From a virus (Duplodnaviria > Heunggongvirae > Uroviricota > Caudoviricetes), in the IMG/VR virus record IMGVR_UViG_2537561977_000021, positions 1 to 17,712 of that record: a stretch of DNA of 17,712 nucleotides. One strand, 5' to 3'. Under the pieces are notes generated by a model. It did not search any database, had not been told where the DNA came from, and saw nothing but the letters and a program-made list of their open reading frames with translations. How positions within the stretch are numbered: position 1 is the first letter of the stretch; every line of letters begins with the position of its first letter. This document shows, one piece after another, positions 1 through 17,712 of this stretch. The translations under genes were made by a program, and so were the position numbers.

Positions 1-366
1 TCATGCGCACCCCAGTTCTGTGATTTTTATCCCCAGCCGCCCACCAGGAACGAGCTGACCGCGCACAATATTGATTTCATCAAACTGCTCGTCGTCTATA
101 AGTAGTCCAGCATGCGTCAGCGCATCCAGCGGTGCCTTCAGGATATTGTCCAGGTCACGACGGCGCTTATCCGGTGGCTCTGCAATAATCTTTATCGCCA
201 GCCTTCCGGACAGGTTTAATTTCAGTCGCTGCTGGCGAACAATTAGCGCCACATCACGGCGATAACGCTCACCGGCTTTTGATACAAAATATGTGCTGCC
301 ACGACGTCGCCAGTAGGTGTTCACCGTTGGCGGGTAAGGCAAAACAAATTCTATGCGTTCGGTCAT
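1..366 (-). CDS. rusA: RusA-family Holliday junction resolvase (crossover junction endodeoxyribonuclease)
   Basis: Complete 121-aa ORF, ATG at 366-364, stop at 3-1. Size and sequence are RusA-like (recalled family). Stop of the upstream gene abuts its start (TAA-ATG). Confidence 0.75.
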   Translation of the reverse strand: MTERIEFVLPYPPTVNTYWRRRGSTYFVSKAGERYRRDVALIVRQQRLKLNLSGRLAIKIIAEPPDKRRRDLDNILKAPLDALTHAGLLIDDEQFDEINIVRGQLVPGGRLGIKITELGCA

Positions 367-1425
367 TTATGCTTTCCACTTCAGAACACCCGAATTTCTC
401 GCGTGCATTAAAAAACGAATCAGCAACAACAACTGACTACCGTGTTTTTCTTCAAAATCTTTTACCCCGGCGTGTAGTTCGTTATGGCATTTACGACACA
501 GCGGAATAACAAACAAATCGTCAGCCTTTGTTCCCATCCCTCCCAGTCCATGACCAATGATGTGGTGCGGATCATCTGCCTGATTGCCACACGTCATGCA
601 TTTCTGCGTTTTTACCCAGCGCGTGTATACAGGCATCTCTTCCCGTTGTGGTTTCTGGCGCTGGAGATACTGAGCCGGAGATTCCGGATCAACGGCAATG
701 CTGACCACCGTCTCTTCCTGTGGTGGATTCTGTTGCTGGTGGGCGTGAGGCAGCGGCGCAAGATTTTTTGTGCGCTGCTTCAGTATGCTGGTGGCGGTCT
801 GCTCTCCCGGCACGATGTCGCTTTCACGGTACATTGAGCGGATTTTTTCCGCACGCAACCCCAGCGAACGACGTAATACCGCTTCCGGTAGCGCGTCCGC
901 CACCTGATTGCGGACCGCCCACCAGGATAATTCAGCCAGAGATAATTCACGCTCCTGCGTACCGCTTATTGCGTGACCGATGACGTCAATCATCCATGCT
1001 GACAGGTTTTGATGAGCAAGTTGCTCGAGTGATTCGGATGTCTGGTCACGCAACTGGTTGTCGCAGTGCCAGCACAACACCATTGCGCCGGTACCATAAC
1101 GGTGAATGACGGTTTCGCTGTGATGATAATCGCCGTGTGGCCACTGGCAGGATTTAATATGGCGCAACAGCCAGTCAGACAATGCACCAGCACCACCAGC
1201 AGCACGAATCACCCGTGCGTTACTGAAAAACGGCAGCAATGTTTTGTCTTCCACTAGCGGCTGGCGAACGGCAGGAACGCCCCCGGACGGCAGATTACGC
1301 ATGCTTTTCGGTTCCGGCTCCACCAGTACCCGGGTATTGTGGAATACCGGCATGGATTCACGGCCTGGCTTAAGGACCACCAGCCCGAGTTCCGGAACCA
1401 GAACAGGTCGAAGTAATACCCGCAC
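367..1425 (-). CDS. ydfU: DUF968 (YdfU-like) prophage protein with C-terminal Cys/His-rich HNH-like motif
   Basis: 352-aa ORF. C-terminal motif CMTCG...HHIIGHGLGGMGTKADD...CRKCHNELH. Order hokD-rem-ydfU matches the Qin prophage. Start is GTG at 1425 four nt after GGAGGT; true start uncertain. Confidence 0.6.
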   Translation of the reverse strand: MRVLLRPVLVPELGLVVLKPGRESMPVFHNTRVLVEPEPKSMRNLPSGGVPAVRQPLVEDKTLLPFFSNARVIRAAGGAGALSDWLLRHIKSCQWPHGDYHHSETVIHRYGTGAMVLCWHCDNQLRDQTSESLEQLAHQNLSAWMIDVIGHAISGTQERELSLAELSWWAVRNQVADALPEAVLRRSLGLRAEKIRSMYRESDIVPGEQTATSILKQRTKNLAPLPHAHQQQNPPQEETVVSIAVDPESPAQYLQRQKPQREEMPVYTRWVKTQKCMTCGNQADDPHHIIGHGLGGMGTKADDLFVIPLCRKCHNELHAGVKDFEEKHGSQLLLLIRFLMHARNSGVLKWKA

Positions 1426-1426
1426 A

Positions 1427-1705
1427 TTACCTCCAGATCCGTTGCTGGAATGTGCAGGACGGACGCGGTGGCCGTTCGGAATAAGGGAGCCTGACGAAGA
1501 TTATCCAGTGACGATAATCGAGACTGAGGGCTTTCTTAATCTCGTATCCGTGTCTGCGGTAGCGCTGAATCAGCCATTCAGCCTGTTCTTCGGTGCAGGG
1601 GTCGTGCTGATACCAGTCAGATTTGAATGCATGAGAACGCCGCCCGTGCCTGCTGGCAGGGGCGGCAGAGTTATCCGAATTGTAAAATTTGGTATCGTGC
1701 GCCAT
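1427..1705 (-). CDS. small prophage protein, Rem-like by position between hokD and ydfU
   Basis: 92-aa ORF with ATG at 1705-1703, lying between the hok terminator and the DUF968 gene. Identity rests on synteny only; RBS is weak. Confidence 0.5.
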   Translation of the reverse strand: MAHDTKFYNSDNSAAPASRHGRRSHAFKSDWYQHDPCTEEQAEWLIQRYRRHGYEIKKALSLDYRHWIIFVRLPYSERPPRPSCTFQQRIWR

Positions 1706-1783
1706 CTGTTTTCTCTGCTGGCGCAGCAGGTGCCAGTTGTTCAGGCTGACGGATGGATTGTAAACCAGAACGACCAGAAAAAC

Positions 1784-1803
1784 AAAACCCGCCGAAGCGG
1801 GTT
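1784..1803 (-). terminator. Rho-independent terminator, probable 3' end of hokD mRNA
   Basis: On the minus strand AACCCGC-TTCG-GCGGGTT (7-bp stem) is followed by TTTTGTTTTT, about 70 nt downstream of the hokD stop. Confidence 0.6.
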
Positions 1804-1871
1804 AAGTGCGGGTGCGTTGAGGATGCCTGACACATCAGCGGTGGCGAGGGATTTCTCCCCCGCCGGGTCTC

Positions 1872-2027
1872 TTACTCCTCAGGTTCGTAAGCTGTGAAGA
1901 CAGCGACCTCCGTCTGGCCGGTTCGGATTCGTACCTCGCAGAGGTCTTTCCTCGTTACCAGTGCCGTCACTATGACGGTTAAACAGATGACGATAAGGGC
2001 GATTAACATCGCCTTTTGCTGCTTCAT
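1872..2027 (-). CDS. hokD: Hok-family type I toxin HokD (RelF), 51 aa
   Basis: MKQQKAMLIALIVICLTVIVTALVTRKDLCEVRIRTGQTEVAVFTAYEPEE matches HokD as recalled. An in-frame upstream ATG at 2084 gives a mok-like leader ORF. The leader resembles the plasmid R1 hok mRNA leader (GGUGCUUGAGGC..., AGCCUCUUAC...CAAGGAGAAG). Confidence 0.9.
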   Translation of the reverse strand: MKQQKAMLIALIVICLTVIVTALVTRKDLCEVRIRTGQTEVAVFTAYEPEE

Positions 2028-2076
2028 AGCCTGCTTCTCCTTGCCTTTCGGCACGTAAGAGGCTAACCTACATGTG

Positions 2077-2161
2077 TTCAGCATGGATTGAGCCTCAGAT
2101 TAATGTTAAGCGTCTTGCAGGACGCGTAATGTTAACTGGGGCTTTTCTCTATCTGCCTTTT
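2077..2161 (+). ncRNA. putative Sok-like antisense RNA of the hokD locus
   Basis: Plus-strand promoter-like TTGCCT (2041-2046), 17-bp spacer, TAACCT (2064-2069). The transcript would be antisense to the mok start (2082-2084) and end near the T-run at 2158-2161. Placement is by analogy with hok/sok of R1; ends are approximate. Confidence 0.3.
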
Positions 2162-2203
2162 GGTGTTCATGCCTGAGACAGATAGCCTCAAGCACCCGCA
2201 GTC

Positions 2204-2231
2204 ATTCTACTTAACTAAGATTTCCCTGCAA
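2204..2231 (-). promoter_or_regulatory. putative hokD promoter (-35 TTGCAG, 16-bp spacer, -10 TAGAAT)
   Basis: On the minus strand TTGCAG (2231-2226) and TAGAAT (2209-2204) lie about 7 nt upstream of the GGTGCTTGAGGC leader start near 2196. It is intact, 46 bp from the IS600 left end. Confidence 0.4.
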
Positions 2232-2340
2232 ACCGTTTTTGTCCGGCACAGTAAATATCCAACTAAACCAATAGCGTGAGGTAGCCTGAGTTTAACGGAC
2301 ACTCCTTCCTGAAATAGAATGGCATCAGAAGGAGCTAATA

Positions 2341-2643
2341 ATGAGCAGAAAAACCCAACGTTACTCTAAAGAGTTCAAAGCCGAAGCTGTCAGAACGGTT
2401 CTTGAAAATCAACTTTCGATCAGTGAAGGCGCTTCCCGATTATCCCTTCCTGAAGGCACTTTAGGACAATGGGTTACCGCCGCCAGAAAAGGGCTCGGTA
2501 CTCCTGGTTCCCGCACGGTGGCTGAACTGGAATCTGAAATTCTGCAACTGCGTAAGGCGTTAAATGAAGCTCGCCTTGAGCGAGATATATTAAAAAAAGC
2601 AACAGCGTATTTTGCACAGGAGTCGCTGAAAAATACGCGTTAA
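2341..2643 (+). CDS. IS3-family (IS600) transposase OrfA, HTH DNA-binding
   Basis: 100-aa ORF MSRKTQRYSKEFKAEAV... with a leucine-zipper-like C-terminus. Slippery site A AAA AAA G at 2592-2599 near its 3' end. Confidence 0.85.
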   Translation: MSRKTQRYSKEFKAEAVRTVLENQLSISEGASRLSLPEGTLGQWVTAARKGLGTPGSRTVAELESEILQLRKALNEARLERDILKKATAYFAQESLKNTR

Positions 2644-2678
2644 TCGAACAATGGCGACAACAATTTCCCATTGAAGCG

Positions 2679-3497
2679 ATGTGTCAGGTATTTGGTGTAT
2701 CCAGGAGCGGTTATTACAACTGGGTACAGCATGAACCCTCAGACAGAAAACAAAGTGATGAGCGGCTAAAACTGGAGATTAAGGTGGCACATATCCGCAC
2801 TCGCGAAACATATGGAACCCGGCGGCTCCAGACGGAGCTGGCAGAGAATGGCATCATCGTTGGTCGTGACCGACTGGCACGTCTTCGTAAGGAGCTAAGG
2901 CTACGCTGTAAGCAGAAACGCAAGTTCAGAGCGACTACGAACTCGAACCACAATCTGCCAGTTGCGCCAAATCTGCTGAACCAGACGTTCGCTCCTACAG
3001 CACCAAATCAGGTCTGGGTGGCGGACCTGACGTATGTTGCCACACAGGAGGGATGGTTGTACCTCGCTGGCATCAAAGATGTTTATACGTGCGAAATTGT
3101 CGGCTACGCCATGGGAGAGCGCATGACAAAAGAGCTGACAGGTAAAGCCCTGTTTATGGCGCTCAGGAGCCAGCGCCCACCTGCCGGGCTAATCCACCAC
3201 TCTGATCGAGGTTCACAGTACTGCGCATACGATTACCGGGTCATACAGGAGCAGTTTGGTCTGAAAACATCAATGTCGCGTAAAGGTAACTGTTACGACA
3301 ACGCTCCGATGGAAAGCTTCTGGGGAACGCTGAAAAATGAGAGCCTGAGCCACTATCGTTTTAATAACCGGGATGAAGCCATCTCAGTAATACGGGAATA
3401 CATTGAGATTTTCTACAATCGTCAGCGTCGTCACTCTCGTCTGGGGAATATCTCCCCGGCAGCCTTCAGGGAAAAATATCATCAGATGGCTGCTTAA
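2679..3497 (+). CDS. IS3-family (IS600) transposase OrfB, DDE catalytic domain; made as an OrfAB fusion by -1 frameshift
   Basis: 272 aa from the first ATG. The frame is open upstream to the slippery site (reads ...KYALIEQWRQQFPIEAMCQVFGVSRSGYY). DDE integrase-core motifs present (WVADLTY, HSDRGSQY, YDNAPMESFWGTLK). Confidence 0.85.
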   Translation: MCQVFGVSRSGYYNWVQHEPSDRKQSDERLKLEIKVAHIRTRETYGTRRLQTELAENGIIVGRDRLARLRKELRLRCKQKRKFRATTNSNHNLPVAPNLLNQTFAPTAPNQVWVADLTYVATQEGWLYLAGIKDVYTCEIVGYAMGERMTKELTGKALFMALRSQRPPAGLIHHSDRGSQYCAYDYRVIQEQFGLKTSMSRKGNCYDNAPMESFWGTLKNESLSHYRFNNRDEAISVIREYIEIFYNRQRRHSRLGNISPAAFREKYHQMAA

Positions 3498-3553
3498 AAA
3501 AAGAACAAATGGTAGTGTCCGCTATTGCCAGTACACCTCAGCGTTCGCTGTAT

Positions 3554-3733
3554 TTACCGCCAGTATTCAATGCACATGACCGCCATGAACACCCCTAAAA
3601 AAAGGGCATTTATATGTCCAAACATTAATATCAAAACATCAATTTTTTCCATATACCTTGCTGTGAAGATGATGGGCATACATGATGCGAACAACCAGAA
3701 CGCAACAAACAAAAACTGCAATGCGTTTTTCAT
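3554..3733 (-). CDS. small hydrophobic protein (59 aa, about two predicted TM helices), hypothetical
   Basis: ATG at 3733 is preceded by GTAGGGGGAATA (strong SD, about 4-nt spacing). Product MKNALQFLFVAFWLFASCMPIIFTARYMEKIDVLILMFGHINALFLGVFMAVMCIEYWR. AT-rich context; stop is 14 bp from the IS600 right end. Confidence 0.35.
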   Translation of the reverse strand: MKNALQFLFVAFWLFASCMPIIFTARYMEKIDVLILMFGHINALFLGVFMAVMCIEYWR

Positions 3734-3945
3734 TATTCCCCCTACAATCAATGTGCAATAACATTTAAACACACCTCAATTTGGCCGGACATATAAATAT
3801 CTAAACCAGAAAAAATCACTTACATAGCGTTACAAACTCTTTAGTCTAAATACTCATCGTAAAACATTCCCCATACTTATCAGTCCGTTCCGCGCCAGGT
3901 AGCTTATTGCCTTATCTGGCAACCTATAATCAGGTTTCCGCTTTT

Positions 3946-4368
3946 TCAGTTGGCTGGTCGTTTAACCGACATAGTTAACCCATTAATCTGGTTGCCGGAT
4001 GCTGGTGGATTTTCGCGTTTTAGTTGTTCATAAAAGTGCACAGCTTTAACCAGTTCTTCTGATGTAACCGGGACTGGTGGGGCAGTGAATAAGGCCTGAA
4101 TTTCATAGTTCGGCCTGTCGTTACAATCCTCTTTTTTCGGTACATATTTCCAGTCACCAACCCACAACTCCCCCTGAGAGTCCATAACACCTTTTTTCAC
4201 GTAGCGATATCGCCACGCTATCGGCTCTGCTTCCAGCGATGCCCGTGCAATTTTGAATAACTCGCCCTCTACTCGCGCCATCCCTGAATTGGGGTGGCAT
4301 TTCGTAATCGCTATTTTTAATTTGGCTTCTTCGATTAATTGTTCTTTTGTTAATTCAGTCATTTTCAT
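3946..4368 (-). CDS. hypothetical prophage protein (nin-region), 140 aa
   Basis: ORF with ATG at 4368 or 4362. Position and N-terminal charged helix suggest an Ead/Ea22-like protein, unconfirmed. A hairpin CCGCC-CTTTCA-GGCGG lies just upstream. Confidence 0.55.
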   Translation of the reverse strand: MKMTELTKEQLIEEAKLKIAITKCHPNSGMARVEGELFKIARASLEAEPIAWRYRYVKKGVMDSQGELWVGDWKYVPKKEDCNDRPNYEIQALFTAPPVPVTSEELVKAVHFYEQLKRENPPASGNQINGLTMSVKRPAN

Positions 4369-4458
4369 TACCGCCCTTTCAGGCGGCCTCCTGATGTTCT
4401 GAGGGTGCAGAAATCCCTCCGGTTAAGGATTAAATTTTATTTGCTGTGCTAAATTTAA

Positions 4459-4914
4459 TTATTCAGTTTTTATTCCTGCTCTCAAAACAGCCTCTGCCAT
4501 TCTGATATCCGGATTTTCTGAAATCATCTTTTCCGGCGAGTCGCAATCACCACCACATTCAGTTATGCGTTCATGACCAAAACGAATTGTGGTTTTGTGC
4601 GCATTAATCATTTGTGTAAGCGCATCTGTCAATTCTGCAATGCGTTTGTCTTTAACTTCCAGCTCTTTCAGTAAAGCCAGTACGTCAGGATCGCTAACAT
4701 CAACGACGGTTACGCGCGATTTCAGGTAATGCTCATCCGCAAAAGTTCGACCAGTTTTAAAATATCCATCATCCCCCTCACCTGTGCAGGCATACACAAT
4801 ATGCGTTCTGGAAAATATGCGCTGTATCGACATTTCATCGCCACAAACAGGACATTCCGGCACCTGAATTGGTGAATAACGTTCACGTAATGCCTGGTAA
4901 TTAGTCTTGCACAC
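4459..4914 (-). CDS. hypothetical prophage protein with CxxC zinc-ribbon-like motifs, 151 aa
   Basis: GTG start at 4914 preceded by AGGAG (7-nt spacing). CPVCG and ECGGDCD motifs plus a coiled-coil-like segment. Overlaps the upstream gene by 14 nt (operon). Confidence 0.55.
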   Translation of the reverse strand: MCKTNYQALRERYSPIQVPECPVCGDEMSIQRIFSRTHIVYACTGEGDDGYFKTGRTFADEHYLKSRVTVVDVSDPDVLALLKELEVKDKRIAELTDALTQMINAHKTTIRFGHERITECGGDCDSPEKMISENPDIRMAEAVLRAGIKTE

Positions 4915-5206
4915 TGGCTGTCTCCTGAAAAATCACCGCATGCCCCAGTTTCTCCGCCAGCGCCAGTTCTGCCTTAGCGCCTGCTGACCGCTGCCAGCCT
5001 TTCAGCATGTAAATCGCATCCACACAACGAATCATCGCCATGCAGATATCCATGTACTGCGGCTGTGTCAGCCCGTCCGGAAGTACTGCCGGGTTTAAGA
5101 CGGTATGCCCTTCCCGTTTCAGTTCCTCTTCCGCATTGTGAAACGCCTCACGGTTGAAATTTTTATACCCGGTCATTGGACCGGCGATATAGACTCTCAC
5201 CCTCAC
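4901..5206 (-). CDS. DUF4406 family protein (nucleoside 2-deoxyribosyltransferase-like fold)
   Basis: 101 aa starting MRVRVYIAGPMTGY...NREAFHNAEEELKREGHTVLNP, typical of DUF4406 as recalled. GTG start overlaps the upstream stop (GTGA) with AGGAGG 7 nt upstream. Confidence 0.7.
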   Translation of the reverse strand: MRVRVYIAGPMTGYKNFNREAFHNAEEELKREGHTVLNPAVLPDGLTQPQYMDICMAMIRCVDAIYMLKGWQRSAGAKAELALAEKLGHAVIFQETASVQD

Positions 5207-5664
5207 GCCATCACCTCCTGAAAATTACCCTGATAAAACGACAATATGCGCTGCATAACTTCGCTCTTCCGGCACTCGCGACAGATTATGTTTAGGCGAC
5301 TGTCGTAGCGACGTATTTCTCCGTCAGGTAATGACCAGATAAGGTCCGGATCAACCGCAGATGGTTTCTTCAGCTTTGCCCTTGAGAGCTTTTTACGGGC
5401 ATTTTGCCAGTCCTTACGCGCCTGTTCAGACGGGAATAACCCGTAACCAGAGTTGTATACATCGCCACTGGCAACCAGCTCTCTGGCCAGAACGCTCATC
5501 AGATATCTTGTTGCCCCAGTTTTAGCTTCCAGTTGTCGTAACGTCTCGCGCCCACTCTGGCGTACGAGTTCAAGAACCTGCCCTTTAATTTTTCCCGCTC
5601 TTCTTGTGTAAAAACTTTTGCCACAAGCCCTCCTGAAAATTACCTCATGACCAGAAATTAACAC
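5203..5664 (-). CDS. hypothetical prophage protein, possible winged-helix DNA-binding, 153 aa
   Basis: ORF translationally coupled to the replication gene (stop TAA 5667-5665, GTG 5664, AGGGGG SD). Function unknown. Confidence 0.5.
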   Translation of the reverse strand: MLISGHEVIFRRACGKSFYTRRAGKIKGQVLELVRQSGRETLRQLEAKTGATRYLMSVLARELVASGDVYNSGYGLFPSEQARKDWQNARKKLSRAKLKKPSAVDPDLIWSLPDGEIRRYDSRLNIICRECRKSEVMQRILSFYQGNFQEVMA

Positions 5665-6606
5665 TTACCCCCTGAAGCCCGGCGGAATTTCGTTATCCGG
5701 TTCAGAAATATGATTCACACAACGCTGGTTGTTCGTGCCGCTTACCGGGAGCAACCAGGGGTTCTCAAAATTCCGGTCCGGTCCAAAAAACGTCGTCGCT
5801 CGCTGAACAAATTCCGTTCCCGTTTTCCCGGTAGCCGCCAGGTATCTTGCGTAACGCCTCACGCCATCCAGCATGGCCTCTGGTGGCACCCCCTCGCGTA
5901 ATCTGGCCTTCCAGGCACTGAAAGCGGATTTCTTCGGGTTTGCCCCGGCACGCAACGGGTACTCCCGCCAGACCTGTTCGAACACATCCGGATAATCCAC
6001 TCGTCCCACAGACTGCCCGGTTTTTTCCGGGACTACCCGATCGGCTTCCCGCTGAATGGCGGAATCGGCTTCAGGCTGCTGCAGTTGGTGTGATTGCTCC
6101 GGCCTTGCGGTCATCACCTGCTGCACAGCGCCCGAATCGGCTTTCAGCGCATACGCTGAATCGGCTTCCGGTGTCGTGCCTGCTGGCTGACCAGGATTGA
6201 CGGTCTGAACATCCCCTGCCTGGTTCGTGGCGATTTTTTCGCCATGAACCATAGTGTTTTTGTCCTGTTCCTGTTCTTTCTCCTGTTCCTGTTCTTGGCT
6301 TCGAAGCCCCTTTAAAGCCCCTTCGAAGCCCCTTACCGTATTTCGGTTGTTATTTCGCCTTACATCCAGATGAAAATCCGTCTTATATCTGTCATAAAAC
6401 GCTGAAAGAAAAGCGTTTTCAGGTAATGACGCATATTCACTCCTGACACCTGCACAACGGTTATCGCCAGGCTTTAACTTTCCCCCAACCTGCCAGGCTG
6501 CCATTTCATGGACCCAGACCATCTCGGAATCATGGTCATAACTGCAAAAACCCACTTCGACAGCCCTTCGAAGCCCCTTCCGGACCAAGCCCGGTTTCAT
6601 GAGCAA
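5665..6606 (-). CDS. phage replication protein, C-terminal portion (phage conserved C-terminal domain, Phg_2220_C-like)
   Basis: 313-aa ORF. C-terminus DVFEQVWREYPLRAGANPKKSAFSAWKARL...YARYLAATGKTG...FFGPDRNFENPW matches the conserved replication-protein C-terminal domain as recalled. Contains an EQEQEKEQEQ linker and the iterons. Frame differs from the N-terminal piece. Confidence 0.6.
   Translation of the reverse strand: MLMKPGLVRKGLRRAVEVGFCSYDHDSEMVWVHEMAAWQVGGKLKPGDNRCAGVRSEYASLPENAFLSAFYDRYKTDFHLDVRRNNNRNTVRGFEGALKGLRSQEQEQEKEQEQDKNTMVHGEKIATNQAGDVQTVNPGQPAGTTPEADSAYALKADSGAVQQVMTARPEQSHQLQQPEADSAIQREADRVVPEKTGQSVGRVDYPDVFEQVWREYPLRAGANPKKSAFSAWKARLREGVPPEAMLDGVRRYARYLAATGKTGTEFVQRATTFFGPDRNFENPWLLPVSGTNNQRCVNHISEPDNEIPPGFRG
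6299..6333. repeat. three tandem 11-bp iteron-like repeats (TTCGAAGCCCC / TTTAAAGCCCC / TTCGAAGCCCC) inside the replication gene
   Basis: Direct tandem repeats read directly from the sequence. A second cluster (TTCGACAGCCC, TTCGAAGCCCC) lies at 6556-6577. Confidence 0.7.
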
Positions 6607-6763
6607 GGTACAAAACCGGCAGGTAATACAGGCCCAGCATGTTTGCGTGAGGGGATGTCATCAGGTAAAAAGCAACCACCTGCGCTTCTGCGCCTGCCTT
6701 TCTGAGTTCTTTCCCCGTTTCTCCCAGCCAGAATCGCGGGGAAACTTTTGCGTAATCACGCAT
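6536..6763 (-). CDS. phage replication protein, N-terminal fragment (separated from downstream part by frameshift)
   Basis: ATG at 6763 preceded by GAGGTGG (about 4-nt spacing). N-terminus MRDYAKVSPRFWLGETGKELRKAG...VVAFYLMTSP is typical of replisome-organizer N-terminal domains. Ends at a TGA inside the second iteron cluster; the +1 frame continues as the 313-aa ORF. Confidence 0.5.
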   Translation of the reverse strand: MRDYAKVSPRFWLGETGKELRKAGAEAQVVAFYLMTSPHANMLGLYYLPVLYLAHETGLGPEGASKGCRSGFLQL

Positions 6764-6984
6764 GTCCACCTCATCTGGTGCCGAACCTTCCTCCGGATAT
6801 AATCTGTGATTCCCCAATCAACAGAACCAGAGGAGGTTCGACATGTCTTTTTTGAAAAGCCTTTATCGGGCTCATATATTAAAAGTTGCAGCAACAAATC
6901 ACTGGCAAGAAGGAACAGATGAAATGTTGCCGGATTACCGGGCATGGCTGCGCGCCGAAACATACCTTCGTCTCGATATGCTGA

Positions 6985-7494
6985 TTAACGATCTTCAAAA
7001 AGAGGCTCCATCCACTCAAACCCTTCAGGGTGTCGGCGCTGTTCGCGTTCTGGTATCTCGCCATAACGCTCTCTCAGTAACTGAAGTGCGTCAGCTTTCT
7101 TTTGCTGAACTGATTTTCTTGCTTCAGCCAGCTCTGGAATCAGTGAATATCCCATCGGAGGTGTTCCGGTATCCGCCCCACGTGAACCAACAGCTACAAG
7201 CTGCACAAGACAACAGGCATGCTGGATTGACTCCCTGCTCAGAGGCTGAATGGGATCATTCTCTGCTGAAGAGATACCAAGATTTGTATAATCCTCAATA
7301 AGCCGGGCGCACGCTTCAGCATCAGCCAGTTTTTTTCTGGTTTCCTTGCGCTGTTCTCTGACGGACAAACGCCAGAGCAGCGCATTGGCTTTATGCATCA
7401 GCCACTCTGCCAGTTCCACATCAGATAAACCGCCACGCCAGATGTGTGGACTGTTTTCGTAAACGCTCAGTGTCAGTTTTTTGTCATTGGTCAT
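6985..7494 (-). CDS. hypothetical early-operon protein, 169 aa
   Basis: ATG at 7494 lies 13 nt after the YdaT-like stop, in the same direction as the cro operon. First-codon-position G enrichment favours this strand. An antisense plus-strand ORF (6843-7301) with a strong RBS overlaps it, so the call is uncertain. Confidence 0.4.
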   Translation of the reverse strand: MTNDKKLTLSVYENSPHIWRGGLSDVELAEWLMHKANALLWRLSVREQRKETRKKLADAEACARLIEDYTNLGISSAENDPIQPLSRESIQHACCLVQLVAVGSRGADTGTPPMGYSLIPELAEARKSVQQKKADALQLLRERYGEIPEREQRRHPEGFEWMEPLFEDR

Positions 7495-7507
7495 ATTTAT
7501 TGCCCCG

Positions 7508-7933
7508 TCAATGCACAGCCAGAGTATTTCCTGCCGGACCACCACGATTCATCTGATCGAACAGAACAATCGCTGATGCAACGAAATCATCGATATCTTT
7601 CACCAGCTGTTCCTGCGTCTCCAGCAGTTCCCGAAAATAAACTGAACTGTGGCTGCGCATTCGGGCCACCAGCGGAGGCGGCATTGCCTTTTCGATCGCT
7701 GGTAACAACGCCTGAATTTTTTTAACAGCATCAGGGGTGTCTTTCTCTATCCAGCGGAAAATTTTCTGGGTATTGCGAGCCAGGGCTTCCGGATGGCTGT
7801 CGTCGTACAGTTCAGGGAACGTCATCCCCAGTTCGAAATAAGTCCGGGCTATCTCAGCCGCCGGAACTTTCTCACCATCAGGATATGCCCATGCATTCAT
7901 CGCCATACGGATGTGCTCATGCTTGATTTTCAT
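7508..7933 (-). CDS. YdaT-like (CII-like) prophage regulatory protein
   Basis: 141 aa starting MKIKHEHIRMAMNAW.... ATGA overlap with the upstream Cro-like gene. Family assignment from recalled YdaT features. Confidence 0.65.
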   Translation of the reverse strand: MKIKHEHIRMAMNAWAYPDGEKVPAAEIARTYFELGMTFPELYDDSHPEALARNTQKIFRWIEKDTPDAVKKIQALLPAIEKAMPPPLVARMRSHSSVYFRELLETQEQLVKDIDDFVASAIVLFDQMNRGGPAGNTLAVH

Positions 7934-8193
7934 GAATCACCCCCCGCCGATGGTTGTGTGTTAGCCTGAAACTCAGCAGGCAAGCCGTCAGTTGGGTTGG
8001 GGTAGGTTTTACTGTCAATCTCATGTGGGGTCACCACCCATCCCGTTGCTTCACACCAACGTAATATTTTTTCTCCTGTAAGTTTTGCACGCCCCGTTAT
8101 AACGTGGCTGACCATCCCCTGGGATGCGCCAACAATCTCAGCAAATGAACTCTGGGTTATATGAAAATGATGCAAATATTCTCCAAGATTCAT
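7930..8193 (-). CDS. YdaS/Cro-like HTH transcriptional regulator (lytic-side repressor)
   Basis: ATG at 8193 preceded by AGGGCGG; product MNLGEYLHHFHITQSSFAEIVGASQGMVSHVITGRAKLTGEKILRW... has an HTH. Divergent from the repressor gene across an operator-bearing intergenic region. The ORF-track start at 8220 is TTG. Confidence 0.75.
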   Translation of the reverse strand: MNLGEYLHHFHITQSSFAEIVGASQGMVSHVITGRAKLTGEKILRWCEATGWVVTPHEIDSKTYPNPTDGLPAEFQANTQPSAGGDS

Positions 8194-8229
8194 AATCCGC
8201 CCTATGTGATGTGTTACCAACGCATAATT

Positions 8230-8270
8230 AATAGCACTGTTATTTTTAAAAGTAAATAGCGATGCTATTT
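8230..8270. promoter_or_regulatory. OR-like operator region: two palindromic sites AATAGC-N3-GYTATT between divergent cro-like and repressor genes
   Basis: Site A AATAGCACTGTTATT (8230-8244); site B AAATAGCGATGCTATTT (8254-8270, perfect 7-bp half-sites). Candidate promoter elements overlap on both strands. Confidence 0.6.
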
Positions 8271-8304
8271 CAAAGTGATTAGCAATCTTATTAGAATTGG
8301 ATGT

Positions 8305-8805
8305 ATGAAAAGAAAATCACTGTCAGACACCGACCTCAACGCCGCCAGAAGACTGAAAGAAATCTGGATGGCAAAGAAATCTCAGTTGGGATTGACTCAG
8401 GAACGTGCGGCGGAAATTATGGGGTTTTCAACACAAGGGGCGGTAAGTCACTACCTAAATGGTCAAACCCCACTAAACCTTGAGGCTGTTCTAAAGTTTG
8501 CTGGCTTACTGAAAGTTCCCCCTGAGTCAATCAGGCCAGACATGGCAGATTTGCTGCAAATTGCAAGGATGTATTGTCGAGAACCACAGCAAGATAACAT
8601 AGTCGCATTACCAGCAGACACAGAACAAACAGAGGATGAACTACCGTTTGCCGTAGAGCCGATGGAACGAGATTTAATCCATACGTTCAGAGCTTTTCCG
8701 AAAGAAGATCAAGAACACATGCTTCAGGAGATGAAAGATAAAAAAGAATCAATGGATCGTACGGTTGCGCGGTGGTTAGCTGCACAAAAAGGCCGTCGCG
8801 CCTAA
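8305..8805 (+). CDS. CI-like prophage repressor / PaaR-like HTH (XRE family) regulator
   Basis: HTH LGLTQERAAEIMGFSTQGAVSHYLNG. Divergent from the cro-like gene and followed by the paaA-parE-like pair. ATG at 8305 (MKRKSL...) lies just downstream of TAGAAT at 8292-8297, so the mRNA may be leaderless; the alternative ATG at 8275 is not excluded. Confidence 0.7.
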   Translation: MKRKSLSDTDLNAARRLKEIWMAKKSQLGLTQERAAEIMGFSTQGAVSHYLNGQTPLNLEAVLKFAGLLKVPPESIRPDMADLLQIARMYCREPQQDNIVALPADTEQTEDELPFAVEPMERDLIHTFRAFPKEDQEHMLQEMKDKKESMDRTVARWLAAQKGRRA

Positions 8806-8824
8806 ATCAGAGGAGATATGTAAA

Positions 8825-9019
8825 ATGAGTACAGTCCTTTCCCCAATGGTTTCAGAATTTGAGACAGTTGAGCAAGAAAATAGTTACAACGAATGGCTGC
8901 GGGCCAAAGTAGCAGCAAGCCTCGCGGATCCCCGCCCGGCGATTCCGCATGATGAGGTAATGGCGGAAATGGAACAAATTATTGCCCAAATTGCTGCTGC
9001 AACTCACAGAGGTGAATAA
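8825..9019 (+). CDS. type II antitoxin, PaaA-like (ParE-associated antitoxin)
   Basis: 64 aa with GAGGAG 8 nt upstream. Sequence ...SPMVSEFETVEQENSYNEWLRAKVAASLADPRPAIPHDEV... resembles PaaA2-type antitoxins as recalled. Stop overlaps the toxin start (TAATG). Confidence 0.75.
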   Translation: MSTVLSPMVSEFETVEQENSYNEWLRAKVAASLADPRPAIPHDEVMAEMEQIIAQIAAATHRGE

Positions 9020-9309
9020 TGTTACCCGTTTTATGGCTACCATCTGCTCGTGATGATTTGCGCCAGATCGTAGCCTACATAGCTAAAGAAAATCCCGCGG
9101 CAGCACGCAGAATGAAAATTCGAATTGAAACATCCGTTTTGCCGCTCACAGAGCATCCTTACCTGTATCCTCCAAGCGAGCGAGTTCTTGGTCTTCGTGA
9201 AATTGTAACTCATCCTAACTACATCATCCTTTACCGAGTAACAGCATCAAGCATAGAAGTAGTAAATATTGTGCATTCTCGAAGACAGTATCCAGGCAAA
9301 AACAGTTAA
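9019..9309 (+). CDS. parE: ParE/RelE-family type II toxin
   Basis: 96 aa with hallmark RelE/ParE motifs (WLPSARDDLRQIVAYIAKENPAAARRM..., YIILYRV..IEVVNIVHSRR). Translationally coupled to the antitoxin. Confidence 0.85.
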   Translation: MLPVLWLPSARDDLRQIVAYIAKENPAAARRMKIRIETSVLPLTEHPYLYPPSERVLGLREIVTHPNYIILYRVTASSIEVVNIVHSRRQYPGKNS

Positions 9310-9325
9310 TTATTCCCGCCGACAG

Positions 9326-9348
9326 AACCACCTTAGGGTGGTTTTTTC
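9326..9348 (+). terminator. Rho-independent terminator ending the repressor-antitoxin-toxin operon
   Basis: AACCACC-TTAG-GGTGGTT followed by TTTTTTC. Confidence 0.7.
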
Positions 9349-9363
9349 TTGCTCCAACAAAAA

Positions 9364-9403
9364 CAATAGCGATGCTATTTACACCAAAAATAATGATGCT
9401 ATT
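9364..9403. promoter_or_regulatory. OL-like operator region: two further copies of the AATAGC-N3-GCTATT operator motif
   Basis: Site C CAATAGCGATGCTATTT (near-identical to site B) and site D AATAATGATGCTATT. They lie about 1.1 kb from the OR-like pair and upstream of the rightward early genes. Confidence 0.6.
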
Positions 9404-9582
9404 GTTTCAGGCGTCAACCCACCCCGCCCCACAGAATGCAGGGCAATACTTCGAGTTACCAGACAGTGGTCAGGGGTTAAGTAGCCAGCCCGAGGCGTAA
9501 GAACATGACGGCAGGGTTCAACTTTAACTATGCAGCAGGTTTTTGTTCCGCTCCCCCGGCGTTAAGGGGAAATGAGGTCAGC

Positions 9583-9735
9583 ATGGATACTATCAATCTT
9601 GGCAACAGCGAATCTCTGGTATGTGGCGTGTTTCCCAACCAGGACGGTACGTTCACCGCGATGACGTATACCAAAAGCAAAACGTTTAAAACCGAAGCTG
9701 GCGCGCGTCGCTGGTTATCCAGAAATACTGACTGA
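9583..9735 (+). CDS. small early protein (51 aa), YdfA-like by size and position
   Basis: ATG at 9583 with GAGG 5 nt upstream; product MDTINLGNSESLVCGVFPNQDGTFTAMTYTKSKTFKTEAGARRWLSRNTD. The ORF also extends to an upstream ATG at 9505 (alternative start). Confidence 0.45.
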   Translation: MDTINLGNSESLVCGVFPNQDGTFTAMTYTKSKTFKTEAGARRWLSRNTD

Positions 9736-9746
9736 TGAGGTTAACG

Positions 9747-10121
9747 ATGGAATTTAAAGATTTACCAACACCTTTCCAGGAAATGGCAGCGAATATAGTT
9801 CGTTCTCAATTGGCGACTCTTGACCTGAGTACCGTAGAAAAAGAAACCATAGATAATATATCCGGTAACGTGCGCCGTGCCTTTATCGGGTTGTACGAAG
9901 AGAAGCAGCACTCTGATAAGCATGATTCCTCTGAAAAATACTTCCTGGAATTAATGGATATCATTAACAAGGGGTTTGGTTTGTTGATGGAAAAGAAAGG
10001 GATTCGAATAGAACCCCTTAAAAACCATTTTACTGAGTGCAACATTAATTCCTGTGATTTAAAGCATCCCACTCCAGATGGGAAAGTTGAAGCCAACTAT
10101 AAAATATCAATTAATCATTAA
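9747..10121 (+). CDS. hypothetical protein, AT-rich moron gene (124 aa)
   Basis: ATG at 9747 with GAGG 6 nt upstream (alternative ATG at 9735). Low-GC coding sequence with no recognised motif. Confidence 0.55.
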   Translation: MEFKDLPTPFQEMAANIVRSQLATLDLSTVEKETIDNISGNVRRAFIGLYEEKQHSDKHDSSEKYFLELMDIINKGFGLLMEKKGIRIEPLKNHFTECNINSCDLKHPTPDGKVEANYKISINH

Positions 10122-10125
10122 GTTC

Positions 10126-10150
10126 TCCACGGGTGAGGTGGAGAACATGC
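10126..10150. terminator. stem-loop between convergent genes (GTTCTCCAC-GGGTGAG-GTGGAGAAC), possible bidirectional terminator
   Basis: Perfect 9-bp stem with a second weaker hairpin at about 10153-10184. No clean T-tract, so terminator function is tentative. Confidence 0.35.
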
Positions 10151-10199
10151 GCCGGACACGGATAAATCTCCGGCATGCTCTTTAACATTCTGGATATTC

Positions 10200-10646
10200 C
10201 TAACCACAAAGAAATCGCATCAATTTAGATTTTGTGGGCAGCTTCTCTTGTTGTTCGATGGAAACGCCTATTTTGATCTGTGTTTTTAAGATCGCAATAT
10301 CTTTAAGTGATGACCAAATATGATTATCCGTTTTTTCCAGAATTTTTAACTGCATTTTCAATTCAGAATCAGAATATTTTTCTGCATCATCAAAAAGCTG
10401 CAAATATTCTGCGGATTTTCTCATGGCGTTACCTGACTTTTGTCCGAATCCATAAATCGTTTGGACGGTTGCGATCACAACAATAAAAACGCCAGAAATT
10501 TCCGGAATGAATCCGCCAATGACAGATGAACCGAGGATAATACTCACTACTGAGAGAAGTTTATCGAGACGACCAGTCGCTACCGAAAATAGTTGCTCAA
10601 GAAAATAGCCATATAAAATTCTGTCAAGAATATCATCCCGGTCCAT
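10200..10646 (-). CDS. two-TM membrane protein, candidate superinfection-exclusion (SieB-like position) or abortive-infection effector
   Basis: 148 aa with ATG at 10646 and AGGTGA 6 nt upstream. Hydrophobic segments LSVVSIILGSSVIGGF and VFIVVIATVQTIYGF precede a charged C-terminal domain. Low GC; opposite orientation to the surrounding early-left genes. Confidence 0.6.
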   Translation of the reverse strand: MDRDDILDRILYGYFLEQLFSVATGRLDKLLSVVSIILGSSVIGGFIPEISGVFIVVIATVQTIYGFGQKSGNAMRKSAEYLQLFDDAEKYSDSELKMQLKILEKTDNHIWSSLKDIAILKTQIKIGVSIEQQEKLPTKSKLMRFLCG

Positions 10647-10652
10647 ACATCA

Positions 10653-10799
10653 TCACCTACTTGTTTGGTTGTTGCTGTTCCCCCTCTCCTCCGAAGGAGC
10701 TGGAGATGGTTTTGGTCGAATGTTTTTCTCTGGTATGTGATCCCAGACTGTTTTATGTGTCGAATTGCCACCACCTGCTTGTGCTCTTTGCTCTGTCAT
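10653..10799 (-). CDS. small hydrophilic protein (48 aa), hypothetical, coupled to the downstream membrane protein gene
   Basis: ATG at 10799 with AAGGA 6 nt upstream. Its stop TGA lies within the SD of the membrane-protein gene. Weak call. Confidence 0.3.
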   Translation of the reverse strand: MTEQRAQAGGGNSTHKTVWDHIPEKNIRPKPSPAPSEERGNSNNQTSR

Positions 10800-11025
10800 A
10801 TGATTTCCTTGGATCGTTGGGGATATCCAGATTATACAGATTTCTTGTCGTTGGGGAATGACAGGAACCACCTCGCCTGACGTGGTTAAAAGCAGGCACA
10901 CAACACGAAAGCGCACGGCGAAGTCATTTCTCCCTCTGTTGCGTGTCGCCGGTATCTTCGACCGTGCGCTTCCGGTTGTGGCACTCCGCGAAATGGCGCG
11001 GCGGTAAGTATGGCGGGGTTATCCT

Positions 11026-12319
11026 CTGAGGGATCCCCAGAAAATTTAGTAAACCATTATCATATTGGTATACCGTTGCTGTAGAACTTTCAGCCCTGCG
11101 TCAAGTGACAGTGTGTTTAGTATGAGTGGAGAATGTCGAATCACATTCTCCGCCAGTTTTAATAACGAGATGACTCGCCTGTGCTTCACTGTATTTGCCT
11201 GATATTTATGATGTATCCCTTTGTTTTCCAGGCTGAAACCGCTTAACCACATAATGATACTGGCTAATGTTGCGATCAGACTCAATACCGTGACCCGCCC
11301 GGATGAATGACTGGCACCAAACCGTAGTCCAAATCCCCAGCGAGGATTTTTTTCATCCCTGAAATTTTGCTCAATTTGCATTCTACGGCTGTATAATTTC
11401 ATTACCTGTTTTGGCGAGAACTCAGTACTGTTTGTGAAAATAAACCATGGTGATTTCCCGGCAGTACGAGCTTTAGCCGTCACCGATGGTCTGGTTGCTC
11501 TTTCCTTCGAGCGTTTAAATCTACGACCTTTAGGCTTACTTTTATAAAGATAAAAATGCCCTTCATGTTGTGCATTTTTATCTCGACCCAGCAGGCCTTC
11601 ACCTAAATAAATTGCTGTCGTTGATGCTTTTGTGCCTGAGTCCGACACCTTTTCCCAGCCATTACCAACATTGTAATAATGATTGCCCAGTACCCGGCAA
11701 ATATAGGTCCAGCCACGGGAGCGGAGCTGTTGGAACCATCGCCCCTGAAAACCGGCATCTGTAATAACAATGACATCAGTCCCGGGGGAAAAGCACTCAG
11801 CAAGCGATTCCAGAAAACGCTCATGTACATCTGCATTCGCTGTCTGTGATGATGGAACGACACAACTCATCAACGGTAAAGAACGCCCGTCACATGCCAG
11901 GCTTGCCCGCAAAAGCTGAAAACGAGAGGCATGATAAGCACTCTAGTCAATGAGTATCACAACACGAGACATTCCCCGCGTAATCTTTTGGGTAATTCGC
12001 TGAAAAATGGTGGAAACCTCATTTTGCAAATGTCGATTCCCCAACAGTCGATCCACCCGCTTTATTTTGTTTTTAACTGATGCCGTACCGGTTAAATGAC
12101 GCCCGATACTGGTAAGTGTGAGGGAAGCGCCATTTATTACAGCATTAGTTGCGTCAATCAGTGATTTTTGACGGTAAAGATGCAAAGGGGCCAGTATGTT
12201 GTTAAGGAAATTTTGGCATAATGAACGTGCAGGCATAGTGGTGATCTCCTTGAAATTGTTAGCACAATCAATTAGATCACATCTCACTATGCCTGTCTTG
12301 TTTTCTGGGGATTCCTCAG
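11026..12319 (-). mobile_element. IS10-like insertion sequence (IS4 family), about 1294 bp, transposase inactivated
   Basis: Terminal inverted repeats CTGAGGGATCCCCAGAAAA (left) and TTTTCTGGGGATTCCTCAG (right). Flanking direct repeat GGGTTATCCT (11016-11025 and 12320-12329), consistent with a 9-bp target duplication; boundaries uncertain by 1 bp. Confidence 0.8.
11046..12236 (-). pseudogene. IS10-like transposase interrupted by an in-frame amber (TAG) codon
   Basis: The ORFs 11943-12347 and 11046-11912 are in the same frame, separated by TAG at 11945-11943. N-terminal motif KNKIKRVDRLLGNRHL and the C-terminal part align with IS10 transposase as recalled; the TAG sits where IS10 has Trp (TGG). 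Likely start is ATG at 12236 (MPARSL...). Confidence 0.75.
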
Positions 12320-12407
12320 GGGTTATCCTTACCCCCACAGGTAGCACCGGGTTGTCAGGTTGACCATACGCCCGAGTGACAACCCCGCCACAACATCTCC
12401 ATGTTGA

Positions 12408-12466
12408 GGCTTGTGTGAGACCTTTGGCGGCATCAGTTTAATTGCTGGCTGATGTCCGCCCTTTTT
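12408..12466 (+). ncRNA. dicF: DicF-like small RNA with intrinsic terminator
   Basis: ...TTGTGTGAGACCTTTGGCGGCATCAGTTTAATTGCTGGCTGATGTCCGCCCTTTTT resembles E. coli DicF (recalled as UUUCUGGUGACGUUUGGCGGUAUCAGUUUUACUCCGUGACUGCUCUGCCGCCC). Hairpin GGCGGCATCAG/CTGATGTCCGCC plus T5. dicB and ydfD follow downstream as in Qin. 5' end approximate; 5' region diverges. Confidence 0.55.
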
Positions 12467-12467
12467 A

Positions 12468-12637
12468 AAGTGAATTTTGTGATGCGGTGAATGCGGCTAA
12501 GCGCACGCGGAACAGTTAAAAAAGTGATAGGCACTCCGTATTTGTTTTATGGAGTTGGTTTCCCTGTATTCCGGCGTTAATTGTTAACTGGTTAACGTCA
12601 CCTGGAGGCACCAGGCACCGCATCACAAAATTCACTT
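12468..12637. repeat. pair of 22-bp inverted repeats (AAGTGAATTTTGTGATGCGGTG) flanking about 126 bp
   Basis: Plus 12468-12489 matches the reverse complement of 12616-12637 (21-22 of 22 positions). Internal palindromes CCTGG-AGGCA-CCAGG and CATCACA...TGTGATG. Lies immediately downstream of the DicF-like terminator. Confidence 0.6.
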
Positions 12638-12766
12638 CTGTGATGAAAGGTGAGAGAAAATGTTGAATGTAGCTATTGAAAACCAGAACGGGTGGAATTA
12701 TAGTGCACCTGCACCTCATAAAACGGGTGCCGGGATTGGCCTCCTGTTAATCACATTGGTGCCTGA

Positions 12767-12791
12767 ACACGCACCAAAAGCGTGTTTTTTG
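12767..12791 (+). terminator. Rho-independent terminator (ACACGC-ACCAAAA-GCGTGT + T6)
   Basis: Hairpin plus TTTTTT read directly. It lies inside the long ORF-track frame 12660-13508, arguing that Rha starts downstream. Confidence 0.55.
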
Positions 12792-12950
12792 TTGCCTGCA
12801 TTTCATCATTCAATGGCAGCTCAGGCGGGAGCTTCTCACGAAGCGCCGGGTTCCGATGTGACCGGTAAGGCCAATCCCGTCTGGGCTACCACCAATCGGA
12901 TTGGCCTCTGCGGTGGTGGCAGTACTGCTTTCACATCGGAGGATGCCGTT

Positions 12951-13508
12951 ATGGCTACTATCACTACCCTTTCTCACCCTTGTGTAACCATCGAAAATGG
13001 TCGCGCTGTCACCACATCTGTCGCCATTGCGGAATTCTTCCGCAAAATGCATAAAGACGTTCTGAAAAAAATAGACAACCTAGAATGCTCTGAGAAATTT
13101 AGCGGGCGCAATTTTGCGCCCGCCGAATATCTTGATGAGCAAGGCAAAAAACGCCCAATGTACCAGATCACCAAAAACGGCTTCGTTTTCCTGGTGATGG
13201 GATTCACTGGCAAAAAAGCCGCTGCATTTAAAGAAGCCTACATTGCTGAGTTCGATCGCATGGAGGCCGAACTGCGCCAGAATAACACCCCACCCACTGA
13301 CAAAATAATTCCAGGCGATGGCCGCACCCTGGTTGTTCACTTCGACGAACGCGGCAACATCAGATTCACCGAAACCGTTCCTGATGGCGCACGGGTCTGT
13401 ACCATGGAGACTTTCCGGTTTTATCTGGAAGAACAGGGATGGACTCTTGTTAACCGAGGCGCAATTAAAAATATGACTGTAGAGCAATTACTCAAAATTC
13501 ATTGTTGA
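12951..13508 (+). CDS. Rha-family phage regulatory protein (Phage_pRha domain)
   Basis: ATG at 12951 with GGAGGA 7 nt upstream. Motifs VTTSVAIAEFFRKMHKDVLKKIDNL...YQITKNGFVFLVMGFTGKKAAAFKEAYIAEFDRMEAEL match the Rha family as recalled. The ORF-track start at 12660 is rejected in favour of this one. Confidence 0.7.
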   Translation: MATITTLSHPCVTIENGRAVTTSVAIAEFFRKMHKDVLKKIDNLECSEKFSGRNFAPAEYLDEQGKKRPMYQITKNGFVFLVMGFTGKKAAAFKEAYIAEFDRMEAELRQNNTPPTDKIIPGDGRTLVVHFDERGNIRFTETVPDGARVCTMETFRFYLEEQGWTLVNRGAIKNMTVEQLLKIHC

Positions 13509-13518
13509 GGACGCGATA

Positions 13519-13707
13519 ATGGAAACGTTATTACCAAACGTTAATACGTCTGAAGGTTGTTTTGAAATTGGTGTCACTATCAGTAACACGGTATTTACTG
13601 AAGATGCCATTAACAAGAGAAAACACGAACGGGAGTCATTAAATAAAATATGCATTGTTTCAATGCTGGCTCGTTTGCGTCTGATGCAAAAAGGATGCTG
13701 GCGATGA
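13519..13707 (+). CDS. dicB: cell-division inhibitor DicB (62 aa)
   Basis: METLLPNVNTSEGCFEIGVTISNTVFTEDAINKRKHERESLNKICIVSMLARLRLMQKGCWR is near-identical to E. coli DicB as recalled. GAGGA 8 nt upstream. Lies downstream of the DicF-like RNA as in Qin. Confidence 0.8.
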   Translation: METLLPNVNTSEGCFEIGVTISNTVFTEDAINKRKHERESLNKICIVSMLARLRLMQKGCWR

Positions 13708-13892
13708 ATACAGCATTTGCACTTATTCTGACGGTTTTTCTTGTTTCCGGAGAGCCAGTTGATATTGCAGTCAGTGTTCACAGAACAATGCAGGAATGTA
13801 TGGCCGCAGCAACCGAACAGAAAATTCCAGGCAACTGTTATCCGGTCGATAAAGTTATTCACCAGGATAACGAAATCCCGGCAGGATTTTAA
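13704..13892 (+). CDS. ydfD: YdfD-like small protein with N-terminal hydrophobic segment (Qin prophage lysis-associated protein)
   Basis: MNTAFALILTVFLVSGEPVDIAVSVHRTMQECMAAATEQKIPGNCYPVDKVIHQDNEIPAGF matches YdfD as recalled. AAGGA 9 nt upstream. Overlaps the dicB stop (ATGA). Confidence 0.7.
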   Translation: MNTAFALILTVFLVSGEPVDIAVSVHRTMQECMAAATEQKIPGNCYPVDKVIHQDNEIPAGF

Positions 13893-14125
13893 AACAGCAC
13901 CGTAATAAATATCCAGTTTCATTCTTATATGTCAGCAATGGCAGAGATTTGTTCACCCTTAAATCTGTGATGAGGTTTATCAATAATGAGCACTGATAAA
14001 GAAGAATTTGCACTATATTGCGAAGCAAAAAATGACAAAGTAAGAAAACGCCTGGGAATTAAAGGTGTTTTTACTGGACTACAGCAAAAAAATTATCTGT
14101 TGCAATCTCCCGCTGCATTACCGCA

Positions 14126-16426
14126 ATGGATGACAACGATTATGATGAAGACGACTTTAAAAAACCCGTCCGCGTCAATTTGCCCGTTGTTGACGACCTT
14201 CCGCCAGAAGGCGTGTTTGATACTGAATTCTGCAACCGCTATGAAAAAGGCGGGAAAGATGGCATCACAATGACATTTATCGGCCCTTCCCCCTCTGTTC
14301 AGGACAAACCAGCCAGCACTGACAATACCAACATCAACGGCGAAGACATGACTGAGATTGAGGAGAGCATGCTTCTGCCTGTCTCCGGTCAGGAACTGCC
14401 CATTCGTTGGCTTGCTCAACACGGCAGCGAAAAACCAGTAACGCACGTTTCACGCGACGAACTCCAGGCATTACACATTGCACGGGCTGAAGAACTACCG
14501 GCTGTTACTGCCCTGGCTATTTCGCATAAAACCAGTCTGCTCGACTCGCTGGAGATTCGCGACCTCCACAAACTGGTTCGTGACACTGACAAAGTTTTCC
14601 CTAATCCTGGTAATTCAGACCTGGGACTAATAACTGCTTTTTTCGAAGCATACCTAGACGCTGACTACACTGATCGGGGTCTGCTGACAAAAGAGTGGAT
14701 GAAAGGAAATCGTGTTTCACGCATCACCCGCACGGCTTCCGGTGCTAATGCTGGTGGTGGGAACAAAACCGATCGCAATCCGAATTTAGTACACACCCTC
14801 GACACACTGGATGTGGAGATTGCAGCAGCCACACTTCCGATGGATTTTAATATTTATGAAATTCCGGGCAGCGTTTATCGTCGCGCAAAAGAAGTAGTCC
14901 TGAAAAAAGAAAGTCCGTTCAAAGAATGGTCCGCAGCACTTCGTGCAACCCCGGGTATTCTGGACTATTCCCGCGCCGCTATTTTTGCACTTATCCGAAG
15001 CGCACACCCTGAATTTTATCACTACCCGGGACGCCTTCAGGGGTATATCAACGCCTATTTGACGGAAACTGATCACGAGAACCCCAGCAAGGAAACTCTC
15101 ACAGCTGCCCGGCATACGCCGGAAAAAGATATCCTGGAAGAAATTAACCGCGAGGTGGTTACTGAGCGTGAAACAGAAGAAGAAAAACCACAACCATCTG
15201 ACGCAATGGCAGGTGAACAGGCAACAACTGAAACAATGGAACCGGATACAACTGAACATTGCCAGAACGCGCAGTCGCTGGATGCTCAGTCGCAGGTGAG
15301 TTCCGCTAACCAAGTAAAAGTCACCGCTGACGAAGTAAACAAAATTATGCAGGCAGCCAATATCAGCCAGCCTGACGCCGATAAGTTACTTGCTGTATCG
15401 CGTGGTGAATTTGTTGAGGGGATTAGCGACCCTAATGATCCGAAATGGGTCAAGGGGATCCAGACTCGCGATTCTGTGAACCAGAACCAGCATGAATCGG
15501 AACGGAACGACCAAAAAGCGGAACAAAACAGCCCAAATGCGTTACAAAACGAGCCAGAAACGAAACAATCCGAACCAGTAGCGCAACAGGAACCGGAAAA
15601 AGTCTGCACCGCCTGCGGTCAGAGCGGTGGCGGCAACTGCCCTGATTGTGGCGCGGTGATGGGCGACGCAACATACCAGGAAACATTCGATGAAGAGAAT
15701 CAGGTTGAAGTTCAGGAAAATGATCCGGAAGAAATGGAAGGCGCTGAACATCCACACAAGGAGAACCCTGGCGGCAATCAGCATCACGCCAGCGATAATA
15801 AAACTGGCGAGGCGACAGATCCCTTAATTAAGGTGAATGGTCATCATAAGCTCACATCCACCAGCAGAGCGGGGATTCATCTGATGATCGACCTTGAAAC
15901 CATGGGAAAAAATCCCGATGCCCCGATTATCTCAATAGGCGCAATATTTTTCGATCCACAAACCGGAGATATGGGACCGGAATTTAGCAAGACCATCGAT
16001 CTGGATACTGCTGGCGGAGTCATTGATCGTGACGTCATTAAATGGTGGCTGAAGCAATCACGTGAAGCGCAGTCTGCCATTATGACCGATGAAATCCCGT
16101 TAGATGATGCACTACTGCAATTGCGGGAATTTATCGACGAAAACTCCGGTGAATTTTTTGTTCAGGTCTGGGGTAATGGGGCCAACTTCGACAACGTGAT
16201 TTTACGCCGTTCATACGAACGACAGGGTATCCCCTGCCCGTGGCGCTACTGCAACGATCGCGATGTACGCACAATCGTTGAGCTGGGGAAAGCCATAGAC
16301 TTCGATGCCAGAACTGCTATCCCATTCGAAGGTGAGCGCCATAATGCACTTGATGACGCTCGTTACCAGGCAAAATACGTTTCAGCTATCTGGCAAAAAC
16401 TGATCCCGAGTCAGGCTGATTTTTAA
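14126..16426 (+). CDS. large prophage exonuclease: acidic N-terminal region, central Cys-rich zinc-ribbon-like motif, C-terminal DEDDh (DnaQ-like) 3'-5' exonuclease domain
   Basis: 766-aa ORF. C-terminal motifs IDLETMG (Exo I), WGNGANFD (Exo II), HNALDDARYQAKY (Exo III, DEDDh); CTACGQSGGGNCPDCG in the middle. The true N-terminus may lie in the overlapping -1 frame ORF 13986-14273, which has GAGG 10 nt upstream. Confidence 0.75.
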   Translation: MDDNDYDEDDFKKPVRVNLPVVDDLPPEGVFDTEFCNRYEKGGKDGITMTFIGPSPSVQDKPASTDNTNINGEDMTEIEESMLLPVSGQELPIRWLAQHGSEKPVTHVSRDELQALHIARAEELPAVTALAISHKTSLLDSLEIRDLHKLVRDTDKVFPNPGNSDLGLITAFFEAYLDADYTDRGLLTKEWMKGNRVSRITRTASGANAGGGNKTDRNPNLVHTLDTLDVEIAAATLPMDFNIYEIPGSVYRRAKEVVLKKESPFKEWSAALRATPGILDYSRAAIFALIRSAHPEFYHYPGRLQGYINAYLTETDHENPSKETLTAARHTPEKDILEEINREVVTERETEEEKPQPSDAMAGEQATTETMEPDTTEHCQNAQSLDAQSQVSSANQVKVTADEVNKIMQAANISQPDADKLLAVSRGEFVEGISDPNDPKWVKGIQTRDSVNQNQHESERNDQKAEQNSPNALQNEPETKQSEPVAQQEPEKVCTACGQSGGGNCPDCGAVMGDATYQETFDEENQVEVQENDPEEMEGAEHPHKENPGGNQHHASDNKTGEATDPLIKVNGHHKLTSTSRAGIHLMIDLETMGKNPDAPIISIGAIFFDPQTGDMGPEFSKTIDLDTAGGVIDRDVIKWWLKQSREAQSAIMTDEIPLDDALLQLREFIDENSGEFFVQVWGNGANFDNVILRRSYERQGIPCPWRYCNDRDVRTIVELGKAIDFDARTAIPFEGERHNALDDARYQAKYVSAIWQKLIPSQADF

Positions 16427-16441
16427 TGTTCAACCCTAATT

Positions 16442-16467
16442 GCCGCTAACCGTATATAGTTAGCGGC
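16442..16467. promoter_or_regulatory. perfect 9-bp-stem inverted repeat (GCCGCTAAC-N8-GTTAGCGGC) upstream of xis-int
   Basis: Read directly; no adjacent T-tract on either strand, so more likely a protein-binding or regulatory site than a terminator. Confidence 0.4.
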
Positions 16468-16484
16468 GGTTATGAGATATAGCT

Positions 16485-16688
16485 ATGAGCAGCTTATTTT
16501 TAACCGAAGATGAATTGCTAATATTAACGGGCTGCAAATATGCAAGCCACCAGCGAAAATGGTTAATGGAAAACGGGCTTCCGTTCTATACCAATCGTAG
16601 TGGCAAACCGATTGTCAGCCGGGATCTATTTACCTGCAATAAAACTTTACCACCACGCGAGGTAGAGCCGAATTTTGGTGCGATCTGA
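16485..16688 (+). CDS. excisionase-like protein (DUF4224-like) upstream of integrase
   Basis: 67 aa starting MSSLFLTEDELLILTGCKYASHQRKWLMENGLPFYTNRSGKPIV..., typical of DUF4224 excisionase-like proteins as recalled. Stop overlaps the int start (TGATG). Confidence 0.65.
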   Translation: MSSLFLTEDELLILTGCKYASHQRKWLMENGLPFYTNRSGKPIVSRDLFTCNKTLPPREVEPNFGAI

Positions 16689-17712
16689 TGGGAAGACGAA
16701 GGAAAAATCCTGAACACGAAAAATTACCTCCAAATGTATACCCAAATAAATATAGTTATGTATGGAAACCAACATCCAGAGAATCTGTCACACTAACCGC
16801 CATCAAGGATGGTTTAGCTGCTTTATGGAAAAAGTATGAGGAAACTGTAAATAATCGCGATCGTGCAATGACATTCGGTCGCTTGTGGGAAAAATTCCTC
16901 GCCAGCGCCTATTACAGTGACCTTAGTCCAAGAACACAAAAAGATTATCTGCAACATCAAAAAAAGTTGCTTGCCGTATTCGGTAAGGTACCAGCGGATT
17001 CCATAAAACCAGAACACATCCGTCGATACATGGACAAAAGAGGGGAGCAGAGTAAAACGCAAGCCAACCATGAAAAAAGCAGTATGTCCCGTGTTTACAG
17101 TTGGGGGTATGAGCGAGGGTACGTGAAGGCTAACCCATGTGCAGGTGTAAGTAAATTCAAGGCCAAAAACCGCGAACGATATGTAACCGACAAAGAATAC
17201 CAGGCAGTATTAAGCGTTGCACCTCTTCCTGTTTTTATCGCAATGGAAATTGCCTATCTGTGTGCAGCGAGGGTTTCCGATGTGTTATCGCTGAAATGGG
17301 AACAGATTGGAAACGACGGGATATTCATCCAGCAAGGGAAAACCGGAAAAAACAGATAAAAGCATGGAGTCCACGATTACAGGCAGCGATCGAAAAAGCA
17401 AAACAGTTACCAAAATCTGCCTATGTGATCAGCAATCAATACGGCAACCGATATATGTACAAAGGCTTTAACGAAATGTGGGTAGATGCAAGAAATCGTG
17501 CTGGAAAAATTTCAGGTATTTTAACCGACTTCACCTTTCATGATCTGAAGGCGAAAGGAATTTCAGACTATGAAGGAAGCAGCCGGGATAAGCAACTTTT
17601 CTCTGGTCACAAAACCGAAGGGCAAGTGCTAATCTATGACAGGAAGGTTAAAGTTTCACCAACACTTGATGTCCCGTTACCTGAAAATATTCCAAGAAAA
17701 TATTCCAAGTAA
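16688..17712 (+). pseudogene. lambda-family tyrosine integrase, disrupted by a frameshift in an A6 tract
   Basis: The N-terminal ORF 16688-17359 (MGRRRKNPEHEKLPPNVY...GKTGKNR*) and C-terminal ORF 17260-17712 (...FHDLKAKG...GHKTEGQVLIYDRK, catalytic His/Tyr region) lie in adjacent frames that switch at AAAAAA 17347-17352. An A7 would give the continuous ...GKTGKKQIKAWSP.... Confidence 0.8.

What the first reader, a model, noticed from the sequence alone, without database searches (positions are those of the whole stretch)
1784..2276. Apparently intact hok/sok-type locus (hokD) with IS600 inserted 46 bp upstream of its promoter
hokD, its mok-like leader ORF, a leader resembling plasmid R1 hok mRNA, a 3' terminator and a plausible antisense promoter are all present. 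Chromosomal hok loci are often inactivated by IS elements, but here IS600 leaves the -35/-10 intact. The relBE genes that precede hokD in K-12 Qin (as recalled) are absent and IS600 occupies that position.
Basis: partly seen in the sequence, partly recalled or inferred. Interest (0 to 1): 0.5.

Follow-up and report, generated by a model that had tools for sequence, protein, structure and literature searches.

The report
Intact prophage hokD/sok toxin-antitoxin locus
This is an ordinary, apparently intact copy of a well-known small toxin/antisense-RNA "addiction" module (hokD, the same kind as hokW-sokW of Shiga-toxin phages) carried by a lambda-like prophage, with a copy of the mobile element IS600 inserted harmlessly just outside it.

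Summary
The minus strand of window 1780-2232 carries a complete hok/sok-type type I toxin-antitoxin module: promoter, 170-nt leader, mok-like start, hokD, a 3' fold-back element and a terminator. The convergent Sok gene lies on the plus strand. Rfam's sok model matches at 118.9 bits (threshold 59). The regulatory core (1996-2157) differs at one loop base from hokW-sokW of phage 933W/Sp5, which has been shown experimentally to be a working type I TA. IS600 (2277-3540) is a simple insertion with a 3-bp duplication (GCG), 80 bp upstream of the hok transcript start. It lies outside the block conserved among prophage lineages (about -50 onwards) and deletes nothing.

IS-free alleles have no relBE upstream of hokD. 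K-12 Qin is the rearranged allele, with homology beginning only 17 nt before the hok ATG. A leader of this type occurs in 4271 of 5426 complete E. coli genomes, and the K-12-type junction in 1201. The mok-like ORF is an in-frame extension of hok, as annotated for mokW and mokC.

Verdict: a known element with a private, probably neutral IS600 insertion. Low interest.

The parts
2204..2232 (-). hok promoter (-35 TTTGCA/TTGCAG, -10 TAGAAT)
   Evidence: Found by the consensus scan. The -10 TAGAAT is kept in all of the most frequent promoter variants among 111 related loci, and the -35 is conserved as TTTGC/TTGGC.
1780..2197 (-). Full-length hokD mRNA, about 414-418 nt, from +1 (G at 2197) to the terminator T-run
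   Evidence: The 5' end is set by position 1 of the Rfam model. The minimum-free-energy fold is -173 kcal/mol, z = -8.4 against shuffles. The transcript itself is inferred and was not measured.
2186..2197 (-). tac (translational activator) element GGGUGCUUGAGG at the mRNA 5' end
   Evidence: Invariant in 67 distinct alleles. It pairs with the 3' fbi element in the single-sequence fold and in the alignment fold.
2028..2197 (-). hok mRNA leader (tac, ucb, Sok target hairpin, mok start region, hok Shine-Dalgarno)
   Evidence: Full-length match to Rfam RF01794 at 118.9 bits. Identical to 933W hokW from 2157 downwards except for position 2119.
1872..2084 (-). mok-like ORF: 70 codons, i.e. 19 leader codons in frame with hokD
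   Evidence: ORF list. The product is the same as the annotated MokW up to residue 63; the two differ only in the last 7 residues. The start is in frame in 88 of 103 related loci. GAGG lies 8 nt upstream of the AUG (read from the sequence).
1872..2027 (-). hokD toxin gene (51 aa, single hydrophobic helix)
   Evidence: Pfam HOK_GEF 1.2e-23. Annotated as hokD in RefSeq relatives.
2041..2069 (+). Sok promoter (TTGCCT, 17 nt spacer, TAACCT)
   Evidence: Read from the sequence; it falls below the scan threshold (3 of 6 in the -10). It is identical to the sokW promoter region of 933W/Sp5. Mutating the sokW promoter sequence (nucleotides around the -10 element) in Sp5 abolished antitoxin activity (PMC8621323). 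The -35 and the key -10 positions are invariant in 67 alleles.
2076..2146 (+). Sok antisense RNA (71 nt): 14-nt 5' tail covering the mok AUG, plus a terminator hairpin
   Evidence: 70 of 71 nt identical to the annotated sokW of 933W. Fold. sokW RNA was detected by Northern blot in Sp5 lysogens (PMC8621323).
1843..1864 (-). 3' UTR hairpin GGCGGGGGAGAAAUCCCUCGCC, the presumed stop point of 3' trimming
   Evidence: Predicted, with compensatory changes at two of its pairs. Its role is inferred by analogy with R1 hok mRNA.
1810..1822 (-). fbi (fold-back inhibition) element CCUCAACGCACCC, complementary to tac
   Evidence: The 12-pair 5'-3' closing stem is kept in 67 of 67 alleles, with only G-U changes.
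1776..1803 (-). Intrinsic terminator of hok mRNA
   Evidence: Terminator scan. Conserved in most related loci.
2277..3540 (+). IS600 (IS3 family; orfA 2341-2643, orfB 2679-3497), transcribed away from hokD
   Evidence: 100% identical over 1264 bp to annotated IS600 copies. Pfam and NCBIfam identify an IS3 transposase.
2274..2276 (.). Target-site duplication GCG, left copy (right copy at 3541-3543)
   Evidence: The empty site ...GAACGCTATTGG... is seen in IS-free alleles L001 and L002. Colinearity on both sides of the IS.

Best explanation
Window 1776-2232 is an intact hokD/sok module. It is a hok/sok-family type I toxin-antitoxin system of the hokW-sokW kind, carried between the nin-like genes and the DUF968-RusA(-Q) genes of a lambdoid prophage.

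Proposed mechanism (the parts are shown by sequence; the steps are inferred by homology with R1 hok/sok and Sp5 hokW-sokW):
1. A constitutive promoter makes a ~415-nt hok mRNA. Its 5' tac element is locked to the 3' fbi element, so the full-length RNA is neither translated nor bound by Sok.
2. Slow 3' trimming back to a stable hairpin releases tac. The leader refolds and exposes the mok start and the Sok target.
3. The short-lived 71-nt Sok RNA is made from the convergent promoter. Its 5' tail pairs across the mok AUG, blocking mok and hence the coupled hok translation, and marks the duplex for RNase III.
4. When Sok supply stops (loss of the element, a transcription block, or prophage induction), HokD is made, inserts in the inner membrane and kills or lyses the cell.

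IS600 is a later, strain-specific simple insertion 80 bp upstream of the hok transcript start, outside the conserved module. It most likely has no effect on hok/sok. Its more plausible effect is polarity on read-through from the prophage early-right operon towards hok and Q.
For: - Rfam sok model: full-length match at 118.9 bits.
- HOK_GEF domain in the toxin.
- hok promoter and terminator.
- The 5'-3' tac/fbi stem appears in the minimum-free-energy fold, z = -8.4. It is kept in 67 of 67 distinct alleles, and 6 pairs elsewhere show compensatory changes.
- Sok has the expected tail-plus-hairpin architecture and is 70/71 identical to the annotated sokW. The whole core 1996-2157 is identical to 933W apart from one loop base.
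- Primers and probes published for sokW and hokW match the window exactly, and that locus was shown to be a working TA, with Sok detected by Northern blot and sokW-promoter dependence demonstrated (PMC8621323).
- The window copy equals the IS-free allele of FDAARGOS_944 across the module, apart from one T in the terminator T-run.
- IS600 has a 3-bp target duplication, and the empty site is seen elsewhere.
- Conservation among prophage lineages stops 10-50 nt upstream of +1 in most loci, whereas the IS is at -80.
- No promoter-like site reads out of IS600 towards hok.
Against: - No expression data exist for this strain.
- The Sok -10 (TAACCT) matches only 3 of 6 consensus positions and was missed by the generic scan.
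- As recalled from Pedersen & Gerdes 1999, and as summarised in bioRxiv 10.1101/2025.08.07.668861, the chromosomal hok loci tested (hokA, hokB, hokC) did not give post-segregational killing. An 'intact' sequence therefore does not prove a phenotype.
- The mok hairpin shows only one-sided (wobble) changes, with no double compensatory changes in my alignment register.
- An effect of IS600 on upstream read-through or local supercoiling cannot be excluded.
Confidence: 0.85

Rival explanations
1. The module is sequence-intact but physiologically silent. It would be a remnant carried along with a decaying prophage, making too little hok mRNA or toxin to kill, as reported for several chromosomal hok loci.
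For: - Chromosomal hokA, hokB and hokC did not mediate post-segregational killing or rifampicin activation (summarised in bioRxiv 10.1101/2025.08.07.668861).
- The host prophage looks degraded: IS600 here, a second IS at about 11.0-12.35 kb, and an integrase split into two ORFs.
- The relatives also carry frameshifted Q and terminase genes.
Against: - The regulatory core is identical to a hokW-sokW locus that is demonstrably active in Sp5 lysogens (PMC8621323).
- tac, fbi, both promoters and the hok reading frame are conserved across 67 distinct alleles, with compensatory changes. That points to continuing selection on the family.
Confidence: 0.25
2. IS600 changes how the module behaves. It might insulate hok/sok from hok-sense read-through transcription coming from the prophage early-right operon, uncoupling HokD release from prophage induction. 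Alternatively it might alter promoter strength through lost upstream DNA or through transcription out of the IS.
For: - All genes from the cro-like gene at 8220 down to RusA at 1 are on the minus strand, so early-right transcripts would pass through hok in the sense direction and collide with Sok transcription.
- In Sp5, Sok disappears and HokW appears on RecA-dependent induction.
- A 1.26-kb IS with three weak terminator-like sites on that strand now lies in between.
Against: - The IS lies outside the block conserved among lineages.
- No outward promoter-like site was found.
- The terminator-like sites inside IS600 are no more numerous than in shuffled sequence: 3 against 1.6 +/- 1.4.
- In 933W the same module sits in a different genomic context, so it does not depend on this upstream neighbourhood.
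Confidence: 0.12
3. The locus is a rearranged relBE-hokD operon of the K-12 type in which IS600 replaced relBE.
For: HokD is identical in protein sequence to K-12 HokD, and the DNA is nearly identical from 17 nt before the ATG to the terminator.
Against: - The IS has a clean 3-bp duplication, and the empty site exists in other genomes without relBE.
- The window has the full leader that K-12 lacks.
- 103 of 106 related viral contigs have the full leader, and only 3 (K-12 itself plus two viral contigs) have the relE junction.
- No relB or relE homologue is present in the window.
Confidence: 0.01

Closest known systems
hokW-mokW-sokW of Stx2 phages 933W / Sakai prophage 5 (Plunkett 1999 annotation AF125520; Takada et al. 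2021, PMC8621323)
   Same: - 93% DNA identity over the locus.
- The core 1996-2157 is identical except for one loop base, and Sok is 70/71 identical.
- Same Sok promoter and same 19-residue Mok leader peptide in frame with the toxin.
- Both are carried on lambdoid prophages.
   Different: - The toxin's C-terminus differs: TAYEPEE here against VDYESEK in HokW.
- The hok promoter spacer and the first stem of the leader carry a few substitutions.
- 933W lacks the AACCCGCTTCGGCGGG terminator and has other 3' flanking DNA.
- The position in the phage genome differs: nin/Q region here, near the right end in 933W.
hokD (relF) of E. coli K-12 cryptic prophage Qin
   Same: Identical HokD protein. The DNA is nearly identical from the hok Shine-Dalgarno through the 3' UTR, fbi and terminator.
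   Different: K-12 has relB-relE fused 17 nt upstream of the hok ATG and lacks the hok promoter, tac, mok start, Sok target and Sok gene. That junction occurs in 1201 of 5426 genomes, whereas a leader of the window's type occurs in 4271 of 5426.
hok/sok (parB) of plasmid R1, the founding member
   Same: Same set of parts in the same order: promoter, tac, ucb, target hairpin, mok, hok, 3' hairpin, fbi and a convergent Sok with a 5' tail and terminator hairpin. The Rfam family is shared. An R1-type locus was read for comparison.
   Different: - HokW, which is identical to HokD up to its last 7 residues, shares 44% protein identity with R1 Hok (PMC8621323).
- The leader is alignable only through the covariance model.
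- As I recall it, mok is out of frame in R1 but in frame here.
- The carrier is a prophage, not a plasmid.
IS-disrupted hokC (gef)/sokC, hokA and hokE of K-12
   Same: A chromosomal hok locus with an IS element within 100 bp.
   Different: In K-12, IS186A ends 19 nt after the hokC stop and removes the fbi/terminator region (PMC3562002). Here IS600 is on the 5' side, 80 nt upstream of +1, and removes nothing.

Membership tests
[quoted passage not shown] | Small hydrophobic Hok/Gef toxin ORF (about 50 aa) | tested here: met
   Pfam HOK_GEF 82.9 bits against a cutoff of 22. NCBIfam Hok-family models match only below their cutoffs, at 48.5 and 40.2 bits against cutoffs of 73 and 89. RefSeq relatives are annotated as hokD.
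[quoted passage not shown] | Structured hok mRNA leader matching the family covariance model | tested here: met
   RF01794, model positions 1-157 of 157, 118.9 bits against a gathering score of 59.
[quoted passage not shown] | mok reading frame that starts in the leader, has its own Shine-Dalgarno, and runs into hok (translational coupling) | tested here: met
   The ATG at 2084 has GAGG 8 nt upstream. The 70-codon ORF is in frame with hok, like the annotated mokW and mokC. Coupling itself was not tested.
[quoted passage not shown] | Cis-encoded antisense Sok RNA with its own promoter, a single-stranded 5' tail over the mok start, and a terminator hairpin | tested here: met
   2076-2146 (+) is 70/71 identical to the annotated sokW. 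Fold. The promoter is identical to that of the experimentally validated sokW (PMC8621323). The transcript was not measured in this strain.
[quoted passage not shown] | Long-range 5' tac to 3' fbi pairing in the full-length mRNA | tested here: met
   The 12-pair closing stem is present in the minimum-free-energy fold and kept in 67 of 67 alleles. Both arms are nearly invariant, so conservation supports it but covariation does not.
[quoted passage not shown] | Alternative tac-ucb pairing and target hairpin in the 3'-processed mRNA | tested here: inconclusive
   The Rfam consensus structure, which is the refolded form, is satisfied with few non-canonical pairs. The mok hairpin is paired in 89% of cells against 30-63% in the slid controls, but without double compensatory changes. 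A plain minimum-free-energy fold of the truncated RNA gives a different 5' hairpin.
[quoted passage not shown] | 3' processing, RNase III cleavage of the duplex, and killing when Sok decays | not testable with these tools
   Needs Northern blots, a rifampicin chase and viability assays. Shown only for homologues (R1; Sp5 hokW-sokW, PMC8621323).
K-12-type relBE-hokD (relBEF) operon | relB and relE immediately upstream of hokD, with hokD lacking its own leader | tested here: not met
   No relB or relE DNA or protein match in the window. The full leader is present.
IS600 (IS3 family) | 1264-bp element with orfA/orfB, terminal inverted repeats and a 3-bp target duplication | tested here: met
   100% identity to annotated IS600. 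IS3 transposase models match. The GCG duplication and the empty site are seen.

The most novel reading that the evidence does not exclude
IS600 could act as an insulator that uncouples HokD activation from prophage induction. It would block hok-sense read-through from the early-right operon, which in IS-free alleles would collide with Sok transcription. If so, the position of the IS would have converted a lysis-assisting phage module into a pure addiction module that helps retain a dead prophage.
Probability: 0.08. Interest if true: 0.35.

Novelty: already known. Interest (0 to 1): 0.1.

Why it matters
It matters little. The locus adds one more copy to a module found in most E. coli genomes and already characterised in Stx phages.

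There are two small useful points:
- K-12's relBE-hokD arrangement, often taken as the reference, is the rearranged allele. Prophage hokD normally carries a complete hok/sok apparatus.
- An IS near a hok locus is not by itself evidence of inactivation. What counts is the side and distance of the insertion relative to tac, fbi and Sok.

Tried and rejected
- I searched for K-12 relBE in the window by blastn and tblastn and found nothing. This rejects the 'simple rearrangement' idea.
- I searched for the IS600-hokD junction in 5426 complete E. coli genomes, GTDB species representatives and IMG/VR. There was no match, so the insertion is private to this lineage. I could not name the organism beyond assembly GCA_000188815.2, contig ADUP01000037.1.
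- I looked for a promoter reading out of IS600 towards hok and found none. The terminator-like sites inside the IS are not above chance.
- I tested the mok/target hairpin for covariation. It shows only wobble changes, so the support is weak.
- I considered that the in-frame mok might be unusual. I rejected this because mokW (933W), mokC (K-12) and 88 of 103 related loci are in frame.
- The generic promoter scan did not pick up the Sok promoter. I accept it on the basis of its identity to the experimentally mutated sokW promoter, not on consensus strength.

Full report
**What is there**

Reading the window shows that the finding lies on the minus strand.
- The 51-codon ORF at 2027-1872 encodes MKQQKAMLIALIVICLTVIVTALVTRKDLCEVRIRTGQTEVAVFTAYEPEE. 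It matches Pfam HOK_GEF at 82.9 bits and is annotated as hokD in near-identical RefSeq loci.
- An upstream ATG at 2084 opens a 70-codon ORF that is simply hokD with 19 extra N-terminal codons. The 'mok-like' frame is therefore in frame with hok.
- Rfam's sok family (RF01794) matches 2197-2022 over its whole length at 118.9 bits, with a gathering score of 59 and E = 5e-27. The strand, and the terminal AUG of the model, show that this model describes the hok mRNA leader.
- The consensus scan finds TTTGCA-17-TAGAAT at 2232-2204 on the minus strand, and an intrinsic terminator at 1803-1786 followed by a T-run.

**RNA architecture**

The predicted full-length transcript (2197 to about 1780) folds to -173 kcal/mol, z = -8.4 against dinucleotide shuffles. 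Its 5' end, GGGUGCUUGAGG, pairs with CCUCAACGCACCC at 1822-1810. These are the tac and fbi elements that define the inert full-length hok mRNA of plasmid R1 (established knowledge from the Gerdes laboratory).

On the plus strand, TTGCCT-17-TAACCT (2041-2069) precedes a 71-nt RNA (2076-2146). That RNA has a 14-nt unstructured 5' tail, GUUCAGCAUGGAUU, which is complementary to the mok AUG region. The tail is followed by a -30 kcal/mol hairpin and a U-run. This is the canonical Sok design.

**Relatives**

A 35-nt probe from the hok start recovered 120 IMG/VR prophage contigs.
- Of 106 usable loci, 103 carry the full GGGTGCTTGAGG leader. Only three (K-12 itself and two viral contigs) have the K-12-type relE-hokD junction.
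- In an alignment of 67 distinct mRNAs, tac, the hok Shine-Dalgarno and start, the Sok -35 and the key positions of the Sok -10 are invariant.
- RNAalifold keeps the 12-pair 5'-3' stem in 67 of 67 sequences and finds 6 pairs with compensatory double changes elsewhere.
- The hairpin around the mok start is the most variable part. It stays paired in 89% of cells, against 30-63% when the partners are slid, but only through wobble changes.
- The mok start is in frame in 88 of 103 loci. In 11 it opens a 19-codon ORF ending at an ATGA overlap with hok, and in 3 it is out of frame. Translation through the region, rather than the Mok peptide, therefore seems to be what is conserved.

**Link to an experimentally studied system**

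The locus is 93% identical to hokW-mokW-sokW of phage 933W and of the VT2-Sakai/Sp5 prophage.
- The 933W record annotates sokW as a 71-nt antisense RNA, and mokW as a 70-codon ORF sharing its stop with hokW.
- Position by position, window 1996-2157 is identical to 933W except for one base (2119) in the loop of the Sok terminator hairpin. This stretch covers the Sok gene, its promoter, the mok start region and the hok start. Sok is 70/71 identical.
- Takada et al. 2021 (PMC8621323) showed that hokW-sokW of Sp5 is a functional type I TA. HokW is toxic. sokW expressed from its own promoter neutralises it, and mutating the sokW promoter sequence abolishes that. sokW is seen on Northern blots and disappears after mitomycin C in a RecA-dependent way, while HokW appears in the inner membrane. 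Deleting the locus halves phage release.
- Their oligonucleotides YO-422, YO-592 and YO-597 occur verbatim in the window (one search compared).

This is the strongest available evidence that the antisense promoter and RNA here are real, although nothing has been measured in this strain.

**The IS600 insertion**

- 2277-3540 is 100% identical to annotated IS600 copies and encodes IS3-family OrfA and OrfB.
- GCG is duplicated at both ends (2274-2276 and 3541-3543).
- With the IS removed, the window is colinear with the prophage of E. coli FDAARGOS_944: 1-2277 at 99.87% and 3540-9530 at 99.55%. The empty site is visible there and in O104:H4.
- The IS lies 80 nt upstream of the hok +1 and 44-45 nt from the -35 hexamer.
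- Among 111 related loci, similarity to the reference upstream sequence ends 10-50 nt upstream of +1 in most, which reflects mosaic prophage boundaries. The IS is therefore outside the conserved module.
- The IS is transcribed away from hok. No promoter-like site reads out of it towards hok, and its terminator-like sites are at chance level.
- None of 5426 complete E. coli genomes, no GTDB species representative and no IMG/VR contig has this junction. The window comes from NCBI assembly GCA_000188815.2.

**The relBE question**

In K-12 Qin the order is relB-relE-hokD-rem-ydfU.
- Homology with the window begins only 17 nt before the hok ATG. K-12 therefore lacks the promoter, tac, mok start and Sok. 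It is the rearranged allele, as Pedersen and Gerdes concluded in 1999 (recalled, not re-read).
- The K-12-type junction is present in 1201 of 5426 genomes. A leader of the window's type is present in 4271 of 5426, often in several copies.
- The window has no relB or relE homologue.
- The ParE-family toxin and PaaA2-type antitoxin at 8825-9309, next to an HTH regulator, form a different system. It resembles the PaaR2-PaaA2-ParE2 arrangement of O157, as I recall it.

**Comparison with IS-inactivated hok loci**

[quoted passage not shown] That is the 3' side. The IS600 here is on the 5' side and beyond the promoter, so the analogy does not apply.

**Mechanism and function**

The parts are shown by sequence and homology. 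The steps are inferred from R1 and Sp5: an inert full-length RNA, 3' trimming, refolding, Sok binding across mok, RNase III cleavage, and HokD synthesis when Sok is lost.

Plausible biological roles in this context are retention of the prophage region, help with lysis on induction (as in Sp5), or abortive infection (reported for R1 hok/sok against T4, cited in PMC8621323). The prophage itself looks degraded, with two IS elements and a split integrase. A silent relic therefore cannot be excluded.

**Verdict**

The relBE/IS600 replacement idea is wrong. The element is a known, very common prophage module carrying a private and probably neutral IS600 insertion. Interest is low.

Noticed in passing
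window 12711-12896 (+): Rfam finds isrK (62.6 bits) followed directly by a C4 antisense RNA (71.3 bits). They lie inside or just upstream of a 282-aa ORF with a Phage_pRha (anti-repressor-like) domain. This looks like a P1/P7-type c4-ant immunity module within the same prophage.
   Followed up: no
window 8275-9309 (+): An HTH regulator (176 aa), a PaaA2-type antitoxin (64 aa, PF21217) and a ParE-family toxin (96 aa) sit in a row. This is a three-component type II TA resembling PaaR2-PaaA2-ParE2 of O157 prophages. RefSeq labels the pair RelB/RelE family, but K-12 RelB and RelE show no detectable similarity.
   Followed up: partly
window 11046-12347 (-): A second insertion element lies in the early-left region. 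It has a DDE_Tnp_1 (IS4-family) transposase that appears split into 134-aa and 288-aa ORFs.
   Followed up: no
window 16688-17712 (+): The phage integrase appears split into two overlapping ORFs (16688-17359 and 17260 to the end). This suggests a frameshift and a defective prophage.
   Followed up: no
window 3554-3772 (-): A 72-aa, very hydrophobic ORF ends 13 nt from the right end of IS600. It has no Pfam match, and no gene is annotated at the corresponding position in FDAARGOS_944 (L001); O104:H4 (L002) has a frameshifted pseudogene nearby. It may be an unannotated small membrane protein gene just upstream of the hok module.
   Followed up: partly
window 1886-1889 (-), hokD codon Tyr47: The Tyr47 codon sits in UACG, the TadA A-to-I editing motif, and is invariant in 67 alleles. 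A preprint states that hokC, hokD and hokE mRNAs undergo Tyr-to-Cys recoding at this position, as hokB does at codon 29 (bioRxiv 10.1101/2025.08.07.668861).
   Followed up: partly
related loci L006-L125, leader region corresponding to window 2060-2095: The mok reading frame is not fixed within this one hok subfamily: 88 loci are in frame, 11 have a 19-codon ORF ending in an ATGA overlap, and 3 are out of frame. The changes arise from small indels in the hypervariable hairpin, which also carries the Sok -10 on the other strand.
   Followed up: partly
phage record PP818812.1 (hit H72): A phage deposited as infecting Actinobacillus pleuropneumoniae carries this E. coli-type hok locus at 96% DNA identity. 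That is unexpected for a Pasteurellaceae phage and may reflect host misassignment or contamination.
   Followed up: no
window 1427-1705 (-): A conserved 92-aa ORF with no Pfam match always follows hokD in the close relatives (WP_000929754 / WP_001341382). K-12 has the unrelated rem gene at that position.
   Followed up: no

Follow-up and report, generated by a model that had tools for sequence, protein, structure and literature searches.

The window analysed here, a 17,712-nucleotide stretch (positions 1 to 17,712) of the IMG/VR caudovirus record IMGVR_UViG_2537561977_000021, carries a replication gene that lies in two pieces. Our reading, which we hold with a probability of roughly 0.8, is that this is the initiator pseudogene of a decayed lambdoid prophage (of E. 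coli LT-68), broken by the loss of 11 bp and most likely bearing the phage's own origin. The two arrays of 11-bp units within the gene (arrays A and B) are best read, from comparative sequence evidence, as the initiator-binding iterons of an in-gene origin, a reading for which codon constraint, enrichment, phasing, array B flips, covariation and N-domain-linked repeats argue strongly. The split gene itself is an ordinary pseudogene that arose from a single, recent, repeat-mediated deletion, and array A is a recurrent, low-frequency (~1%) frameshift hot spot.

A replication initiator split between two reading frames

The pseudogene occupies 5665–6763 on the minus strand, where two ORFs lie in different frames (6536–6817 and 5665–6606). 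The 5′ remnant (6536–6763, minus strand) begins at an ATG at 6763–6761 and encodes 75 aa, namely 67 native residues and eight out-of-frame ones (CRSGFLQL), before a TGA at 6538–6536. The 3′ remainder, in the other frame (5665–6569, minus strand), encodes the rest of the N-domain, a QE linker, an EADS-repeat linker and the C-terminal domain; this frame is uninterrupted from 6606 to its stop at 5665–5667. The intact form, as identified by matches to the gene of E. coli FDAARGOS_944 and to phrog_1701, is 1110 nt long and encodes 369 aa. FDAARGOS_944 is the closest complete genome (98.7% identical over 5600–6900, and 11 nt longer), and its annotation gives one 369-aa “DNA-binding protein”; a single protein is encoded also in SE11, CFSAN029787, O26:H11 11368 and the phages PhiR5_2 and 75/02 Stx. 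As a side question on coding, an ECs1072 gene and an antisense 186-aa ORF were compared in a codon-position test, which gave neither a clear lead.

The FDAARGOS_944 protein matches phrog_1701 over its full length (residues 1–369, E = 4.9e-143), and the C-terminal half matches several “replication initiation” PHROGs. The initiator gene is preceded by a cro-like HTH gene and then a YdaT-like gene. Next in line is a DnaC-like ATPase gene in 75/02 Stx, PhiR5_2, O26 11368 and CFSAN029787, and DUF977, not a DnaC-like gene, in the window, FDAARGOS_944 and SE11.

For the N-domain, no Pfam family was found at E ≤ 0.1 in the window ORFs or the 20 homologues scanned, and a PDB sequence search returned no matching solved structure. 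An AlphaFold model (61 homologues) has pLDDT above 90 for residues 10–140, and the order of its elements (H25–36, E45–47, H50–57, H60–73, E77–80, E85–88) is that of a winged helix; Foldseek matches of the domain are at the fold level only (E ~0.1). By its place in the winged-helix topology, H60–73 would be the recognition helix, and array A (codons 62–75) would overlap it. At the opposite end of the protein, the last 25 codons (5668–5742, minus strand) match the C-terminal tail of the E. coli primosomal protein DnaT (…SEPDNxIPPGFRG; E = 3.5e-4 to PDB 6aep), and it is because of this match that some records carry the label “primosomal protein I.” The likeness to DnaT is confined to that tail, the rest of the window protein being unrelated and the DnaT NCBIfam score being 18.8 against a cut-off of 201. 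Judged from its sequence, the tail hints at recruitment of the host helicase-loading machinery.

Phased arrays within the coding sequence

A preliminary description of this DNA had placed five 11-bp units in two clusters inside the gene, and all five are where it put them. On the minus strand there are three exact copies of GGGGCTTCGAA (6322–6332, 6300–6310 and 6567–6577) and two variants, GGGGCTTTAAA at 6311–6321 and GGGCTGTCGAA at 6556–6566. An exact 11-mer is expected 0.008 times by chance in 17.7 kb on both strands, so that three exact copies in 280 nt are not a chance occurrence. A two-mismatch scan for the 11-nt unit in the window was at chance (6 observed vs. 4.95 expected), and therefore only exact or near-exact units are informative.

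As delimited by alignment, family consensus and synonymous-site constraint, array A has three 11-nt phased units at 6548–6580 on the minus strand (GAAGGGGCTTC at 6580–6570, GAAGGGCTGTC at 6569–6559 and GAAGTGGGTTT at 6558–6548). Array B, unaltered in the window, has three direct 11-nt phased units (GGGGCTTCGAA, GGGGCTTTAAA, GGGGCTTCGAA) at 6300–6335 on the same strand. It is directly followed by a purine-rich (GARCAR)n tract (6255–6299, minus strand) that encodes the QEQEQEKEQEQD linker and is conserved across the family. Between the arrays lies an A+T-rich dip (6360–6439, assigned to no strand) with 35% G+C against 50–60% around it, and many loci of the family have a 40-nt G+C minimum at this point of the gene too (nt 349–375). 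The dip may be put forward as a candidate unwinding region, and it could be no more than a consequence of the amino acids of the conserved NPFLxxFxDRY segment. A DnaA-box scan of the window gave two matches, both outside the gene and at chance level.

The arrays are a property of the whole family, as judged from 80 homologous loci of species-representative genomes, from Proteus to Burkholderiales, with gene G+C of about 38–68%. The consensus is four phased units in array A, with two to three in array B, and the arrays lie ~250 nt apart. Gene nt 100–600 (39.8 kb in total) contain 224 copies of the exact 8-mer AAGGGGCT and the flanks (381 kb) contain 34, which amounts to a 63-fold enrichment, and adjacent exact 8-mers are spaced 11 nt apart in 77 of 79 pairs. 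Array B, at gene nt 430–465, always has GAAGCCAAGARCARGA… after it. Its orientation differs among lineages: most beta- and gammaproteobacterial loci have it inverted, reading E-A-P-S-K-P-L; in Enterobacteriaceae it is direct and reads EGASKGL (or GFEGALKGL in the window); and a few loci are mixed. Outlier loci alter the unit in both arrays together, with GGGAC accompanied by GTCCC in one locus and GGGCC by GGCCC in others.

The repeats also travel with the N-domain. The C-terminal module, together with the start of the downstream DUF977 (5600–6260, minus strand), is 96–99% identical to that of initiators with an unrelated N-domain, and the mosaic joint lies at ~6260, just beyond array B and the QE tract. 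Those initiators carry, at equivalent places, two arrays of 10-nt-phased GTCACG units (four and five units, 260 nt apart).

We regard it as unlikely that the arrays are cis-elements other than an origin, whether autoregulatory operators, a long-range mRNA stem between A and B, or sites for another protein. Some features do fit such a role: the arrays are mutually inverted in most lineages, where pairing over ~22 nt is possible, and in Acinetobacter extra units at −26 and −37 sit just 5′ of the start codon, as operators might. The arrays of Enterobacteriaceae (the window included), however, are direct and unable to pair, yet equally conserved, which rules out the mRNA stem as a general explanation. 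The layout, moreover, parallels that of known in-gene origins, with phased arrays at the boundary of N-domain and linker, an A+T-rich stretch and N-domain-linked repeats.

Constraint on array A is seen at the level of the codons. Throughout the 80 loci, E-G-A-S-K-G-L is nearly always encoded GAA GGG GCT TCN AAG GGG CTT, with GGG, AAG and CTT in the array as against the GGC and CTG preferred elsewhere in the same genes, and another invariant GAA stands exactly 33 nt past the first. Among conserved-residue columns, those of array A have a normalised codon entropy of 0.21, vs. 0.83 for those elsewhere (Mann-Whitney p = 3.9e-6). The peptide is itself highly conserved (G63, A64 and L68 are invariant in the protein alignment, and S65, K66 and G67 nearly so) and is predicted to form a helix of the winged-helix domain, so part of this constraint acts at the protein level. 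That the repeats simply follow from conserved peptides (EGASKGL, EAPSKPL), without a function as DNA sites, and that the 11-bp deletion is a random pseudogenising indel, is nevertheless quite improbable: synonymous positions are frozen in genes of 39–68% G+C; a unit of 11 nt is not a whole number of codons, so that each unit is read in another frame than the one before it; array B retains its DNA unit while strand, frame and peptide vary; and ±11 alleles recur at one spot.

The arrays thus combine the marks of iterons, namely at least three helically phased units, DNA conservation beyond coding and repeats that travel with the N-domain. The preliminary description had applied the iteron and origin label as a guess, and the comparative evidence (synonymous sites, phasing, flips and N-domain-linked repeats) now lends that label strong, if sequence-based, support.

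Proposed organization of the origin

We propose an origin that would consist of the two arrays, ~250 bp apart, of 11-bp units placed one helical turn from each other (core AAGGGGCTTC), with the A+T-rich stretch between them and the purine-rich tract after the second. The modelled N-terminal winged-helix domain would be the likely binder of the units, and the C-terminal module would probably recruit the host helicase machinery. Both the binding of the arrays by the initiator and the firing of the origin are steps that we infer.

A bolder version of this proposal, a self-referential origin in which the codons of the recognition helix are themselves the binding sites of the initiator and a ±11 slip switches iteron number and replication on or off at once, strikes us as improbable. 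If true, it would lock protein and site together and so explain their near-freezing from Proteus to Burkholderia, it would provide prophages with a heritable, potentially reversible replication switch, and the surviving arrays could still fire in trans via a related co-resident prophage.

Loss of one unit from array A

Aligned with intact homologues (93–99% identity), the window gene differs in length only by one 11-nt unit that is absent from the tandem array. The intact sequence is GAAGGGGCTTC GAAGGGGCTTC GAAGGGCTGTC GAAGTGG, of which the window keeps a single perfect unit instead of two; in the GAAG register, array A comprises four phased units in intact relatives and three in the window, a count that the preliminary description had called for. 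The deletion lies within 6570–6580, its precise position inside the repeat being ambiguous. Putting one unit back yields a 1110-nt ORF with only 6 nt and 3 aa differences from FDAARGOS_944, and we therefore regard the deletion as a single recent lesion; there is no other damage to the downstream frame. Two NCBI assemblies list precisely this 75-aa product and share the junction: that of E. coli LT-68 (GCA_000188815.2), where 6228 bp match the window at 100% identity, and GCA_900448215.1, at 99.9% identity. A single indel relative to intact orthologues, reproduced in independent assemblies, marks the gene as a frameshift pseudogene.

Much of what had been proposed for the split on first reading holds. 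The alignment places the frame change inside the repeat cluster (6548–6580), not outside it, as had been claimed; the accompanying claim that the first frame also stops there fails, as the TGA at 6538–6536 is 10 nt beyond the array. Gain of one unit does restore a single ORF, of 369 aa from the ATG of the RefSeq homologues (387 aa from an upstream TTG) rather than the 380–390 aa suggested. Slippage in iteron copy number, also proposed there, is backed by the independent −11 and +11 alleles that occur at this same array.

The recurrence of these alleles was surveyed in the 469 complete genomes of E. coli in which this N-terminal region is present; four of them (~1%) have off-frame alleles. The +11 alleles at array A are those of strains 2013C-4974, War and OkiPb01713 and of one IMG/VR contig (L033). 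Among 37 IMG/VR loci, 36 are standard and one is +11, the −11 allele being absent from the alleles examined; the 12 metagenome contigs, where the search covered −11 only, are all standard (0 of 12 with −11). Array B showed no length variation across about 37 loci.

Taken together, these data suggest how the window allele arose. Two identical adjacent units of array A would have misaligned during replication or repair, by slipped-strand mispairing or unequal recombination, with the loss of one; we infer slippage, rather than another deletion mechanism, as the cause. As 11 bp is not a whole number of codons, the loss shifts the initiator frame beyond residue 67, at a point within the predicted recognition helix, and leaves a 75-aa stub. 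The broken gene would make no functional initiator, and array A has gone from four phased units to three with array B intact. The window prophage has both an IS3-family element and an IS4 transposase that is split, and it is without the DnaC-like gene of some relatives; since it is decayed in these other ways, selection to keep the initiator was probably already weak, and the prophage may already have been replication-dead before the deletion.

Reversible phase variation by ±11 changes, or rescue of the split gene by ribosomal frameshifting or as two proteins, would accord with the presence of both loss and gain alleles at array A and with the otherwise undamaged downstream frame. We consider it highly doubtful, since slippage between just two perfect units should be rare, off-frame alleles are as infrequent as the survey found, and the break lies within the predicted recognition helix. 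An intact single ORF is also the norm: the homologues were checked for two separate proteins with the same boundaries, the finding by which the preliminary description would have been overturned, and each encodes a single protein. On these last two grounds, programmed frameshifting and two functional proteins were both rejected. Like slipped-strand contingency loci, array A gains and loses whole units whose length is not divisible by 3, and the frame is switched; unlike such loci, with their long tracts and frequent on/off alleles, it has two perfect copies only and rare off-frame alleles, with no sign of regulated or reversible switching.

An error of sequencing or assembly, in a gene that is really intact, is a very unlikely source of the frameshift, to the point of being barely credible: two NCBI assemblies, produced by different projects, share the junction and, although assemblers can collapse tandem repeats, any read would be much longer than a 22-nt repeat.

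Relation to known replication systems

In phage lambda, ori-lambda has four 19-bp iterons and an A+T-rich region inside the O gene. The initiator studied here is like lambda O in its modular build, with an exchangeable and probably helicase-recruiting C-terminal part, apparently in its position in the early-right operon, and in the probable placement of the origin inside the initiator gene at the N-domain/linker boundary, with an A+T-rich segment adjacent. It differs in having no sequence relationship to lambda O, with no match to Pfam Phage_rep_O among the window ORFs and 20 homologues. The repeats, too, are unlike those of ori-lambda: the window units are 11 bp at one-turn spacing, not 19 bp, and they form two arrays ~250 bp apart, one of them within the codons of the predicted recognition helix, whose relative orientation depends on lineage. 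Variants of lambda O and ori-lambda are known from Stx phages (PMC7466680).

Plasmid initiators of the RepA_N type offer a second comparison. The winged-helix N-domain of pSK41 RepA binds iterons that lie within the rep coding region, and its structures (PDB 4pt7, 4pta) resemble our N-domain at the fold level only, at 10% identity. Unlike pSK41, the replicon here is that of a phage, not a plasmid, and both the repeat unit and its arrangement are different.

The closest described relative is the Eru4 region of the Shigella phage 75/02 Stx, whose first gene is a 77%-identical homologue of the window gene, followed by a DnaC-like ATPase. Array A is present there and array B is inverted, as against the direct array B of the window, and the window differs further in being frameshifted and without the DnaC-like gene. 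The first Eru4 protein has been termed “of unknown function,” with no origin or repeats described (PMC8951638), and in the literature on Eru types we found no origin described for the Eru4-type region. Searching the literature for the repeat sequence gave primers and unrelated matches only, with no paper giving the repeat as an iteron, and we found no paper showing binding or origin activity in this initiator family.

Implications for the initiator family

For the window itself, the analysis explains a split gene in a decaying prophage, which is of use for annotation and otherwise unremarkable. The wider result is a probable in-gene origin, of which we found no earlier description, shared by a large phage initiator family. 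Comparative genomics points to this probable origin, and to a probable origin-binding domain, in a widespread family without a Pfam model, one that includes the Eru4-type Shiga-toxin phages, and offers a precise candidate site: the AAGGGGCTTC units of the two arrays. Because the origin would be embedded in coding sequence, the gene would carry a built-in frameshift hot spot; the array has been struck repeatedly in E. coli, and such hits would be one route by which prophages lose replication competence.

Prophage context and decay

The gene context of the window resembles that of a Qin/Rac-like prophage. Specifically, it carries a DicA-like HTH gene, relBE, a YdaT-like gene and DUF968 (window 8275-9309 and 1-1705), and the counterpart of this context in E. 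coli FDAARGOS_944, the closest complete genome, has hokD, ydfABC and dicB. Signs of prophage decay are an element of the IS3 family, whose ORFs encode 100 and 272 aa (window 2341-3497), and an IS4-family transposase that is split into ORFs of 134 aa and 288 aa (window 11046-12347). In the FDAARGOS_944 prophage the initiator is intact and the annotation places a frameshift in the gene for antiterminator Q (L003:982-1670), so decay has struck a different gene in each of the two sister prophages.

A plus-strand ORF (window 6843-7301) matching ECs1072 (NCBIfam, E = 7.6e-29) and a minus-strand ORF (window 6985-7545) matching phrog_8304 (E = 1.7e-91) overlap in antisense by 317 nt. Gene callers differ on this pair between the two assemblies that carry the region, and a codon-position test with 16 distinct homologues did not tell the two ORFs apart as the real gene.

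Modular structure of the initiator

Initiators with an unrelated N-domain (MANAWLRLWHDMPNDPKW…) keep the same C-terminal module as the window initiator. Within these genes, GTCACG units in 10-nt phase form two arrays 260 nt apart (e.g., L038:2664-2702 and 2924-2972, from IMG/VR, and likewise in L039-L086), the second of which is followed by a TDKDTDKD linker. The linker of the C-terminal module has a repeat of its own, GAAGCCGATTC, with three minus-strand copies in the window (6062-6072, 6134-6144 and 6158-6168; 0.32 expected). The copies are spaced by multiples of 3 and code for (P)EADS peptide repeats. Two positions distinguish GAAGCCGATTC from the iteron in its inverted form, GAAGCCCCTTC. 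The repetition more likely belongs to the peptide than to a site in the DNA.

Two further features concern Acinetobacter. Additional copies of the AAGGGGCT unit lie immediately 5' of the initiator start codon (-24 to -37) in Acinetobacter loci only (L129, L135, L142, L150, L161, L162 and L175), where they could act in autoregulation or make up a third array. In Acinetobacter phage YMC/09/02/B1251 (L204:1501-2394), homology to the initiator N-domain begins at 1501, in frame with the deposited CDS start at 1768; this start was probably annotated 89 codons too late, removing iteron array A.

Possible primosome contact and helicase loading

The initiator ends in 25 residues (…NNQRCVNHISEPDNEIPPGFRG; window 5668-5742, minus strand) that match the very C-terminus of DnaT from E. 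coli (PDB entries 6aep, 2ru8 and 9zbt), a likeness confined to this tail that may represent mimicry of a host primosome contact. A DUF977 (Ren-like) gene directly follows the initiator in the window, FDAARGOS_944 and SE11, whereas a DnaC-like ATPase sits between the two genes in CFSAN029787, O26:H11 11368 and Stx phages (window 5203-5664; counterparts L005:1247-1993 and L006:1246-1992). The same initiator is thus accompanied by a helicase loader of its own in some relatives and lacks one in others.

Follow-up and report, generated by a model that had tools for sequence, protein, structure and literature searches.

Probable operators and predicted promoters of a lambdoid prophage immunity region related to that of CP-933P

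Genes and inverted repeats of the immunity region

The analysed window is a 17,712-bp stretch of prophage DNA in which the gene order is the mirror image of that of phage lambda: the YdaT and YdaS-position genes are read leftward, followed by OR and, in the rightward direction, by the repressor gene, the PaaA/ParE genes, a terminator, OL/PL, and ydfA. Replication-side genes are located on the left, and ydfA, an exonuclease gene, a gene for a DUF4224 protein, and integrase-position ORFs on the right. The repressor gene (8305-8805, plus strand) encodes a protein of 166 amino acids composed of a lambda-CI-like N-terminal domain and a PaaR2/DicA-like C-terminal domain. Residues 2-82 are homologous to the N-terminal domain of lambda CI (phmmer against 1lmb, E = 1.3e-9) with ~38% identity, and the alignment shows that both the N-terminal arm and the helix-turn-helix (HTH) of CI are retained. 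Positive-control mutants of lambda CI are known for the acidic residues E34 and D38, which align with E33 and E37 of the 166-aa repressor. Pfam matches were obtained only for HTH_3/HTH_31, and an S24 (LexA-type, RecA-cleavable) domain as in lambda CI was not found by Pfam, so that no RecA-mediated cleavage is expected. The C-terminal 44 amino acids are 52% identical to residues 80-123 of PaaR2 (E = 4e-15), whereas the N-terminal domains of the two proteins show no similarity. The DicA profile (NCBIfam NF007257) covers only the C-terminal part of the repressor and scores 32.2 bits at a cut-off of 101. The PaaR2 sequence was obtained from one of the IMG/VR loci found with ParE2, L072, which has the published N-terminus MQKKE and the published intergenic region of 97 bp; a BLAST search with a ParE2-type locus listed no O157:H7 record.

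The gene in the Cro position (ydaS/dicC position; 7930-8193, minus strand) is separated from the repressor gene by 111 bp. Its product of 87 amino acids gave weak matches to HigA/XRE HTH profiles and is annotated as an HTH protein in a 99.5%-identical record. It is followed by the YdaT-family gene (7508-7933, minus strand; Pfam YdaT_toxin), whose product, the CII analogue, is ~88% identical to the proteins of solved structures 3c4r and 8bt1 (E = 1.8e-80). The ydaS/ydaT junction contains a YdaT box, TTGATTTTCATGAATCAC (7923-7940), a putative PRE-type control site and the only match with at most one mismatch to the footprinted sequence TTGATTN6AATCAA in the window (0.14 expected). In its location the box corresponds to site OM of CP-933P (PMC9986795), where YdaT activates a PRE-like promoter (PMC8630535). 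On the other side, the repressor gene is followed by genes for a PaaA2-like antitoxin of 64 amino acids (8825-9019, plus strand; PaaA2 of PDB 3zbe/5cw7, E = 1.4e-23; NCBIfam RelB antitoxin) and a ParE2-like toxin (9019-9309, plus strand; PDB 5cw7_B, E = 6.7e-37). A terminator scan predicted that the repressor-paaA-parE operon ends at an intrinsic terminator with a 9-bp stem and a T run (9324-9351, plus strand), which is kept in all relatives. The first gene of the predicted PL operon is ydfA (9583-9735, plus strand; Pfam DUF1391, E = 3.5e-28), which shows 92% nucleotide identity to ydfA of the K-12 prophage Qin. No LexA boxes were found in the 17.7-kb window, which therefore gives no indication of SOS control. 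A second copy of the PL leader, such as would form a put/nut-like pair, was looked for and not found, and Rfam at a permissive threshold yielded chance-level matches only for positions 8150-9700.

The first-pass annotation of this DNA had pointed out four copies of AATAGC-N3-GCTATT. A scan of the entire window with AATAGCNNNGCTATT, allowing up to two mismatches, returned exactly four, starting at 8230, 8255, 9365, and 9389, and none in the rest of the 17.7 kb. The mean number expected by chance was 0.58, and four or more matches occurred in 1 of 200 shuffled sequences. Operator A (8230-8244, AATAGCACTGTTATT, one mismatch) takes the position of OR1 and operator B (8255-8269), a perfect palindrome AATAGCGATGCTATT, that of OR2. 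The same perfect palindrome forms operator C (9365-9379) in the position of OL2, and operator D (9389-9403, AATAATGATGCTATT, two mismatches) takes the position of OL1. The coordinates also bear out the earlier description of one pair between the divergent cro-like and repressor genes (8230-8270) and another ~1.1 kb away, as well as the identity of B and C over 16 bp, since AATAGCGATGCTATTT is present at both 8255-8270 and 9365-9380. The C/D pair follows the terminator of the repressor operon and overlaps a predicted promoter directed toward ydfA and the early-left genes, which is the position of PL. Almost certainly, the four repeats serve as the operators to which the repressor of a lambda-like prophage switch binds.

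A candidate fifth operator, E (8278-8292), has the degenerate sequence ATTAGCAATCTTATT with three mismatches to the full pattern, but only one in the invariant outer quartets AATA/TATT. At a distance of 23 bp from site B, it falls between the two hexamers (−35 and −10) of the predicted PRM, where lambda OR3 would predict a site, and is kept in relatives except for positions 5-6. By sequence alone site E is not significant, as 11 sites with up to three mismatches were found versus 7 expected. OR appears to consist of two strong sites plus a weak one at the expected place. Both OR sites named earlier stood, with the number amended: OR probably has three sites rather than two. OL has two sites and no third; the position expected for OL3 is taken up by the T run of the terminator.

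Predicted promoters and the start of the repressor mRNA

The promoter scan called a putative PL (9378-9405, plus strand) with a −35 element TTTACA, a 16-nt spacer, and a TG-extended −10 element TATTGT. The putative PR (8228-8256, minus strand) was read from the sequence; it has a −35 element TTTACT (8256-8251), a 17-nt spacer, and an extended −10 element TGcTATTAA (8236-8228). PR is missing from the list of the promoter scan because its −10 hexamer, TATTAA, does not have the T that the consensus has at position 6. It represents an inverted copy of the PL module and is unchanged in 20 OR variants. The predicted PRM (8269-8304, plus strand) consists of TTCAAA (8269-8274), a 17-nt spacer, and TAGAAT (8292-8297), followed after 7 nt by the ATG. 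The promoter scan found 9 of 12 consensus matches for it, and 3.0 matches of this quality are expected by chance in the region. None of the 20 OR variants differs in either hexamer, in their spacing, or in the 7 nt that separate TAGAAT from the ATG. Predicted start points are 8303-8305 for PRM, ~8221 on the minus strand for PR, and ~9412 for PL.

At PR and PL alike, one site lies over the −35 and another over the −10 element; operator C overlaps the −35 element of PL by 2 bp and operator D overlaps its −10 element. The centre of operator A is ~16 nt upstream of the predicted start of PR. The centre of operator B is at −43 from the repressor ATG and at about −41 from the PR start, compared to −42 and −41 for OR2 of lambda. 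Measured from the repressor start codon, the centres of A, B, and E are at −68, −43, and −20, those of lambda OR1, OR2, and OR3 from the cI ATG at −66, −42, and −19, and the centre-to-centre spacings are 25, 23, and 24 bp here versus 24, 23, and 24 bp in lambda. The positions of the sites with respect to the predicted PR, PRM, and PL thus agree with lambda to within 1-2 bp. The PL of this locus, with its 16-nt spacer and a site spacing of 24 bp, is unique among 44 compared sequences; 38 of them have 25 bp, and the spacer is 17 nt in most relatives. The lambda-like OL/OR architecture proposed in the first-pass annotation is supported by operator layout, gene order, and geometry; one amendment is that the repressor, lacking the LexA-type domain, is not a full homologue of lambda CI.

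That annotation had also drawn attention to a TAGAAT 7 nt ahead of the repressor ATG. The sequence reads TAGAAT at 8292-8297, then TGGATGT, then the ATG at 8305, from which a protein beginning with MKRKS would be made, and there is no Shine-Dalgarno sequence at a usable distance from this ATG. An in-frame GTG upstream, at 8275, was considered as a start codon and rejected, as the diverged clade has GAG in its place. Four heteroimmune types share a −10 hexamer at a distance of 6-7 nt from the start codon of the repressor: the PaaR2 locus has GATAAT, 6 nt, and ATG, and two further types have TAAAAT, 6 nt, and ATG. For PaaR2, 5′ RACE, N-terminal sequencing, and mass spectrometry showed that the mRNA is leaderless (PMC8630535). 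Sequence and analogy suggest a leaderless repressor mRNA originating from the predicted PRM.

Conservation, co-variation, and other readings of the repeats

The comparative set, drawn from IMG/VR, comprised 43 loci encoding repressors with 78% identity or more. All 43 contain the four sites at fixed offsets and almost nowhere else: A at −75 and B at −50 from the repressor ATG, C at +1048 to +1061, and D likewise present. Among 30 distinct site variants the outer AATA/TATT is constant and the inner seven positions vary. Between the two clades of loci, synonymous sites are saturated (coding dS 1.2-1.5, dN/dS 0.05-0.13), yet the 77-bp OR core differs at only ~10 positions. The Cro-position protein of the diverged clade is 82% identical with a conserved HTH segment, and the recognition segment of the repressor is unchanged between the clades sharing the sites. 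Purifying selection is strong on the repressor gene (dN/dS 0.085), the cro-like gene (0.075), and parE.

Compared to a CP-933P-type locus, homology is lost only at 7940-8739, the segment comprising cro, OR, and the repressor N-terminal domain, and at ~9267-9414, the OL/PL segment; it is regained from 9415 on, a few nucleotides past the predicted start of PL. AATAGC-N3-GCTATT is absent from loci with another repressor N-terminal domain, which have a repeat of their own at both the OR and the OL place. Conversely, the CP-933P operator motif GTTTAGTAA is absent from OR and OL here, its single match with three mismatches in the window being located at 4592, and the Qin operator motif is likewise absent from OR and OL. 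The operator sites are thus under constraint and co-vary with the N-terminal domain of the repressor. Because the swapped segment 7940-8739 carries both genes, co-variation cannot separate the repressor from the Cro-like protein.

This last point bears on the identity of the binding protein. Both regulators have an HTH domain and both lie in the swapped specificity segment, so the palindromes might be bound by the Cro-position (YdaS-like) protein alone, with the 166-aa protein acting elsewhere or mainly regulating the toxin-antitoxin genes. However, in lambda, CP-933P, and Qin both regulators use the same operators, the repressor studied here retains the arm and HTH of CI and an invariant recognition segment in clades sharing the sites, and activation by the repressor would agree with a site whose centre lies at −43 of PRM; we regard binding by the Cro-position protein alone as very unlikely. 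Still harder to credit is the idea that the sites are classical type II autoregulatory operators of PaaA-ParE unrelated to phage immunity. The toxin-antitoxin genes are indeed co-transcribed with the repressor gene and lie between the two site pairs, but PaaA2 lacks a DNA-binding domain (PMC8630535), the C/D pair is situated downstream of the terminator of the toxin-antitoxin operon over an outward-facing promoter, and the sites follow the repressor N-terminal domain while the toxin-antitoxin genes are homologous across immunity types.

The operators might also be assigned correctly and the repressor mRNA nevertheless not be leaderless, with its main start lying upstream, at a YdaT-activated PRE-type promoter in ydaS/ydaT or in the intergenic region, and TAGAAT not being a working −10 element. 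The YdaT box favours an upstream start, PRE of CP-933P provides paaR2 with a second, long-leader transcript (PMC8630535), and the consensus match of PRM is of a quality expected three times by chance. On the other hand, PRM and its distance to the ATG are unchanged in 20 variants despite saturated neutral sites, the ATG lacks a usable Shine-Dalgarno sequence, and the same −10-to-ATG geometry is shared by four heteroimmune types, one of them leaderless by experiment; moreover, a PRE transcript would add to that from PRM, as in lambda, and not replace it. A leadered main transcript is in our view improbable, if worth keeping in mind. Less probable again is that the repeats are the relic of a once functional switch, now inert in a decayed prophage. 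IS insertions are present at 2341-3497 and 11046-11912, the closest genome has a frameshift in the Q gene, PL is unusually spaced, and this repressor occurs in no sequenced phage searched. Against decay of the switch stand the dN/dS values of 0.05-0.13 for the repressor, cro-like, and parE genes and the conservation of the operators in 43 loci, and the switches of the cryptic prophages CP-933P and Qin are still functional. Control of a viable phage by the switch may nevertheless have been lost, given the IS insertions.

Proposed switch and relation to known systems

Our preferred reading is that the region is a lambdoid prophage immunity region which, judging from sequence and analogy, very probably works as a lambda-type bistable switch; the operator-binding protein, the transcription starts, autoactivation, looping, and the induction route we infer. 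A dimer of the 166-aa repressor would bind palindromic operators of 15-17 bp with the invariant core AATA-N7-TATT. Occupancy of A and B, which cover the −10 and −35 elements of PR, would silence the Cro-like, CII-like, and replication genes behind it. As site B abuts the −35 element of PRM and is centred at −43, like lambda OR2 at −42, the repressor bound there probably activates PRM. Through the weak site E (−20), abundant repressor would probably exert negative autoregulation, and the Cro-like protein is likely to bind first at this site. Transcription from PRM would begin at the ATG at 8305, or no more than ~2 nt from it, yielding a leaderless repressor-paaA-parE transcript ending at the terminator. 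Occupancy of C and D over the −35 and −10 elements of PL would silence the operon of ydfA and the exonuclease, DUF4224, and integrase-position ORFs downstream. The small PaaR2-type C-terminal domain probably mediates oligomerisation, which would make binding cooperative and might allow OR and OL, 1.1 kb apart, to form a loop. In a repressor devoid of a RecA-cleavable domain, switching would be either spontaneous (bistable) or driven by an antirepressor; a Rha-family protein is encoded at ~12951-13508.

The immunity architecture of CP-933P has been published (Jurenas 2021, PMC8630535; Prolic-Kalinsek et al. 2023, PMC9986795). PaaR2, which forms octamers, and YdaS both footprint on OR, both repress PR, PRM, and PL, and PRM is activated at low PaaR2 levels (PMC8630535). 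The present locus shares with CP-933P/Sp12 of E. coli O157:H7 the order ydaT, ydaS, OR, repressor, paaA, parE, OL/PL, and conserved leader, a YdaT with ~88% identity and a box likewise at the ydaS/ydaT junction, homologous PaaA and ParE proteins, the 52%-identical C-terminal repressor domain, and the absence of a RecA-cleavable domain from both repressors. Both also have a −10 hexamer 6-7 nt ahead of the start codon of the repressor and an OR motif that recurs at PL. PaaR2 has an N-terminal domain unrelated to the lambda-CI-like one found here, and the DNA-binding data for PaaR2 are therefore not directly transferable. Further differences are a Cro-position protein unrelated in sequence, operators of the type AATAGC-N3-GCTATT here and GTTTAGTAA there, two strong and one weak OR sites and two OL sites compared to the reported 3-4 and 3, and an intergenic region of 111 bp compared to 97 bp.

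Lambda has a homologous CI N-terminal domain including the arm, palindromic sites of the 17-bp class on both sides, though with a different half-site sequence, and an accessory module plus terminator between the repressor gene and OL, which is rexAB in lambda and a toxin-antitoxin pair here; the repressor mRNA is leaderless in lambda and predicted to be so here. In contrast to lambda, the repressor of this locus has no S24 C-terminal domain, OL contains two sites only, the distance between OR and OL is 1.1 kb rather than 2.4 kb, the places of Cro and CII are taken by YdaS and YdaT, which belong to unrelated families, and the N gene and a recognisable nut site are absent.

The dicC-dicA-dicBp region of Qin in E. 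coli K-12 has divergent cro-like and repressor genes around OR as well, its OR operators recur at the promoter of the operon containing ydfA, the gene 92% identical to that described here, and dicB, and its repressor is short and non-cleavable, with a family profile that fits the C-terminal part of ours. DicA, DicC, and dicBp behave like their CP-933P counterparts (PMC10448788), and the Qin switch is bistable and subject to the antirepressor Rem (Bejar et al. 1986/1988, cited in PMC10448788; Yun et al. 2012, PMC3441716). Qin differs by operators of the type TGTTAG-N8-CTAACA, by a different DicA N-terminal domain (23% identity overall), and by the lack of toxin-antitoxin genes in the interval from the repressor gene to PL. 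Against the DicA family, our repressor scores far below the cut-off (32 versus 101 bits).

As the architecture has already been published for CP-933P (Jurenas 2021) and for dicA/dicC/dicB of Qin, the locus is a specificity variant of a switch type worked out experimentally in the sister prophage CP-933P, and the understanding of how such switches work is unchanged. For this immunity type the analysis adds the operator sequence with its invariant core and a predicted promoter map; AATAGCGATGCTATT had no match in a full-text literature search. It also presents the CP-933P-type region as a mosaic family in which one toxin-antitoxin pair and one C-terminal domain are combined with several DNA-binding specificities, and extends the leaderless-repressor geometry to several of these specificities. 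Whether the repressor is a natural chimera, joining DNA binding and activation of the lambda CI type to a PaaR2/DicA-type oligomerisation domain of ~45 amino acids and using the exact promoter-operator geometry of lambda with no more than 2(+1)+2 operators, separated by 1.1 kb, and without a RecA-cleavable domain, and whether the leaderless −10 geometry is a design rule in at least four heteroimmune PaaR-type regions and not peculiar to lambda and CP-933P, are propositions to which, taken together, we give about even chances. If they hold, the family offers ready domain swaps for finding out which features of the lambda switch, among them cooperativity, looping, autoactivation, and leaderless translation, require the C-terminal domain of CI.

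No repressor relatives were found among species-representative genomes, and no sequenced phage with this immunity type is known from searches of a phage collection: megablast of positions 7900-9600 matched the PL leader and ydfA only, and tblastn with the repressor detected nothing closer than the lambda cI family (~32%). Most of the 1.7-kb region is present in 72 of 5,426 complete E. coli genomes, and a near-identical protein of the same 90% cluster is recorded for no fewer than 1,000 contigs, which bear Shigella sonnei names. Public records name the repressor merely "helix-turn-helix domain-containing protein."

Operator repeats and predicted promoters at OR and OL

The first-pass annotation had described four copies of an AATAGC-N3-GCTATT operator as a lambda-like OR/OL arrangement, with two copies identical over 16 bp. 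The sequence at 8220-8310 and 9355-9410 agrees with this description, and the 16-bp identity of sites B and C was borne out. Allowing two mismatches at most, AATAGCNNNGCTATT has exactly four matches in the whole window, all of them the known sites: A (8230-8244, AATAGCACTGTTATT) and B (8255-8269, AATAGCGATGCTATT) in OR, the intergenic region between the cro-like and repressor genes, and C (9365-9379, AATAGCGATGCTATT) and D (9389-9403, AATAATGATGCTATT) at OL. The mean in 200 dinucleotide-preserving shuffles was 0.58 matches, and four were reached in 1 of the 200. Loosening the scan to three mismatches added site E (ATTAGCAATCTTATT, 8278-8292), which is not significant by sequence alone (11 sites at up to three mismatches versus 7 expected). 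At a distance of 23 bp from site B, site E falls within the predicted repressor promoter, between its -35 and -10, which is the place expected for lambda OR3; OR probably contains three sites, including this candidate. The relaxed core AATA-N7-TATT has a fifth exact match within the exonuclease gene (AATAGGCGCAATATT, 15934-15948), which is probably due to chance because its inner positions do not fit.

A promoter scanner predicted PL (9378-9405, plus strand; TTTACA, 16 nt, TG-extended TATTGT) and the repressor promoter PRM (8269-8297, plus strand; TTCAAA, 17 nt, TAGAAT). PR was read from the sequence on the minus strand (-35 TTTACT at 8256-8251, 17 nt, TGcTATTAA at 8236-8228); the scanner missed it because its -10 has no T at position 6. 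PR and PL are copies of one another in opposite orientation (inverted repeats I2 and I3). Site B shares 2 bp with a -35, as does site C, and the -10 elements lie under sites A and D. The OR site centres lie at -68, -43, and -20 from the repressor ATG, compared to -66, -42, and -19 in lambda, and the centre-to-centre spacings OR1-OR2, OR2-OR3, and OL1-OL2 are 25, 23, and 24 bp, compared to 24, 23, and 24 bp. An A run (9379-9389) lies between C and D; most relatives have 1 nt more in it, and the shorter run gives the 16-nt PL spacer. Among 44 sequences compared, only the window has a C-D spacing of 24 bp, with 25 bp in 38 and 26-28 bp in a few; the run has the behaviour of a tract prone to slippage, with effects on both promoter spacing and operator phasing.

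Conservation of the sites and co-variation with immunity specificity

Scanning IMG/VR with the repressor gave 50 loci, 43 of which encode a repressor at least 78% identical. All 43 carry four sites at -75, -50, ~+1048 to +1061, and ~+1073 to +1089 from the ATG and almost nowhere else within 4-6.5 kb. Across 30 different versions of the site, AATA (positions 1-4) and TATT (positions 12-15) are invariant while the inner seven vary, a pattern that would be expected of a dimeric HTH protein reading two outer half-sites. Window-type and O104:H4-type alleles differ with a dS of 1.2-1.5 and a dN/dS of 0.05-0.13 (repressor, cro-like gene, and parE). Between them, the 77-bp OR core has ~10 differences, mostly at site centres, the adjoining cro leader is scrambled with an indel, and the repressor HTH segment and N-terminal arm are unchanged. 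This comparative evidence points to functional sites.

Using BLAST, we compared the window with L072, a locus of the CP-933P type (prophage of E. coli O157:H7). Homology extends through ydaT up to 7939, is absent over 7940-8739 (cro-like gene, OR, and repressor N-terminal domain with linker), returns from 8740 through paaA and parE, is absent again over ~9267-9414 (terminator and OL/PL), and reaches 94% identity from 9415 on. The same motif is thus present in two separate non-homologous segments, which is what an immunity-specificity swap requires. The AATAGC motif is absent from the loci with other N-terminal domains (L048-L054), which have their own OR repeats, recurring just before the conserved junction CAACCCACCCC. 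The Qin prophage of K-12 shows the same arrangement with TGTTAG..CTAACA-type sites. Neither the CP-933P nor the Qin operator motif was found at OR or OL of the window.

The repressor and its mRNA

Residues 2-82 of the repressor align with the N-terminal domain of lambda CI, and the similarity takes in the basic N-terminal arm (E = 1.3e-9, ~38% identity). Positive-control mutants of lambda CI show that its E34 and D38 make contact with sigma region 4. The repressor residues E33 and E37 align with them, and by analogy we infer that PRM may be activated from site B. A Pfam search gave HTH_3 only and no S24 peptidase domain. PaaR2, the CP-933P repressor, was taken from IMG/VR loci (123 aa; MQKKE start and 97-bp ydaS-paaR2 intergenic region both as published, PMC8630535). 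Its C-terminus is 52% identical to the last 44 residues of our repressor (E = 4e-15), whereas the N-terminal domains are unrelated; the DicA profile matches the same C-terminal part with a score below its cut-off. As judged from these matches, the repressor is a non-cleavable, two-part protein with a lambda-CI-like N-terminal and a PaaR2-type C-terminal domain. Among the relatives, a single C-terminal domain and a single toxin-antitoxin cassette occur with at least five N-terminal types. In L049 (2821-3625) and L105/L118, paaA-parE is preceded by two PaaR-type repressor genes in tandem, one with a PaaR2-like N-terminal domain (METREIRRL...) and the other with a different one (MGVLEISAL...); the C-terminal domain is common to both.

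The first-pass annotation had also suggested a leaderless repressor mRNA. TAGAAT at 8292-8297 is indeed followed, after 7 nt, by the repressor ATG at 8305, and the -35, the -10, and this gap are identical in 20/20 OR variants. The ATG lacks a suitably spaced Shine-Dalgarno sequence, and the N-terminus of the protein aligns with the N-terminal arm of lambda CI. In frame upstream, only GTG at 8275 could serve as a start, and the other clade has GAG there. In three further heteroimmune repressors of the PaaR type, GATAAT or TAAAAT precedes the ATG by exactly 6 nt, and leaderless expression of PaaR2 was established by 5' RACE together with N-terminal sequencing and mass spectrometry (PMC8630535). 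A leaderless mRNA is therefore a prediction well supported by analogy and conservation; a start at G8303 with a 2-nt leader would fit just as well. YdaT-dependent transcription from PRE is likely to provide a second transcript with a long leader. The only window match to the footprinted YdaT site with at most one mismatch covers 7923-7940, where ydaS meets ydaT, and CP-933P has its site at the same junction.

Gene order, related systems, and the PL operon

The gene order was derived from the closest complete genome, E. coli FDAARGOS_944 (99.5% identity over 7900-9600), and our own family searches. Leftward are the Cro-position HTH gene (7930-8193), a gene of the YdaT family (7508-7933; ~88% identity to the YdaT structures 3c4r and 8bt1), and, beyond it, DUF977, DUF4406, and Ea22-like genes, with RusA and Q further left in the reference genome. 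Rightward follow the 166-aa HTH repressor (8305-8805), a PaaA2-like antitoxin (8825-9019; E = 1.4e-23 to 3zbe), a ParE2-like toxin (9019-9309; E = 6.7e-37 to 5cw7), a rightward intrinsic terminator (9324-9345 plus T run) between parE and the second site pair, and, past sites C and D, ydfA (9583-9735; DUF1391), then exonuclease VIII-like, DUF4224, and integrase-position ORFs. The lambda map is the mirror image, and the toxin-antitoxin pair takes the place of rexAB. An IS3-type element (HTH_Tnp_1 and rve ORFs, 2341-3497) interrupts one prophage arm and a minus-strand DDE_Tnp_1 transposase (11046-12347) the other, within the PL operon; the IS-disrupted prophage is probably defective. A second addiction module of the same prophage is a hok/sok-type type I toxin-antitoxin locus (1872-2197; Rfam sok at 2022-2197, minus strand), where hokD is annotated in the matching genome.

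In CP-933P, OR is footprinted by PaaR2 and YdaS, each of which represses PR, PRM, and PL (with OL1-3); PRM is activated at low PaaR2 levels and PRE by YdaT, PaaR2 forms octamers, has no cleavage motif, and does not respond to mitomycin C, and the locus is bistable (Jurenas et al. 2021, PMC8630535). The Qin dicA/dicC/dicBp locus, with Rem as antirepressor, has been called lambda-like since the 1980s (PMC10448788). The window locus is a heteroimmune sibling of these two. The lambda-like OR/OL reading stands in amended form: OR probably has three sites, the repressor is non-cleavable with a PaaR2-type C-terminal domain, the prophage is disrupted, and the system is of a known kind. A full-text literature search gave no match to the operator sequence, public records name the repressor only "helix-turn-helix domain-containing protein," and no carrier was found among sequenced phages.

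The PL transcript's 5' leader (9415-9582) shows 94% identity between heteroimmune loci and ~95% to many Escherichia phages, which exceeds the conservation of the flanking genes. The leader opens with the C-rich tract CAACCCACCCCGCCCC, matches no Rfam family, and has no second copy in the window; a role like that of rut, nut, or put would be speculation. ydfA could begin earlier, at an in-frame ATG at 9505. LexA boxes were not found anywhere in the window. Rfam isrK/C4 antisense-RNA matches (12711-12790 and 12809-12896) lie in the 5' part of an Ash plus Rha-domain ORF (12660-13508), and a good Shine-Dalgarno sequence and ATG suggest ~12951 as the real start of the Rha-family protein. This region looks like an antirepressor module of the P1 immI/Gifsy isrK-anrP type, facing the same way as PL, and offers a candidate route of induction for the non-cleavable repressor.

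Follow-up and report, generated by a model that had tools for sequence, protein, structure and literature searches.

A putative prophage immunity region in which a lambda-CI-like repressor shares its operon with a PaaA–ParE toxin–antitoxin pair

The closest known system to the locus described herein is paaR2-paaA2-parE2 of prophage CP-933P (Sp12) in Escherichia coli O157:H7 (Hallez 2010; PMC8630535), a species lineage in which an equivalent gene arrangement was resolved experimentally between 2010 and 2023. In its original description, paaR-paaA-parE is presented as a three-component toxin–antitoxin (TA) system. Published work on CP-933P shows that PaaR2 is the analogue of CI, YdaS that of Cro and YdaT that of CII (Jurenas et al. 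2021; PMC8630535). PaaR2 leaves footprints on OR, represses both PR and PL, and both activates and represses PRM; the paaR2 gene is leaderless like cI, the switch is bistable, and the locus stabilises a plasmid (PMC8630535). The promoter PL933P adjoins the paaR2 operon and is repressed by PaaR2 and by YdaS (PMC8630535). With regard to the cargo, ParE2 is toxic, PaaA2 neutralises it and is labile to ClpXP/ClpAP, and the locus is addictive (PMC8630535). That the regulator doubles as an immunity repressor is already the published conclusion for this prophage (PMC8630535).

The window examined in the current study is a stretch of 17,712 nucleotides (17.7 kb) from an IMG/VR virus record. Open reading frame (ORF) calls place three same-strand genes at 8305-9309, coding for a helix-turn-helix (HTH) repressor, a PaaA-family antitoxin and a ParE toxin (Table 1), and the identical three CDSs are annotated by RefSeq at an E. 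coli locus (L001) that is 99.5% identical. The original prediction had described a repressor gene followed by a TAATG-coupled antitoxin–toxin pair and a terminator, all flanked by operators, and every one of these elements was found where it had been placed. Its reading of the regulator as the immunity repressor is also supported, in that the gene occupies the lambdoid cI position, is divergent from the cro-like and YdaT genes, and shares its operators on both sides. We judge that the region is most likely the immunity (lysis–lysogeny) switch of an E. coli or Shigella prophage of the lambdoid, Rac/Qin/CP-933-like kind, which carries the type II TA pair PaaA–ParE as cargo in the repressor operon. 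The locus is a new allele, or third immunity type, of a system already known, rather than a system of a new kind. The comparisons reported below directly establish which genes it contains, their homologies, the operator repeats, the mosaic structure and the action of purifying selection.

Table 1. Positions of the genes and of the predicted regulatory sites of the immunity region, numbered along the window
Feature	Position	Strand	Evidence or remark
ydaT-type gene, 141 aa, CII-analogue activator	7508..7933	-	Pfam YdaT_toxin E 1e-9; PHROG 163 E 9e-45
Candidate YdaT site TTGATTTTCATGAATCAC	7923..7940		One mismatch to TTGATT-N6-AATCAA operator; cro/ydaT junction
cro-like HTH gene, 87 aa, YdaS/Cro analogue	7930..8193	-	HTH_3 E 5e-4; PHROG 35 transcriptional repressor E 2e-16
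OR1-like operator AATAGCACTGTTATT	8230..8244		Overlaps predicted PR-like -10 (TATTAA, 8228-8233, - strand)
OR2-like operator AATAGCGATGCTATT, perfect palindrome	8255..8269		Abuts PR -35 (TTTACT, 8251-8256, - strand) and PRM -35
PRM-like promoter, TTCAAA-17-TAGAAT	8269..8297	+	9/12 consensus positions; both hexamers kept in 80%-diverged L002
Tentative OR3-like site ATTAGCAATCTTATT, 3 mismatches	8278..8292		23 bp from OR2; overlaps PRM core
Immunity repressor, 166 aa	8305..8805	+	HTH_3 and lambda CI N-terminal domain homology
paaA-type antitoxin, 64 aa	8825..9019	+	PF21217 (PaaA2) E 3e-23; PDB 3zbe (PaaA2) E 1.4e-23
parE-type toxin, 96 aa	9019..9309	+	PF05016 E 1.8e-17; PDB 5cw7 (ParE2) E 6.7e-37
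Intrinsic terminator of the repressor-paaA-parE operon	9324..9352	+	9-bp stem (9324-9345), 4 G-C pairs, then T run
OL operators AATAGCGATGCTATT (9365-9379) and AATAATGATGCTATT (9389-9403)	9365..9403		Overlap PL-like -35 and -10
PL-like promoter, TTTACA-16-TATTGT, TG-extended -10	9378..9405	+	Predicted driver of ydfA-like/dicB-side early operon

The repressor is predicted to comprise a five-helix, lambda-CI-like DNA-binding domain (residues ~1-91), a disordered linker (92-118) and a helical C-terminal domain of the PaaR type (119-166). The N-terminal domain matches lambda CI (PDB 1lmb) with an E value of 1.3e-9 in a phmmer search, and its predicted structure superposes on lambda CI in Foldseek with target-normalised TM-scores of 0.81-0.93 and ~40% identity over 85-90 residues. 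The same domain gives no match to PaaR1, to PaaR2 or to the structures of the PaaR2 N-terminal domain (PDB 7nkv/8c3k). Judged by these sequence and model comparisons, the DNA-binding head is a true homologue of the lambda CI N-terminal domain and is unrelated to the PaaR1 and PaaR2 heads. The last ~44-48 residues, by contrast, are shared with PaaR1 and PaaR2 at 52-69% identity, and at the level of sequence the protein is a domain-swapped relative of both. The likeness to PaaR proposed in the original prediction consequently stands for the C-terminal ~48 residues but not for the DNA-binding domain, and the protein is not a full orthologue. A longer form of 176 aa starting from a GTG at 8275 was rejected, given that the lambda CI alignment begins at residue 2 of the 166-aa form and that RefSeq annotates 166 aa. 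No second repressor candidate was found within the immunity region. In lambda CI, residues E34 and D38 contact sigma-70, and these correspond to E33 and E37 of the present repressor. Because these acidic residues are kept and the centre of OR2 lies ~43 bp upstream of the repressor ATG, the repressor probably activates PRM.

The palindrome AATAGC-N3-GCTATT, when up to two mismatches are permitted, occurs four times in the window (at 8230, 8255, 9365 and 9389), with all copies confined to the two intergenic regions that flank the operon, two per side. Approximately 0.58 copies are expected by chance, and four were reached in 1 of 200 shuffles. The OR3-like site matches at chance level and is backed only by its spacing and by a comparable site at the equivalent position of L002, a diverged locus of the same immunity type as the window. 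A leftward PR-like promoter can be proposed from its hexamers, of which the -10 element is weak, and the promoter scanner did not call it. The PRM-like promoter would start transcription at ~8304-8305, that is, at the repressor ATG, and would thus yield a leaderless mRNA like those of cI and paaR2; no Shine-Dalgarno sequence precedes 8305. The PL-like promoter occupies the same position as PL933P in CP-933P, and the early-left operon beyond it begins at 9505 with a DUF1391/YdfA gene (9505-9735). The intervening leader (9415-9505) gave no fold signal (z 0.11) and no Rfam match, and neither a structured RNA nor a nut-like element was found there. L002 retains the operators and the promoter hexamers even though its synonymous divergence from the window is saturated.

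On the other side of the repressor lie the divergent cro-like gene, which is also an annotated RefSeq CDS in L001, and the ydaT-type gene, the second gene of the rightward (cro-side) operon. The cro-like protein is 82% identical to its counterpart in L002 and just 31% identical to that of the PaaR1 locus, and YdaT is 92% and 82% identical to the proteins of the PaaR1 and PaaR2 loci, respectively. PHROG 163, which the ydaT-type gene matches, is labelled ‘CII-like transcriptional activator’; its function is taken from published work (PMC8630535; PMC9986795), in which YdaT and lambda CII are analogous in function but not homologous (PMC9986795). The single match to the YdaT operator in the window (TTGATT-N6-AATCAC) is not significant as a count, with 1.75 expected at two or fewer mismatches. 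Its position agrees with that of the footprinted YdaT site (PMC9986795), and TTGATTTTCATGAATCAC is probably the OM site of a PRE-like promoter that reads towards the repressor.

Downstream of the repressor, both members of the pair fall in the PaaA2 and ParE families, rather than in an unrelated family. The antitoxin gave no HTH match in Pfam and is without a DNA-binding domain. Its ATG follows the repressor stop by 19 nt, with GAGGAG 8 nt 5' of the start codon, and neither a terminator-like nor a promoter-like site lies in this gap. The stop codon of the antitoxin gene and the start codon of the toxin gene are merged in TAATG (9017-9021), preceded by GAGGTG, and through this overlap the toxin is predicted to be translationally coupled to the antitoxin. 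Given that a 19-nt gap followed by a 1-nt overlap leaves no room for a promoter, paaA and parE are expected to be transcribed with the repressor. The sole candidate for an internal promoter, located in the repressor gene (8392-8420), was discarded since it belongs to a set no larger than expected from shuffled sequences. Residues 1-93 of ParE align with ParE2 (PDB 5cw7) without gaps and the C-terminus is therefore intact, which answers the concern, raised with the original prediction, that the toxin might have lost conserved C-terminal residues.

CP-933P carries its genes and sites in the same order as the window, namely ydaT, a cro-like gene, OR, the regulator, paaA, parE, a terminator, OL/PL and a ydfA-like gene. 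Identity to the CP-933P counterparts is 67% for both PaaA and ParE, and 52% for the regulator tail (~44 residues). PaaR2 likewise is without an S24 domain, and the leaderless PRM layout predicted here has been demonstrated there. However, PaaR2 has 123 aa, begins with MQKKE and possesses a head unrelated in sequence to that of the 166-aa repressor, the operators are of the GTTTAGT type instead of AATAGC-N3-GCTATT, and the cro gene also differs. With a different head, different operators and a different cro gene, the region is very probably heteroimmune to CP-933P. Among named systems, the closest TA relative is paaR1-paaA1-parE1 of CP-933M (Sp4) in E. coli O157:H7 (L003, ATCC 43894), with identities of 78% for PaaA, 83% for ParE and 69% for the repressor tail, so the family resemblance noted in the original prediction is well founded for the TA pair. 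We assigned L003 to PaaR1 by exclusion, as it is the other Paa locus of an EDL933-derived genome and is not identical to the ParE2 sequence in the PDB. Its flanks are the same as those of the window, including an ECs1072-family gene and ydaT, but its regulator (133 aa) has another HTH domain and its operators are of the AAAAACTGT/ACAGTTTTT type.

The region also resembles lambda cI-rexA-rexB. Both have a homologous repressor N-terminal domain, a divergent cro gene, and accessory genes that are co-transcribed with cI (as predicted for the window); operators ~23-25 bp apart overlap PR/PRM, and a second set lies over PL beyond the accessory genes. The proposal that the pair occupies the rexAB-equivalent position agrees with an explicit statement that paaA2-parE2 replaces rexAB (PMC9986795, 2023). 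There is no RexA/RexB homology according to the Pfam assignments of the pair, and only the genomic position is shared. The window further differs from lambda in having just two clear operators per side, YdaT in place of CII, and what is predicted to be a short helical PaaR-type tail as its oligomerisation domain. Pfam detects no Peptidase_S24 (LexA/S24 autocleavage) domain in the repressor, whose C-terminal part is predicted as two helices, and RecA-mediated induction is therefore not expected, unlike with lambda CI. With classical type II ParD-ParE systems, such as those of RK2 and Vibrio cholerae (ParDE2), the pair shares the ParE fold (PF05016) and presumably neutralisation by direct antitoxin binding. 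It departs from them in that PaaA lacks a DNA-binding domain and would not regulate its own operon, transcription being controlled instead, as predicted, by a separate phage repressor.

In the mechanism that we propose, every binding, regulatory and toxicity step is extrapolated, either from sequence or from the CP-933P homologue. The repressor would bind AATAGC-N3-GCTATT through its lambda-CI-like head and oligomerise through its helical PaaR-type tail. When bound to OR1 and OR2 it would silence the leftward cro-ydaT promoter, and when bound to OL it would silence the PL-like promoter 3' of the operon. It is also expected to activate its own leaderless PRM-like promoter and, at higher occupancy, to repress PRM through the weak OR3. 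Given that the head and operators are unlike those of PaaR2, the order of operator filling, the activation of PRM and the leaderless start are extrapolations. Transcription of paaA-parE could start at PRM or, alternatively, at a PRE-like promoter activated by YdaT, with coupled translation of the two ORFs, and PaaA would bind and neutralise ParE directly while playing no part in DNA binding. Upon loss of the locus, protease-labile PaaA would decay and, by analogy with ParE2, topoisomerase-directed ParE would be freed, such that addiction may stabilise the immunity region against deletion or replacement. Since the repressor has no RecA-cleavable domain, induction would have to proceed through Cro competition or an antirepressor. 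The original prediction held that this arrangement ties toxin expression to the lysogenic state. The CP-933P homologue bears this idea out only in part: its TA genes were transcribed whichever state the switch was in, and ParE2 activation was seen in neither state under the conditions tested (PMC8630535). Any benefit of coupling the TA pair to the repressor is conjectural.

Comparison of the immunity types reveals a mosaic. Each type has an unrelated N-terminal part of cro, OR, repressor head and OL segment, whereas ydaT, the repressor tail, paaA, parE and the leader 3' of PL are conserved from type to type. A distinct operator motif characterises the loci of the window and L002, those of the PaaR1 type and those of the PaaR2 type, and it is present in OR as well as in OL; the PaaR2-type motif recovered in our analysis, GTTTAGT, matches the published consensus (PMC8630535). 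The cargo slot is also variable. HigB–HigA occupies this slot in a relative that shares the head but has a diverged tail, and a 244-aa relative with the same tail carries HipA_2 and DUF3037. These two relatives rule out a strict coupling of the repressor tail to PaaA–ParE, and the C-terminal domain is thus not specific to this pair. The PaaR-type tail and the cargo slot may constitute a portable back end onto which heads are swapped within the linker, with the ParE cassette guarding against partial immunity swaps, although we regard this conjecture as quite doubtful. The heads concerned would be lambda-CI-like here and PaaR1-like or PaaR2-like elsewhere, and there would also be two heads in a tandem fusion. 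If the conjecture were true, a ParE cassette located between OR/head and OL would force the joint inheritance of the operator sets and the matching head, a role more specific than generic prophage stabilisation.

Full-length PaaA/ParE-type loci were found in 606 of 5426 complete E. coli genomes. A scan of GTDB species representatives with the PaaR alignment gave no confirmed locus and is uninformative on distribution outside E. coli. Among sequenced phages, no record contains the allele studied here, the region being matched at 5% only and to the conserved leader. The repressor search of these phages returned lambda-type cI alone (~31% identity), and the ParE search returned a sole match, to the PaaR2-type locus of phage Evi.

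Other roles can be imagined for these genes. The pair might serve mainly in defence against phages, by abortive infection or exclusion, and so be a functional counterpart of RexAB instead of an addiction or stabilisation module. In this scenario a superinfecting phage would shut off host or prophage transcription, labile PaaA would decay, and ParE would poison DNA topology and abort the infection. We consider this unlikely. None of the three proteins (0/3) matches a PADLOC defence model, and the papers on the homologue report addiction in the form of plasmid stabilisation, with no ParE2 activation in the conditions tested and phage defence unreported. Nevertheless, the pair sits in the rexAB slot and would be expressed with the repressor in lysogens, the other TA or defence-like cargo found in relatives fits an exchangeable accessory-gene slot, and the phage Evi locus indicates that the arrangement is not limited to decayed prophages. 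The anti-phage and addiction roles, moreover, are not mutually exclusive.

It is very improbable that the genes form a self-contained three-component TA system, wherein the HTH protein autoregulates the TA operon only and is not the prophage immunity repressor. Such a system would match the original description of paaR-paaA-parE, and paaA and parE directly follow a repressor with the conserved tail in 55/55 related loci obtained from E. coli genome, phage and IMG/VR searches, all of which had paaA-parE after a PaaR tail. However, the operator motif recurs at OL, ~1.1 kb away, over the early-left promoter; the repressor is divergent from the cro and CII analogues, shares its operators and has a head homologous to lambda CI; and the immunity region offers no other repressor candidate. 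PR and PL of CP-933P, furthermore, are repressed by PaaR2, and one repressor with the same tail precedes HipA_2 and DUF3037 instead. We find it scarcely credible that prophage decay has left the locus inert, as a remnant without any present function. All five ORFs of the immunity region are intact (5/5), and their dN/dS values relative to L002 are 0.04-0.14, with synonymous sites ~60% different. The values for parE, paaA and the repressor are 0.04-0.09 (antitoxin 0.05, toxin 0.04), and strong purifying selection acts on each of these genes. The conserved operators and promoter hexamers, together with the frequency of such loci in complete E. coli genomes, likewise argue against a remnant. There is decay elsewhere, in that the prophage of the window has IS3-family and IS4-like insertions, both absent from the near-identical L001, where the Q and terminase genes are frameshifted. 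Because of these two insertions and the frameshifts in L001, the prophage is probably a defective one, whose switch may have ceased to govern a lytic cycle.

As an immunity switch with PaaA–ParE cargo, the allele provides a natural comparison for the CP-933P model, since it combines the same cargo and tail with a lambda-CI-type head and other operators. It could show to which part of the repressor, head or tail, such features of the PaaR2 switch as bistability, octamer-mediated OR-OL looping and PRM activation should be ascribed. Beyond this comparison and its value for annotation, the locus raises no new question. With regard to annotation, the trio of a 166-aa HTH protein, a RelB-family antitoxin and a RelE-ParE toxin, which is present in Shigella sonnei and ~70 complete E. 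coli genomes, ought to be interpreted as the repressor operon of a prophage immunity region, and the neighbouring ‘toxin YdaT’ should be annotated as a CII analogue, not as a toxin.

A real three-gene operon, consisting of a repressor gene, a translationally coupled antitoxin-toxin pair and a terminator, lies between two sets of operators, and each of these elements was found where it had been placed by the original prediction (see table). The antitoxin gene begins 19 nt after the repressor gene, with a Shine-Dalgarno sequence (GAGGAG) 8 nt 5' of its ATG, and shares one base with the toxin gene, which is preceded by GAGGTG. Across the 17.7-kb window there are exactly four occurrences of the 15-bp palindrome AATAGC-N3-GCTATT (at most two mismatches), against approximately 0.58 matches expected by chance.

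The 64-aa protein is a PaaA2-family antitoxin (PF21217, E 3e-23), with a hit to 3zbe, the solved structure of PaaA2 (E 1.4e-23). The 96-aa protein falls in the ParE toxin family (PF05016) and aligns to the E. coli O157:H7 toxin ParE2 (5cw7, E 6.7e-37). Given that this alignment spans residues 1-93 without gaps, the C-terminus of the toxin, flagged earlier as a part that might have been lost, is intact. The 166-aa repressor carries an HTH_3 domain and shows homology over its first ~90 residues to the N-terminal domain of lambda CI (1lmb, E 1.3e-9). An AlphaFold model (21-sequence input alignment, mean pLDDT 76.5) predicts five helices within residues 8-91, a disordered linker (92-118) and a helix-turn-long-helix (119-165), and its N-terminal domain resembles lambda CI N-terminal-domain structures with ~40% identity and target-normalised TM-scores of 0.81-0.93.

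Features of the immunity region and surrounding prophage (positions on the window)
Feature	Position	Strand	Remarks
sok antisense RNA	2022-2197	-	Rfam RF01794, 118.9 bits
IS3-family insertion	2277-3540		orfA 2341-2643, orfB 2679-3497; comparison with L001
YdaT-family gene	7508-7933	-	after cro-like gene; PHROGs label CII-like activator
YdaT site	7923-7940		one mismatch; cro/ydaT junction
Cro-like HTH gene	7930-8193	-	divergent from repressor
OR1 palindrome	8230-8244		5' of repressor gene; motif scan
PR-like promoter			TTTACT-17-TATTAA; predicted, leftward, weak; bracketed by OR1 and OR2; read by eye
OR2 palindrome	8255-8269		5' of repressor gene; motif scan
PRM-like promoter	8269-8297		TTCAAA-17-TAGAAT; promoter scan
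Repressor ORF	8305-8805	+	166 aa
PaaA-type antitoxin ORF	8825-9019	+	64 aa
TAATG overlap	9017-9021
ParE-type toxin ORF	9019-9309	+	96 aa
Terminator	9324-9345		9-bp stem and T run, 3' of toxin gene
OL palindromes	9365, 9389		3' of terminator; motif scan
PL-like promoter	9378-9405		TTTACA-16-TATTGT; promoter scan; toward ydfA-like early-left genes
Leader	9415-9505		~90 nt, between PL-like promoter and ydfA-like gene
148-aa ORF	10200-10646	-	in early-left region, opposite strand
IS4-like insertion	11022-12347		DDE transposase 11046-11912 plus 11943-12347; comparison with L001
Rha/Ash/anti-repressor-like ORF	12660-13508	+	282 aa
RNA matches (isrK, C4)	12711-12790 and 12809-12896		within preceding ORF
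Mosaic: ydaT	7508-7927		conserved vs PaaR1/PaaR2 loci
Mosaic: cro N-terminal part, OR, repressor N-terminal domain	8048-8644		unrelated to PaaR1/PaaR2 loci
Mosaic: repressor tail, paaA, parE	8645-9295		related to PaaR1/PaaR2 loci
Mosaic: terminator and OL	9296-9422		unrelated to PaaR1/PaaR2 loci
Mosaic: leader and downstream genes	9423 onward		~92% conserved vs PaaR1/PaaR2 loci

Systems of this kind have already been characterised by experiment. The paaR2-paaA2-parE2 genes are located within the immunity region of prophage CP-933P, where PaaR2 is a functional CI analogue that footprints OR, represses PR and PL and stimulates PRM at a low level; its mRNA is leaderless, as for cI, and YdaS is Cro-like and YdaT CII-like in action (Jurenas et al. 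2021, PMC8630535). The same locus exhibits bistability and stabilises an unstable plasmid, its toxin-antitoxin genes are transcribed in both switch states without activation of ParE2, and its authors propose that the pair guards the immunity region against rearrangement (PMC8630535). Elsewhere, paaA2-parE2 is described in place of rexA and rexB, with PaaR2 in place of CI, and the YdaT operator is defined as TTGATT-N6-AATCAA, where ydaS ends (Prolic-Kalinsek et al. 2023, PMC9986795). PDB entries for the PaaR2 N-terminal domain (7nkv, 8c3k, 8c3l) are titled 'Phage repressor protein CI'. Thus, the proposal that the regulator doubles as the immunity repressor is supported by both sequence and the published homologue, but it is not new, because it has been published for CP-933P and PaaR2 was deposited as CI (PMC8630535, PMC9986795). 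A description of the window's own allele was not found in the searchable literature.

Three loci were retrieved for comparison: an ~80% diverged allele that shares the window's immunity type (L002), a PaaR1-type locus (L003) and a PaaR2-type locus from ATCC 25922 (L004). The last encodes a ParE identical to the solved ParE2 chain across the entire 92 aa and a regulator that begins MQKKE, as published; L003, the other Paa locus, from an EDL933-derived genome, is taken to be paaR1-paaA1-parE1 of CP-933M. Identity to the window's proteins in L002, L003 and L004, respectively, is 86%, 78% and 67% for PaaA and 88%, 83% and 67% for ParE. The repressor is 80% identical over its whole length in L002, whereas those of L003 and L004 match in the C-terminal ~48 residues only. 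A 60-nt sliding-window identity profile against the PaaR1 and PaaR2 loci yields a mosaic of related and unrelated blocks, and each immunity type has a private operator motif that is the same at OR and OL: AATAGC-N3-GCTATT in the window and L002, AAAAACTGT/ACAGTTTTT in the PaaR1-type locus, and GTTTAGT, consistent with the published consensus, in the PaaR2-type locus. This combination is a classic hallmark of lambdoid phages that are heteroimmune. Judged from sequence, the window adds a third immunity type, which has its own operators and a repressor in which a genuine lambda-CI head has been swapped onto a PaaR tail.

The leader that adjoins OL is ~92% conserved in all three immunity types; several sequenced coliphages (Evi, Tritos, vB_EcoS-*) carry it at 95-98% identity, and the adjoining operator segment is unrelated between types. 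Neither an RNA fold signal (z 0.11) nor an Rfam match was obtained for the leader, which may contain a nut-like or translational signal. Labels in databases lag behind the literature: in L002-L004 and the near-identical prophage locus L001, RefSeq names PaaA 'RelB family antitoxin' or 'hypothetical protein', and YdaT is still 'toxin YdaT family protein' in RefSeq/Pfam although it is a CII analogue. In PHROGs v4, PaaA and ParE both fall into families of 'unknown function'.

Our regulatory reading of this allele draws on its sequence together with the CP-933P homologue. Transcription from the PRM-like promoter would start at about the repressor ATG, which lacks a preceding Shine-Dalgarno sequence, and the promoter hexamers are kept in L002 although ~60% of synonymous sites differ between the alleles. 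Autoactivation by the repressor is plausible, given that the centre of OR2 lies ~43 bp 5' of the ATG, near the lambda OR2-PRM geometry, and that E33 and E37 align with the lambda CI sigma-contact residues E34 and D38. Because there is no room for a promoter of their own, paaA and parE would be expressed from the repressor transcript. The PR-like site was not called by the promoter scanner. At OL, the two palindromes overlap the PL-like promoter at its -35 and -10 elements. The YdaT site is positioned where CP-933P has PRE933P and its OM site. Values of dN/dS against L002 (parE 0.04, paaA 0.05, repressor 0.085) indicate purifying selection on all three genes.

No S24 peptidase domain is present in the 166-aa repressor, and RecA-mediated cleavage is therefore excluded. 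A possible induction route for such a repressor is the anti-repressor-like gene at 12660-13508. Its product matches Pfam Phage_pRha and Phage_ASH and PHROG anti-repressor families, and the 5' part of the ORF, whose annotated start probably overruns the RNA genes, contains Rfam matches to isrK (62.6 bits) and C4 antisense RNA (71.3 bits). The module resembles P1 immI (c4-icd-ant) or the Gifsy-1 isrK-anrP antirepressor module.

Among 5426 complete E. coli genomes, approximately 842 contain a PaaA/ParE-type match, which is full-length in 606. The window's immunity type was found in 72 genomes, with at least 80% of its 1.6-kb region covered; a PaaR2-type locus was found in phage Evi. In all 55 loci compared (five reference loci and 50 from IMG/VR, the latter chosen as carriers of the window's repressor or its tail), paaA-parE lies directly 3' of the repressor. 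However, the PaaR tail is not restricted to this cargo, given that HipA_2 and DUF3037 come after repressors of ~244 aa (P0013-P0023; L059-L061) that share the cro/ydaT context and join the lambda-CI-like head of the window's repressor to a second, PaaR1-like HTH domain and a PaaR tail. Likewise, in L056-L058 (Salmonella enterica subsp. diarizonae and metagenomes), HigB-HigA occupies the slot after a 154-aa repressor with this same lambda-CI-like head, a diverged helical tail and 47% identity overall. Thus, the position after the repressor is an exchangeable cargo slot, comparable to that of rexAB in lambda. Two IMG/VR loci (L049 and L050, about 2800-3625) carry tandem PaaR genes, PaaR2-like then PaaR1-like, with a single paaA-parE pair 3' of them; this arrangement may be an intermediate on the way to the fused dual-HTH repressors.

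The region shares 99.5% identity with a prophage of E. coli FDAARGOS_944 (L001), where RefSeq annotates the same CDSs, and Shigella sonnei proteins match the repressor at 99% identity. The surrounding genes (hokD/sok, RusA, DUF968, a replication gene, ydfA, an exonuclease and an integrase) are a Rac/Qin/CP-933-type lambdoid prophage set. Given the two IS insertions relative to L001, of which the IS4-like element interrupts the early-left (PL) operon, and the frameshifted Q and terminase genes of L001, the window's prophage is probably defective. The two elements fit a Shigella-like, IS-rich, defective prophage. A hokD-type hok/sok type I locus constitutes its second toxin-antitoxin system besides PaaA-ParE. 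The 148-aa ORF, also present in L002, belongs to PHROG 6315 (unknown function) and gives a weak SLATT-like PADLOC match (RTasSLATT, E 2e-4); it may be a membrane-protein accessory gene.

Follow-up and report, generated by a model that had tools for sequence, protein, structure and literature searches.

SLATT proteins are predicted to act as pore-forming effectors, and in DRT10 both defence and toxicity depend on such an effector (bioRxiv 10.64898/2026.04.29.721553). SieB, encoded by P22 and lambda, halts macromolecular synthesis in mid-cycle (PMC10461980), and its translation is controlled by the antisense RNA sas (PMC12197685, PMC7067206). In lambda, sieB itself is antisense to the pL operon. 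Here, we describe a locus with likenesses to both systems, in a window of 17,712 nucleotides (the whole stretch of DNA that was analysed). We propose, at a probability of roughly one half, that positions 10176-10887 form an accessory cassette, mobile and antisense, which fills the sieB niche in a Rac/Qin-like prophage of E. coli, and that its 148-aa protein, p148, is a prophage-expressed exclusion effector. The features referred to below are:

9747-10121, forward strand: p124, a 124-aa open reading frame of the early-left operon, with the ribosome-binding site GAGG.
10122-10174, no strand assigned: a stretch of two hairpins (GTTCTCCAC/GTGGAGAAC and GCCGGA/TCCGGC), from folding and relatives.
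10176-10887, reverse strand: the 712-bp cassette (promoter, p48 and p148), delimited by blastn against relatives.
10200-10646, reverse strand: p148, a membrane protein of 148 aa whose two helices form a hairpin.
10653-10799, reverse strand: p48, a small open reading frame of 48 aa, hydrophilic and proline-rich.
10658-10653, reverse strand: Shine-Dalgarno (SD) sequence of p148, AGGTGA, overlapping the p48 stop codon.
10810-10805, reverse strand: SD sequence of p48, AAGGAA.
10823-10863, reverse strand: sieB-type promoter region, from alignment to P22.
10866-10887, reverse strand: inverted repeat AACCAC-N10-GTGGTT, shared with lambda, P22 and the enteric cassette loci.
10856-10848 and 10822-10814, reverse strand: direct repeat CCCCAACGA, flanking the -10.
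11026-12317, reverse strand: IS10-like insertion sequence, separating the cassette from DicF.
12412-12461, forward strand: DicF-like sRNA (45.4 bits, E = 6e-8; the Rfam gathering score, 48, is not reached).

The DicF-like sRNA at 12412-12461 places the cassette inside the ydfA-dicF-dicB early-left operon. We show that 10176-10887 is a discrete accessory insertion: blastn homology with relatives of the ydfB/ydfC type ends at 10175 and restarts at 10888, and related prophages carrying ydfB/ydfC lack the 712-bp cassette. For the antisense two-gene unit, this bears out an earlier note on this DNA, which had read the block as a moron. With its insertion boundaries, its orientation opposite to the operon and a promoter homologous to an annotated one, the cassette answers to the description of a moron, and we infer that it is transcribed independently. 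All three open reading frames proposed in that note were found at the same positions, and so were the ribosome-binding sites and the coupled stop/SD: AAGGAA precedes p48, AGGTGA overlaps the p48 stop, and the ATG of p148, at 10646, lies 6 nt past that stop, leaving p48 and p148 translationally linked. The block had also been called AT-rich, and the window does reach its lowest GC there (0.365-0.375 in 400-nt windows around 9950-10650, against a window mean of 0.475), but this applies to p124 (0.379) and p148 (0.374) only, as p48 has a GC content of 0.476.

What did not stand is the view of the block as a single three-gene moron that includes the 124-aa gene, since it comprises two independent, unlinked modules, the antisense cassette and p124. 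Judged by these comparisons, p124 is an early-operon gene in a variable slot of its own and unrelated to the cassette; it is encoded on the strand of the early operon and is present in 9 of the 37 cassette-bearing viral loci (missing from the other 28, and also from locus L007), and was rejected as a cassette member. It matches phrog_6937 over its full length; other phrogs match only residues 1-63, and other phage proteins share only the N-terminal ~57 residues. At the DNA level, 9737-9884 has 85% identity with a gene of PPompW_EH2246 encoding 135 aa, and the remainder of p124 is unique. The hairpins between the convergent genes are likewise real, two in number (10122-10146 and 10151-10174, with folding z-scores of -2.3 on the forward and -3.3 on the reverse strand), but they belong to the backbone rather than to the cassette, because the cassette-less relatives L008 and L014 carry them too.

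The 72 nt upstream of the cassette genes are 79.5% identical to the P22 segment annotated "sieB: promoter", with a match that also covers the annotated P22 sieB RNA start, and they align upstream of lambda sieB as well. We show by these alignments that the promoter region of the cassette is homologous to that of P22 and lambda sieB; the sieB-like position suggested earlier is thus supported both by the antisense placement within the early-left operon and by the promoter behind which the unit lies. A -10 (TATAAT) is found at 10836-10831 with a weak -35-like region around 10863-10855, and transfer of the P22 sieB RNA start by alignment predicts a transcription start near 10824-10823. A generic sigma-70 promoter scan did not call the cassette promoter, whose -35 is poor. 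In lambda and P22, the counterpart of the direct repeat CCCCAACGA is CCCCTACAG. The inverted repeat, located upstream of the -35 and holding an invariant TCAGGC in its loop, is found in every enteric cassette locus as well as in lambda and P22, and its covariation is limited to one pair altered on both sides. We rejected it as a structured RNA, RNAalifold having given only the invariant GCCUG/CAGGC pairing and the hand-drawn stem containing a single covarying pair. Besides p48-p148, the sieB-type upstream region also precedes SieB, SfIV_36 and a 242-aa open reading frame in PhiR29_2.

The hydrophobic stretch of p148 (residues 29-66) is broken at P48-E49 into two short helices, has basic residues on both flanks and is followed by ~80 charged residues. 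Transmembrane segments are predicted at about residues 29-47 and 50-66, with a cytoplasmic, helical C-terminal domain. An AlphaFold2 model built on 110 sequences (pLDDT 87.9; a 6-sequence version reached 62.7) has helices at 3-44, 48-65, 67-86, 93-105, 113-126 and 138-147. Hydropathy and model agree with the earlier description of two transmembrane helices followed by a charged domain, and both present the SLATT core fold, in which N- and C-terminal helices lie alongside two transmembrane helices. The family counts 144 cluster representatives at E<1e-3 (clusters at 50% identity), all of them stand-alone proteins of ~150-190 aa; it reaches Enterobacteriaceae, Vibrio and others with intact open reading frames, conserved to ~20% identity.

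Profile searches point to SLATT below threshold. The window p148 has no match in Pfam or NCBIfam at E<=1, and the two libraries gave nothing for p48 and p124 either; the p148 family members have no significant Pfam SLATT match, and the family consensus has no Pfam match. In NCBIfam, SLATT_4 is matched at E<=0.1 by 45 of 110 family members (best 1.2e-5), SLATT_1 by 14 of 110 and SLATT_fungal by two, with no other family near SLATT in frequency. With PADLOC, p148 scored E = 2.3e-4 against RTasSLATT and the family consensus E = 5.6e-4 against the CBASS "2TM Effector". The top Foldseek hits in BFVD are mostly annotated SLATT (probabilities ~0.97-1.0, TM-scores 0.5-0.7, E-values 7e-3 to 0.1). By profile and model comparison, we show that p148 represents an unnamed family whose SLATT signal is consistent but stays below threshold.

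Of the three families suggested by the earlier note for the membrane protein, SLATT is therefore the one for which a signal was seen, whereas SieB and Abi did not stand up. The family profile aligned to lambda SieB with an hhalign probability of 0.3%, and PF14163 was unmatched, whereas lambda and P22 SieB score 1e-29 and 4e-29 against it, so that p148 was rejected as a SieB homologue. Curated Abi and defence models gave nothing above noise. No significant defence model was found in PADLOC-DB v2 with p148, p48 and p124, the latter two having zero hits, and a PHROGs search of the window proteins returned families of unknown function only. SMODS, SLOG, TIR and reverse-transcriptase partners were sought beside p148 in the window and the examined loci, and none was found there. 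The DefensePredictor supplements and a full-text search by RefSeq protein accession yielded no mention. The internal methionines of p148 (M75, M98 and M143) are not conserved in alignment A2.

Taken together, p148 is most likely a prophage-expressed membrane effector of superinfection exclusion or abortive infection. It could instead be an injection-blocking exclusion protein of the P22 SieA, HK97 gp15 or T4 Imm type, which would stop DNA from crossing the inner membrane and leave the cell unharmed. Such a role suits a small inner-membrane protein in an accessory position that is plausibly expressed from the prophage. We consider it unlikely, given that the sequence and fold signals favour SLATT and 2TM effectors, i.e. 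predicted pore formers, and that the promoter is of the sieB type, sieB being an abortive exclusion gene rather than an injection block (PMC10461980).

The small partner, left unannotated by PGAP, offers a further way to read the cassette. A small gene placed first, with its stop overlapping the downstream SD, is the classic antitoxin-toxin layout, and a small open reading frame was found upstream of p148 homologues in nine divergent loci, so the pair co-occurs across them. A labile p48 could then neutralise a constitutively toxic p148, either stabilising the prophage or aborting infection upon shut-off of host expression. However, a 118-nt deletion that removes p48 codons 10-48 occurs in six IMG/VR loci, five of which keep a full-length p148 (143-146 of 148 residues identical), which argues against an indispensable antitoxin. 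Moreover, Pfam, PADLOC, PHROGs and NCBIfam gave neither a DNA-binding nor another known antitoxin domain for p48, and in the P0045 loci, where the p148 homologue and a restriction gene overlap, a small upstream frame would not fit. A toxin-antitoxin or addiction module is thus quite unlikely, and the case for p48 as an obligate antitoxin is weakened. Because the natural deletions leave p148 intact, a regulatory role of p48 is more likely than that of an essential antitoxin.

Substitutions in p48 are of a coding type (third position > first > second), and the upstream peptides, of ~33-54 aa across variants, share the core motif H-[ILM]-P-E-K-[ND]-[IV]-R-P-x-P-x-P. Runs of PPP or longer occur in the majority of variants. 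Polyproline ribosome stalling was rejected as a universal feature of p48, as neither the window p48 (PKPSPAPS) nor the L009 variant has a PP run.

The p48-p148 pair recurs in Rac/Qin-type, P2-type and lambda-type prophages, in a Q-holin gap and in a RecT region, with identity among partners down to 24%, and in all the phage contexts that were examined it runs antisense to the phage operon that flanks it. It lies between cox and the early genes in a P2-like context, beside KilR or between a cI-like repressor and yfdP in others, and, in Providencia phage PSTNGR2lys, between cI and bet of the early-left region. One distant p148 homologue (P0045 loci) abuts a Type ISP R-M gene and an AAA_23 gene. 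A locus search with a 6-sequence p148-family alignment against a one-genome-per-species collection found no locus. In phage EKP1, the pair sits between the Q antiterminator and holin, beside the holin-lysozyme-Rz genes, and the two-helix hairpin with its charged C-terminal tail recalls class II holins. These observations would suit a role in the phage's own life cycle (holin-like or lysis timing, membrane remodelling, lysogeny control) instead of defence. This seems improbable to us, as the pair is on the strand opposite to the lytic operons in all examined phage contexts, EKP1 included, the cassette is dispensable (most relatives do without it), and its promoter is of the sieB type, a kind expressed from the prophage. 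Least probable is that the cassette is a neutral or decaying passenger that serves no function at present: it is rare (94 of 5426 complete E. coli genomes, or 1.7%, chromosomal in every case) and some copies are truncated or bear deletions, but the breadth and intact frames of the p148 family, the coding-type substitutions of the small frame and the conservation of promoter and SD signals speak against it.

Returning to p148 as an exclusion or abortive-infection effector, the following sequence of events can be proposed. In the lysogen, the cassette would be transcribed from a promoter of its own, and p148 would take up an N-in/C-in topology in the inner membrane. A signal from an incoming phage may lead p148 to oligomerise and to permeabilise or depolarise the membrane, and this damage would halt the infection, in line with the proposal for SLATT effectors and with the SieB phenotype. 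p48 may act as a cytoplasmic, disordered regulatory partner, either a gate or sensor or a leader frame setting p148 translation. Upon prophage induction, the early-left transcript would run antisense through the cassette and could silence it, as sas does for P22 sieB; this self-immunity step is argued from the geometry of the locus and by analogy with P22.

A broader reading, which we put forward tentatively as a possibility well short of even odds, is that the sieB upstream region, comprising the inverted repeat, a weak promoter and a short leader, is a general plug-in platform for antisense prophage cargo, and that p48 and p148 make up a new exclusion system of two components, a SLATT-like pore and the proline-rich micropeptide that gates it. 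The resident early-left transcript would then provide built-in antisense self-immunity. The micropeptide could be a protein sensor, and PPP-run variants could serve as leaders dependent on elongation factor P or translation capacity, tying synthesis of the pore to the translation state of the host. As several cargo genes that are unrelated to one another follow the sieB promoter region, this region would offer a searchable hotspot for new exclusion genes in lambdoid and P2-like prophages.

If these proposals are true, the prophage defence repertoire gains a compact addition made of a two-helix effector and a micropeptide, and a name is given to an unannotated protein family that spans Enterobacteriaceae, Vibrio and others and comprises at least 144 clusters (50% identity). 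A SLATT-type effector with no nucleotide-signalling or reverse-transcriptase partner would also lead one to ask what triggers pores of this kind, and the antisense self-immunity logic of sieB/esc/sas would extend past one gene.

Among known systems, P22 SieA, HK97 gp15 and T4 Imm are small, prophage-expressed inner-membrane proteins that protect against other phages, as we propose for p148, but they act without harming the cell; this comparison draws on published descriptions (PMC10461980), and no sequence relationship was detected. The CBASS 2TM effectors and lambda RexB, membrane-depolarising effectors of abortive infection, share the mode of action proposed for p148, although the hit of the family consensus to the CBASS 2TM effector is far from significant for membership, and the cassette has neither a cyclase nor a RexA-like sensor.

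With SLATT proteins (nearest NCBIfam model SLATT_4, NF033632; e.g., the SLATT-5 effector of DRT10/UG17), p148 has in common an N-terminal helix, a two-helix hairpin and C-terminal helices, and SLATT models far outnumber all other sub-threshold hits of its family. SLATT proteins are tied to mobile elements and defence. Unlike them, the window p148 matches no curated Pfam or NCBIfam model, and p48-p148 is a prophage cassette under a sieB-type promoter, with a proline-rich peptide of ~33-54 aa as partner in place of a nucleotide-signalling enzyme, TIR or reverse transcriptase.

The SieB/Esc/sas locus of P22 and lambda (Pfam PF14163) differs in its proteins, which are non-homologous to p148, and in yielding two products of one frame where the cassette has two open reading frames and no conserved Esc-like internal start. 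SieB and p148 are nevertheless comparable in size and layout (membrane helices at the N-terminus, a cytoplasmic part at the C-terminus), and the two loci occupy one niche, within the early-left operon but in antisense orientation, and have a homologous promoter region that includes the upstream inverted repeat.

The 9747-10799 region, described in the earlier note as one AT-rich moron of three genes, comprises two separate modules, as indicated by blastn against relatives and by cassette loci lacking the gene for p124 (124 aa). The window represents the early region of an E. coli prophage of the lambdoid, Rac/Qin/PPompW-like type, and all three open reading frames (124, 148 and 48 aa) are present as claimed.

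Features of the window
Minus strand: replication genes, YdaT-like gene and Cro-like gene
8275-8805, plus strand: HTH repressor-like gene
Plus strand: relB/relE pair
9583-9735, plus strand: ydfA (DUF1391)
9747-10121, plus strand, after ydfA: p124 gene
10122-10146 and 10151-10174: hairpin pair, folding z-scores -2.3 and -3.3
10200-10646, minus strand: p148, membrane protein of 148 aa
10653-10799, minus strand: p48, proline-rich small ORF of 48 aa
10836-10831, minus strand: perfect -10 TATAAT, by alignment to P22
12412-12461, plus strand: DicF-like RNA
Plus strand: Ash/Rha-domain gene, then exonuclease VIII and integrase

The same gene order, ending in dicF-dicB-exo-xis-int adjoining ompW, is found in the E. 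coli genomes that match best, and therefore the p48-p148 block lies inside the early-left (ydfA-dicF-dicB) operon. When the window was compared by blastn with the ydfB/ydfC-bearing relatives phage vB_EcoM-606R7 and PPompW_EH2246, homology spanned 10121-10175, both hairpins included, and restarted at 10888-11022, so that 10176-10887 (712 bp; p148, p48 and 88 bp upstream) is a discrete insertion, hereafter the cassette. In E. coli SCU-104, ydfA is followed directly by the hairpins and the cassette, and p124 is absent; of the 37 IMG/VR viral loci that carry a p148 of 91% identity or more, ydfA occurs in 37, dicB in 33 and p124 in 9. Over 9737-9884, the p124 DNA has 85% identity with the 5' part of a PPompW_EH2246 gene for a 135-aa protein, and the remainder is unique; of the p124 protein, residues 1-57 alone are shared with PPompW and Stx-phage proteins. 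Given this partial sharing and patchy presence, p124 is an early-operon gene of mosaic make-up that occupies a variable slot of its own; it had no family, structure or defence match in the searches run.

The proposed AT-richness held for the lowest-GC 400-nt windows (~9950-10650, 0.365-0.375 against a mean of 0.475), which reflect p124 (0.379) and p148 (0.374), but not for p48 (0.476). Likewise, the two hairpins do lie between the convergent genes but belong to the backbone, as relatives without the cassette share them. The ribosome-binding sites match their earlier description, including the coupled stop/SD: AGGTGA, the Shine-Dalgarno of p148, overlaps the stop codon of p48, and the p148 ATG lies 6 nt past that stop.

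Several neighbouring elements were also observed. An inserted relB/relE(parE)-type toxin-antitoxin pair (8825-9309, plus strand) separates the repressor-like gene from ydfA; it is absent at that position in several related prophages (SCU-104, vB_EcoM-606R7, PPompW_EH2246). An IS10-like element (11026-12317, minus strand; 8-9 bp target duplication, GGTTATCC) lies between the cassette and DicF, 139 bp past the cassette and without contact with it; its transposase, broken into ORFs of 134 and 288 aa, points towards the cassette, and the element probably interrupts early-left transcription. The DicF-like sRNA scored 45.4 bits, just below the Rfam gathering score of 48, and is followed by a partial STnc100 match (12473-12629). 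Homology to dicB-type relatives ends at 12634, and Rfam isrK (12711-12790) and C4 antisense RNA (12809-12896), both above gathering score, fall within the Ash/Rha ORF (12660-13508, plus strand); this stretch (12634-13508) resembles a P1/P7-type c4-antirepressor module where dicB is expected. A strong sok antisense RNA match (2022-2197, minus strand, 118.9 bits) is a sign that the prophage carries a hok/sok-type module.

The p48-p148 unit is mobile, occupying different sites in different temperate phages and lying antisense to the flanking phage genes in every context listed. Of 5426 complete E. coli genomes, 94 carry the cassette, in each case on the chromosome.

Genomic contexts of the p48-p148 unit (L-numbers, loci fetched for comparison)
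ydfA-dicF slot: window, L001, L007 (SCU-104)
P2-like prophages, between cox and early genes: L002, L005, L010-L012
Adjoining KilR: L003
Between cI-like repressor and yfdP/DUF2303: L004, L009
Early-left, between cI and bet: Providencia phage PSTNGR2lys (L015)
Between Q antiterminator and holin: phage EKP1 (L016)
RecT region: L058

The suggestion of a sieB-like position was borne out by the upstream region. The 104 nt upstream of p48 match P22 at 79.5% identity over 72 nt (blastn, 50,697 phage records); the match overlaps the 'sieB: promoter' features (29690-29720) and sits immediately 5' of the RNA start annotated for sieB (29727). The upstream regions of eight enteric loci have a block in common (TGCCTG, the inverted repeat AACCAC-N10-GTGGTT, then CCCCAAC...TATAAT...CCCCAAC), and when all fetched loci were searched for the pattern, the same block turned up directly 5' of lambda sieB, which is likewise antisense to its pL operon. 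By alignment, the cassette -35 is poor, as in P22, and transcription is predicted to start at ~10823-10824, leaving a leader of ~24 nt to the p48 ATG; a generic promoter scan did not call this predicted site. Unrelated antisense cargo follows the element (inverted repeat, weak promoter and CCCCAAC/CCCCTAC repeats) in different phages, and the element resembles a conserved promoter socket whose cargo can be exchanged.

The sieB-type element and its cargo
Positions: window 10823-10900 (minus strand); L013 495-580; L059 450-530; L060 1801-1884; L061 1801-1884; L014 (PPompW_EH2246) 2200-2237
Lambda, P22: SieB
Window: p48-p148
Shigella phage SfIV: 144-aa ORF
PhiR29_2: 242-aa ORF
PPompW_EH2246: remnant

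Because the inverted repeat is upstream of the -35, it falls outside the cassette mRNA, but the early-left transcript, which runs the other way, would carry it. Translation of sieB in P22 is controlled by sas, an antisense RNA of 105 nt (PMC12197685, PMC7067206; Ranade and Poteete 1993, as cited in PMC10461980), and by analogy the cassette repeat may belong to a sas-like RNA. The repeat shows weak covariation (one pair, C-G to U-A in two sequences); in the Providencia copy the stem differs but is still self-complementary. An invariant GCCTG (10897-10893) is complementary to an invariant CAGGC in the repeat loop (10879-10875) on the minus strand (10866-10897), and may on paper allow a pseudoknot-like alternative pairing; covariation is no test of it, since all five pairs are invariant.

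As previously described, p148 has two predicted transmembrane helices and a charged domain: its hydrophobic stretch (29-66) is split at P48-E49 into two short helices, followed by ~80 charged residues, and basic residues on both sides suggest an N-in/C-in topology. E. coli and Salmonella contain close homologues. Searched with a profile, 1.84 billion representatives yielded 144 family proteins at E<1e-3, all stand-alone and of ~150-190 aa, from named sources including E. coli, Salmonella, Citrobacter and Vibrio. The proposed search for SieB homology proved negative: p148 had no PF14163 match, a family that lambda and P22 SieB match at 1e-29 and 4e-29, and comparing the family profile with lambda SieB in hhalign gave a probability of 0.3%. 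Pfam gave no match for p148, 110 family members or their consensus. The proposed SLATT search yielded three independent weak signals that concur. PADLOC RTasSLATT matched p148 (E=2.3e-4, residues 31-141), and the consensus matched the PADLOC CBASS 2TM-effector (E=5.6e-4). NCBIfam SLATT_4 was found in 45/110 members (best 1.2e-5), SLATT_1 in 14/110 and SLATT_fungal in 2/110, with 6 members for the next family. Finally, the best Foldseek matches of a confident AlphaFold2 model (pLDDT 87.9) among viral proteins are mostly annotated SLATT (probabilities ~0.97-1.0, TM-scores 0.5-0.7, E-values 7e-3 to 0.1); PDB structure searches gave only generic helical matches. Therefore, p148 is placed in a divergent, unnamed SLATT-related branch nearest SLATT_4, being at most a distant SLATT relative below every curated threshold. 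The usual SLATT enzymatic partner is absent beside p148. A distant family member, P0045 (L054-L056, 1-4486), overlaps a 1669-aa Type ISP restriction-modification gene at that gene's 3' end and is followed by a 606-aa gene and an AAA_23/SMC-like gene, a defence-island context; no small upstream ORF was found at these loci.

A short hydrophilic ORF ends 3-11 nt upstream of the membrane gene in all nine tabulated loci, although PGAP left p48 unannotated in the closest genome.

Small ORFs upstream of the membrane gene (all but the window partial)
Window: MTEQRAQAGGGNSTHKTVWDHIPEKNIRPKPSPAPSEERGNSNNQTSR
L002: ...REHIPEKNVRPTPPPPVP...
L003: ...RKHIPEKDIRTVTPPPPPPPP...
L004: ...RKHMPEKDIRPTPAPPP...
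L005: ...WEHLPEKNIRPTPMPPPPP...
L009: ...HSPAYQRPAPKPEPKP...
Providencia phage PSTNGR2lys: ...NHLNPKPIRPTPPPP...
Phage EKP1: ...TPTPPPP...
L058 (membrane partner 24% identical): ...HAPRMPAPPPPP...

In pairwise comparison, codon differences followed the order third > first > second position in nearly all pairs, a substitution pattern that is the one expected of coding sequence. The L010/L011 lineage has at this position a 39-aa acidic ORF with no clear similarity to p48. Most variants contain runs of at least three prolines; elongation-factor-P-dependent stalling is ruled out as a general explanation, because the window variant (PKPSPAPS) has no such run. Gene order and coupling suggest an antitoxin. 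In six IMG/VR loci (L026-L028, L030, L031, L053), p48 codons 10-48 are lost through a deletion of 118 nt that lies between two AGGTG repeats, ~35 nt upstream of where p148 starts; p148 is full-length in five (143-146/148 residues identical) and truncated to 119 aa in L053. Since p148 stays intact in five of these six loci, a regulatory role for p48, as a sensor/gate or a leader ORF setting p148 translation, is favoured. The proposed mechanism is at its weakest on the role of p48.

The function proposed for the cassette is entirely inferred. It would be expressed in the lysogen, with p148 acting as a membrane-permeabilising effector, while transcription of the resident early-left operon through the cassette would give antisense RNA, sparing the phage from its own system. 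Our literature search, which did not cover Brenes and Laub 2025, found no publication on these proteins. The cassette is a well-defined, compact and easily testable candidate, and it draws attention to a promoter hotspot that can be reused. SLATT proteins are predicted to be toxins that form pores, and DRT10 defence and toxicity need the SLATT gene (bioRxiv 10.64898/2026.04.29.721553). In SieB exclusion, macromolecular synthesis halts midway through infection (PMC10461980), and the outcome here would be similar. p148 itself is not a SieB family member, because the defining feature of that family was sought and is absent from it. The cassette may be likened both to a sieB-type exclusion locus and to SLATT or 2TM abortive-infection effectors.

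Follow-up and report, generated by a model that had tools for sequence, protein, structure and literature searches.

The stretch of DNA analysed here (IMG/VR record IMGVR_UViG_2537561977_000021, 17,712 nucleotides, hereafter the window) corresponds to the early-left arm of a Qin-like lambdoid prophage. The order is a DicA-like repressor, relB/relE, a terminator, a promoter-like site, a ydfA-like gene, an open reading frame, a reverse-oriented gene and the leader of the small RNA DicF, into which an insertion sequence (IS) is placed; beyond the IS it continues with DicF, an isrK/C4/Rha module, dicB, a DUF1482 gene, exo, a DUF4224 gene and int. The prophage features that concern the insertion are the following:

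8275–8805, DicA-like repressor gene
9324–9345, relBE terminator
9378–9405 (+), candidate early (dicBp/PL-like) promoter, TTTACA, 16 nt, TATTGT with TG, preceding the ydfA-like gene
10906–11025 (+), 5' part of the pre-DicF leader, now severed from DicF (K-12 Qin alignment, inverted-repeat search)
12330–12411 (+), 3' part of the pre-DicF leader, still joined to DicF (K-12 alignment)
12412–12461 (+), DicF-like small RNA and its terminator, stem 12429–12456 followed by a T-run (Rfam RF00039, terminator scan, K-12 alignment)
12660–13508 (+), isrK/C4/Rha-family module between DicF and dicB
12676–12704, promoter-like site of the isrK/C4/Rha module
12711–12790, isrK, with its terminator at 12765–12787
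12809–12896, C4 antisense
13519–13707 (+), dicB, cell-division inhibitor gene (NCBIfam CellDivInhibDicB, 133.3 bits against a cut-off of 100)

The candidate early promoter occupies the place of K-12 dicBp, about 1.6 kb upstream of the insertion. The isrK/C4/Rha module is of the Gifsy-1 / P1-P7 type and is found in N51 and absent from E. coli RM11911 and K-12: N51 shows the same order including the Rha module, without the IS, and RM11911 has neither the IS nor the Rha module. The module probably changes dicB expression in this prophage variant. A reverse-oriented gene of 148 aa (10200–10646, −), common to RM11911 and N51, stands in place of ydfB/ydfC, and early transcripts would reach DicF by crossing it antisense.

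The match to RF00039 reaches 45.4 bits, just below the gathering score of 48, with E-values of 1.4e-7 to 2.4e-8 over model positions 1–52, and the locus is assigned to a divergent DicF on account of the low E-value, the full-length match, the terminator and the syntenic position. Alignment of the IS-removed window with K-12 revealed that the 137-nt pre-DicF leader is nearly invariant, more so than DicF itself. In K-12, DicF arises solely from processing of the polycistronic dicBp transcript, with no internal promoter found; RNase III generates the 5' end of a 190-nt DicF precursor and RNase E the 53-nt form (PMC10448788). A stem in the leader of the window (10906–10918/10962–10974) has its 3' arm aligned with the K-12 RNase III site, at about 10969, a position taken here as the probable equivalent of that site. 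The insertion point lies 57 nt downstream of this position, with another 82 nt to mature DicF, and the insertion splits a predicted closing stem (GGCGGGGUU/AACCCCGCC) with a modest z of -2.3. The first-pass annotation had located the element between the early promoter and DicF/dicB; this holds with respect to the candidate promoter at 9378–9405, but the element lies inside the pre-DicF leader and not merely upstream of it. A sub-threshold match to Rfam STnc100 was also seen at 12473–12629 (+), in the interval from the DicF terminator to the isrK promoter; it scores 34.9 bits (E 9e-5), the gathering score being 47.

The insertion itself comprises these features:

11016–11025, left copy of the target-site duplication, GGGTTATCCT, 10 bp
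11026–12319 (−, transposase strand), ISEc60 (IS4 family, IS10-like), defective copy, 1294 bp (1293/1294 identity to annotated copies)
11026–11044, transposase-distal terminal inverted repeat, CTGAGGGATCCCCAGAAAA (sequence reading, inverted-repeat search)
11046–12236 (−), transposase pseudogene, 396 codons plus stop, interrupted at codon 98 (translation, Pfam, NCBIfam, alignment)
11943–11945 (−), amber codon TAG in place of Trp98 TGG, causal base at window 11944
12214–12222 (+), candidate outward pOUT-like extended -10, TGGCATAAT (manual reading), 7 nt 5' of the hairpin start
12229–12299 (+), RNA-OUT-like antisense hairpin over the transposase Shine-Dalgarno and ATG, stem 12230–12295
12271–12299 (−), candidate pIN-like transposase promoter, AAGACA, 17 nt, TCTAAT (manual reading)
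12301–12319, transposase-proximal terminal inverted repeat, reverse complement CTGAGGAATCCCCAGAAAA (sequence reading, inverted-repeat search)
12320–12329, right copy of the target-site duplication, GGGTTATCCT, 10 bp

Sequence reading and a repeat search place the insertion sequence proper at window 11026–12319 (1294 bp); the interval 11016–12329 first given for it, correct in position and description, is the element plus both copies of the target duplication. The terminal inverted repeats are 19 bp long and match at 18 of 19 positions (left CTGAGGGATCCCCAGAAAA against the reverse complement of the right end, CTGAGGAATCCCCAGAAAA), and the transposase-proximal one is also kept in relatives. A query made of both flanks joined with one copy of the repeat gave contiguous matches of up to 99.4% identity, and the empty-site allele is found in E. 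coli RM11911, where a single GGGTTATCCT (position 4391) is bordered by flanks otherwise 99% identical and the uninterrupted sequence reads ...GTATGGCGGGGTTATCCTTACCCCCAC...; thousands of E. coli genomes also have an uninterrupted leader. That the element arrived by transposition, as had been proposed, follows from its inverted repeats, its target duplication and the empty-site allele.

Among seven other ISEc60 copies with readable flanks the direct repeat measures 10 bp in five, 11 bp in one and is missing in one. The repeats of independent copies read GGGGAAACCC, GAGTAAATCC, GGGCTGACCT, GGGAAAATTC(C) and GGAATCACCC, in addition to GGGTTATCCT here. The target duplication of ISEc60 is 10 bp, as against 9 bp in IS10; the direct repeat initially described as 9–10 bp is therefore present, at the larger size. 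From their sequences, the targets of ISEc60 seem to show a preference for G-rich...C-rich, often hairpin-like sites, which suggests a structured or palindromic target choice. The duplications (e.g. GGGGAAACCC, GGGCTGACCT, GGAATCACCC) are often located at the base of small GC hairpins, and the upstream flanks of the copies are alike (GGCGGGG...).

A megablast search of 5,426 complete E. coli genomes gave full-length matches of 99.9% identity annotated as 'IS4-like element ISEc60 family transposase', with 36–38 copies of ISEc60 in some of these genomes. Base-by-base comparison with two copies of CFSAN029787 and five more from FDAARGOS_944 and IMG/VR contigs showed that 1293 of the 1294 bases are identical to the two intact CFSAN029787 copies (transposase WP_001111632.1) and to the IMG/VR copies. 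A 99.9% match to a named IS is far more than chance resemblance would give. The element is already named in RefSeq, as ISEc60 of the IS4 family, and is known in kind. The protein with Trp98 restored matches Pfam DDE_Tnp_1 (PF01609, E 1.8e-20) and NCBIfam transpos_IS4_2 (360 bits against a cut-off of 152), and bears the marks of IS4-family transposases, i.e. the D, D, E triad and the Y-R-E-K signature, with YSRRMQIEQNFRDEK aligning with IS10A. It shares 52% identity with the ISSfl1 transposase and 35–36% with those of IS10A and ISVsa5 over 93% of the length, a degree of amino-acid identity that rules out the same IS species as IS10. The initial label "IS10-like" is justified by the 36% transposase identity and by termini sharing CTGA-GAATCCCC, but the element is the named ISEc60, with 10-bp duplications. 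A diverged relative occurs in the olive-fly symbiont Candidatus Erwinia dacicola (NZ_MAYS01000241.1), its 5' end about 85% identical and with TGG; it was the only match for the codon-98 region, TGG or TAG, in a scan of one genome per species.

The transposase frame runs on the minus strand from the ATG at 12236 to the stop at 11046, with TAG at codon 98 as its sole interruption. In place of the intact 396-aa transposase ORF of ISEc60, this copy thus has a frame broken by an in-frame TAG, and it is a defective member of ISEc60, not a different element. The only difference over 1294 bp from the intact copies, and from the sequence most frequent among the copies compared, is found at window 11944 (T here, C elsewhere), and codon 98 is TGG in 7/7 other ISEc60 copies compared. 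Trp98 is placed directly after the catalytic Asp97, and D97-W98-S99 is invariant in the alignment with IS10A and ISSfl1; the predicted catalytic DDE residues are D97, D160 and E289, all three aligning with IS10A. As read from the codons, the product ends at residue 97, without Asp160 and Glu289, and the loss of two of the three catalytic residues should leave the copy unable to supply its own transposase. Both the single-base TGG-to-TAG change at the Trp of IS10 and the non-autonomous state had been proposed in the first-pass annotation, and they agree with the codon as checked here and with the truncation predicted at residue 97. The Trp98 codon would have become amber by one G-to-A change on the coding strand, after or during insertion, and the copy, whose ends and RNA-OUT-like module are intact, would be movable only with transposase provided in trans by another copy.

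A 288-aa ORF that follows the amber codon was found on a single contig of the whole public gene-position collection (GCA_000188815.2, ADUP01000037.1), which is 100% identical to window 1046–17712. No identical ISEc60 copy, with TAG, appeared among the 5,426 complete E. coli genomes, and the occupied junction was found neither in these genomes (BLAST of a junction fragment) nor in viral and metagenome collections (junction scans). Because the other copies have TGG and the post-amber ORF is located on one contig, the TAG appears to be a private and recent one-base knockout rather than recoding. A TAG that is family-wide or recoded, as a reference copy with the same codon might have indicated, is ruled out by the seven other copies examined, all with TGG. 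When the exact 97-aa N-terminal product was looked up, the only matches were two contigs with ISEc60 at other sites, which by chance break off at that codon and are not TAG alleles. In two unrelated draft assemblies (GCA_041898755.1 and GCA_026583785.1) contigs stop exactly at the boundary between codons 97 and 98 of an ISEc60 copy at a different insertion site.

The 5' end of the transposase gene corresponds to the right end of the element and points toward DicF. A closer look at this end showed a hairpin (12230–12295) with a fold z of about -6.5 on both strands with respect to shuffled controls, whose stem pairs the Shine-Dalgarno and ATG of the transposase with upstream sequence; as modelled, the minus-strand form of this stem would sequester the transposase start codon in read-through transcripts. 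The Rfam RNA-OUT model (RF00240) aligns full-length at 12229–12299 (+), with a weak score (16.8 bits, E 6.7, gathering score 41) with respect to a genuine IS10A control (85.9 bits), and the match starts 7 nt inside the transposase gene in ISEc60 and IS10A alike. Pairing is kept in 90% of cells over six relatives, with 28–51% in slid controls. The covariation, two compensatory pairs, is not above shuffles (132/500; six relatives), so the structure is argued from thermodynamics and position only. Neither the pIN-like nor the pOUT-like site came up in the consensus promoter scan, and for this reason both promoters are treated as hypotheses. One GATC (12275–12278) overlaps the -10 of the candidate transposase promoter and another (11032–11035) lies in the transposase-distal end, with none in the proximal end. 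In IS10, GATC is present in the inside end and at the transposase promoter, and absent from the outside end. By analogy, these features point to an IS10-like control design for ISEc60.

With respect to DicF, an ISEc60 copy transposed into a GGG...CCT target in the pre-DicF leader of the Qin-like prophage, generating the 10-bp duplication, and a transcript from the early promoter would now face 1.3 kb of untranslated antisense IS RNA inside the DicF precursor. On the plus strand, C exceeds G over about 900 nt of the IS (negative GC skew), and hairpin and T-tract elements are located on this strand at 11126–11153 and 12230–12306, the hairpin at 12230–12295 being followed by TCTTGTTTTCT; promoter and terminator consensus scans are weak predictors. 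Since the transcript must cross antisense IS RNA with C over G and hairpin/T-tract sites, DicF is most likely uncoupled from the DicA-controlled early promoter. In the IS-free variant about 1 kb of untranslated sequence, including the reverse gene, already separates the last plus-strand ORF from DicF, so early transcription may have been limited beforehand, or antiterminated, also through the IS. Polarity on dicB, expected at first, appears doubtful, because dicB is preceded, also in the IS-free N51, by the isrK/C4/Rha module, which brings a promoter of its own and two terminators.

The rest of the prophage shows further damage. The integrase gene has a one-base deletion at about 17347 (A7 to A6) with respect to FDAARGOS_944, resulting in a frameshift, and the truncated 223-aa product recurs in 43 blocks of public assemblies, which makes it a real, shared allele. 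The exo gene (RecE-like exonuclease) is likewise frameshifted by a one-base deletion at about 14067 (GG to G) with respect to FDAARGOS_944. A complete IS600 (IS3 family; window 2278–3539, orfA of 100 aa and orfB of 272 aa) adjoins the hokD/sok locus (sok 2022–2197) and is absent from the 99.5–99.9% identical FDAARGOS_944 prophage. ISEc60 is present in 36 copies in the closest prophage relative found, and in up to 38 in the nearest relatives. The insertion is better explained by neutral decay in an IS-rich host than by adaptation; neutral decay is the simpler reading because int and exo are already frameshifted, IS600 is present and the relatives are IS-rich. We hold with strong confidence, as the best overall explanation of the locus, that ISEc60 inserted into the pre-DicF leader, that its transposase was cut by the Trp98 amber, that DicF is likely uncoupled, and that the process was neutral decay.

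Selection, by which silencing of the toxic dicBF genes would have stabilised the prophage, is improbable. Overexpressed DicF and DicB are toxic (PMC10448788), and a second, independent IS10 end is located 37 nt upstream of dicB in the same prophage lineage, but two cases make no trend, and thousands of E. coli genomes keep the leader uninterrupted. Besides, the operon is already under a DicA-type repressor, DicB and DicF can benefit the host (PMC10448788), and with 36 copies of ISEc60 in the closest relative a chance insertion is enough. The proposal that the insertion stabilises carriage of the prophage is not supported: the integrase was frameshifted already (a shared allele), so that excision is blocked regardless, exo is frameshifted, and IS600 has inserted elsewhere. 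The IS10 end just mentioned is a genuine one (…GAGGGGATCTCTCAG), lying 37 nt before the start codon of dicB in GCA_000268125.1 (AKNH01000039.1, positions 1–500), an assembly with the same int-frameshift prophage lineage. A different outcome for DicF would be that an outward IS promoter could replace the lost input. Work by Ciampi et al. in 1982 and Simons et al. in 1983 reportedly found that the pOUT promoter of IS10/Tn10 can activate adjacent genes. Escape of such transcripts past the RNA-OUT-like hairpin would give low, DicA-independent DicF expression, an outcome that we consider unlikely, as we do the run of these transcripts over the 92 nt from the IS end into DicF. The transposase 5' end does face DicF, the extended -10 TGGCATAAT is placed 7 nt before a hairpin of z -6.5, and the RNA-OUT model aligns full-length in the register of the IS10A control; however, that match falls short of significance (16.8 bits, E 6.7), its covariation does not exceed the shuffled control, the promoter scan left TGGCATAAT unflagged, and the TCTTGTTTTCT that follows the hairpin may end the transcript inside the IS. 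Constitutive DicF is moreover toxic in K-12 (PMC10448788). The fuller version, in which an intact IS10-style outward promoter 190 nt upstream would rewire DicF while the antisense RNA exerts multicopy inhibition on other ISEc60 copies, is decidedly unlikely; if true, a dead IS copy would drive DicA-independent transcription of a small RNA that controls division and metabolism.

The amber codon admits two other readings besides a recent knockout. That it is a sequencing or assembly error in a copy that is really intact ISEc60 is very improbable: the source is an older draft assembly (GCA_000188815.2), the window has lost single bases at two places, one of which is a poly-A run, and the TAG allele is found nowhere else, but the change is a substitution and not a homopolymer indel, the int frameshift of the same window is real (43 blocks of assemblies), and a collapsed consensus of multiple copies would give the majority TGG. 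That the amber is functional, either through suppressor or recoding read-through or because the 97-residue fragment inhibits other ISEc60 copies by binding their ends, has only the slightest chance of being right. In other IS families, truncated transposases have an inhibitory role. Conservation with IS10A and ISSfl1 is seen in the N-terminal third of the transposase, which, by analogy with IS10-type transposases, would be expected to hold the end-binding part; on the other hand all other copies have TGG, no tRNA gene, and hence no suppressor tRNA, was found in the window (ARAGORN), and the allele, known from one assembly only, gives no sign of maintenance.

The finding is in itself ordinary, a defective copy of a named IS in a decaying prophage. 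Its value lies mainly in annotation: the element is correctly named ISEc60 and not IS10, and its stop codon is identified as a one-base knockout private to this copy instead of recoding. The strain can be considered a natural mutant with DicF probably uncoupled from the DicA-controlled promoter, of possible use for the regulation of dicBF and also for the study of the so far uncharacterised ISEc60.

In comparison with ISEc60 of CFSAN029787 (WP_001111632.1), the copy has the same inverted repeats, length, 10-bp duplication and G-rich...C-rich type of target, and differs from ISEc60 elsewhere in the TAG at codon 98 and in a site that is new among the 5,426 complete E. coli genomes. With IS10 (IS10R/IS10A of Tn10) it shares D97-W98-S99, the CTGA-GAATCCCC termini, 36% transposase identity over 93%, GATC in the distal end only and a start-codon hairpin in the RNA-OUT register, with an Rfam RNA-OUT score far below the gathering score. 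IS10 is 1329 bp long and its target consensus is NGCTNAGCN. ISEc60, in contrast, measures 1294 bp and makes 10-bp rather than 9-bp duplications at targets that look like GGG(N4-5)CCY, from which we infer a 10-bp GGG...CCY target choice. ISSfl1 of Shigella flexneri (IS4 family) has the same ends, the same 5' hairpin with two compensatory pairs and 52% transposase identity, and is a distinct IS species.

The prophage shares with the dicBF region of K-12 Qin the order DicA-type repressor, ydfA-like gene, 137-nt leader, DicF, dicB, ydfD-like gene, exo and int. Here, however, relBE follows the repressor, ydfB/ydfC are replaced by other genes, one of them reverse-oriented, DicF and dicB are separated by the isrK/C4/Rha module, and the leader contains the IS. 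Polar IS or Tn10 insertions with residual pOUT expression offer a close parallel, since there too an IS is placed in a polycistronic transcript, the end with the outward promoter (here a candidate one) facing the distal genes; the present case differs in being known from sequence alone and in that the downstream "gene" is a processed small RNA and not an ORF.

Follow-up and report, generated by a model that had tools for sequence, protein, structure and literature searches.

In genome annotation, the textbook prophage sRNA DicF is handled as a single entity. It is characterised as a stable, Hfq-bound RNA of about 53 nt that arises through RNase E processing and termination. In the Qin prophage it belongs to the dicBF operon, which is arranged ydfABC-dicF-dicB-ydfDE. 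The 5′ end of K-12 DicF pairs with xylR and the ftsZ message is paired by the 3′ region; a mutation of the 5′ end, DicF3, also abolishes pykA regulation, and a 72-nt RNase III product of the DicF transcript has been reported (PMC5069750). A second system that bears on the locus described here is isrK-orf45-anrP of Salmonella Gifsy-1, which is related to P1 c4-icd-ant and to the P4 CI immunity RNAs (PMC4825925).

The window, by which we mean the whole 17,712-nt stretch of viral DNA that was analysed, contains what appears to be the dicF-dicB-ydfD part of an early-left operon, belonging to a lambdoid prophage of the Qin/Rac-like kind from E. coli or Shigella. An earlier note on this DNA had proposed a Qin-type dicF-dicB-ydfD cassette, and this is borne out by profile matches to DicB and DUF1482 on the same strand. 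The features of the region are the following.

11025–12319, minus strand: ISEc60 (IS4 family) insertion; the copy annotated in FDAARGOS_944 matches it with 99.7% identity over 1300 nt.
12348–12408, plus strand: two upstream hairpins, from an alignment of 84 distinct loci and the minimum-free-energy fold.
12411–12466, plus strand: element at the dicF position, allele "type B", from its Rfam DicF score, fold, a terminator scan and identical copies elsewhere.
12468–12637, plus strand: long inverted-repeat element, whose perfect 22-bp stem surrounds three small hairpins.
12635–13492, plus strand: inserted module of about 859 bp, from BLAST break points against three loci and junction sequences.
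12660–13508, plus strand: 282-aa open reading frame (Rha), with Pfam Phage_pRha and Phage_ASH matches.
12676–12704, plus strand: sigma-70 promoter-like site TTGAAA-17-TATAGT, matching 10 of 12 consensus positions (a match only, not function).
12711–12790, plus strand: isrK-family RNA, RF01394 at 62.6 bits (above the gathering score of 50), E = 1.4e-11.
12809–12896, plus strand: C4/CI-type antisense RNA, RF01695 at 71.3 bits (above the gathering score of 45), E = 1.9e-12.
13519–13707, plus strand: dicB, cell-division inhibitor, Pfam DicB PF05358 at 127.2 bits (above the cut-off of 27), E = 1.9e-37.
13704–13892, plus strand: ydfD (DUF1482), PF07358 at 85.6 bits (above the cut-off of 25), E = 2.1e-24.
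13986–16426, plus strand: recE-like exonuclease VIII gene, frameshifted, with Pfam Exonuc_VIII and Rv2179c-like matches.

The two proteins downstream of the dicF site are close to their K-12 counterparts: DicB is identical at 56 of 62 residues (90%) and YdfD at 58 of 63 (92%), with the true start of ydfD at 13704, where it overlaps the dicB stop codon (ATGA, 13704–13707). The frameshift in the recE-like gene results from a 1-nt deletion near 14067 (2441 nt against 2442 nt in the intact gene; the gap falls at query position 82); an intact gene of 813 aa is found in loci L214–L216. The arrangement had been set apart from the compact one of K-12; it is not unusual, as 23 complete E. coli genomes carry at least 80% of 12300–13900 in one piece. 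Three draft assemblies carry the arrangement of 12300–13900 at 99.8–99.98% identity without the IS, and the locus is intact in E. coli 1303 and in the assemblies GCA_013946285.1 and GCA_017180195.1.

The dicF-site element itself has a 5′ part with 15 nt of single strand (UUGUGUGAGACCUUU), then a hairpin of 13 bp, and U5 after it. The hairpin arms are GGCGGCATCAG (12426–12436) and CTGATGTCCGCC (12449–12460), followed by a C and by T5 at 12462–12466. The RNA of the element folds with −21.0 kcal/mol (z = −3.6), and none of 200 shuffles was equally stable; a consensus scan also finds it terminator-like, which is a consensus match and not proof of function. The predicted fold and the U5 tract are those of a Rho-independent terminator, the 3′ end typical of DicF. 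Homology to DicF is supported by a full-length match to the Rfam DicF model (RF00039) at 12412–12461, with 45.4 bits and E = 7.4e-9 in a scan of 451 nt; the gathering score of this model is 48 bits, so the gathering-threshold Rfam scan did not report the element. It is further supported by the surroundings: 12319–12634, including the flanks on both sides, aligns to the K-12 dicF locus (L001, 3292–3592) at 80%, and the flanks are also homologous in E. coli 1303 and FDAARGOS_944. E. coli 1303 has a 96-nt stretch of the site with 100% identity, and the element recurs unchanged in other genomes too. The DicF-like hairpin with U5 that the earlier note had pointed out is therefore present and homologous to the K-12 dicF locus.

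The position of the element is likewise that of dicF, in an early-left operon upstream of dicB and between a conserved upstream hairpin and an RNase III-type stem. Of the two upstream hairpins, CCGGGTTGTCA...TGACAACCCCG comes first and CAACAT-CTCC-ATGTTG second; in the type A and type B loci that were inspected, at least the first lies ahead of the hairpin at the dicF position. The minimum-free-energy fold of 12321–12660 has a z of −6.6. The arms of the downstream stem (12468–12489 and 12616–12637) are 22 nt long and 100% complementary, and across the loci of the 84-locus alignment the left arm plus about 55 nt hardly varies. The frame of the dicF site, that is, the upstream hairpin and the downstream RNase III stem, is near-invariant structured RNA. 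In the K-12 fold, nt 72 of the DicF transcript falls within the left arm of the long stem, and the 22-bp stem is a probable RNase III processing stem. The inverted repeat had been described as an addition to the K-12 arrangement; it is present, but it is not extra, since the element is homologous to the K-12 dicF-dicB spacer and K-12 has the same stem between dicF and dicB, for which reason we also rejected the idea of a mobile element. The inverted-repeat element matches the middle of the model for the Salmonella sRNA STnc100 (RF02076; partial match to model positions 21–154) at 34.9 bits, below the gathering score of 47; because the K-12 spacer is likewise below threshold (34.4 bits), we regard it as a related structured spacer and not as a member of STnc100.

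Comparison with K-12 DicF reveals a mosaic of conserved and replaced parts. The two share the operon site, the upstream hairpin, the downstream RNase III-type stem, the total length, the UUUGGCGG linker and stem base, CCGCCC, the U5 tail, and dicB and ydfD downstream. By region, 13 of 14 positions are identical in the linker and 5′ arm and 11 of 11 in the stem base and tail. The earlier note had seen that the 5′ part differs, with TTGTGTGAGACC in place of K-12 TTTCTGGTGACG, and this is correct, as 6 of the 12 positions are identical. The divergence, however, is not restricted to the 5′ part as supposed there: the loop and 3′ arm also differ (12 of 21 positions identical), and the CUCC anti-Shine-Dalgarno of K-12 DicF is absent from the window element. 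The window hairpin is almost perfect, and its stability exceeds that of the K-12 hairpin by 5 kcal/mol (−21.0 vs −15.9). The Rfam DicF score drops as the K-12 3′ part is lost, from 76.7 bits in K-12 through 60.6 in a Salmonella variant with a K-12-like 3′ part and 45.4 in the window to 34.1 in a type B element with a short spacer and no hit for type C.

To relate these differences to known targets, we used a windowed, accessibility-corrected pairing score. It replaced RNAduplex-style folding, in which the complete sRNA was set against leaders of 120 nt, a procedure that gave artefactual long duplexes and no discrimination. As a control, the score recovered the K-12 sites, namely ftsZ −28 to −7 by way of DicF nt 32–53 and xylR +11 to +20 by way of nt 6–15. 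For the window allele it yielded weak duplexes only and no K-12-like pairing to ftsZ, xylR, pykA or manX. The hybridisation energy with ftsZ is −7.3 kcal/mol, compared with −22.7 kcal/mol for K-12 DicF, and the best predicted duplex lies outside the ribosome binding site, with a total energy equalled by 42% of shuffles; this is suggestive and no proof of loss, because the pairing model is weak for ftsZ, the total energy of the genuine K-12 DicF-ftsZ pairing (−7.1) being equalled by 13% of shuffled leaders. Total energies for the window and K-12 alleles are +0.5 and −11.8 kcal/mol with xylR, −7.5 and −12.8 with pykA, and −5.5 and −10.0 with manX. The window allele is thus predicted to have neither the 3′-region complementarity to the ftsZ ribosome binding site nor the 5′-end complementarity to xylR, with its associated regulation of pykA and manX, that characterise DicF. 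The divergence of the 5′ part, which had been suggested to affect pairing with ftsZ, does not by itself bear on ftsZ, since that message is paired by the 3′ region. The first six bases of the window element (UUGUGU) can pair with GCACAA at ftsZ −20 to −15, adjoining the Shine-Dalgarno sequence, a match of the size expected by chance.

The window element is not an isolated oddity. The dicF-site hairpins of 179 loci comprise 18 distinct sequences that fall into three classes, A, B and C, each of 11–14 bp and −13.7 to −21.0 kcal/mol with a U5 tract, and all followed by the same AAAGTGAATTTTGTGATG; classes B and C differ in that the upper stem is swapped for another complementary pair of arms. The dicF site carries at least three discrete hairpin alleles in complete E. 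coli genomes, where type A (the K-12 type) occurs in 4010, type B in 139 and type C in 157 of 5426 genomes, and by its sequence the window element is the minority allele type B. A scan for the DicF pattern in one genome per species returned E. coli and Salmonella, plus chance matches in unrelated metagenome-assembled genomes. In our tests, types B and C score below the Rfam DicF threshold and lack the ftsZ-pairing sequence. The single-stranded spacer before the hairpin is 7–16 nt long in type B and 7–9 nt in most loci, and blastn alignments with the window element mostly start at its nt 12–13; a spacer that is variable and mostly short speaks against conservation of a 5′ seed. Of the type B elements, the window allele has the longest 5′ single strand (about 15–16 nt, the length in K-12 DicF), and it alone within type B keeps a single strand of DicF length.

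Taken together, the locus is probably an ordinary prophage cassette with a type B dicF-site allele that lacks the K-12 pairing to ftsZ and xylR and most likely serves as a terminator, with division inhibition exerted through DicB. The element would descend from the dicF locus as an alternative allele that keeps the parts needed to form a 3′ end (the GGCGG/CCGCC stem base, the GC-rich hairpin, U5 and the upstream U-rich linker) and appears to have lost the K-12 regulatory sequences for ftsZ, in the loop and 3′ arm, and for xylR, at the 5′ end. Its likeliest role would be that of an intrinsic terminator or 3′-end former within the operon, and RNase III would cleave read-through transcripts within the conserved 22-bp stem directly 3′ of it. 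A stable RNA of ~55 nt, if it accumulates, would not be an ftsZ antisense in the manner of K-12, and inhibition of division by the cassette would rest on DicB. On a rival reading, which takes up the altered target pairing suggested in the earlier note, the element would be an orthologue that works as DicF does and blocks translation of ftsZ through another pairing register. The shared locus and flanks, the full-length Rfam match at 45.4 bits, the conserved linker, stem base and U5, dicB co-located as in K-12, and the possible 6-bp 5′ match to ftsZ all fit this idea, but the nucleotides that pair with ftsZ in K-12 (nt 32–53, with CUCC opposite the Shine-Dalgarno sequence) are replaced, the 3′ arm is locked in the stabler hairpin, the best ftsZ duplex is weak, off the ribosome binding site and no better than many shuffles, and the Rfam score stays under the gathering score; we consider it very improbable. 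That a generic GC-rich terminator merely resembles DicF has practically no chance of being right. Generic terminators share a GC stem and a U tract, the Rfam score is sub-gathering, and the DicF pattern did match unrelated metagenome-assembled genomes by chance; synteny with the K-12 dicF locus refutes this explanation, with ~300 nt of homologous flanks, dicB and ydfD next to the element and the E value given above.

The window element could itself be an active sRNA, because the 5′ strand of K-12 length is kept, as are the U-rich linker, the hairpin and U5 on which an Hfq-dependent sRNA would rely. It is conceivable, if unlikely, that its seed was swapped and that, as an Hfq-type sRNA, it has a new regulon, the dicF site being a cassette of differing sRNAs (types A, B and C). 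Three discrete allele classes within a near-invariant structured context are consistent with such exchange, as are the 15-nt unstructured 5′ part, U-rich linker, terminator and U5 of the window allele. Moreover, 5′ parts at the dicF site do get exchanged, since the Salmonella variant joins a K-12-like 3′ part to yet another 5′ part. Against this, most type B and all type C spacers are only 7–9 nt long, too short for a 5′ seed, and there is no conservation beyond the hairpin. A search of the window for cis targets returned no complementarity of at least 12 nt, only chance matches of 10–11 nt beyond the trivial self-antisense, and a full-text literature search for type B sequence strings found no support, although the type may have been described among dicF homologues in 1994. 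The wider proposal that the dicF site of Qin/Rac-like prophages is a swap-in slot for terminator-embedded sRNAs, with the window allele an active Hfq-dependent sRNA having a regulon other than that of K-12, is decidedly unlikely.

The prophage is degenerate here, with two IS elements and the frameshifted recE. ISEc60, which the earlier note did not contain, is flanked by a target duplication GGG(G)TTATCC of 9–10 bp (11016–11024 and 12320–12328) and has 28-nt terminal inverted repeats (11017–11044 and 12301–12328); its transposase frame is broken into split open reading frames (11046–11912 and 11943–12347), and the empty site is present in E. coli 1303. It lies between the cassette and the upstream ydfA-like genes and early-left promoter, with its right end about 86–91 nt upstream of the dicF-site element. 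The possibility that the insertion created the divergent 5′ end of the element was rejected, as loci free of the IS have the identical sequence.

Between the stem and dicB lies the module of about 859 bp, which K-12, E. coli 1303 and FDAARGOS_944 all lack and which is bounded by a 9-nt microhomology, AAAATTCAY. An extra Rha gene had been noticed between the sRNA and dicB and is indeed there, but as part of this module, whose isrK, C4-type RNA and promoter-like site had been overlooked; the module is also the only real insertion relative to K-12 between stem and dicB. The end of the promoter-like site is 6 nt away from the 5′ end of isrK, which has its own terminator-like site (12765–12787, plus a T run). 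In the Salmonella isrK locus, the counterpart of the C4-type RNA is the orf45/STnc1160 region (PMC4825925). The Rha domain is encoded at 12951–13508 (PF09669 at 106.6 bits, above the cut-off of 29.9; E about 1e-30 to 2.4e-30), and the N-terminal Ash match of the 282-aa frame (Phage_ASH, 1.9e-12) overlies the isrK and C4 RNA genes. CFSAN029787 has this 282-aa CDS in its annotation, and an identical protein is found in three NCBI assemblies; by sequence, the rha gene product is a predicted anrP-like antirepressor. A consensus scan found no terminator-like site between the isrK terminator and dicB. ISEc60 detaches the cassette from the early-left promoter, and the isrK promoter-like site is the only one left upstream of dicB, so that dicB-ydfD may be expressed by read-through from the isrK-C4-rha module.

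Since types B and C lack the ftsZ-pairing sequence, the presence of a dicF-dicB-like cassette alone does not imply DicF-type control of ftsZ, and strain comparisons of filamentation or of DicF regulons should check the allele type. Beyond this caveat, the locus is a standard mosaic early-left prophage region decayed by IS elements.

The module matches Gifsy-1 isrK-orf45-anrP (PMC4825925) in its order, first an isrK RNA with promoter-like site and terminator, then a C4/CI-type RNA, then the gene for a Rha-type antirepressor, and it differs in lying inside an early-left operon directly upstream of dicB. As in the S. dysenteriae orf45-anrP fusion, the 282-aa frame starts ahead of isrK and continues uninterrupted to the end of rha. 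Relative to the Qin dicBF operon, the window differs in the ISEc60 upstream of the dicF site, the module between stem and dicB, and upstream genes that are of the E. coli 1303 type and not ydfB/ydfC. In gene order it follows Qin, with a ydfA-like gene first, then the dicF site and its inverted-repeat stem, and after these dicB, ydfD and an exonuclease gene like recE/ydfE; it is a variant of a well-known E. coli cassette.

The element at 12411-12466 carries, on direct reading of 12400-13892, the hairpin arms GGCGGCATCAG (12426-12436) and CTGATGTCCGCC (12449-12460), followed by a C and a run of five T residues (12462-12466). Folded as RNA, it shows 15 unpaired nucleotides, then a 13-bp hairpin and a U tract, with an energy of -21.0 kcal/mol (z = -3.6; equalled by 0 of 200 shuffles), and a consensus scan also scored it as terminator-like. 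When 12250-12700 was searched with an E-value threshold, the full Rfam DicF model (RF00039) matched 12412-12461 with 45.4 bits (E = 7.4e-9), just below the gathering score of 48; at gathering thresholds, the whole window yields only three matches, to sok, isrK and C4. The downstream genes, which the earlier note had called dicB and ydfD homologues, encode proteins identical to those of K-12 at 56/62 (DicB) and 58/63 (YdfD) positions, and the true ydfD start codon overlaps the dicB stop codon. The features read by eye (hairpin with U tract, DicF-like match, dicB and ydfD downstream, 22-nt inverted repeat) are all borne out, and this is the already known dicF-dicB-ydfD cassette.

Features of the window
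2022-2197, minus strand: sok (Rfam gathering threshold, 118.9 bits)
2278-3539: IS3-family element, a 1262-bp insertion relative to genome FDAARGOS_944
11025-12319, minus strand: ISEc60, with 28-nt terminal inverted repeats and a 9-10-bp target duplication
12676-12704, plus strand: promoter-like site TTGAAA-17-TATAGT, its end 6 nt ahead of isrK (consensus scan)
12711-12790, plus strand: isrK (Rfam gathering threshold)
12809-12896, plus strand: C4 (Rfam gathering threshold)
ending at 13508, plus strand: Rha ORF (Pfam Rha, 1e-30)
13519-13707, plus strand: dicB (Pfam DicB, 1.9e-37)
from ATG 13704, plus strand: ydfD (Pfam DUF1482/YdfD, 2.1e-24)
14126-16426, plus strand: exonuclease VIII and Rv2179c-like domain (Pfam)

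Alignment to K-12 holds on both flanks of the element, upstream through AGTGACAACCCCGC...CAAC and downstream through TTTTTAAAGTGAATTTTGTGATG; BLAST aligned 12319-12634 and 13493-13977 with positions 3292-3592 (80%) and 3584-4071 (93%) of the K-12 dicF locus (L001). A chance terminator was rejected as a reading of the element on account of this two-sided homology.

A pattern scan of IMG/VR and a further scan that used the non-K-12 upstream hairpin as its anchor together yielded about 190 loci. The hairpin is followed by AAAGTGAATTTTGTGATG in 179 of them, and the 18 distinct hairpins of these loci form three classes: type A, which is K-12 DicF (GGCGGUAUCAG-UUUUACUCCGUGA-CUGCUCUGCCGCC); type B, the window allele (GGCGGCAUCAG...CUGAUGUCCGCC); and type C (GGCGGGUAUC...GAUACCCGCC), carried by CFSAN029787, which among complete genomes with the Rha module is the closest. 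All classes form hairpins of 11-14 bp (-13.7 to -21.0 kcal/mol) followed by U5, types B and C differing by a swap of the upper stem for another self-complementary arm pair; the conserved feature at the dicF site is the terminator-shaped hairpin. When 55-57-nt queries were run against 5426 complete E. coli genomes, 4010 genomes matched type A (at 6947 places), 139 matched type B (at 176 places) and 157 matched type C. Type B is thus an undescribed yet not rare allele at an sRNA position; a full-text literature search found no paper containing its sequence, though Faubladier & Bouché 1994 may already describe such dicF-like sequences.

Rfam DicF scores drop with divergence, from 76.7 bits for K-12 through 60.6 for a Salmonella variant to 45.4 for the window; one short-spacer type B sequence scores 34.1, and type C gave no match to the model. 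The Salmonella enterica homologue (CP191473.1, locus L140, 3644-3695, minus strand) keeps the K-12-like ftsZ-pairing 3' part (UUUUACUCCAUGGCUGCUCUGCC) and differs in its 5' part (UGAGAGUUGGG); the two ends of DicF thus evolve as independent modules. No dicB was found within 3.5 kb downstream of this homologue, where a recE-like gene lies. Separately, the DicF pattern TTTGGCGGNATCAG...CCGCCCTTT gave a 34-nt match in eight unrelated metagenome-assembled genomes of Verrucomicrobiota/Chthoniobacterales (L129, L132, L138, L141, L143, L145, L147 and L148); recurring beyond chance expectation, the match may mark a conserved element native to those genomes.

In an Rfam-guided alignment, the window allele is identical to K-12 DicF at 6/12 positions of the 5' single strand, 13/14 of the U-rich linker and 5' arm, 12/21 of the loop and 3' arm, and 11/11 of the stem base and U tail. 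The 5' divergence in the earlier note is therefore real, but its proposed link to ftsZ pairing does not hold: DicF base-pairs with the ftsZ ribosome binding site through its 3' region and with xylR through its 5' end (Balasubramanian et al. 2016, PMC5069750), and the 5'-end mutant DicF3 also loses pykA regulation (PMC5069750). For ftsZ the relevant change would be that in the 3' part, which is altered as well.

Interaction scores, combining windowed duplex energies with opening energies, recovered for K-12 DicF the ftsZ site at -28 to -7, paired through nt 32-53 with a hybridisation energy of -22.7 kcal/mol, and the xylR site at +11 to +20, paired through nt 6-15 (total -11.8), together with strong predicted duplexes with pykA and manX. 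The best predicted ftsZ duplex of the window allele reaches only -7.3 in hybridisation and -4.2 in total, away from the ribosome binding site; its best totals are +0.5 for xylR, -7.5 for pykA and -5.5 for manX. Among 60 shuffled ftsZ leaders, 13% equalled the total energy for K-12 DicF and 42% that for the window allele; because 13% equal even the K-12 total, the energies would support lost ftsZ control without being decisive. The window allele lacks the CUCC anti-Shine-Dalgarno sequence, and its 3' arm is sequestered in a hairpin 5 kcal/mol more stable than that of K-12.

The most likely role of the type B element would be intrinsic termination, with an RNase III stem just downstream. K-12-style ftsZ repression by the window allele is predicted to be lost, which would leave DicB as the division inhibitor of the cassette. 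That the allele is instead an active sRNA with other targets seems unlikely. Its 16-nt spacer GGCTTGTGTGAGACCT, the longest type B version, does have partial homology to the K-12 5' end; across type B, however, the spacer between the small hairpin (...CATGTTGA) and the terminator varies from 7 to 16 nt, mostly 7-9 nt, and most blastn matches begin at nt 12-13 of the element, so that the class has no conserved 5' seed.

As to the stem of this terminator-and-stem arrangement, the perfect 22-nt inverted repeat (12468-12489/12616-12637) had been taken as unlike K-12, which in fact carries this long stem too, in its dicF-dicB spacer (TGAATTTTGTGATGTGGTG/CACTGCATCACAAAATTCA). Nucleotide 72 of the K-12 DicF transcript falls inside its left arm, consistent with the 72-nt DicF species that RNase III is reported to produce (PMC5069750). 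From the left arm through the following ~55 nt there is hardly any variation among the loci, whatever their type, and both K-12 (34.4 bits) and the window (34.9 bits) give a sub-threshold STnc100 match. The region 12321-12660 is strongly structured (z = -6.6). Upstream of the dicF-site hairpin (12348-12408 of the window; 5920-5975 of the E. coli 1303 locus, L003) stand a strongly conserved hairpin, CCGGGTTGTCA...TGACAACCCCG, and the small hairpin CAACAT-CTCC-ATGTTG; ISEc60 targeted yet another hairpin, GGCGGGGTTATCCTTACCCCC. These flanking hairpins are better conserved than the DicF element, and Rfam gave no match to them.

The E. coli 1303 prophage is 100% identical over 12380-12475 (96 nt), with dicB 170 nt downstream. 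Because the NCBI drafts GCA_013946285.1, GCA_017180195.1 and GCA_018229165.1 match 12319-16507 at 99.8-99.98% and encode an identical Rha protein, and two of the three are IS-free upstream, the window is a decayed copy of a previously sequenced prophage. In 23 complete E. coli genomes, at least 80% of 12300-13900 occurs in one place; several common mosaics exist, this arrangement among them. The right end of ISEc60 is 91 nt upstream of the element, and the insertion splits a conserved hairpin. This copy is 1 nt longer than the annotated one in FDAARGOS_944, its transposase is split into two ORFs (11046-12237, minus strand), and it is probably inactive. A consensus scan found no plus-strand promoter-like site between ISEc60 and the element, which is probably detached from the early-left promoter beyond the ydfA-like gene (9505-9735). 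The recE-like gene (13986-16426) has lost 1 nt near 14067 (GGTGG to GGTG) relative to intact 2442-nt copies, giving ORFs 13986-14273 and 14126-16426. The IS3-family element, whose transposase ORF (2679-3497) has rve and HTH_21 domains, adjoins the hok/sok locus. Two IS elements in 17.7 kb suggest a Shigella-like or IS-rich host.

The extra Rha gene noted before dicB is present and has no K-12 counterpart, but it is part of a larger insertion of ~859 bases (12635-13492) that K-12, E. coli 1303 and FDAARGOS_944 all lack and that contains the promoter-like site, isrK with its terminator, a C4/CI-type RNA and the Rha gene. A 9-nt microhomology, AAAATTCAY, flanks it (12628-12636 and 13490-13498) and is single in K-12 (L001 3584-3592), which suggests that the module was gained or lost by recombination at this short repeat. 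In IMG/VR, types A and B both occur with and without the module, and with and without dicB. A reading frame of 282 aa is open from 12660 to 13508, across isrK and C4 into rha, and in CFSAN029787 this CDS is annotated by PGAP as a single 'Rha family' protein. A Pfam 'Ash protein family' match (1.9e-12; 12660-12975) coincides exactly with the isrK and C4 RNA genes called by Rfam, reflecting either a fusion of the orf45-anrP type described for S. dysenteriae (PMC4825925) or a protein family partly built on translated RNA genes. The module has the same architecture as isrK-orf45-anrP of Salmonella Gifsy-1, a locus in which IsrK RNA switches on AnrP antirepressor translation (PMC4825925).

Follow-up and report, generated by a model that had tools for sequence, protein, structure and literature searches.

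In phage T7 early mRNA and the lambda N leader, RNase III cuts polycistronic transcripts at long intercistronic hairpins, and the cuts set the ends of the resulting RNAs. In Escherichia coli K-12, RNase III processing has been described in the dicF-dicB region of the Qin prophage. According to Faubladier, Cam and Bouche (1990), as reported in two papers that cite it, a 53-nt form of DicF ends at a terminator, and processing of the full-length transcript by RNase III gives a 72-nt form, which extends 19 nt beyond the terminated one. Table S1 of Gordon (2017; mBio) lists position 1649470 (NC_000913.3) as a 'dicF-dicB' intergenic site with 0 and 0 reads in the wild type and 26 in the delta-rnc strain. 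This signal sits in a long list of low-count sites, and the authors equate the site with the 'known' DicF site, with the 5' and 3' sites undistinguished. A 2023 study in J Bacteriol discusses only an RNase III cut upstream of DicF, which gives a 190-nt species. A second system of relevance is STnc100, an abundant prophage RNA of Salmonella and E. coli that has no established function and for which a relationship to PasD of EPEC was recently reported.

The window considered here is a stretch of 17,712 nucleotides of DNA from a virus record (Caudoviricetes), analysed over its whole length. A first-pass annotation of the sequence had pointed out a perfect 22-bp inverted repeat around 126 bp, directly after a DicF-like terminator. 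It had proposed that the long duplex formed in read-through RNA could be a substrate of RNase III, with a pair of protein-binding sites or a MITE-like remnant as alternatives. By sequence alignment, the repeat corresponds to the spacer between dicF and dicB in the Qin prophage of K-12. Because the RNase III reading has been known for K-12 since 1990, the feature had already been described. The annotation missed this known biology. It also overlooked a conserved multi-hairpin RNA domain, of whose closing helix the arms form the outer part. We consider it likely that the repeat is helix P1 of a structured RNA of ca. 170 nt, the RNase III processing site of the dicBF operon in another prophage.

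Prophage context of the repeat

Pfam and Rfam scans identified the window as part of a Rac/Qin-like lambdoid prophage with its early-left operon on the + strand. Since the genes run in the order repressor-like gene, DicF, dicB, recE-like exonuclease, integrase, the + strand is the sense strand. The features around the repeat are as follows; genes and RNAs come from the Pfam and Rfam scans.

8275–8805, + strand: HTH repressor-like gene
9019–9309, + strand: ParE toxin gene
12412–12466, + strand: DicF-like small RNA with intrinsic terminator and T-run (Rfam RF00039)
12468–12489, + strand: left arm, AAGTGAATTTTGTGATGCGGTG, 5' strand of the closing helix P1; RNase III cut predicted at ca. 12480 from K-12 homology
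12616–12637, + strand: right arm, CACCGCATCACAAAATTCACTT, 3' strand of P1; its outer end is a mosaic junction beyond which downstream modules diverge
12660–13508, + strand: ORF of the Rha-family gene
12676–12704, + strand: promoter-like site (TTGAAA, 17 nt, TATAGT)
12711–12790, + strand: isrK
12809–12896, + strand: C4 antisense RNA
13492–13503, + strand: outer right-arm sequence in a second copy, CAAAATTCATTG; the dicB leader and start codon come next
13519–13707, + strand: dicB
14126–16426, + strand: RecE-like exonuclease
16688–17359, + strand: integrase gene fragment

Elsewhere in the window, a sok antitoxin RNA at 2022–2197 (- strand, 118.9 bits) indicates a hok/sok locus, and an IS3-family transposase ORF with rve domains (2341–3497) adjoins it.

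The DicF-like terminator is where the first-pass annotation had placed it, directly before the repeat. The Rfam DicF model (RF00039) matches 12412–12461 with 45.4 bits (E 7e-9), below its gathering threshold of 48. A terminator-like stem at 12429–12456 is followed by a T-run (CGCCCTTTTT) that extends to 12466, and the left arm starts 2 nt past it. The 5' (seed) part of this RNA diverges from that of K-12 DicF (UGUGUGAGACCUUUGG in the window, UUCUGGUGACGUUUGG in K-12), and the targets of the two RNAs may differ. The 5' part resembles that of DicF-like RNAs in another prophage class.

With the IS element removed, so that 10973–11021 joins 12323–12385, another hairpin-rich domain can be seen upstream of DicF. 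It is closed by GUUGUGGC/GCCACAAC, and its last hairpin (CACCGGG...CCCCG) abuts its stem. The counterpart in K-12 is at 2252–2367 of the Qin locus (L001), and the RNase III-dependent DicF species of 190 nt would begin, in K-12, within a few nt of the 5' strand of this upstream stem. The upstream domain was suspected to be a second copy of the repeat domain, with the RNase III cut behind the 190-nt DicF at its closing stem – model R1 detects no such copy there in the window or in K-12, and the resemblance is visual only.

The IS element is a copy of ISEc60 (IS4-like) at ca. 11022–12322 on the - strand. It is 99.4–99.5% identical to other E. coli copies and has terminal inverted repeats, with GGTTATCC on each side. 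The insertion interrupts the early-left operon 89 nt upstream of the DicF-like RNA, and therefore read-through from the early promoter may no longer reach the repeat; ISEc60 may thus cut the element off and silence the operon in this window.

On the other side of the repeat, dicB does not follow directly. The isrK-C4-rha cassette lies between the two, and dicB is displaced by ca. 880 nt. The cassette (12638–13503) appears to have been inserted as a discrete unit into the right arm, in its outer half: CAAAATTCA is found at 12626–12634 and again at 13492–13500, where it runs into the normal dicB leader (GTTGAGGACGCGATAATG). This second copy of the outer right-arm sequence is the far end of the inserted cassette, and the same junction occurs in loci L002 and L003; E. 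coli E423 and CFSAN061761 share this far junction. The sequences 3' of the right arm are of at least four unrelated types, which identifies the right arm as a mosaic junction.

The 282-codon ORF at 12660–13508 is called 'Rha family' by PGAP in relatives, and Pfam places Phage_ASH on its residues 14–105. The Phage_ASH stretch coincides with the isrK and C4 RNAs of Rfam and with the promoter-like site at 12676–12704; the Ash 'protein family' may in part be a translation of conserved RNA genes. The Rha domain begins at residue 118, and an ATG with a good Shine-Dalgarno sequence, at 12951, is probably the true start of the gene.

Geometry and conservation of the repeat

A repeat search of the window found two arms of 22 nt each, 100% complementary and spaced by 126 nt. 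The 22-mer occurs in exactly two places in the 17.7-kb window, even when three mismatches are allowed, and such a repeat was found in none of 200 dinucleotide-preserving shuffles of the window; the search and the shuffles thus bear out the perfect 22-bp repeat around 126 bp that was first described. The annotation had also noted that TGTGATG recurs three times locally. This is literally correct, but the arms themselves account for two of the copies and the third, at 12639–12645, is without extra weight; it reads GGTGATG in nearly all relatives that share the junction. Folding of 12460–12650, which had been suggested as a check, gave -74.9 kcal/mol (z = -6.4), in keeping with a structured RNA. 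A perfect helix of 22 bp is rare, being present in 2 of 130 homologous copies. The usual copy has 21 bp with 0–3 G:U pairs, or one bulged A.

Alignment with the spacer between dicF and dicB in the Qin prophage of K-12, a comparison that the annotation had proposed, shows a homologous element there. When the 186-nt element was used as a blastn query against 5426 complete E. coli genomes with a coverage cut-off of at least 80%, that much of it was found in 4403 genomes, usually with dicB annotated at its end. The median number of copies per genome is two and the maximum is nine. Pattern scans of GTDB genomes and IMG/VR gave the 130 usable copies referred to here. With the whole window as query, no single E. 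coli genome was found to contain it in full; the best one covers 79%.

Terminal inverted repeats of 22 bp around a short non-coding segment, and several copies per genome, could suggest a MITE remnant that landed between dicF and dicB. The search for further copies, proposed at first as a test for such an element, did find several per E. coli genome, but the window copy has no target-site duplication: its flanks (CCGCCCTTTTTA and CTGTGATGAAAG) contain no direct repeat, as the first-pass annotation had also seen. In all 48 distinct long-stem copies that follow a DicF terminator, the distance from it to the first base is the same. The copies inspected are in early operons of prophages or P1-like phages, those of the latter in equivalent operon positions, and are not dispersed; this statement is confined to the inspected copies, with ca. 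10,860 places in E. coli genomes. Arm length ranges from 8 to 22 bp around one core, and the arms evolve by compensatory and G:U changes, which indicates selection at the level of RNA. A MITE origin is very improbable.

The selection on RNA can be seen in the alignment of 71 distinct homologues, in which 91.7% of pair cells are paired, compared with 34–41% when the partners are slid by 1–3 columns. Changes on both sides were found in 23 of 40 pairs, and the observed values were reached in none of 500 shuffles. In one viral contig (L060), the arms (AACAGACCTTGCAATGCAGTG / CACTGCATTGCAAGGTCTGTT) are unrelated in sequence and form a perfect 21-bp helix around the same core. The P1 cells of the 48 distinct DicF-linked copies consist of 950 Watson-Crick, 76 G:U and 5 A:C. 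The G:U variants are common alleles – GCGG or GTGG with CCGC or CTGC, in all four combinations – and A:C is rare. Since G:U pairs form only in + strand RNA, the covariation and the excess of G:U over A:C show that the helix is selected as + strand RNA. Model R1 also distinguishes the strands: the element scores 128 bits on +, compared with 9 bits on -. The arms form an RNA helix conserved on the + strand.

These results bear equally on the idea that the arms act as DNA, either as paired inverted protein-binding sites (looping operators) or as the repeats of an invertible switch. Identical inverted 22-mers 126 bp apart are in accord with such an element, and an integrase fragment is present at 16688–17359. 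The protein-binding sites put forward in the annotation fail on the L060 arms, which are unrelated in sequence with complementarity in full, and a DNA site would not have G:U pairs on the + strand far above A:C. A switch is opposed by the orientation of the inner segment, which is the same relative to the flanks in 130 of 130 copies, and no dedicated invertase adjoins the element. We consider a DNA-level element extremely improbable.

The enclosed domain and its relatives

The consensus structure of the segment between the arms has four hairpins, which together with P1 make up a five-helix domain:

12490–12615, + strand: inner four-hairpin domain (RNAalifold consensus)
12492–12495/12502–12505, + strand: P2, UGCG/CGCA
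12508–12511/12570–12573, + strand: base of P3, CGGN/NCCG, covarying A-U, G-C, C-G; the distal part varies in length
12574–12580/12592–12598, + strand: P4, with conserved loop UUGUUAACUGG
12601–12605/12611–12615, + strand: P5, CCUGG-AGGCA-CCAGG, directly abutting P1

In 32 diverse copies, 96.3% of the cells of the inner domain are paired and 13 pairs have changed on both sides, and the loops and junctions are conserved far more than the flanks. Around this one conserved core, the closing helix is anywhere from 8 to 22 bp long. The long helix in the window is an extension of a stem that is short in other copies, with the outer 12–13 bp of P1 added specifically in the DicF-linked class. In another prophage class, the domain is found just upstream of a DicF-like RNA. 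With regard to a tRNA-like reading, ARAGORN found no tRNA in the window.

Some reading frames pass through the domain. A small ORF inside it (window, MELVSLYSGVNC; K-12, MGGFSVSGVNC) keeps the frame in some variants but is missing or out of frame in others, and no Shine-Dalgarno sequence was seen for it when the sequences were read by eye. In K-12, an open frame in phase with dicB runs through the RNA domain. In L002 (2725–2799) and L003 (2715–2798), RefSeq has a 'partial DicB' pseudogene within the domain that covers P3–P5 and the right arm; this is probably an annotation artefact of the open frame.

At gathering thresholds, Rfam gave no match within 12468–12637. A scan by E-value found STnc100 (RF02076) at 12473–12629 with 34.9 bits (E 4.4e-6), compared to a gathering threshold of 47. 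The alignment covers model positions 21–154 of 206 and keeps the closing helix and the P4-like and P5 hairpins, and the independent RNAalifold consensus agrees with it. Relatives of the element score 34–43 bits against STnc100. By model score, the element is a divergent relative of STnc100 and not a certified member.

The same domain is found in the ban operon of phages P1, P7 and D6, upstream of tciA/terB and 30–40 nt before the start codon, where it scores 101–127 bits with model R1. Its closing stem in these phages is only 8–9 bp (UUGCGGUG/CACCGCAA), and a 28-nt stretch of the window element is identical in phage P1. Phage D6 (L006) has two weaker copies of the domain, at 3678–3794 (48.7 bits) and 883–984 (26.3 bits), both on the strand of the tciA-like gene cluster. 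The K-12 dicF-dicB spacer, the tciA leader of the P1 family and STnc100 appear to be one modular RNA domain with a closing helix of variable length. The added value is modest and lies in linking three elements that mostly receive separate annotations or none.

The short-stemmed copies raise the question of whether the helix mainly closes a cis-acting leader or intercistronic domain that controls the stability, translation or termination of what lies downstream, with RNase III secondary. Copies with stems of 8–10 bp, too short for RNase III, are found 17–40 nt upstream of the start codons of unrelated genes; these include tciA/terB in P1, P7 and D6 and other ORFs in viral contigs. The extra copies in D6, the conservation of loop and junction sequences beyond the flanks, and the relationship to STnc100 (E 4e-6) point the same way. 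However, STnc100 and PasD are themselves without known function, and the outer 12–13 bp are specific to the DicF-linked class, the one with a reported RNase III-dependent end. Simple sequestration is also not expected, as the helix includes neither the start codon nor the Shine-Dalgarno sequence. A leader domain as the main role of the helix is unlikely.

Probable RNase III processing and comparison with known systems

Processing by RNase III remains our preferred role for P1. The element is 3' of the DicF terminator on the sense strand, it is homologous to the K-12 site, and its duplex of about two turns is conserved as RNA. The K-12 dicF gene is annotated at 2383–2435 of L001, and a further 19 nt leads to ca. 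2454, within the left arm at 2443–2463; the reported 3' end of the 72-nt DicF therefore places an RNase III cut in the middle of the left arm. The equivalent position in the window is ca. 12480, mid-left-arm. The delta-rnc site at 1649470 is 8 nt past the left arm of K-12. RNase III dependence and the approximate position of the cut come from literature on the K-12 homologue, for the 1990 study as given by the papers that cite it, and would apply to the window by analogy. Together with the covariation and the G:U bias, the published K-12 homologue supports the original suggestion that the long duplex in read-through RNA would be a substrate of RNase III.

Transcription of the element, on the + strand, would require RNA polymerase to read through the DicF-like terminator. 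In the read-through RNA, P1 would form and RNase III would cut both of its strands. By analogy with K-12, the cut in the left arm near 12480 would produce a DicF ca. 19 nt longer than the terminated form; a staggered cut in the right arm is predicted near 12623–12627. The cuts would part the small RNA from the message that follows it, giving the latter a new 5' end ca. 35 nt before the ATG at 12660, and would excise a five-helix domain of ca. 145 nt with 9 bp of its closing stem left. The 0 wild-type reads of Gordon (2017) hint that the excised RNA is degraded. The downstream genes may be affected as well, in stability or translation.

If RNase III processing were the main role, two observations would be left unexplained: the conservation of the inner domain, such as the 28 nt identical in phage P1, and the family members with closing stems of 8–10 bp. 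A more speculative reading, which we put forward tentatively and with some doubt, is that the repeat is an RNase III 'release handle' on a modular five-helix domain of the STnc100/PasD type with a sequence-specific function of its own. In that case, the freed RNA of ca. 145 nt with its 9-bp stem would have the form of the short-stemmed copies that precede tciA in P1, P7 and D6 and DicF-like RNAs in other prophages. Lambdoid and P1-like phages would also exchange downstream 'moron' genes at a junction marked by the domain. Should the inner domain have its own function, the locus would be a tractable one, since its promoter and the nuclease are known and division phenotypes are easy. For annotation, the likely role in RNase III processing would explain the repeat as the helix through which a single prophage transcript can give rise to the division-inhibiting DicF as well as the downstream messages.

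The K-12 dicF-dicB site has the same place after the DicF terminator, the same long closing helix and the same inner hairpins as the window element, and its score with model R1 is nearly the same (128.7 bits, compared with 128.0 in the window). The differences are in detail and in surroundings. The K-12 helix has 21 pairs including G:U wobbles, whereas that of the window has 22 perfect Watson-Crick pairs, and P3 is 14 nt longer in the window. In the window, the isrK-C4-rha cassette follows instead of dicB, an IS element interrupts the operon upstream, and the 5' part of the DicF-like RNA is divergent.

STnc100 shares with the element a multi-branch domain, a closing helix ..UGGUG / CACCA.. with AAU after the 5' strand, and a terminal hairpin (CACCGGGAGGCACCCGG) that abuts the 3' strand; both are intergenic in prophages, on the sense strand of long operons. 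The element differs in its sub-threshold score, in the sequence of P2, and in a closing helix extended from 8 to 22 bp. The tciA leader of P1, P7 and D6 belongs to an early operon in which a 'dicF-like region' is present too, but it is not preceded by a DicF terminator, and in phage P1 itself P3 and P4 are replaced. The RNase III sites of T7 and lambda N are simple hairpins with internal loops and have no sequence relationship to the element, which is instead a long-range helix around a conserved multi-hairpin domain of 126 nt.
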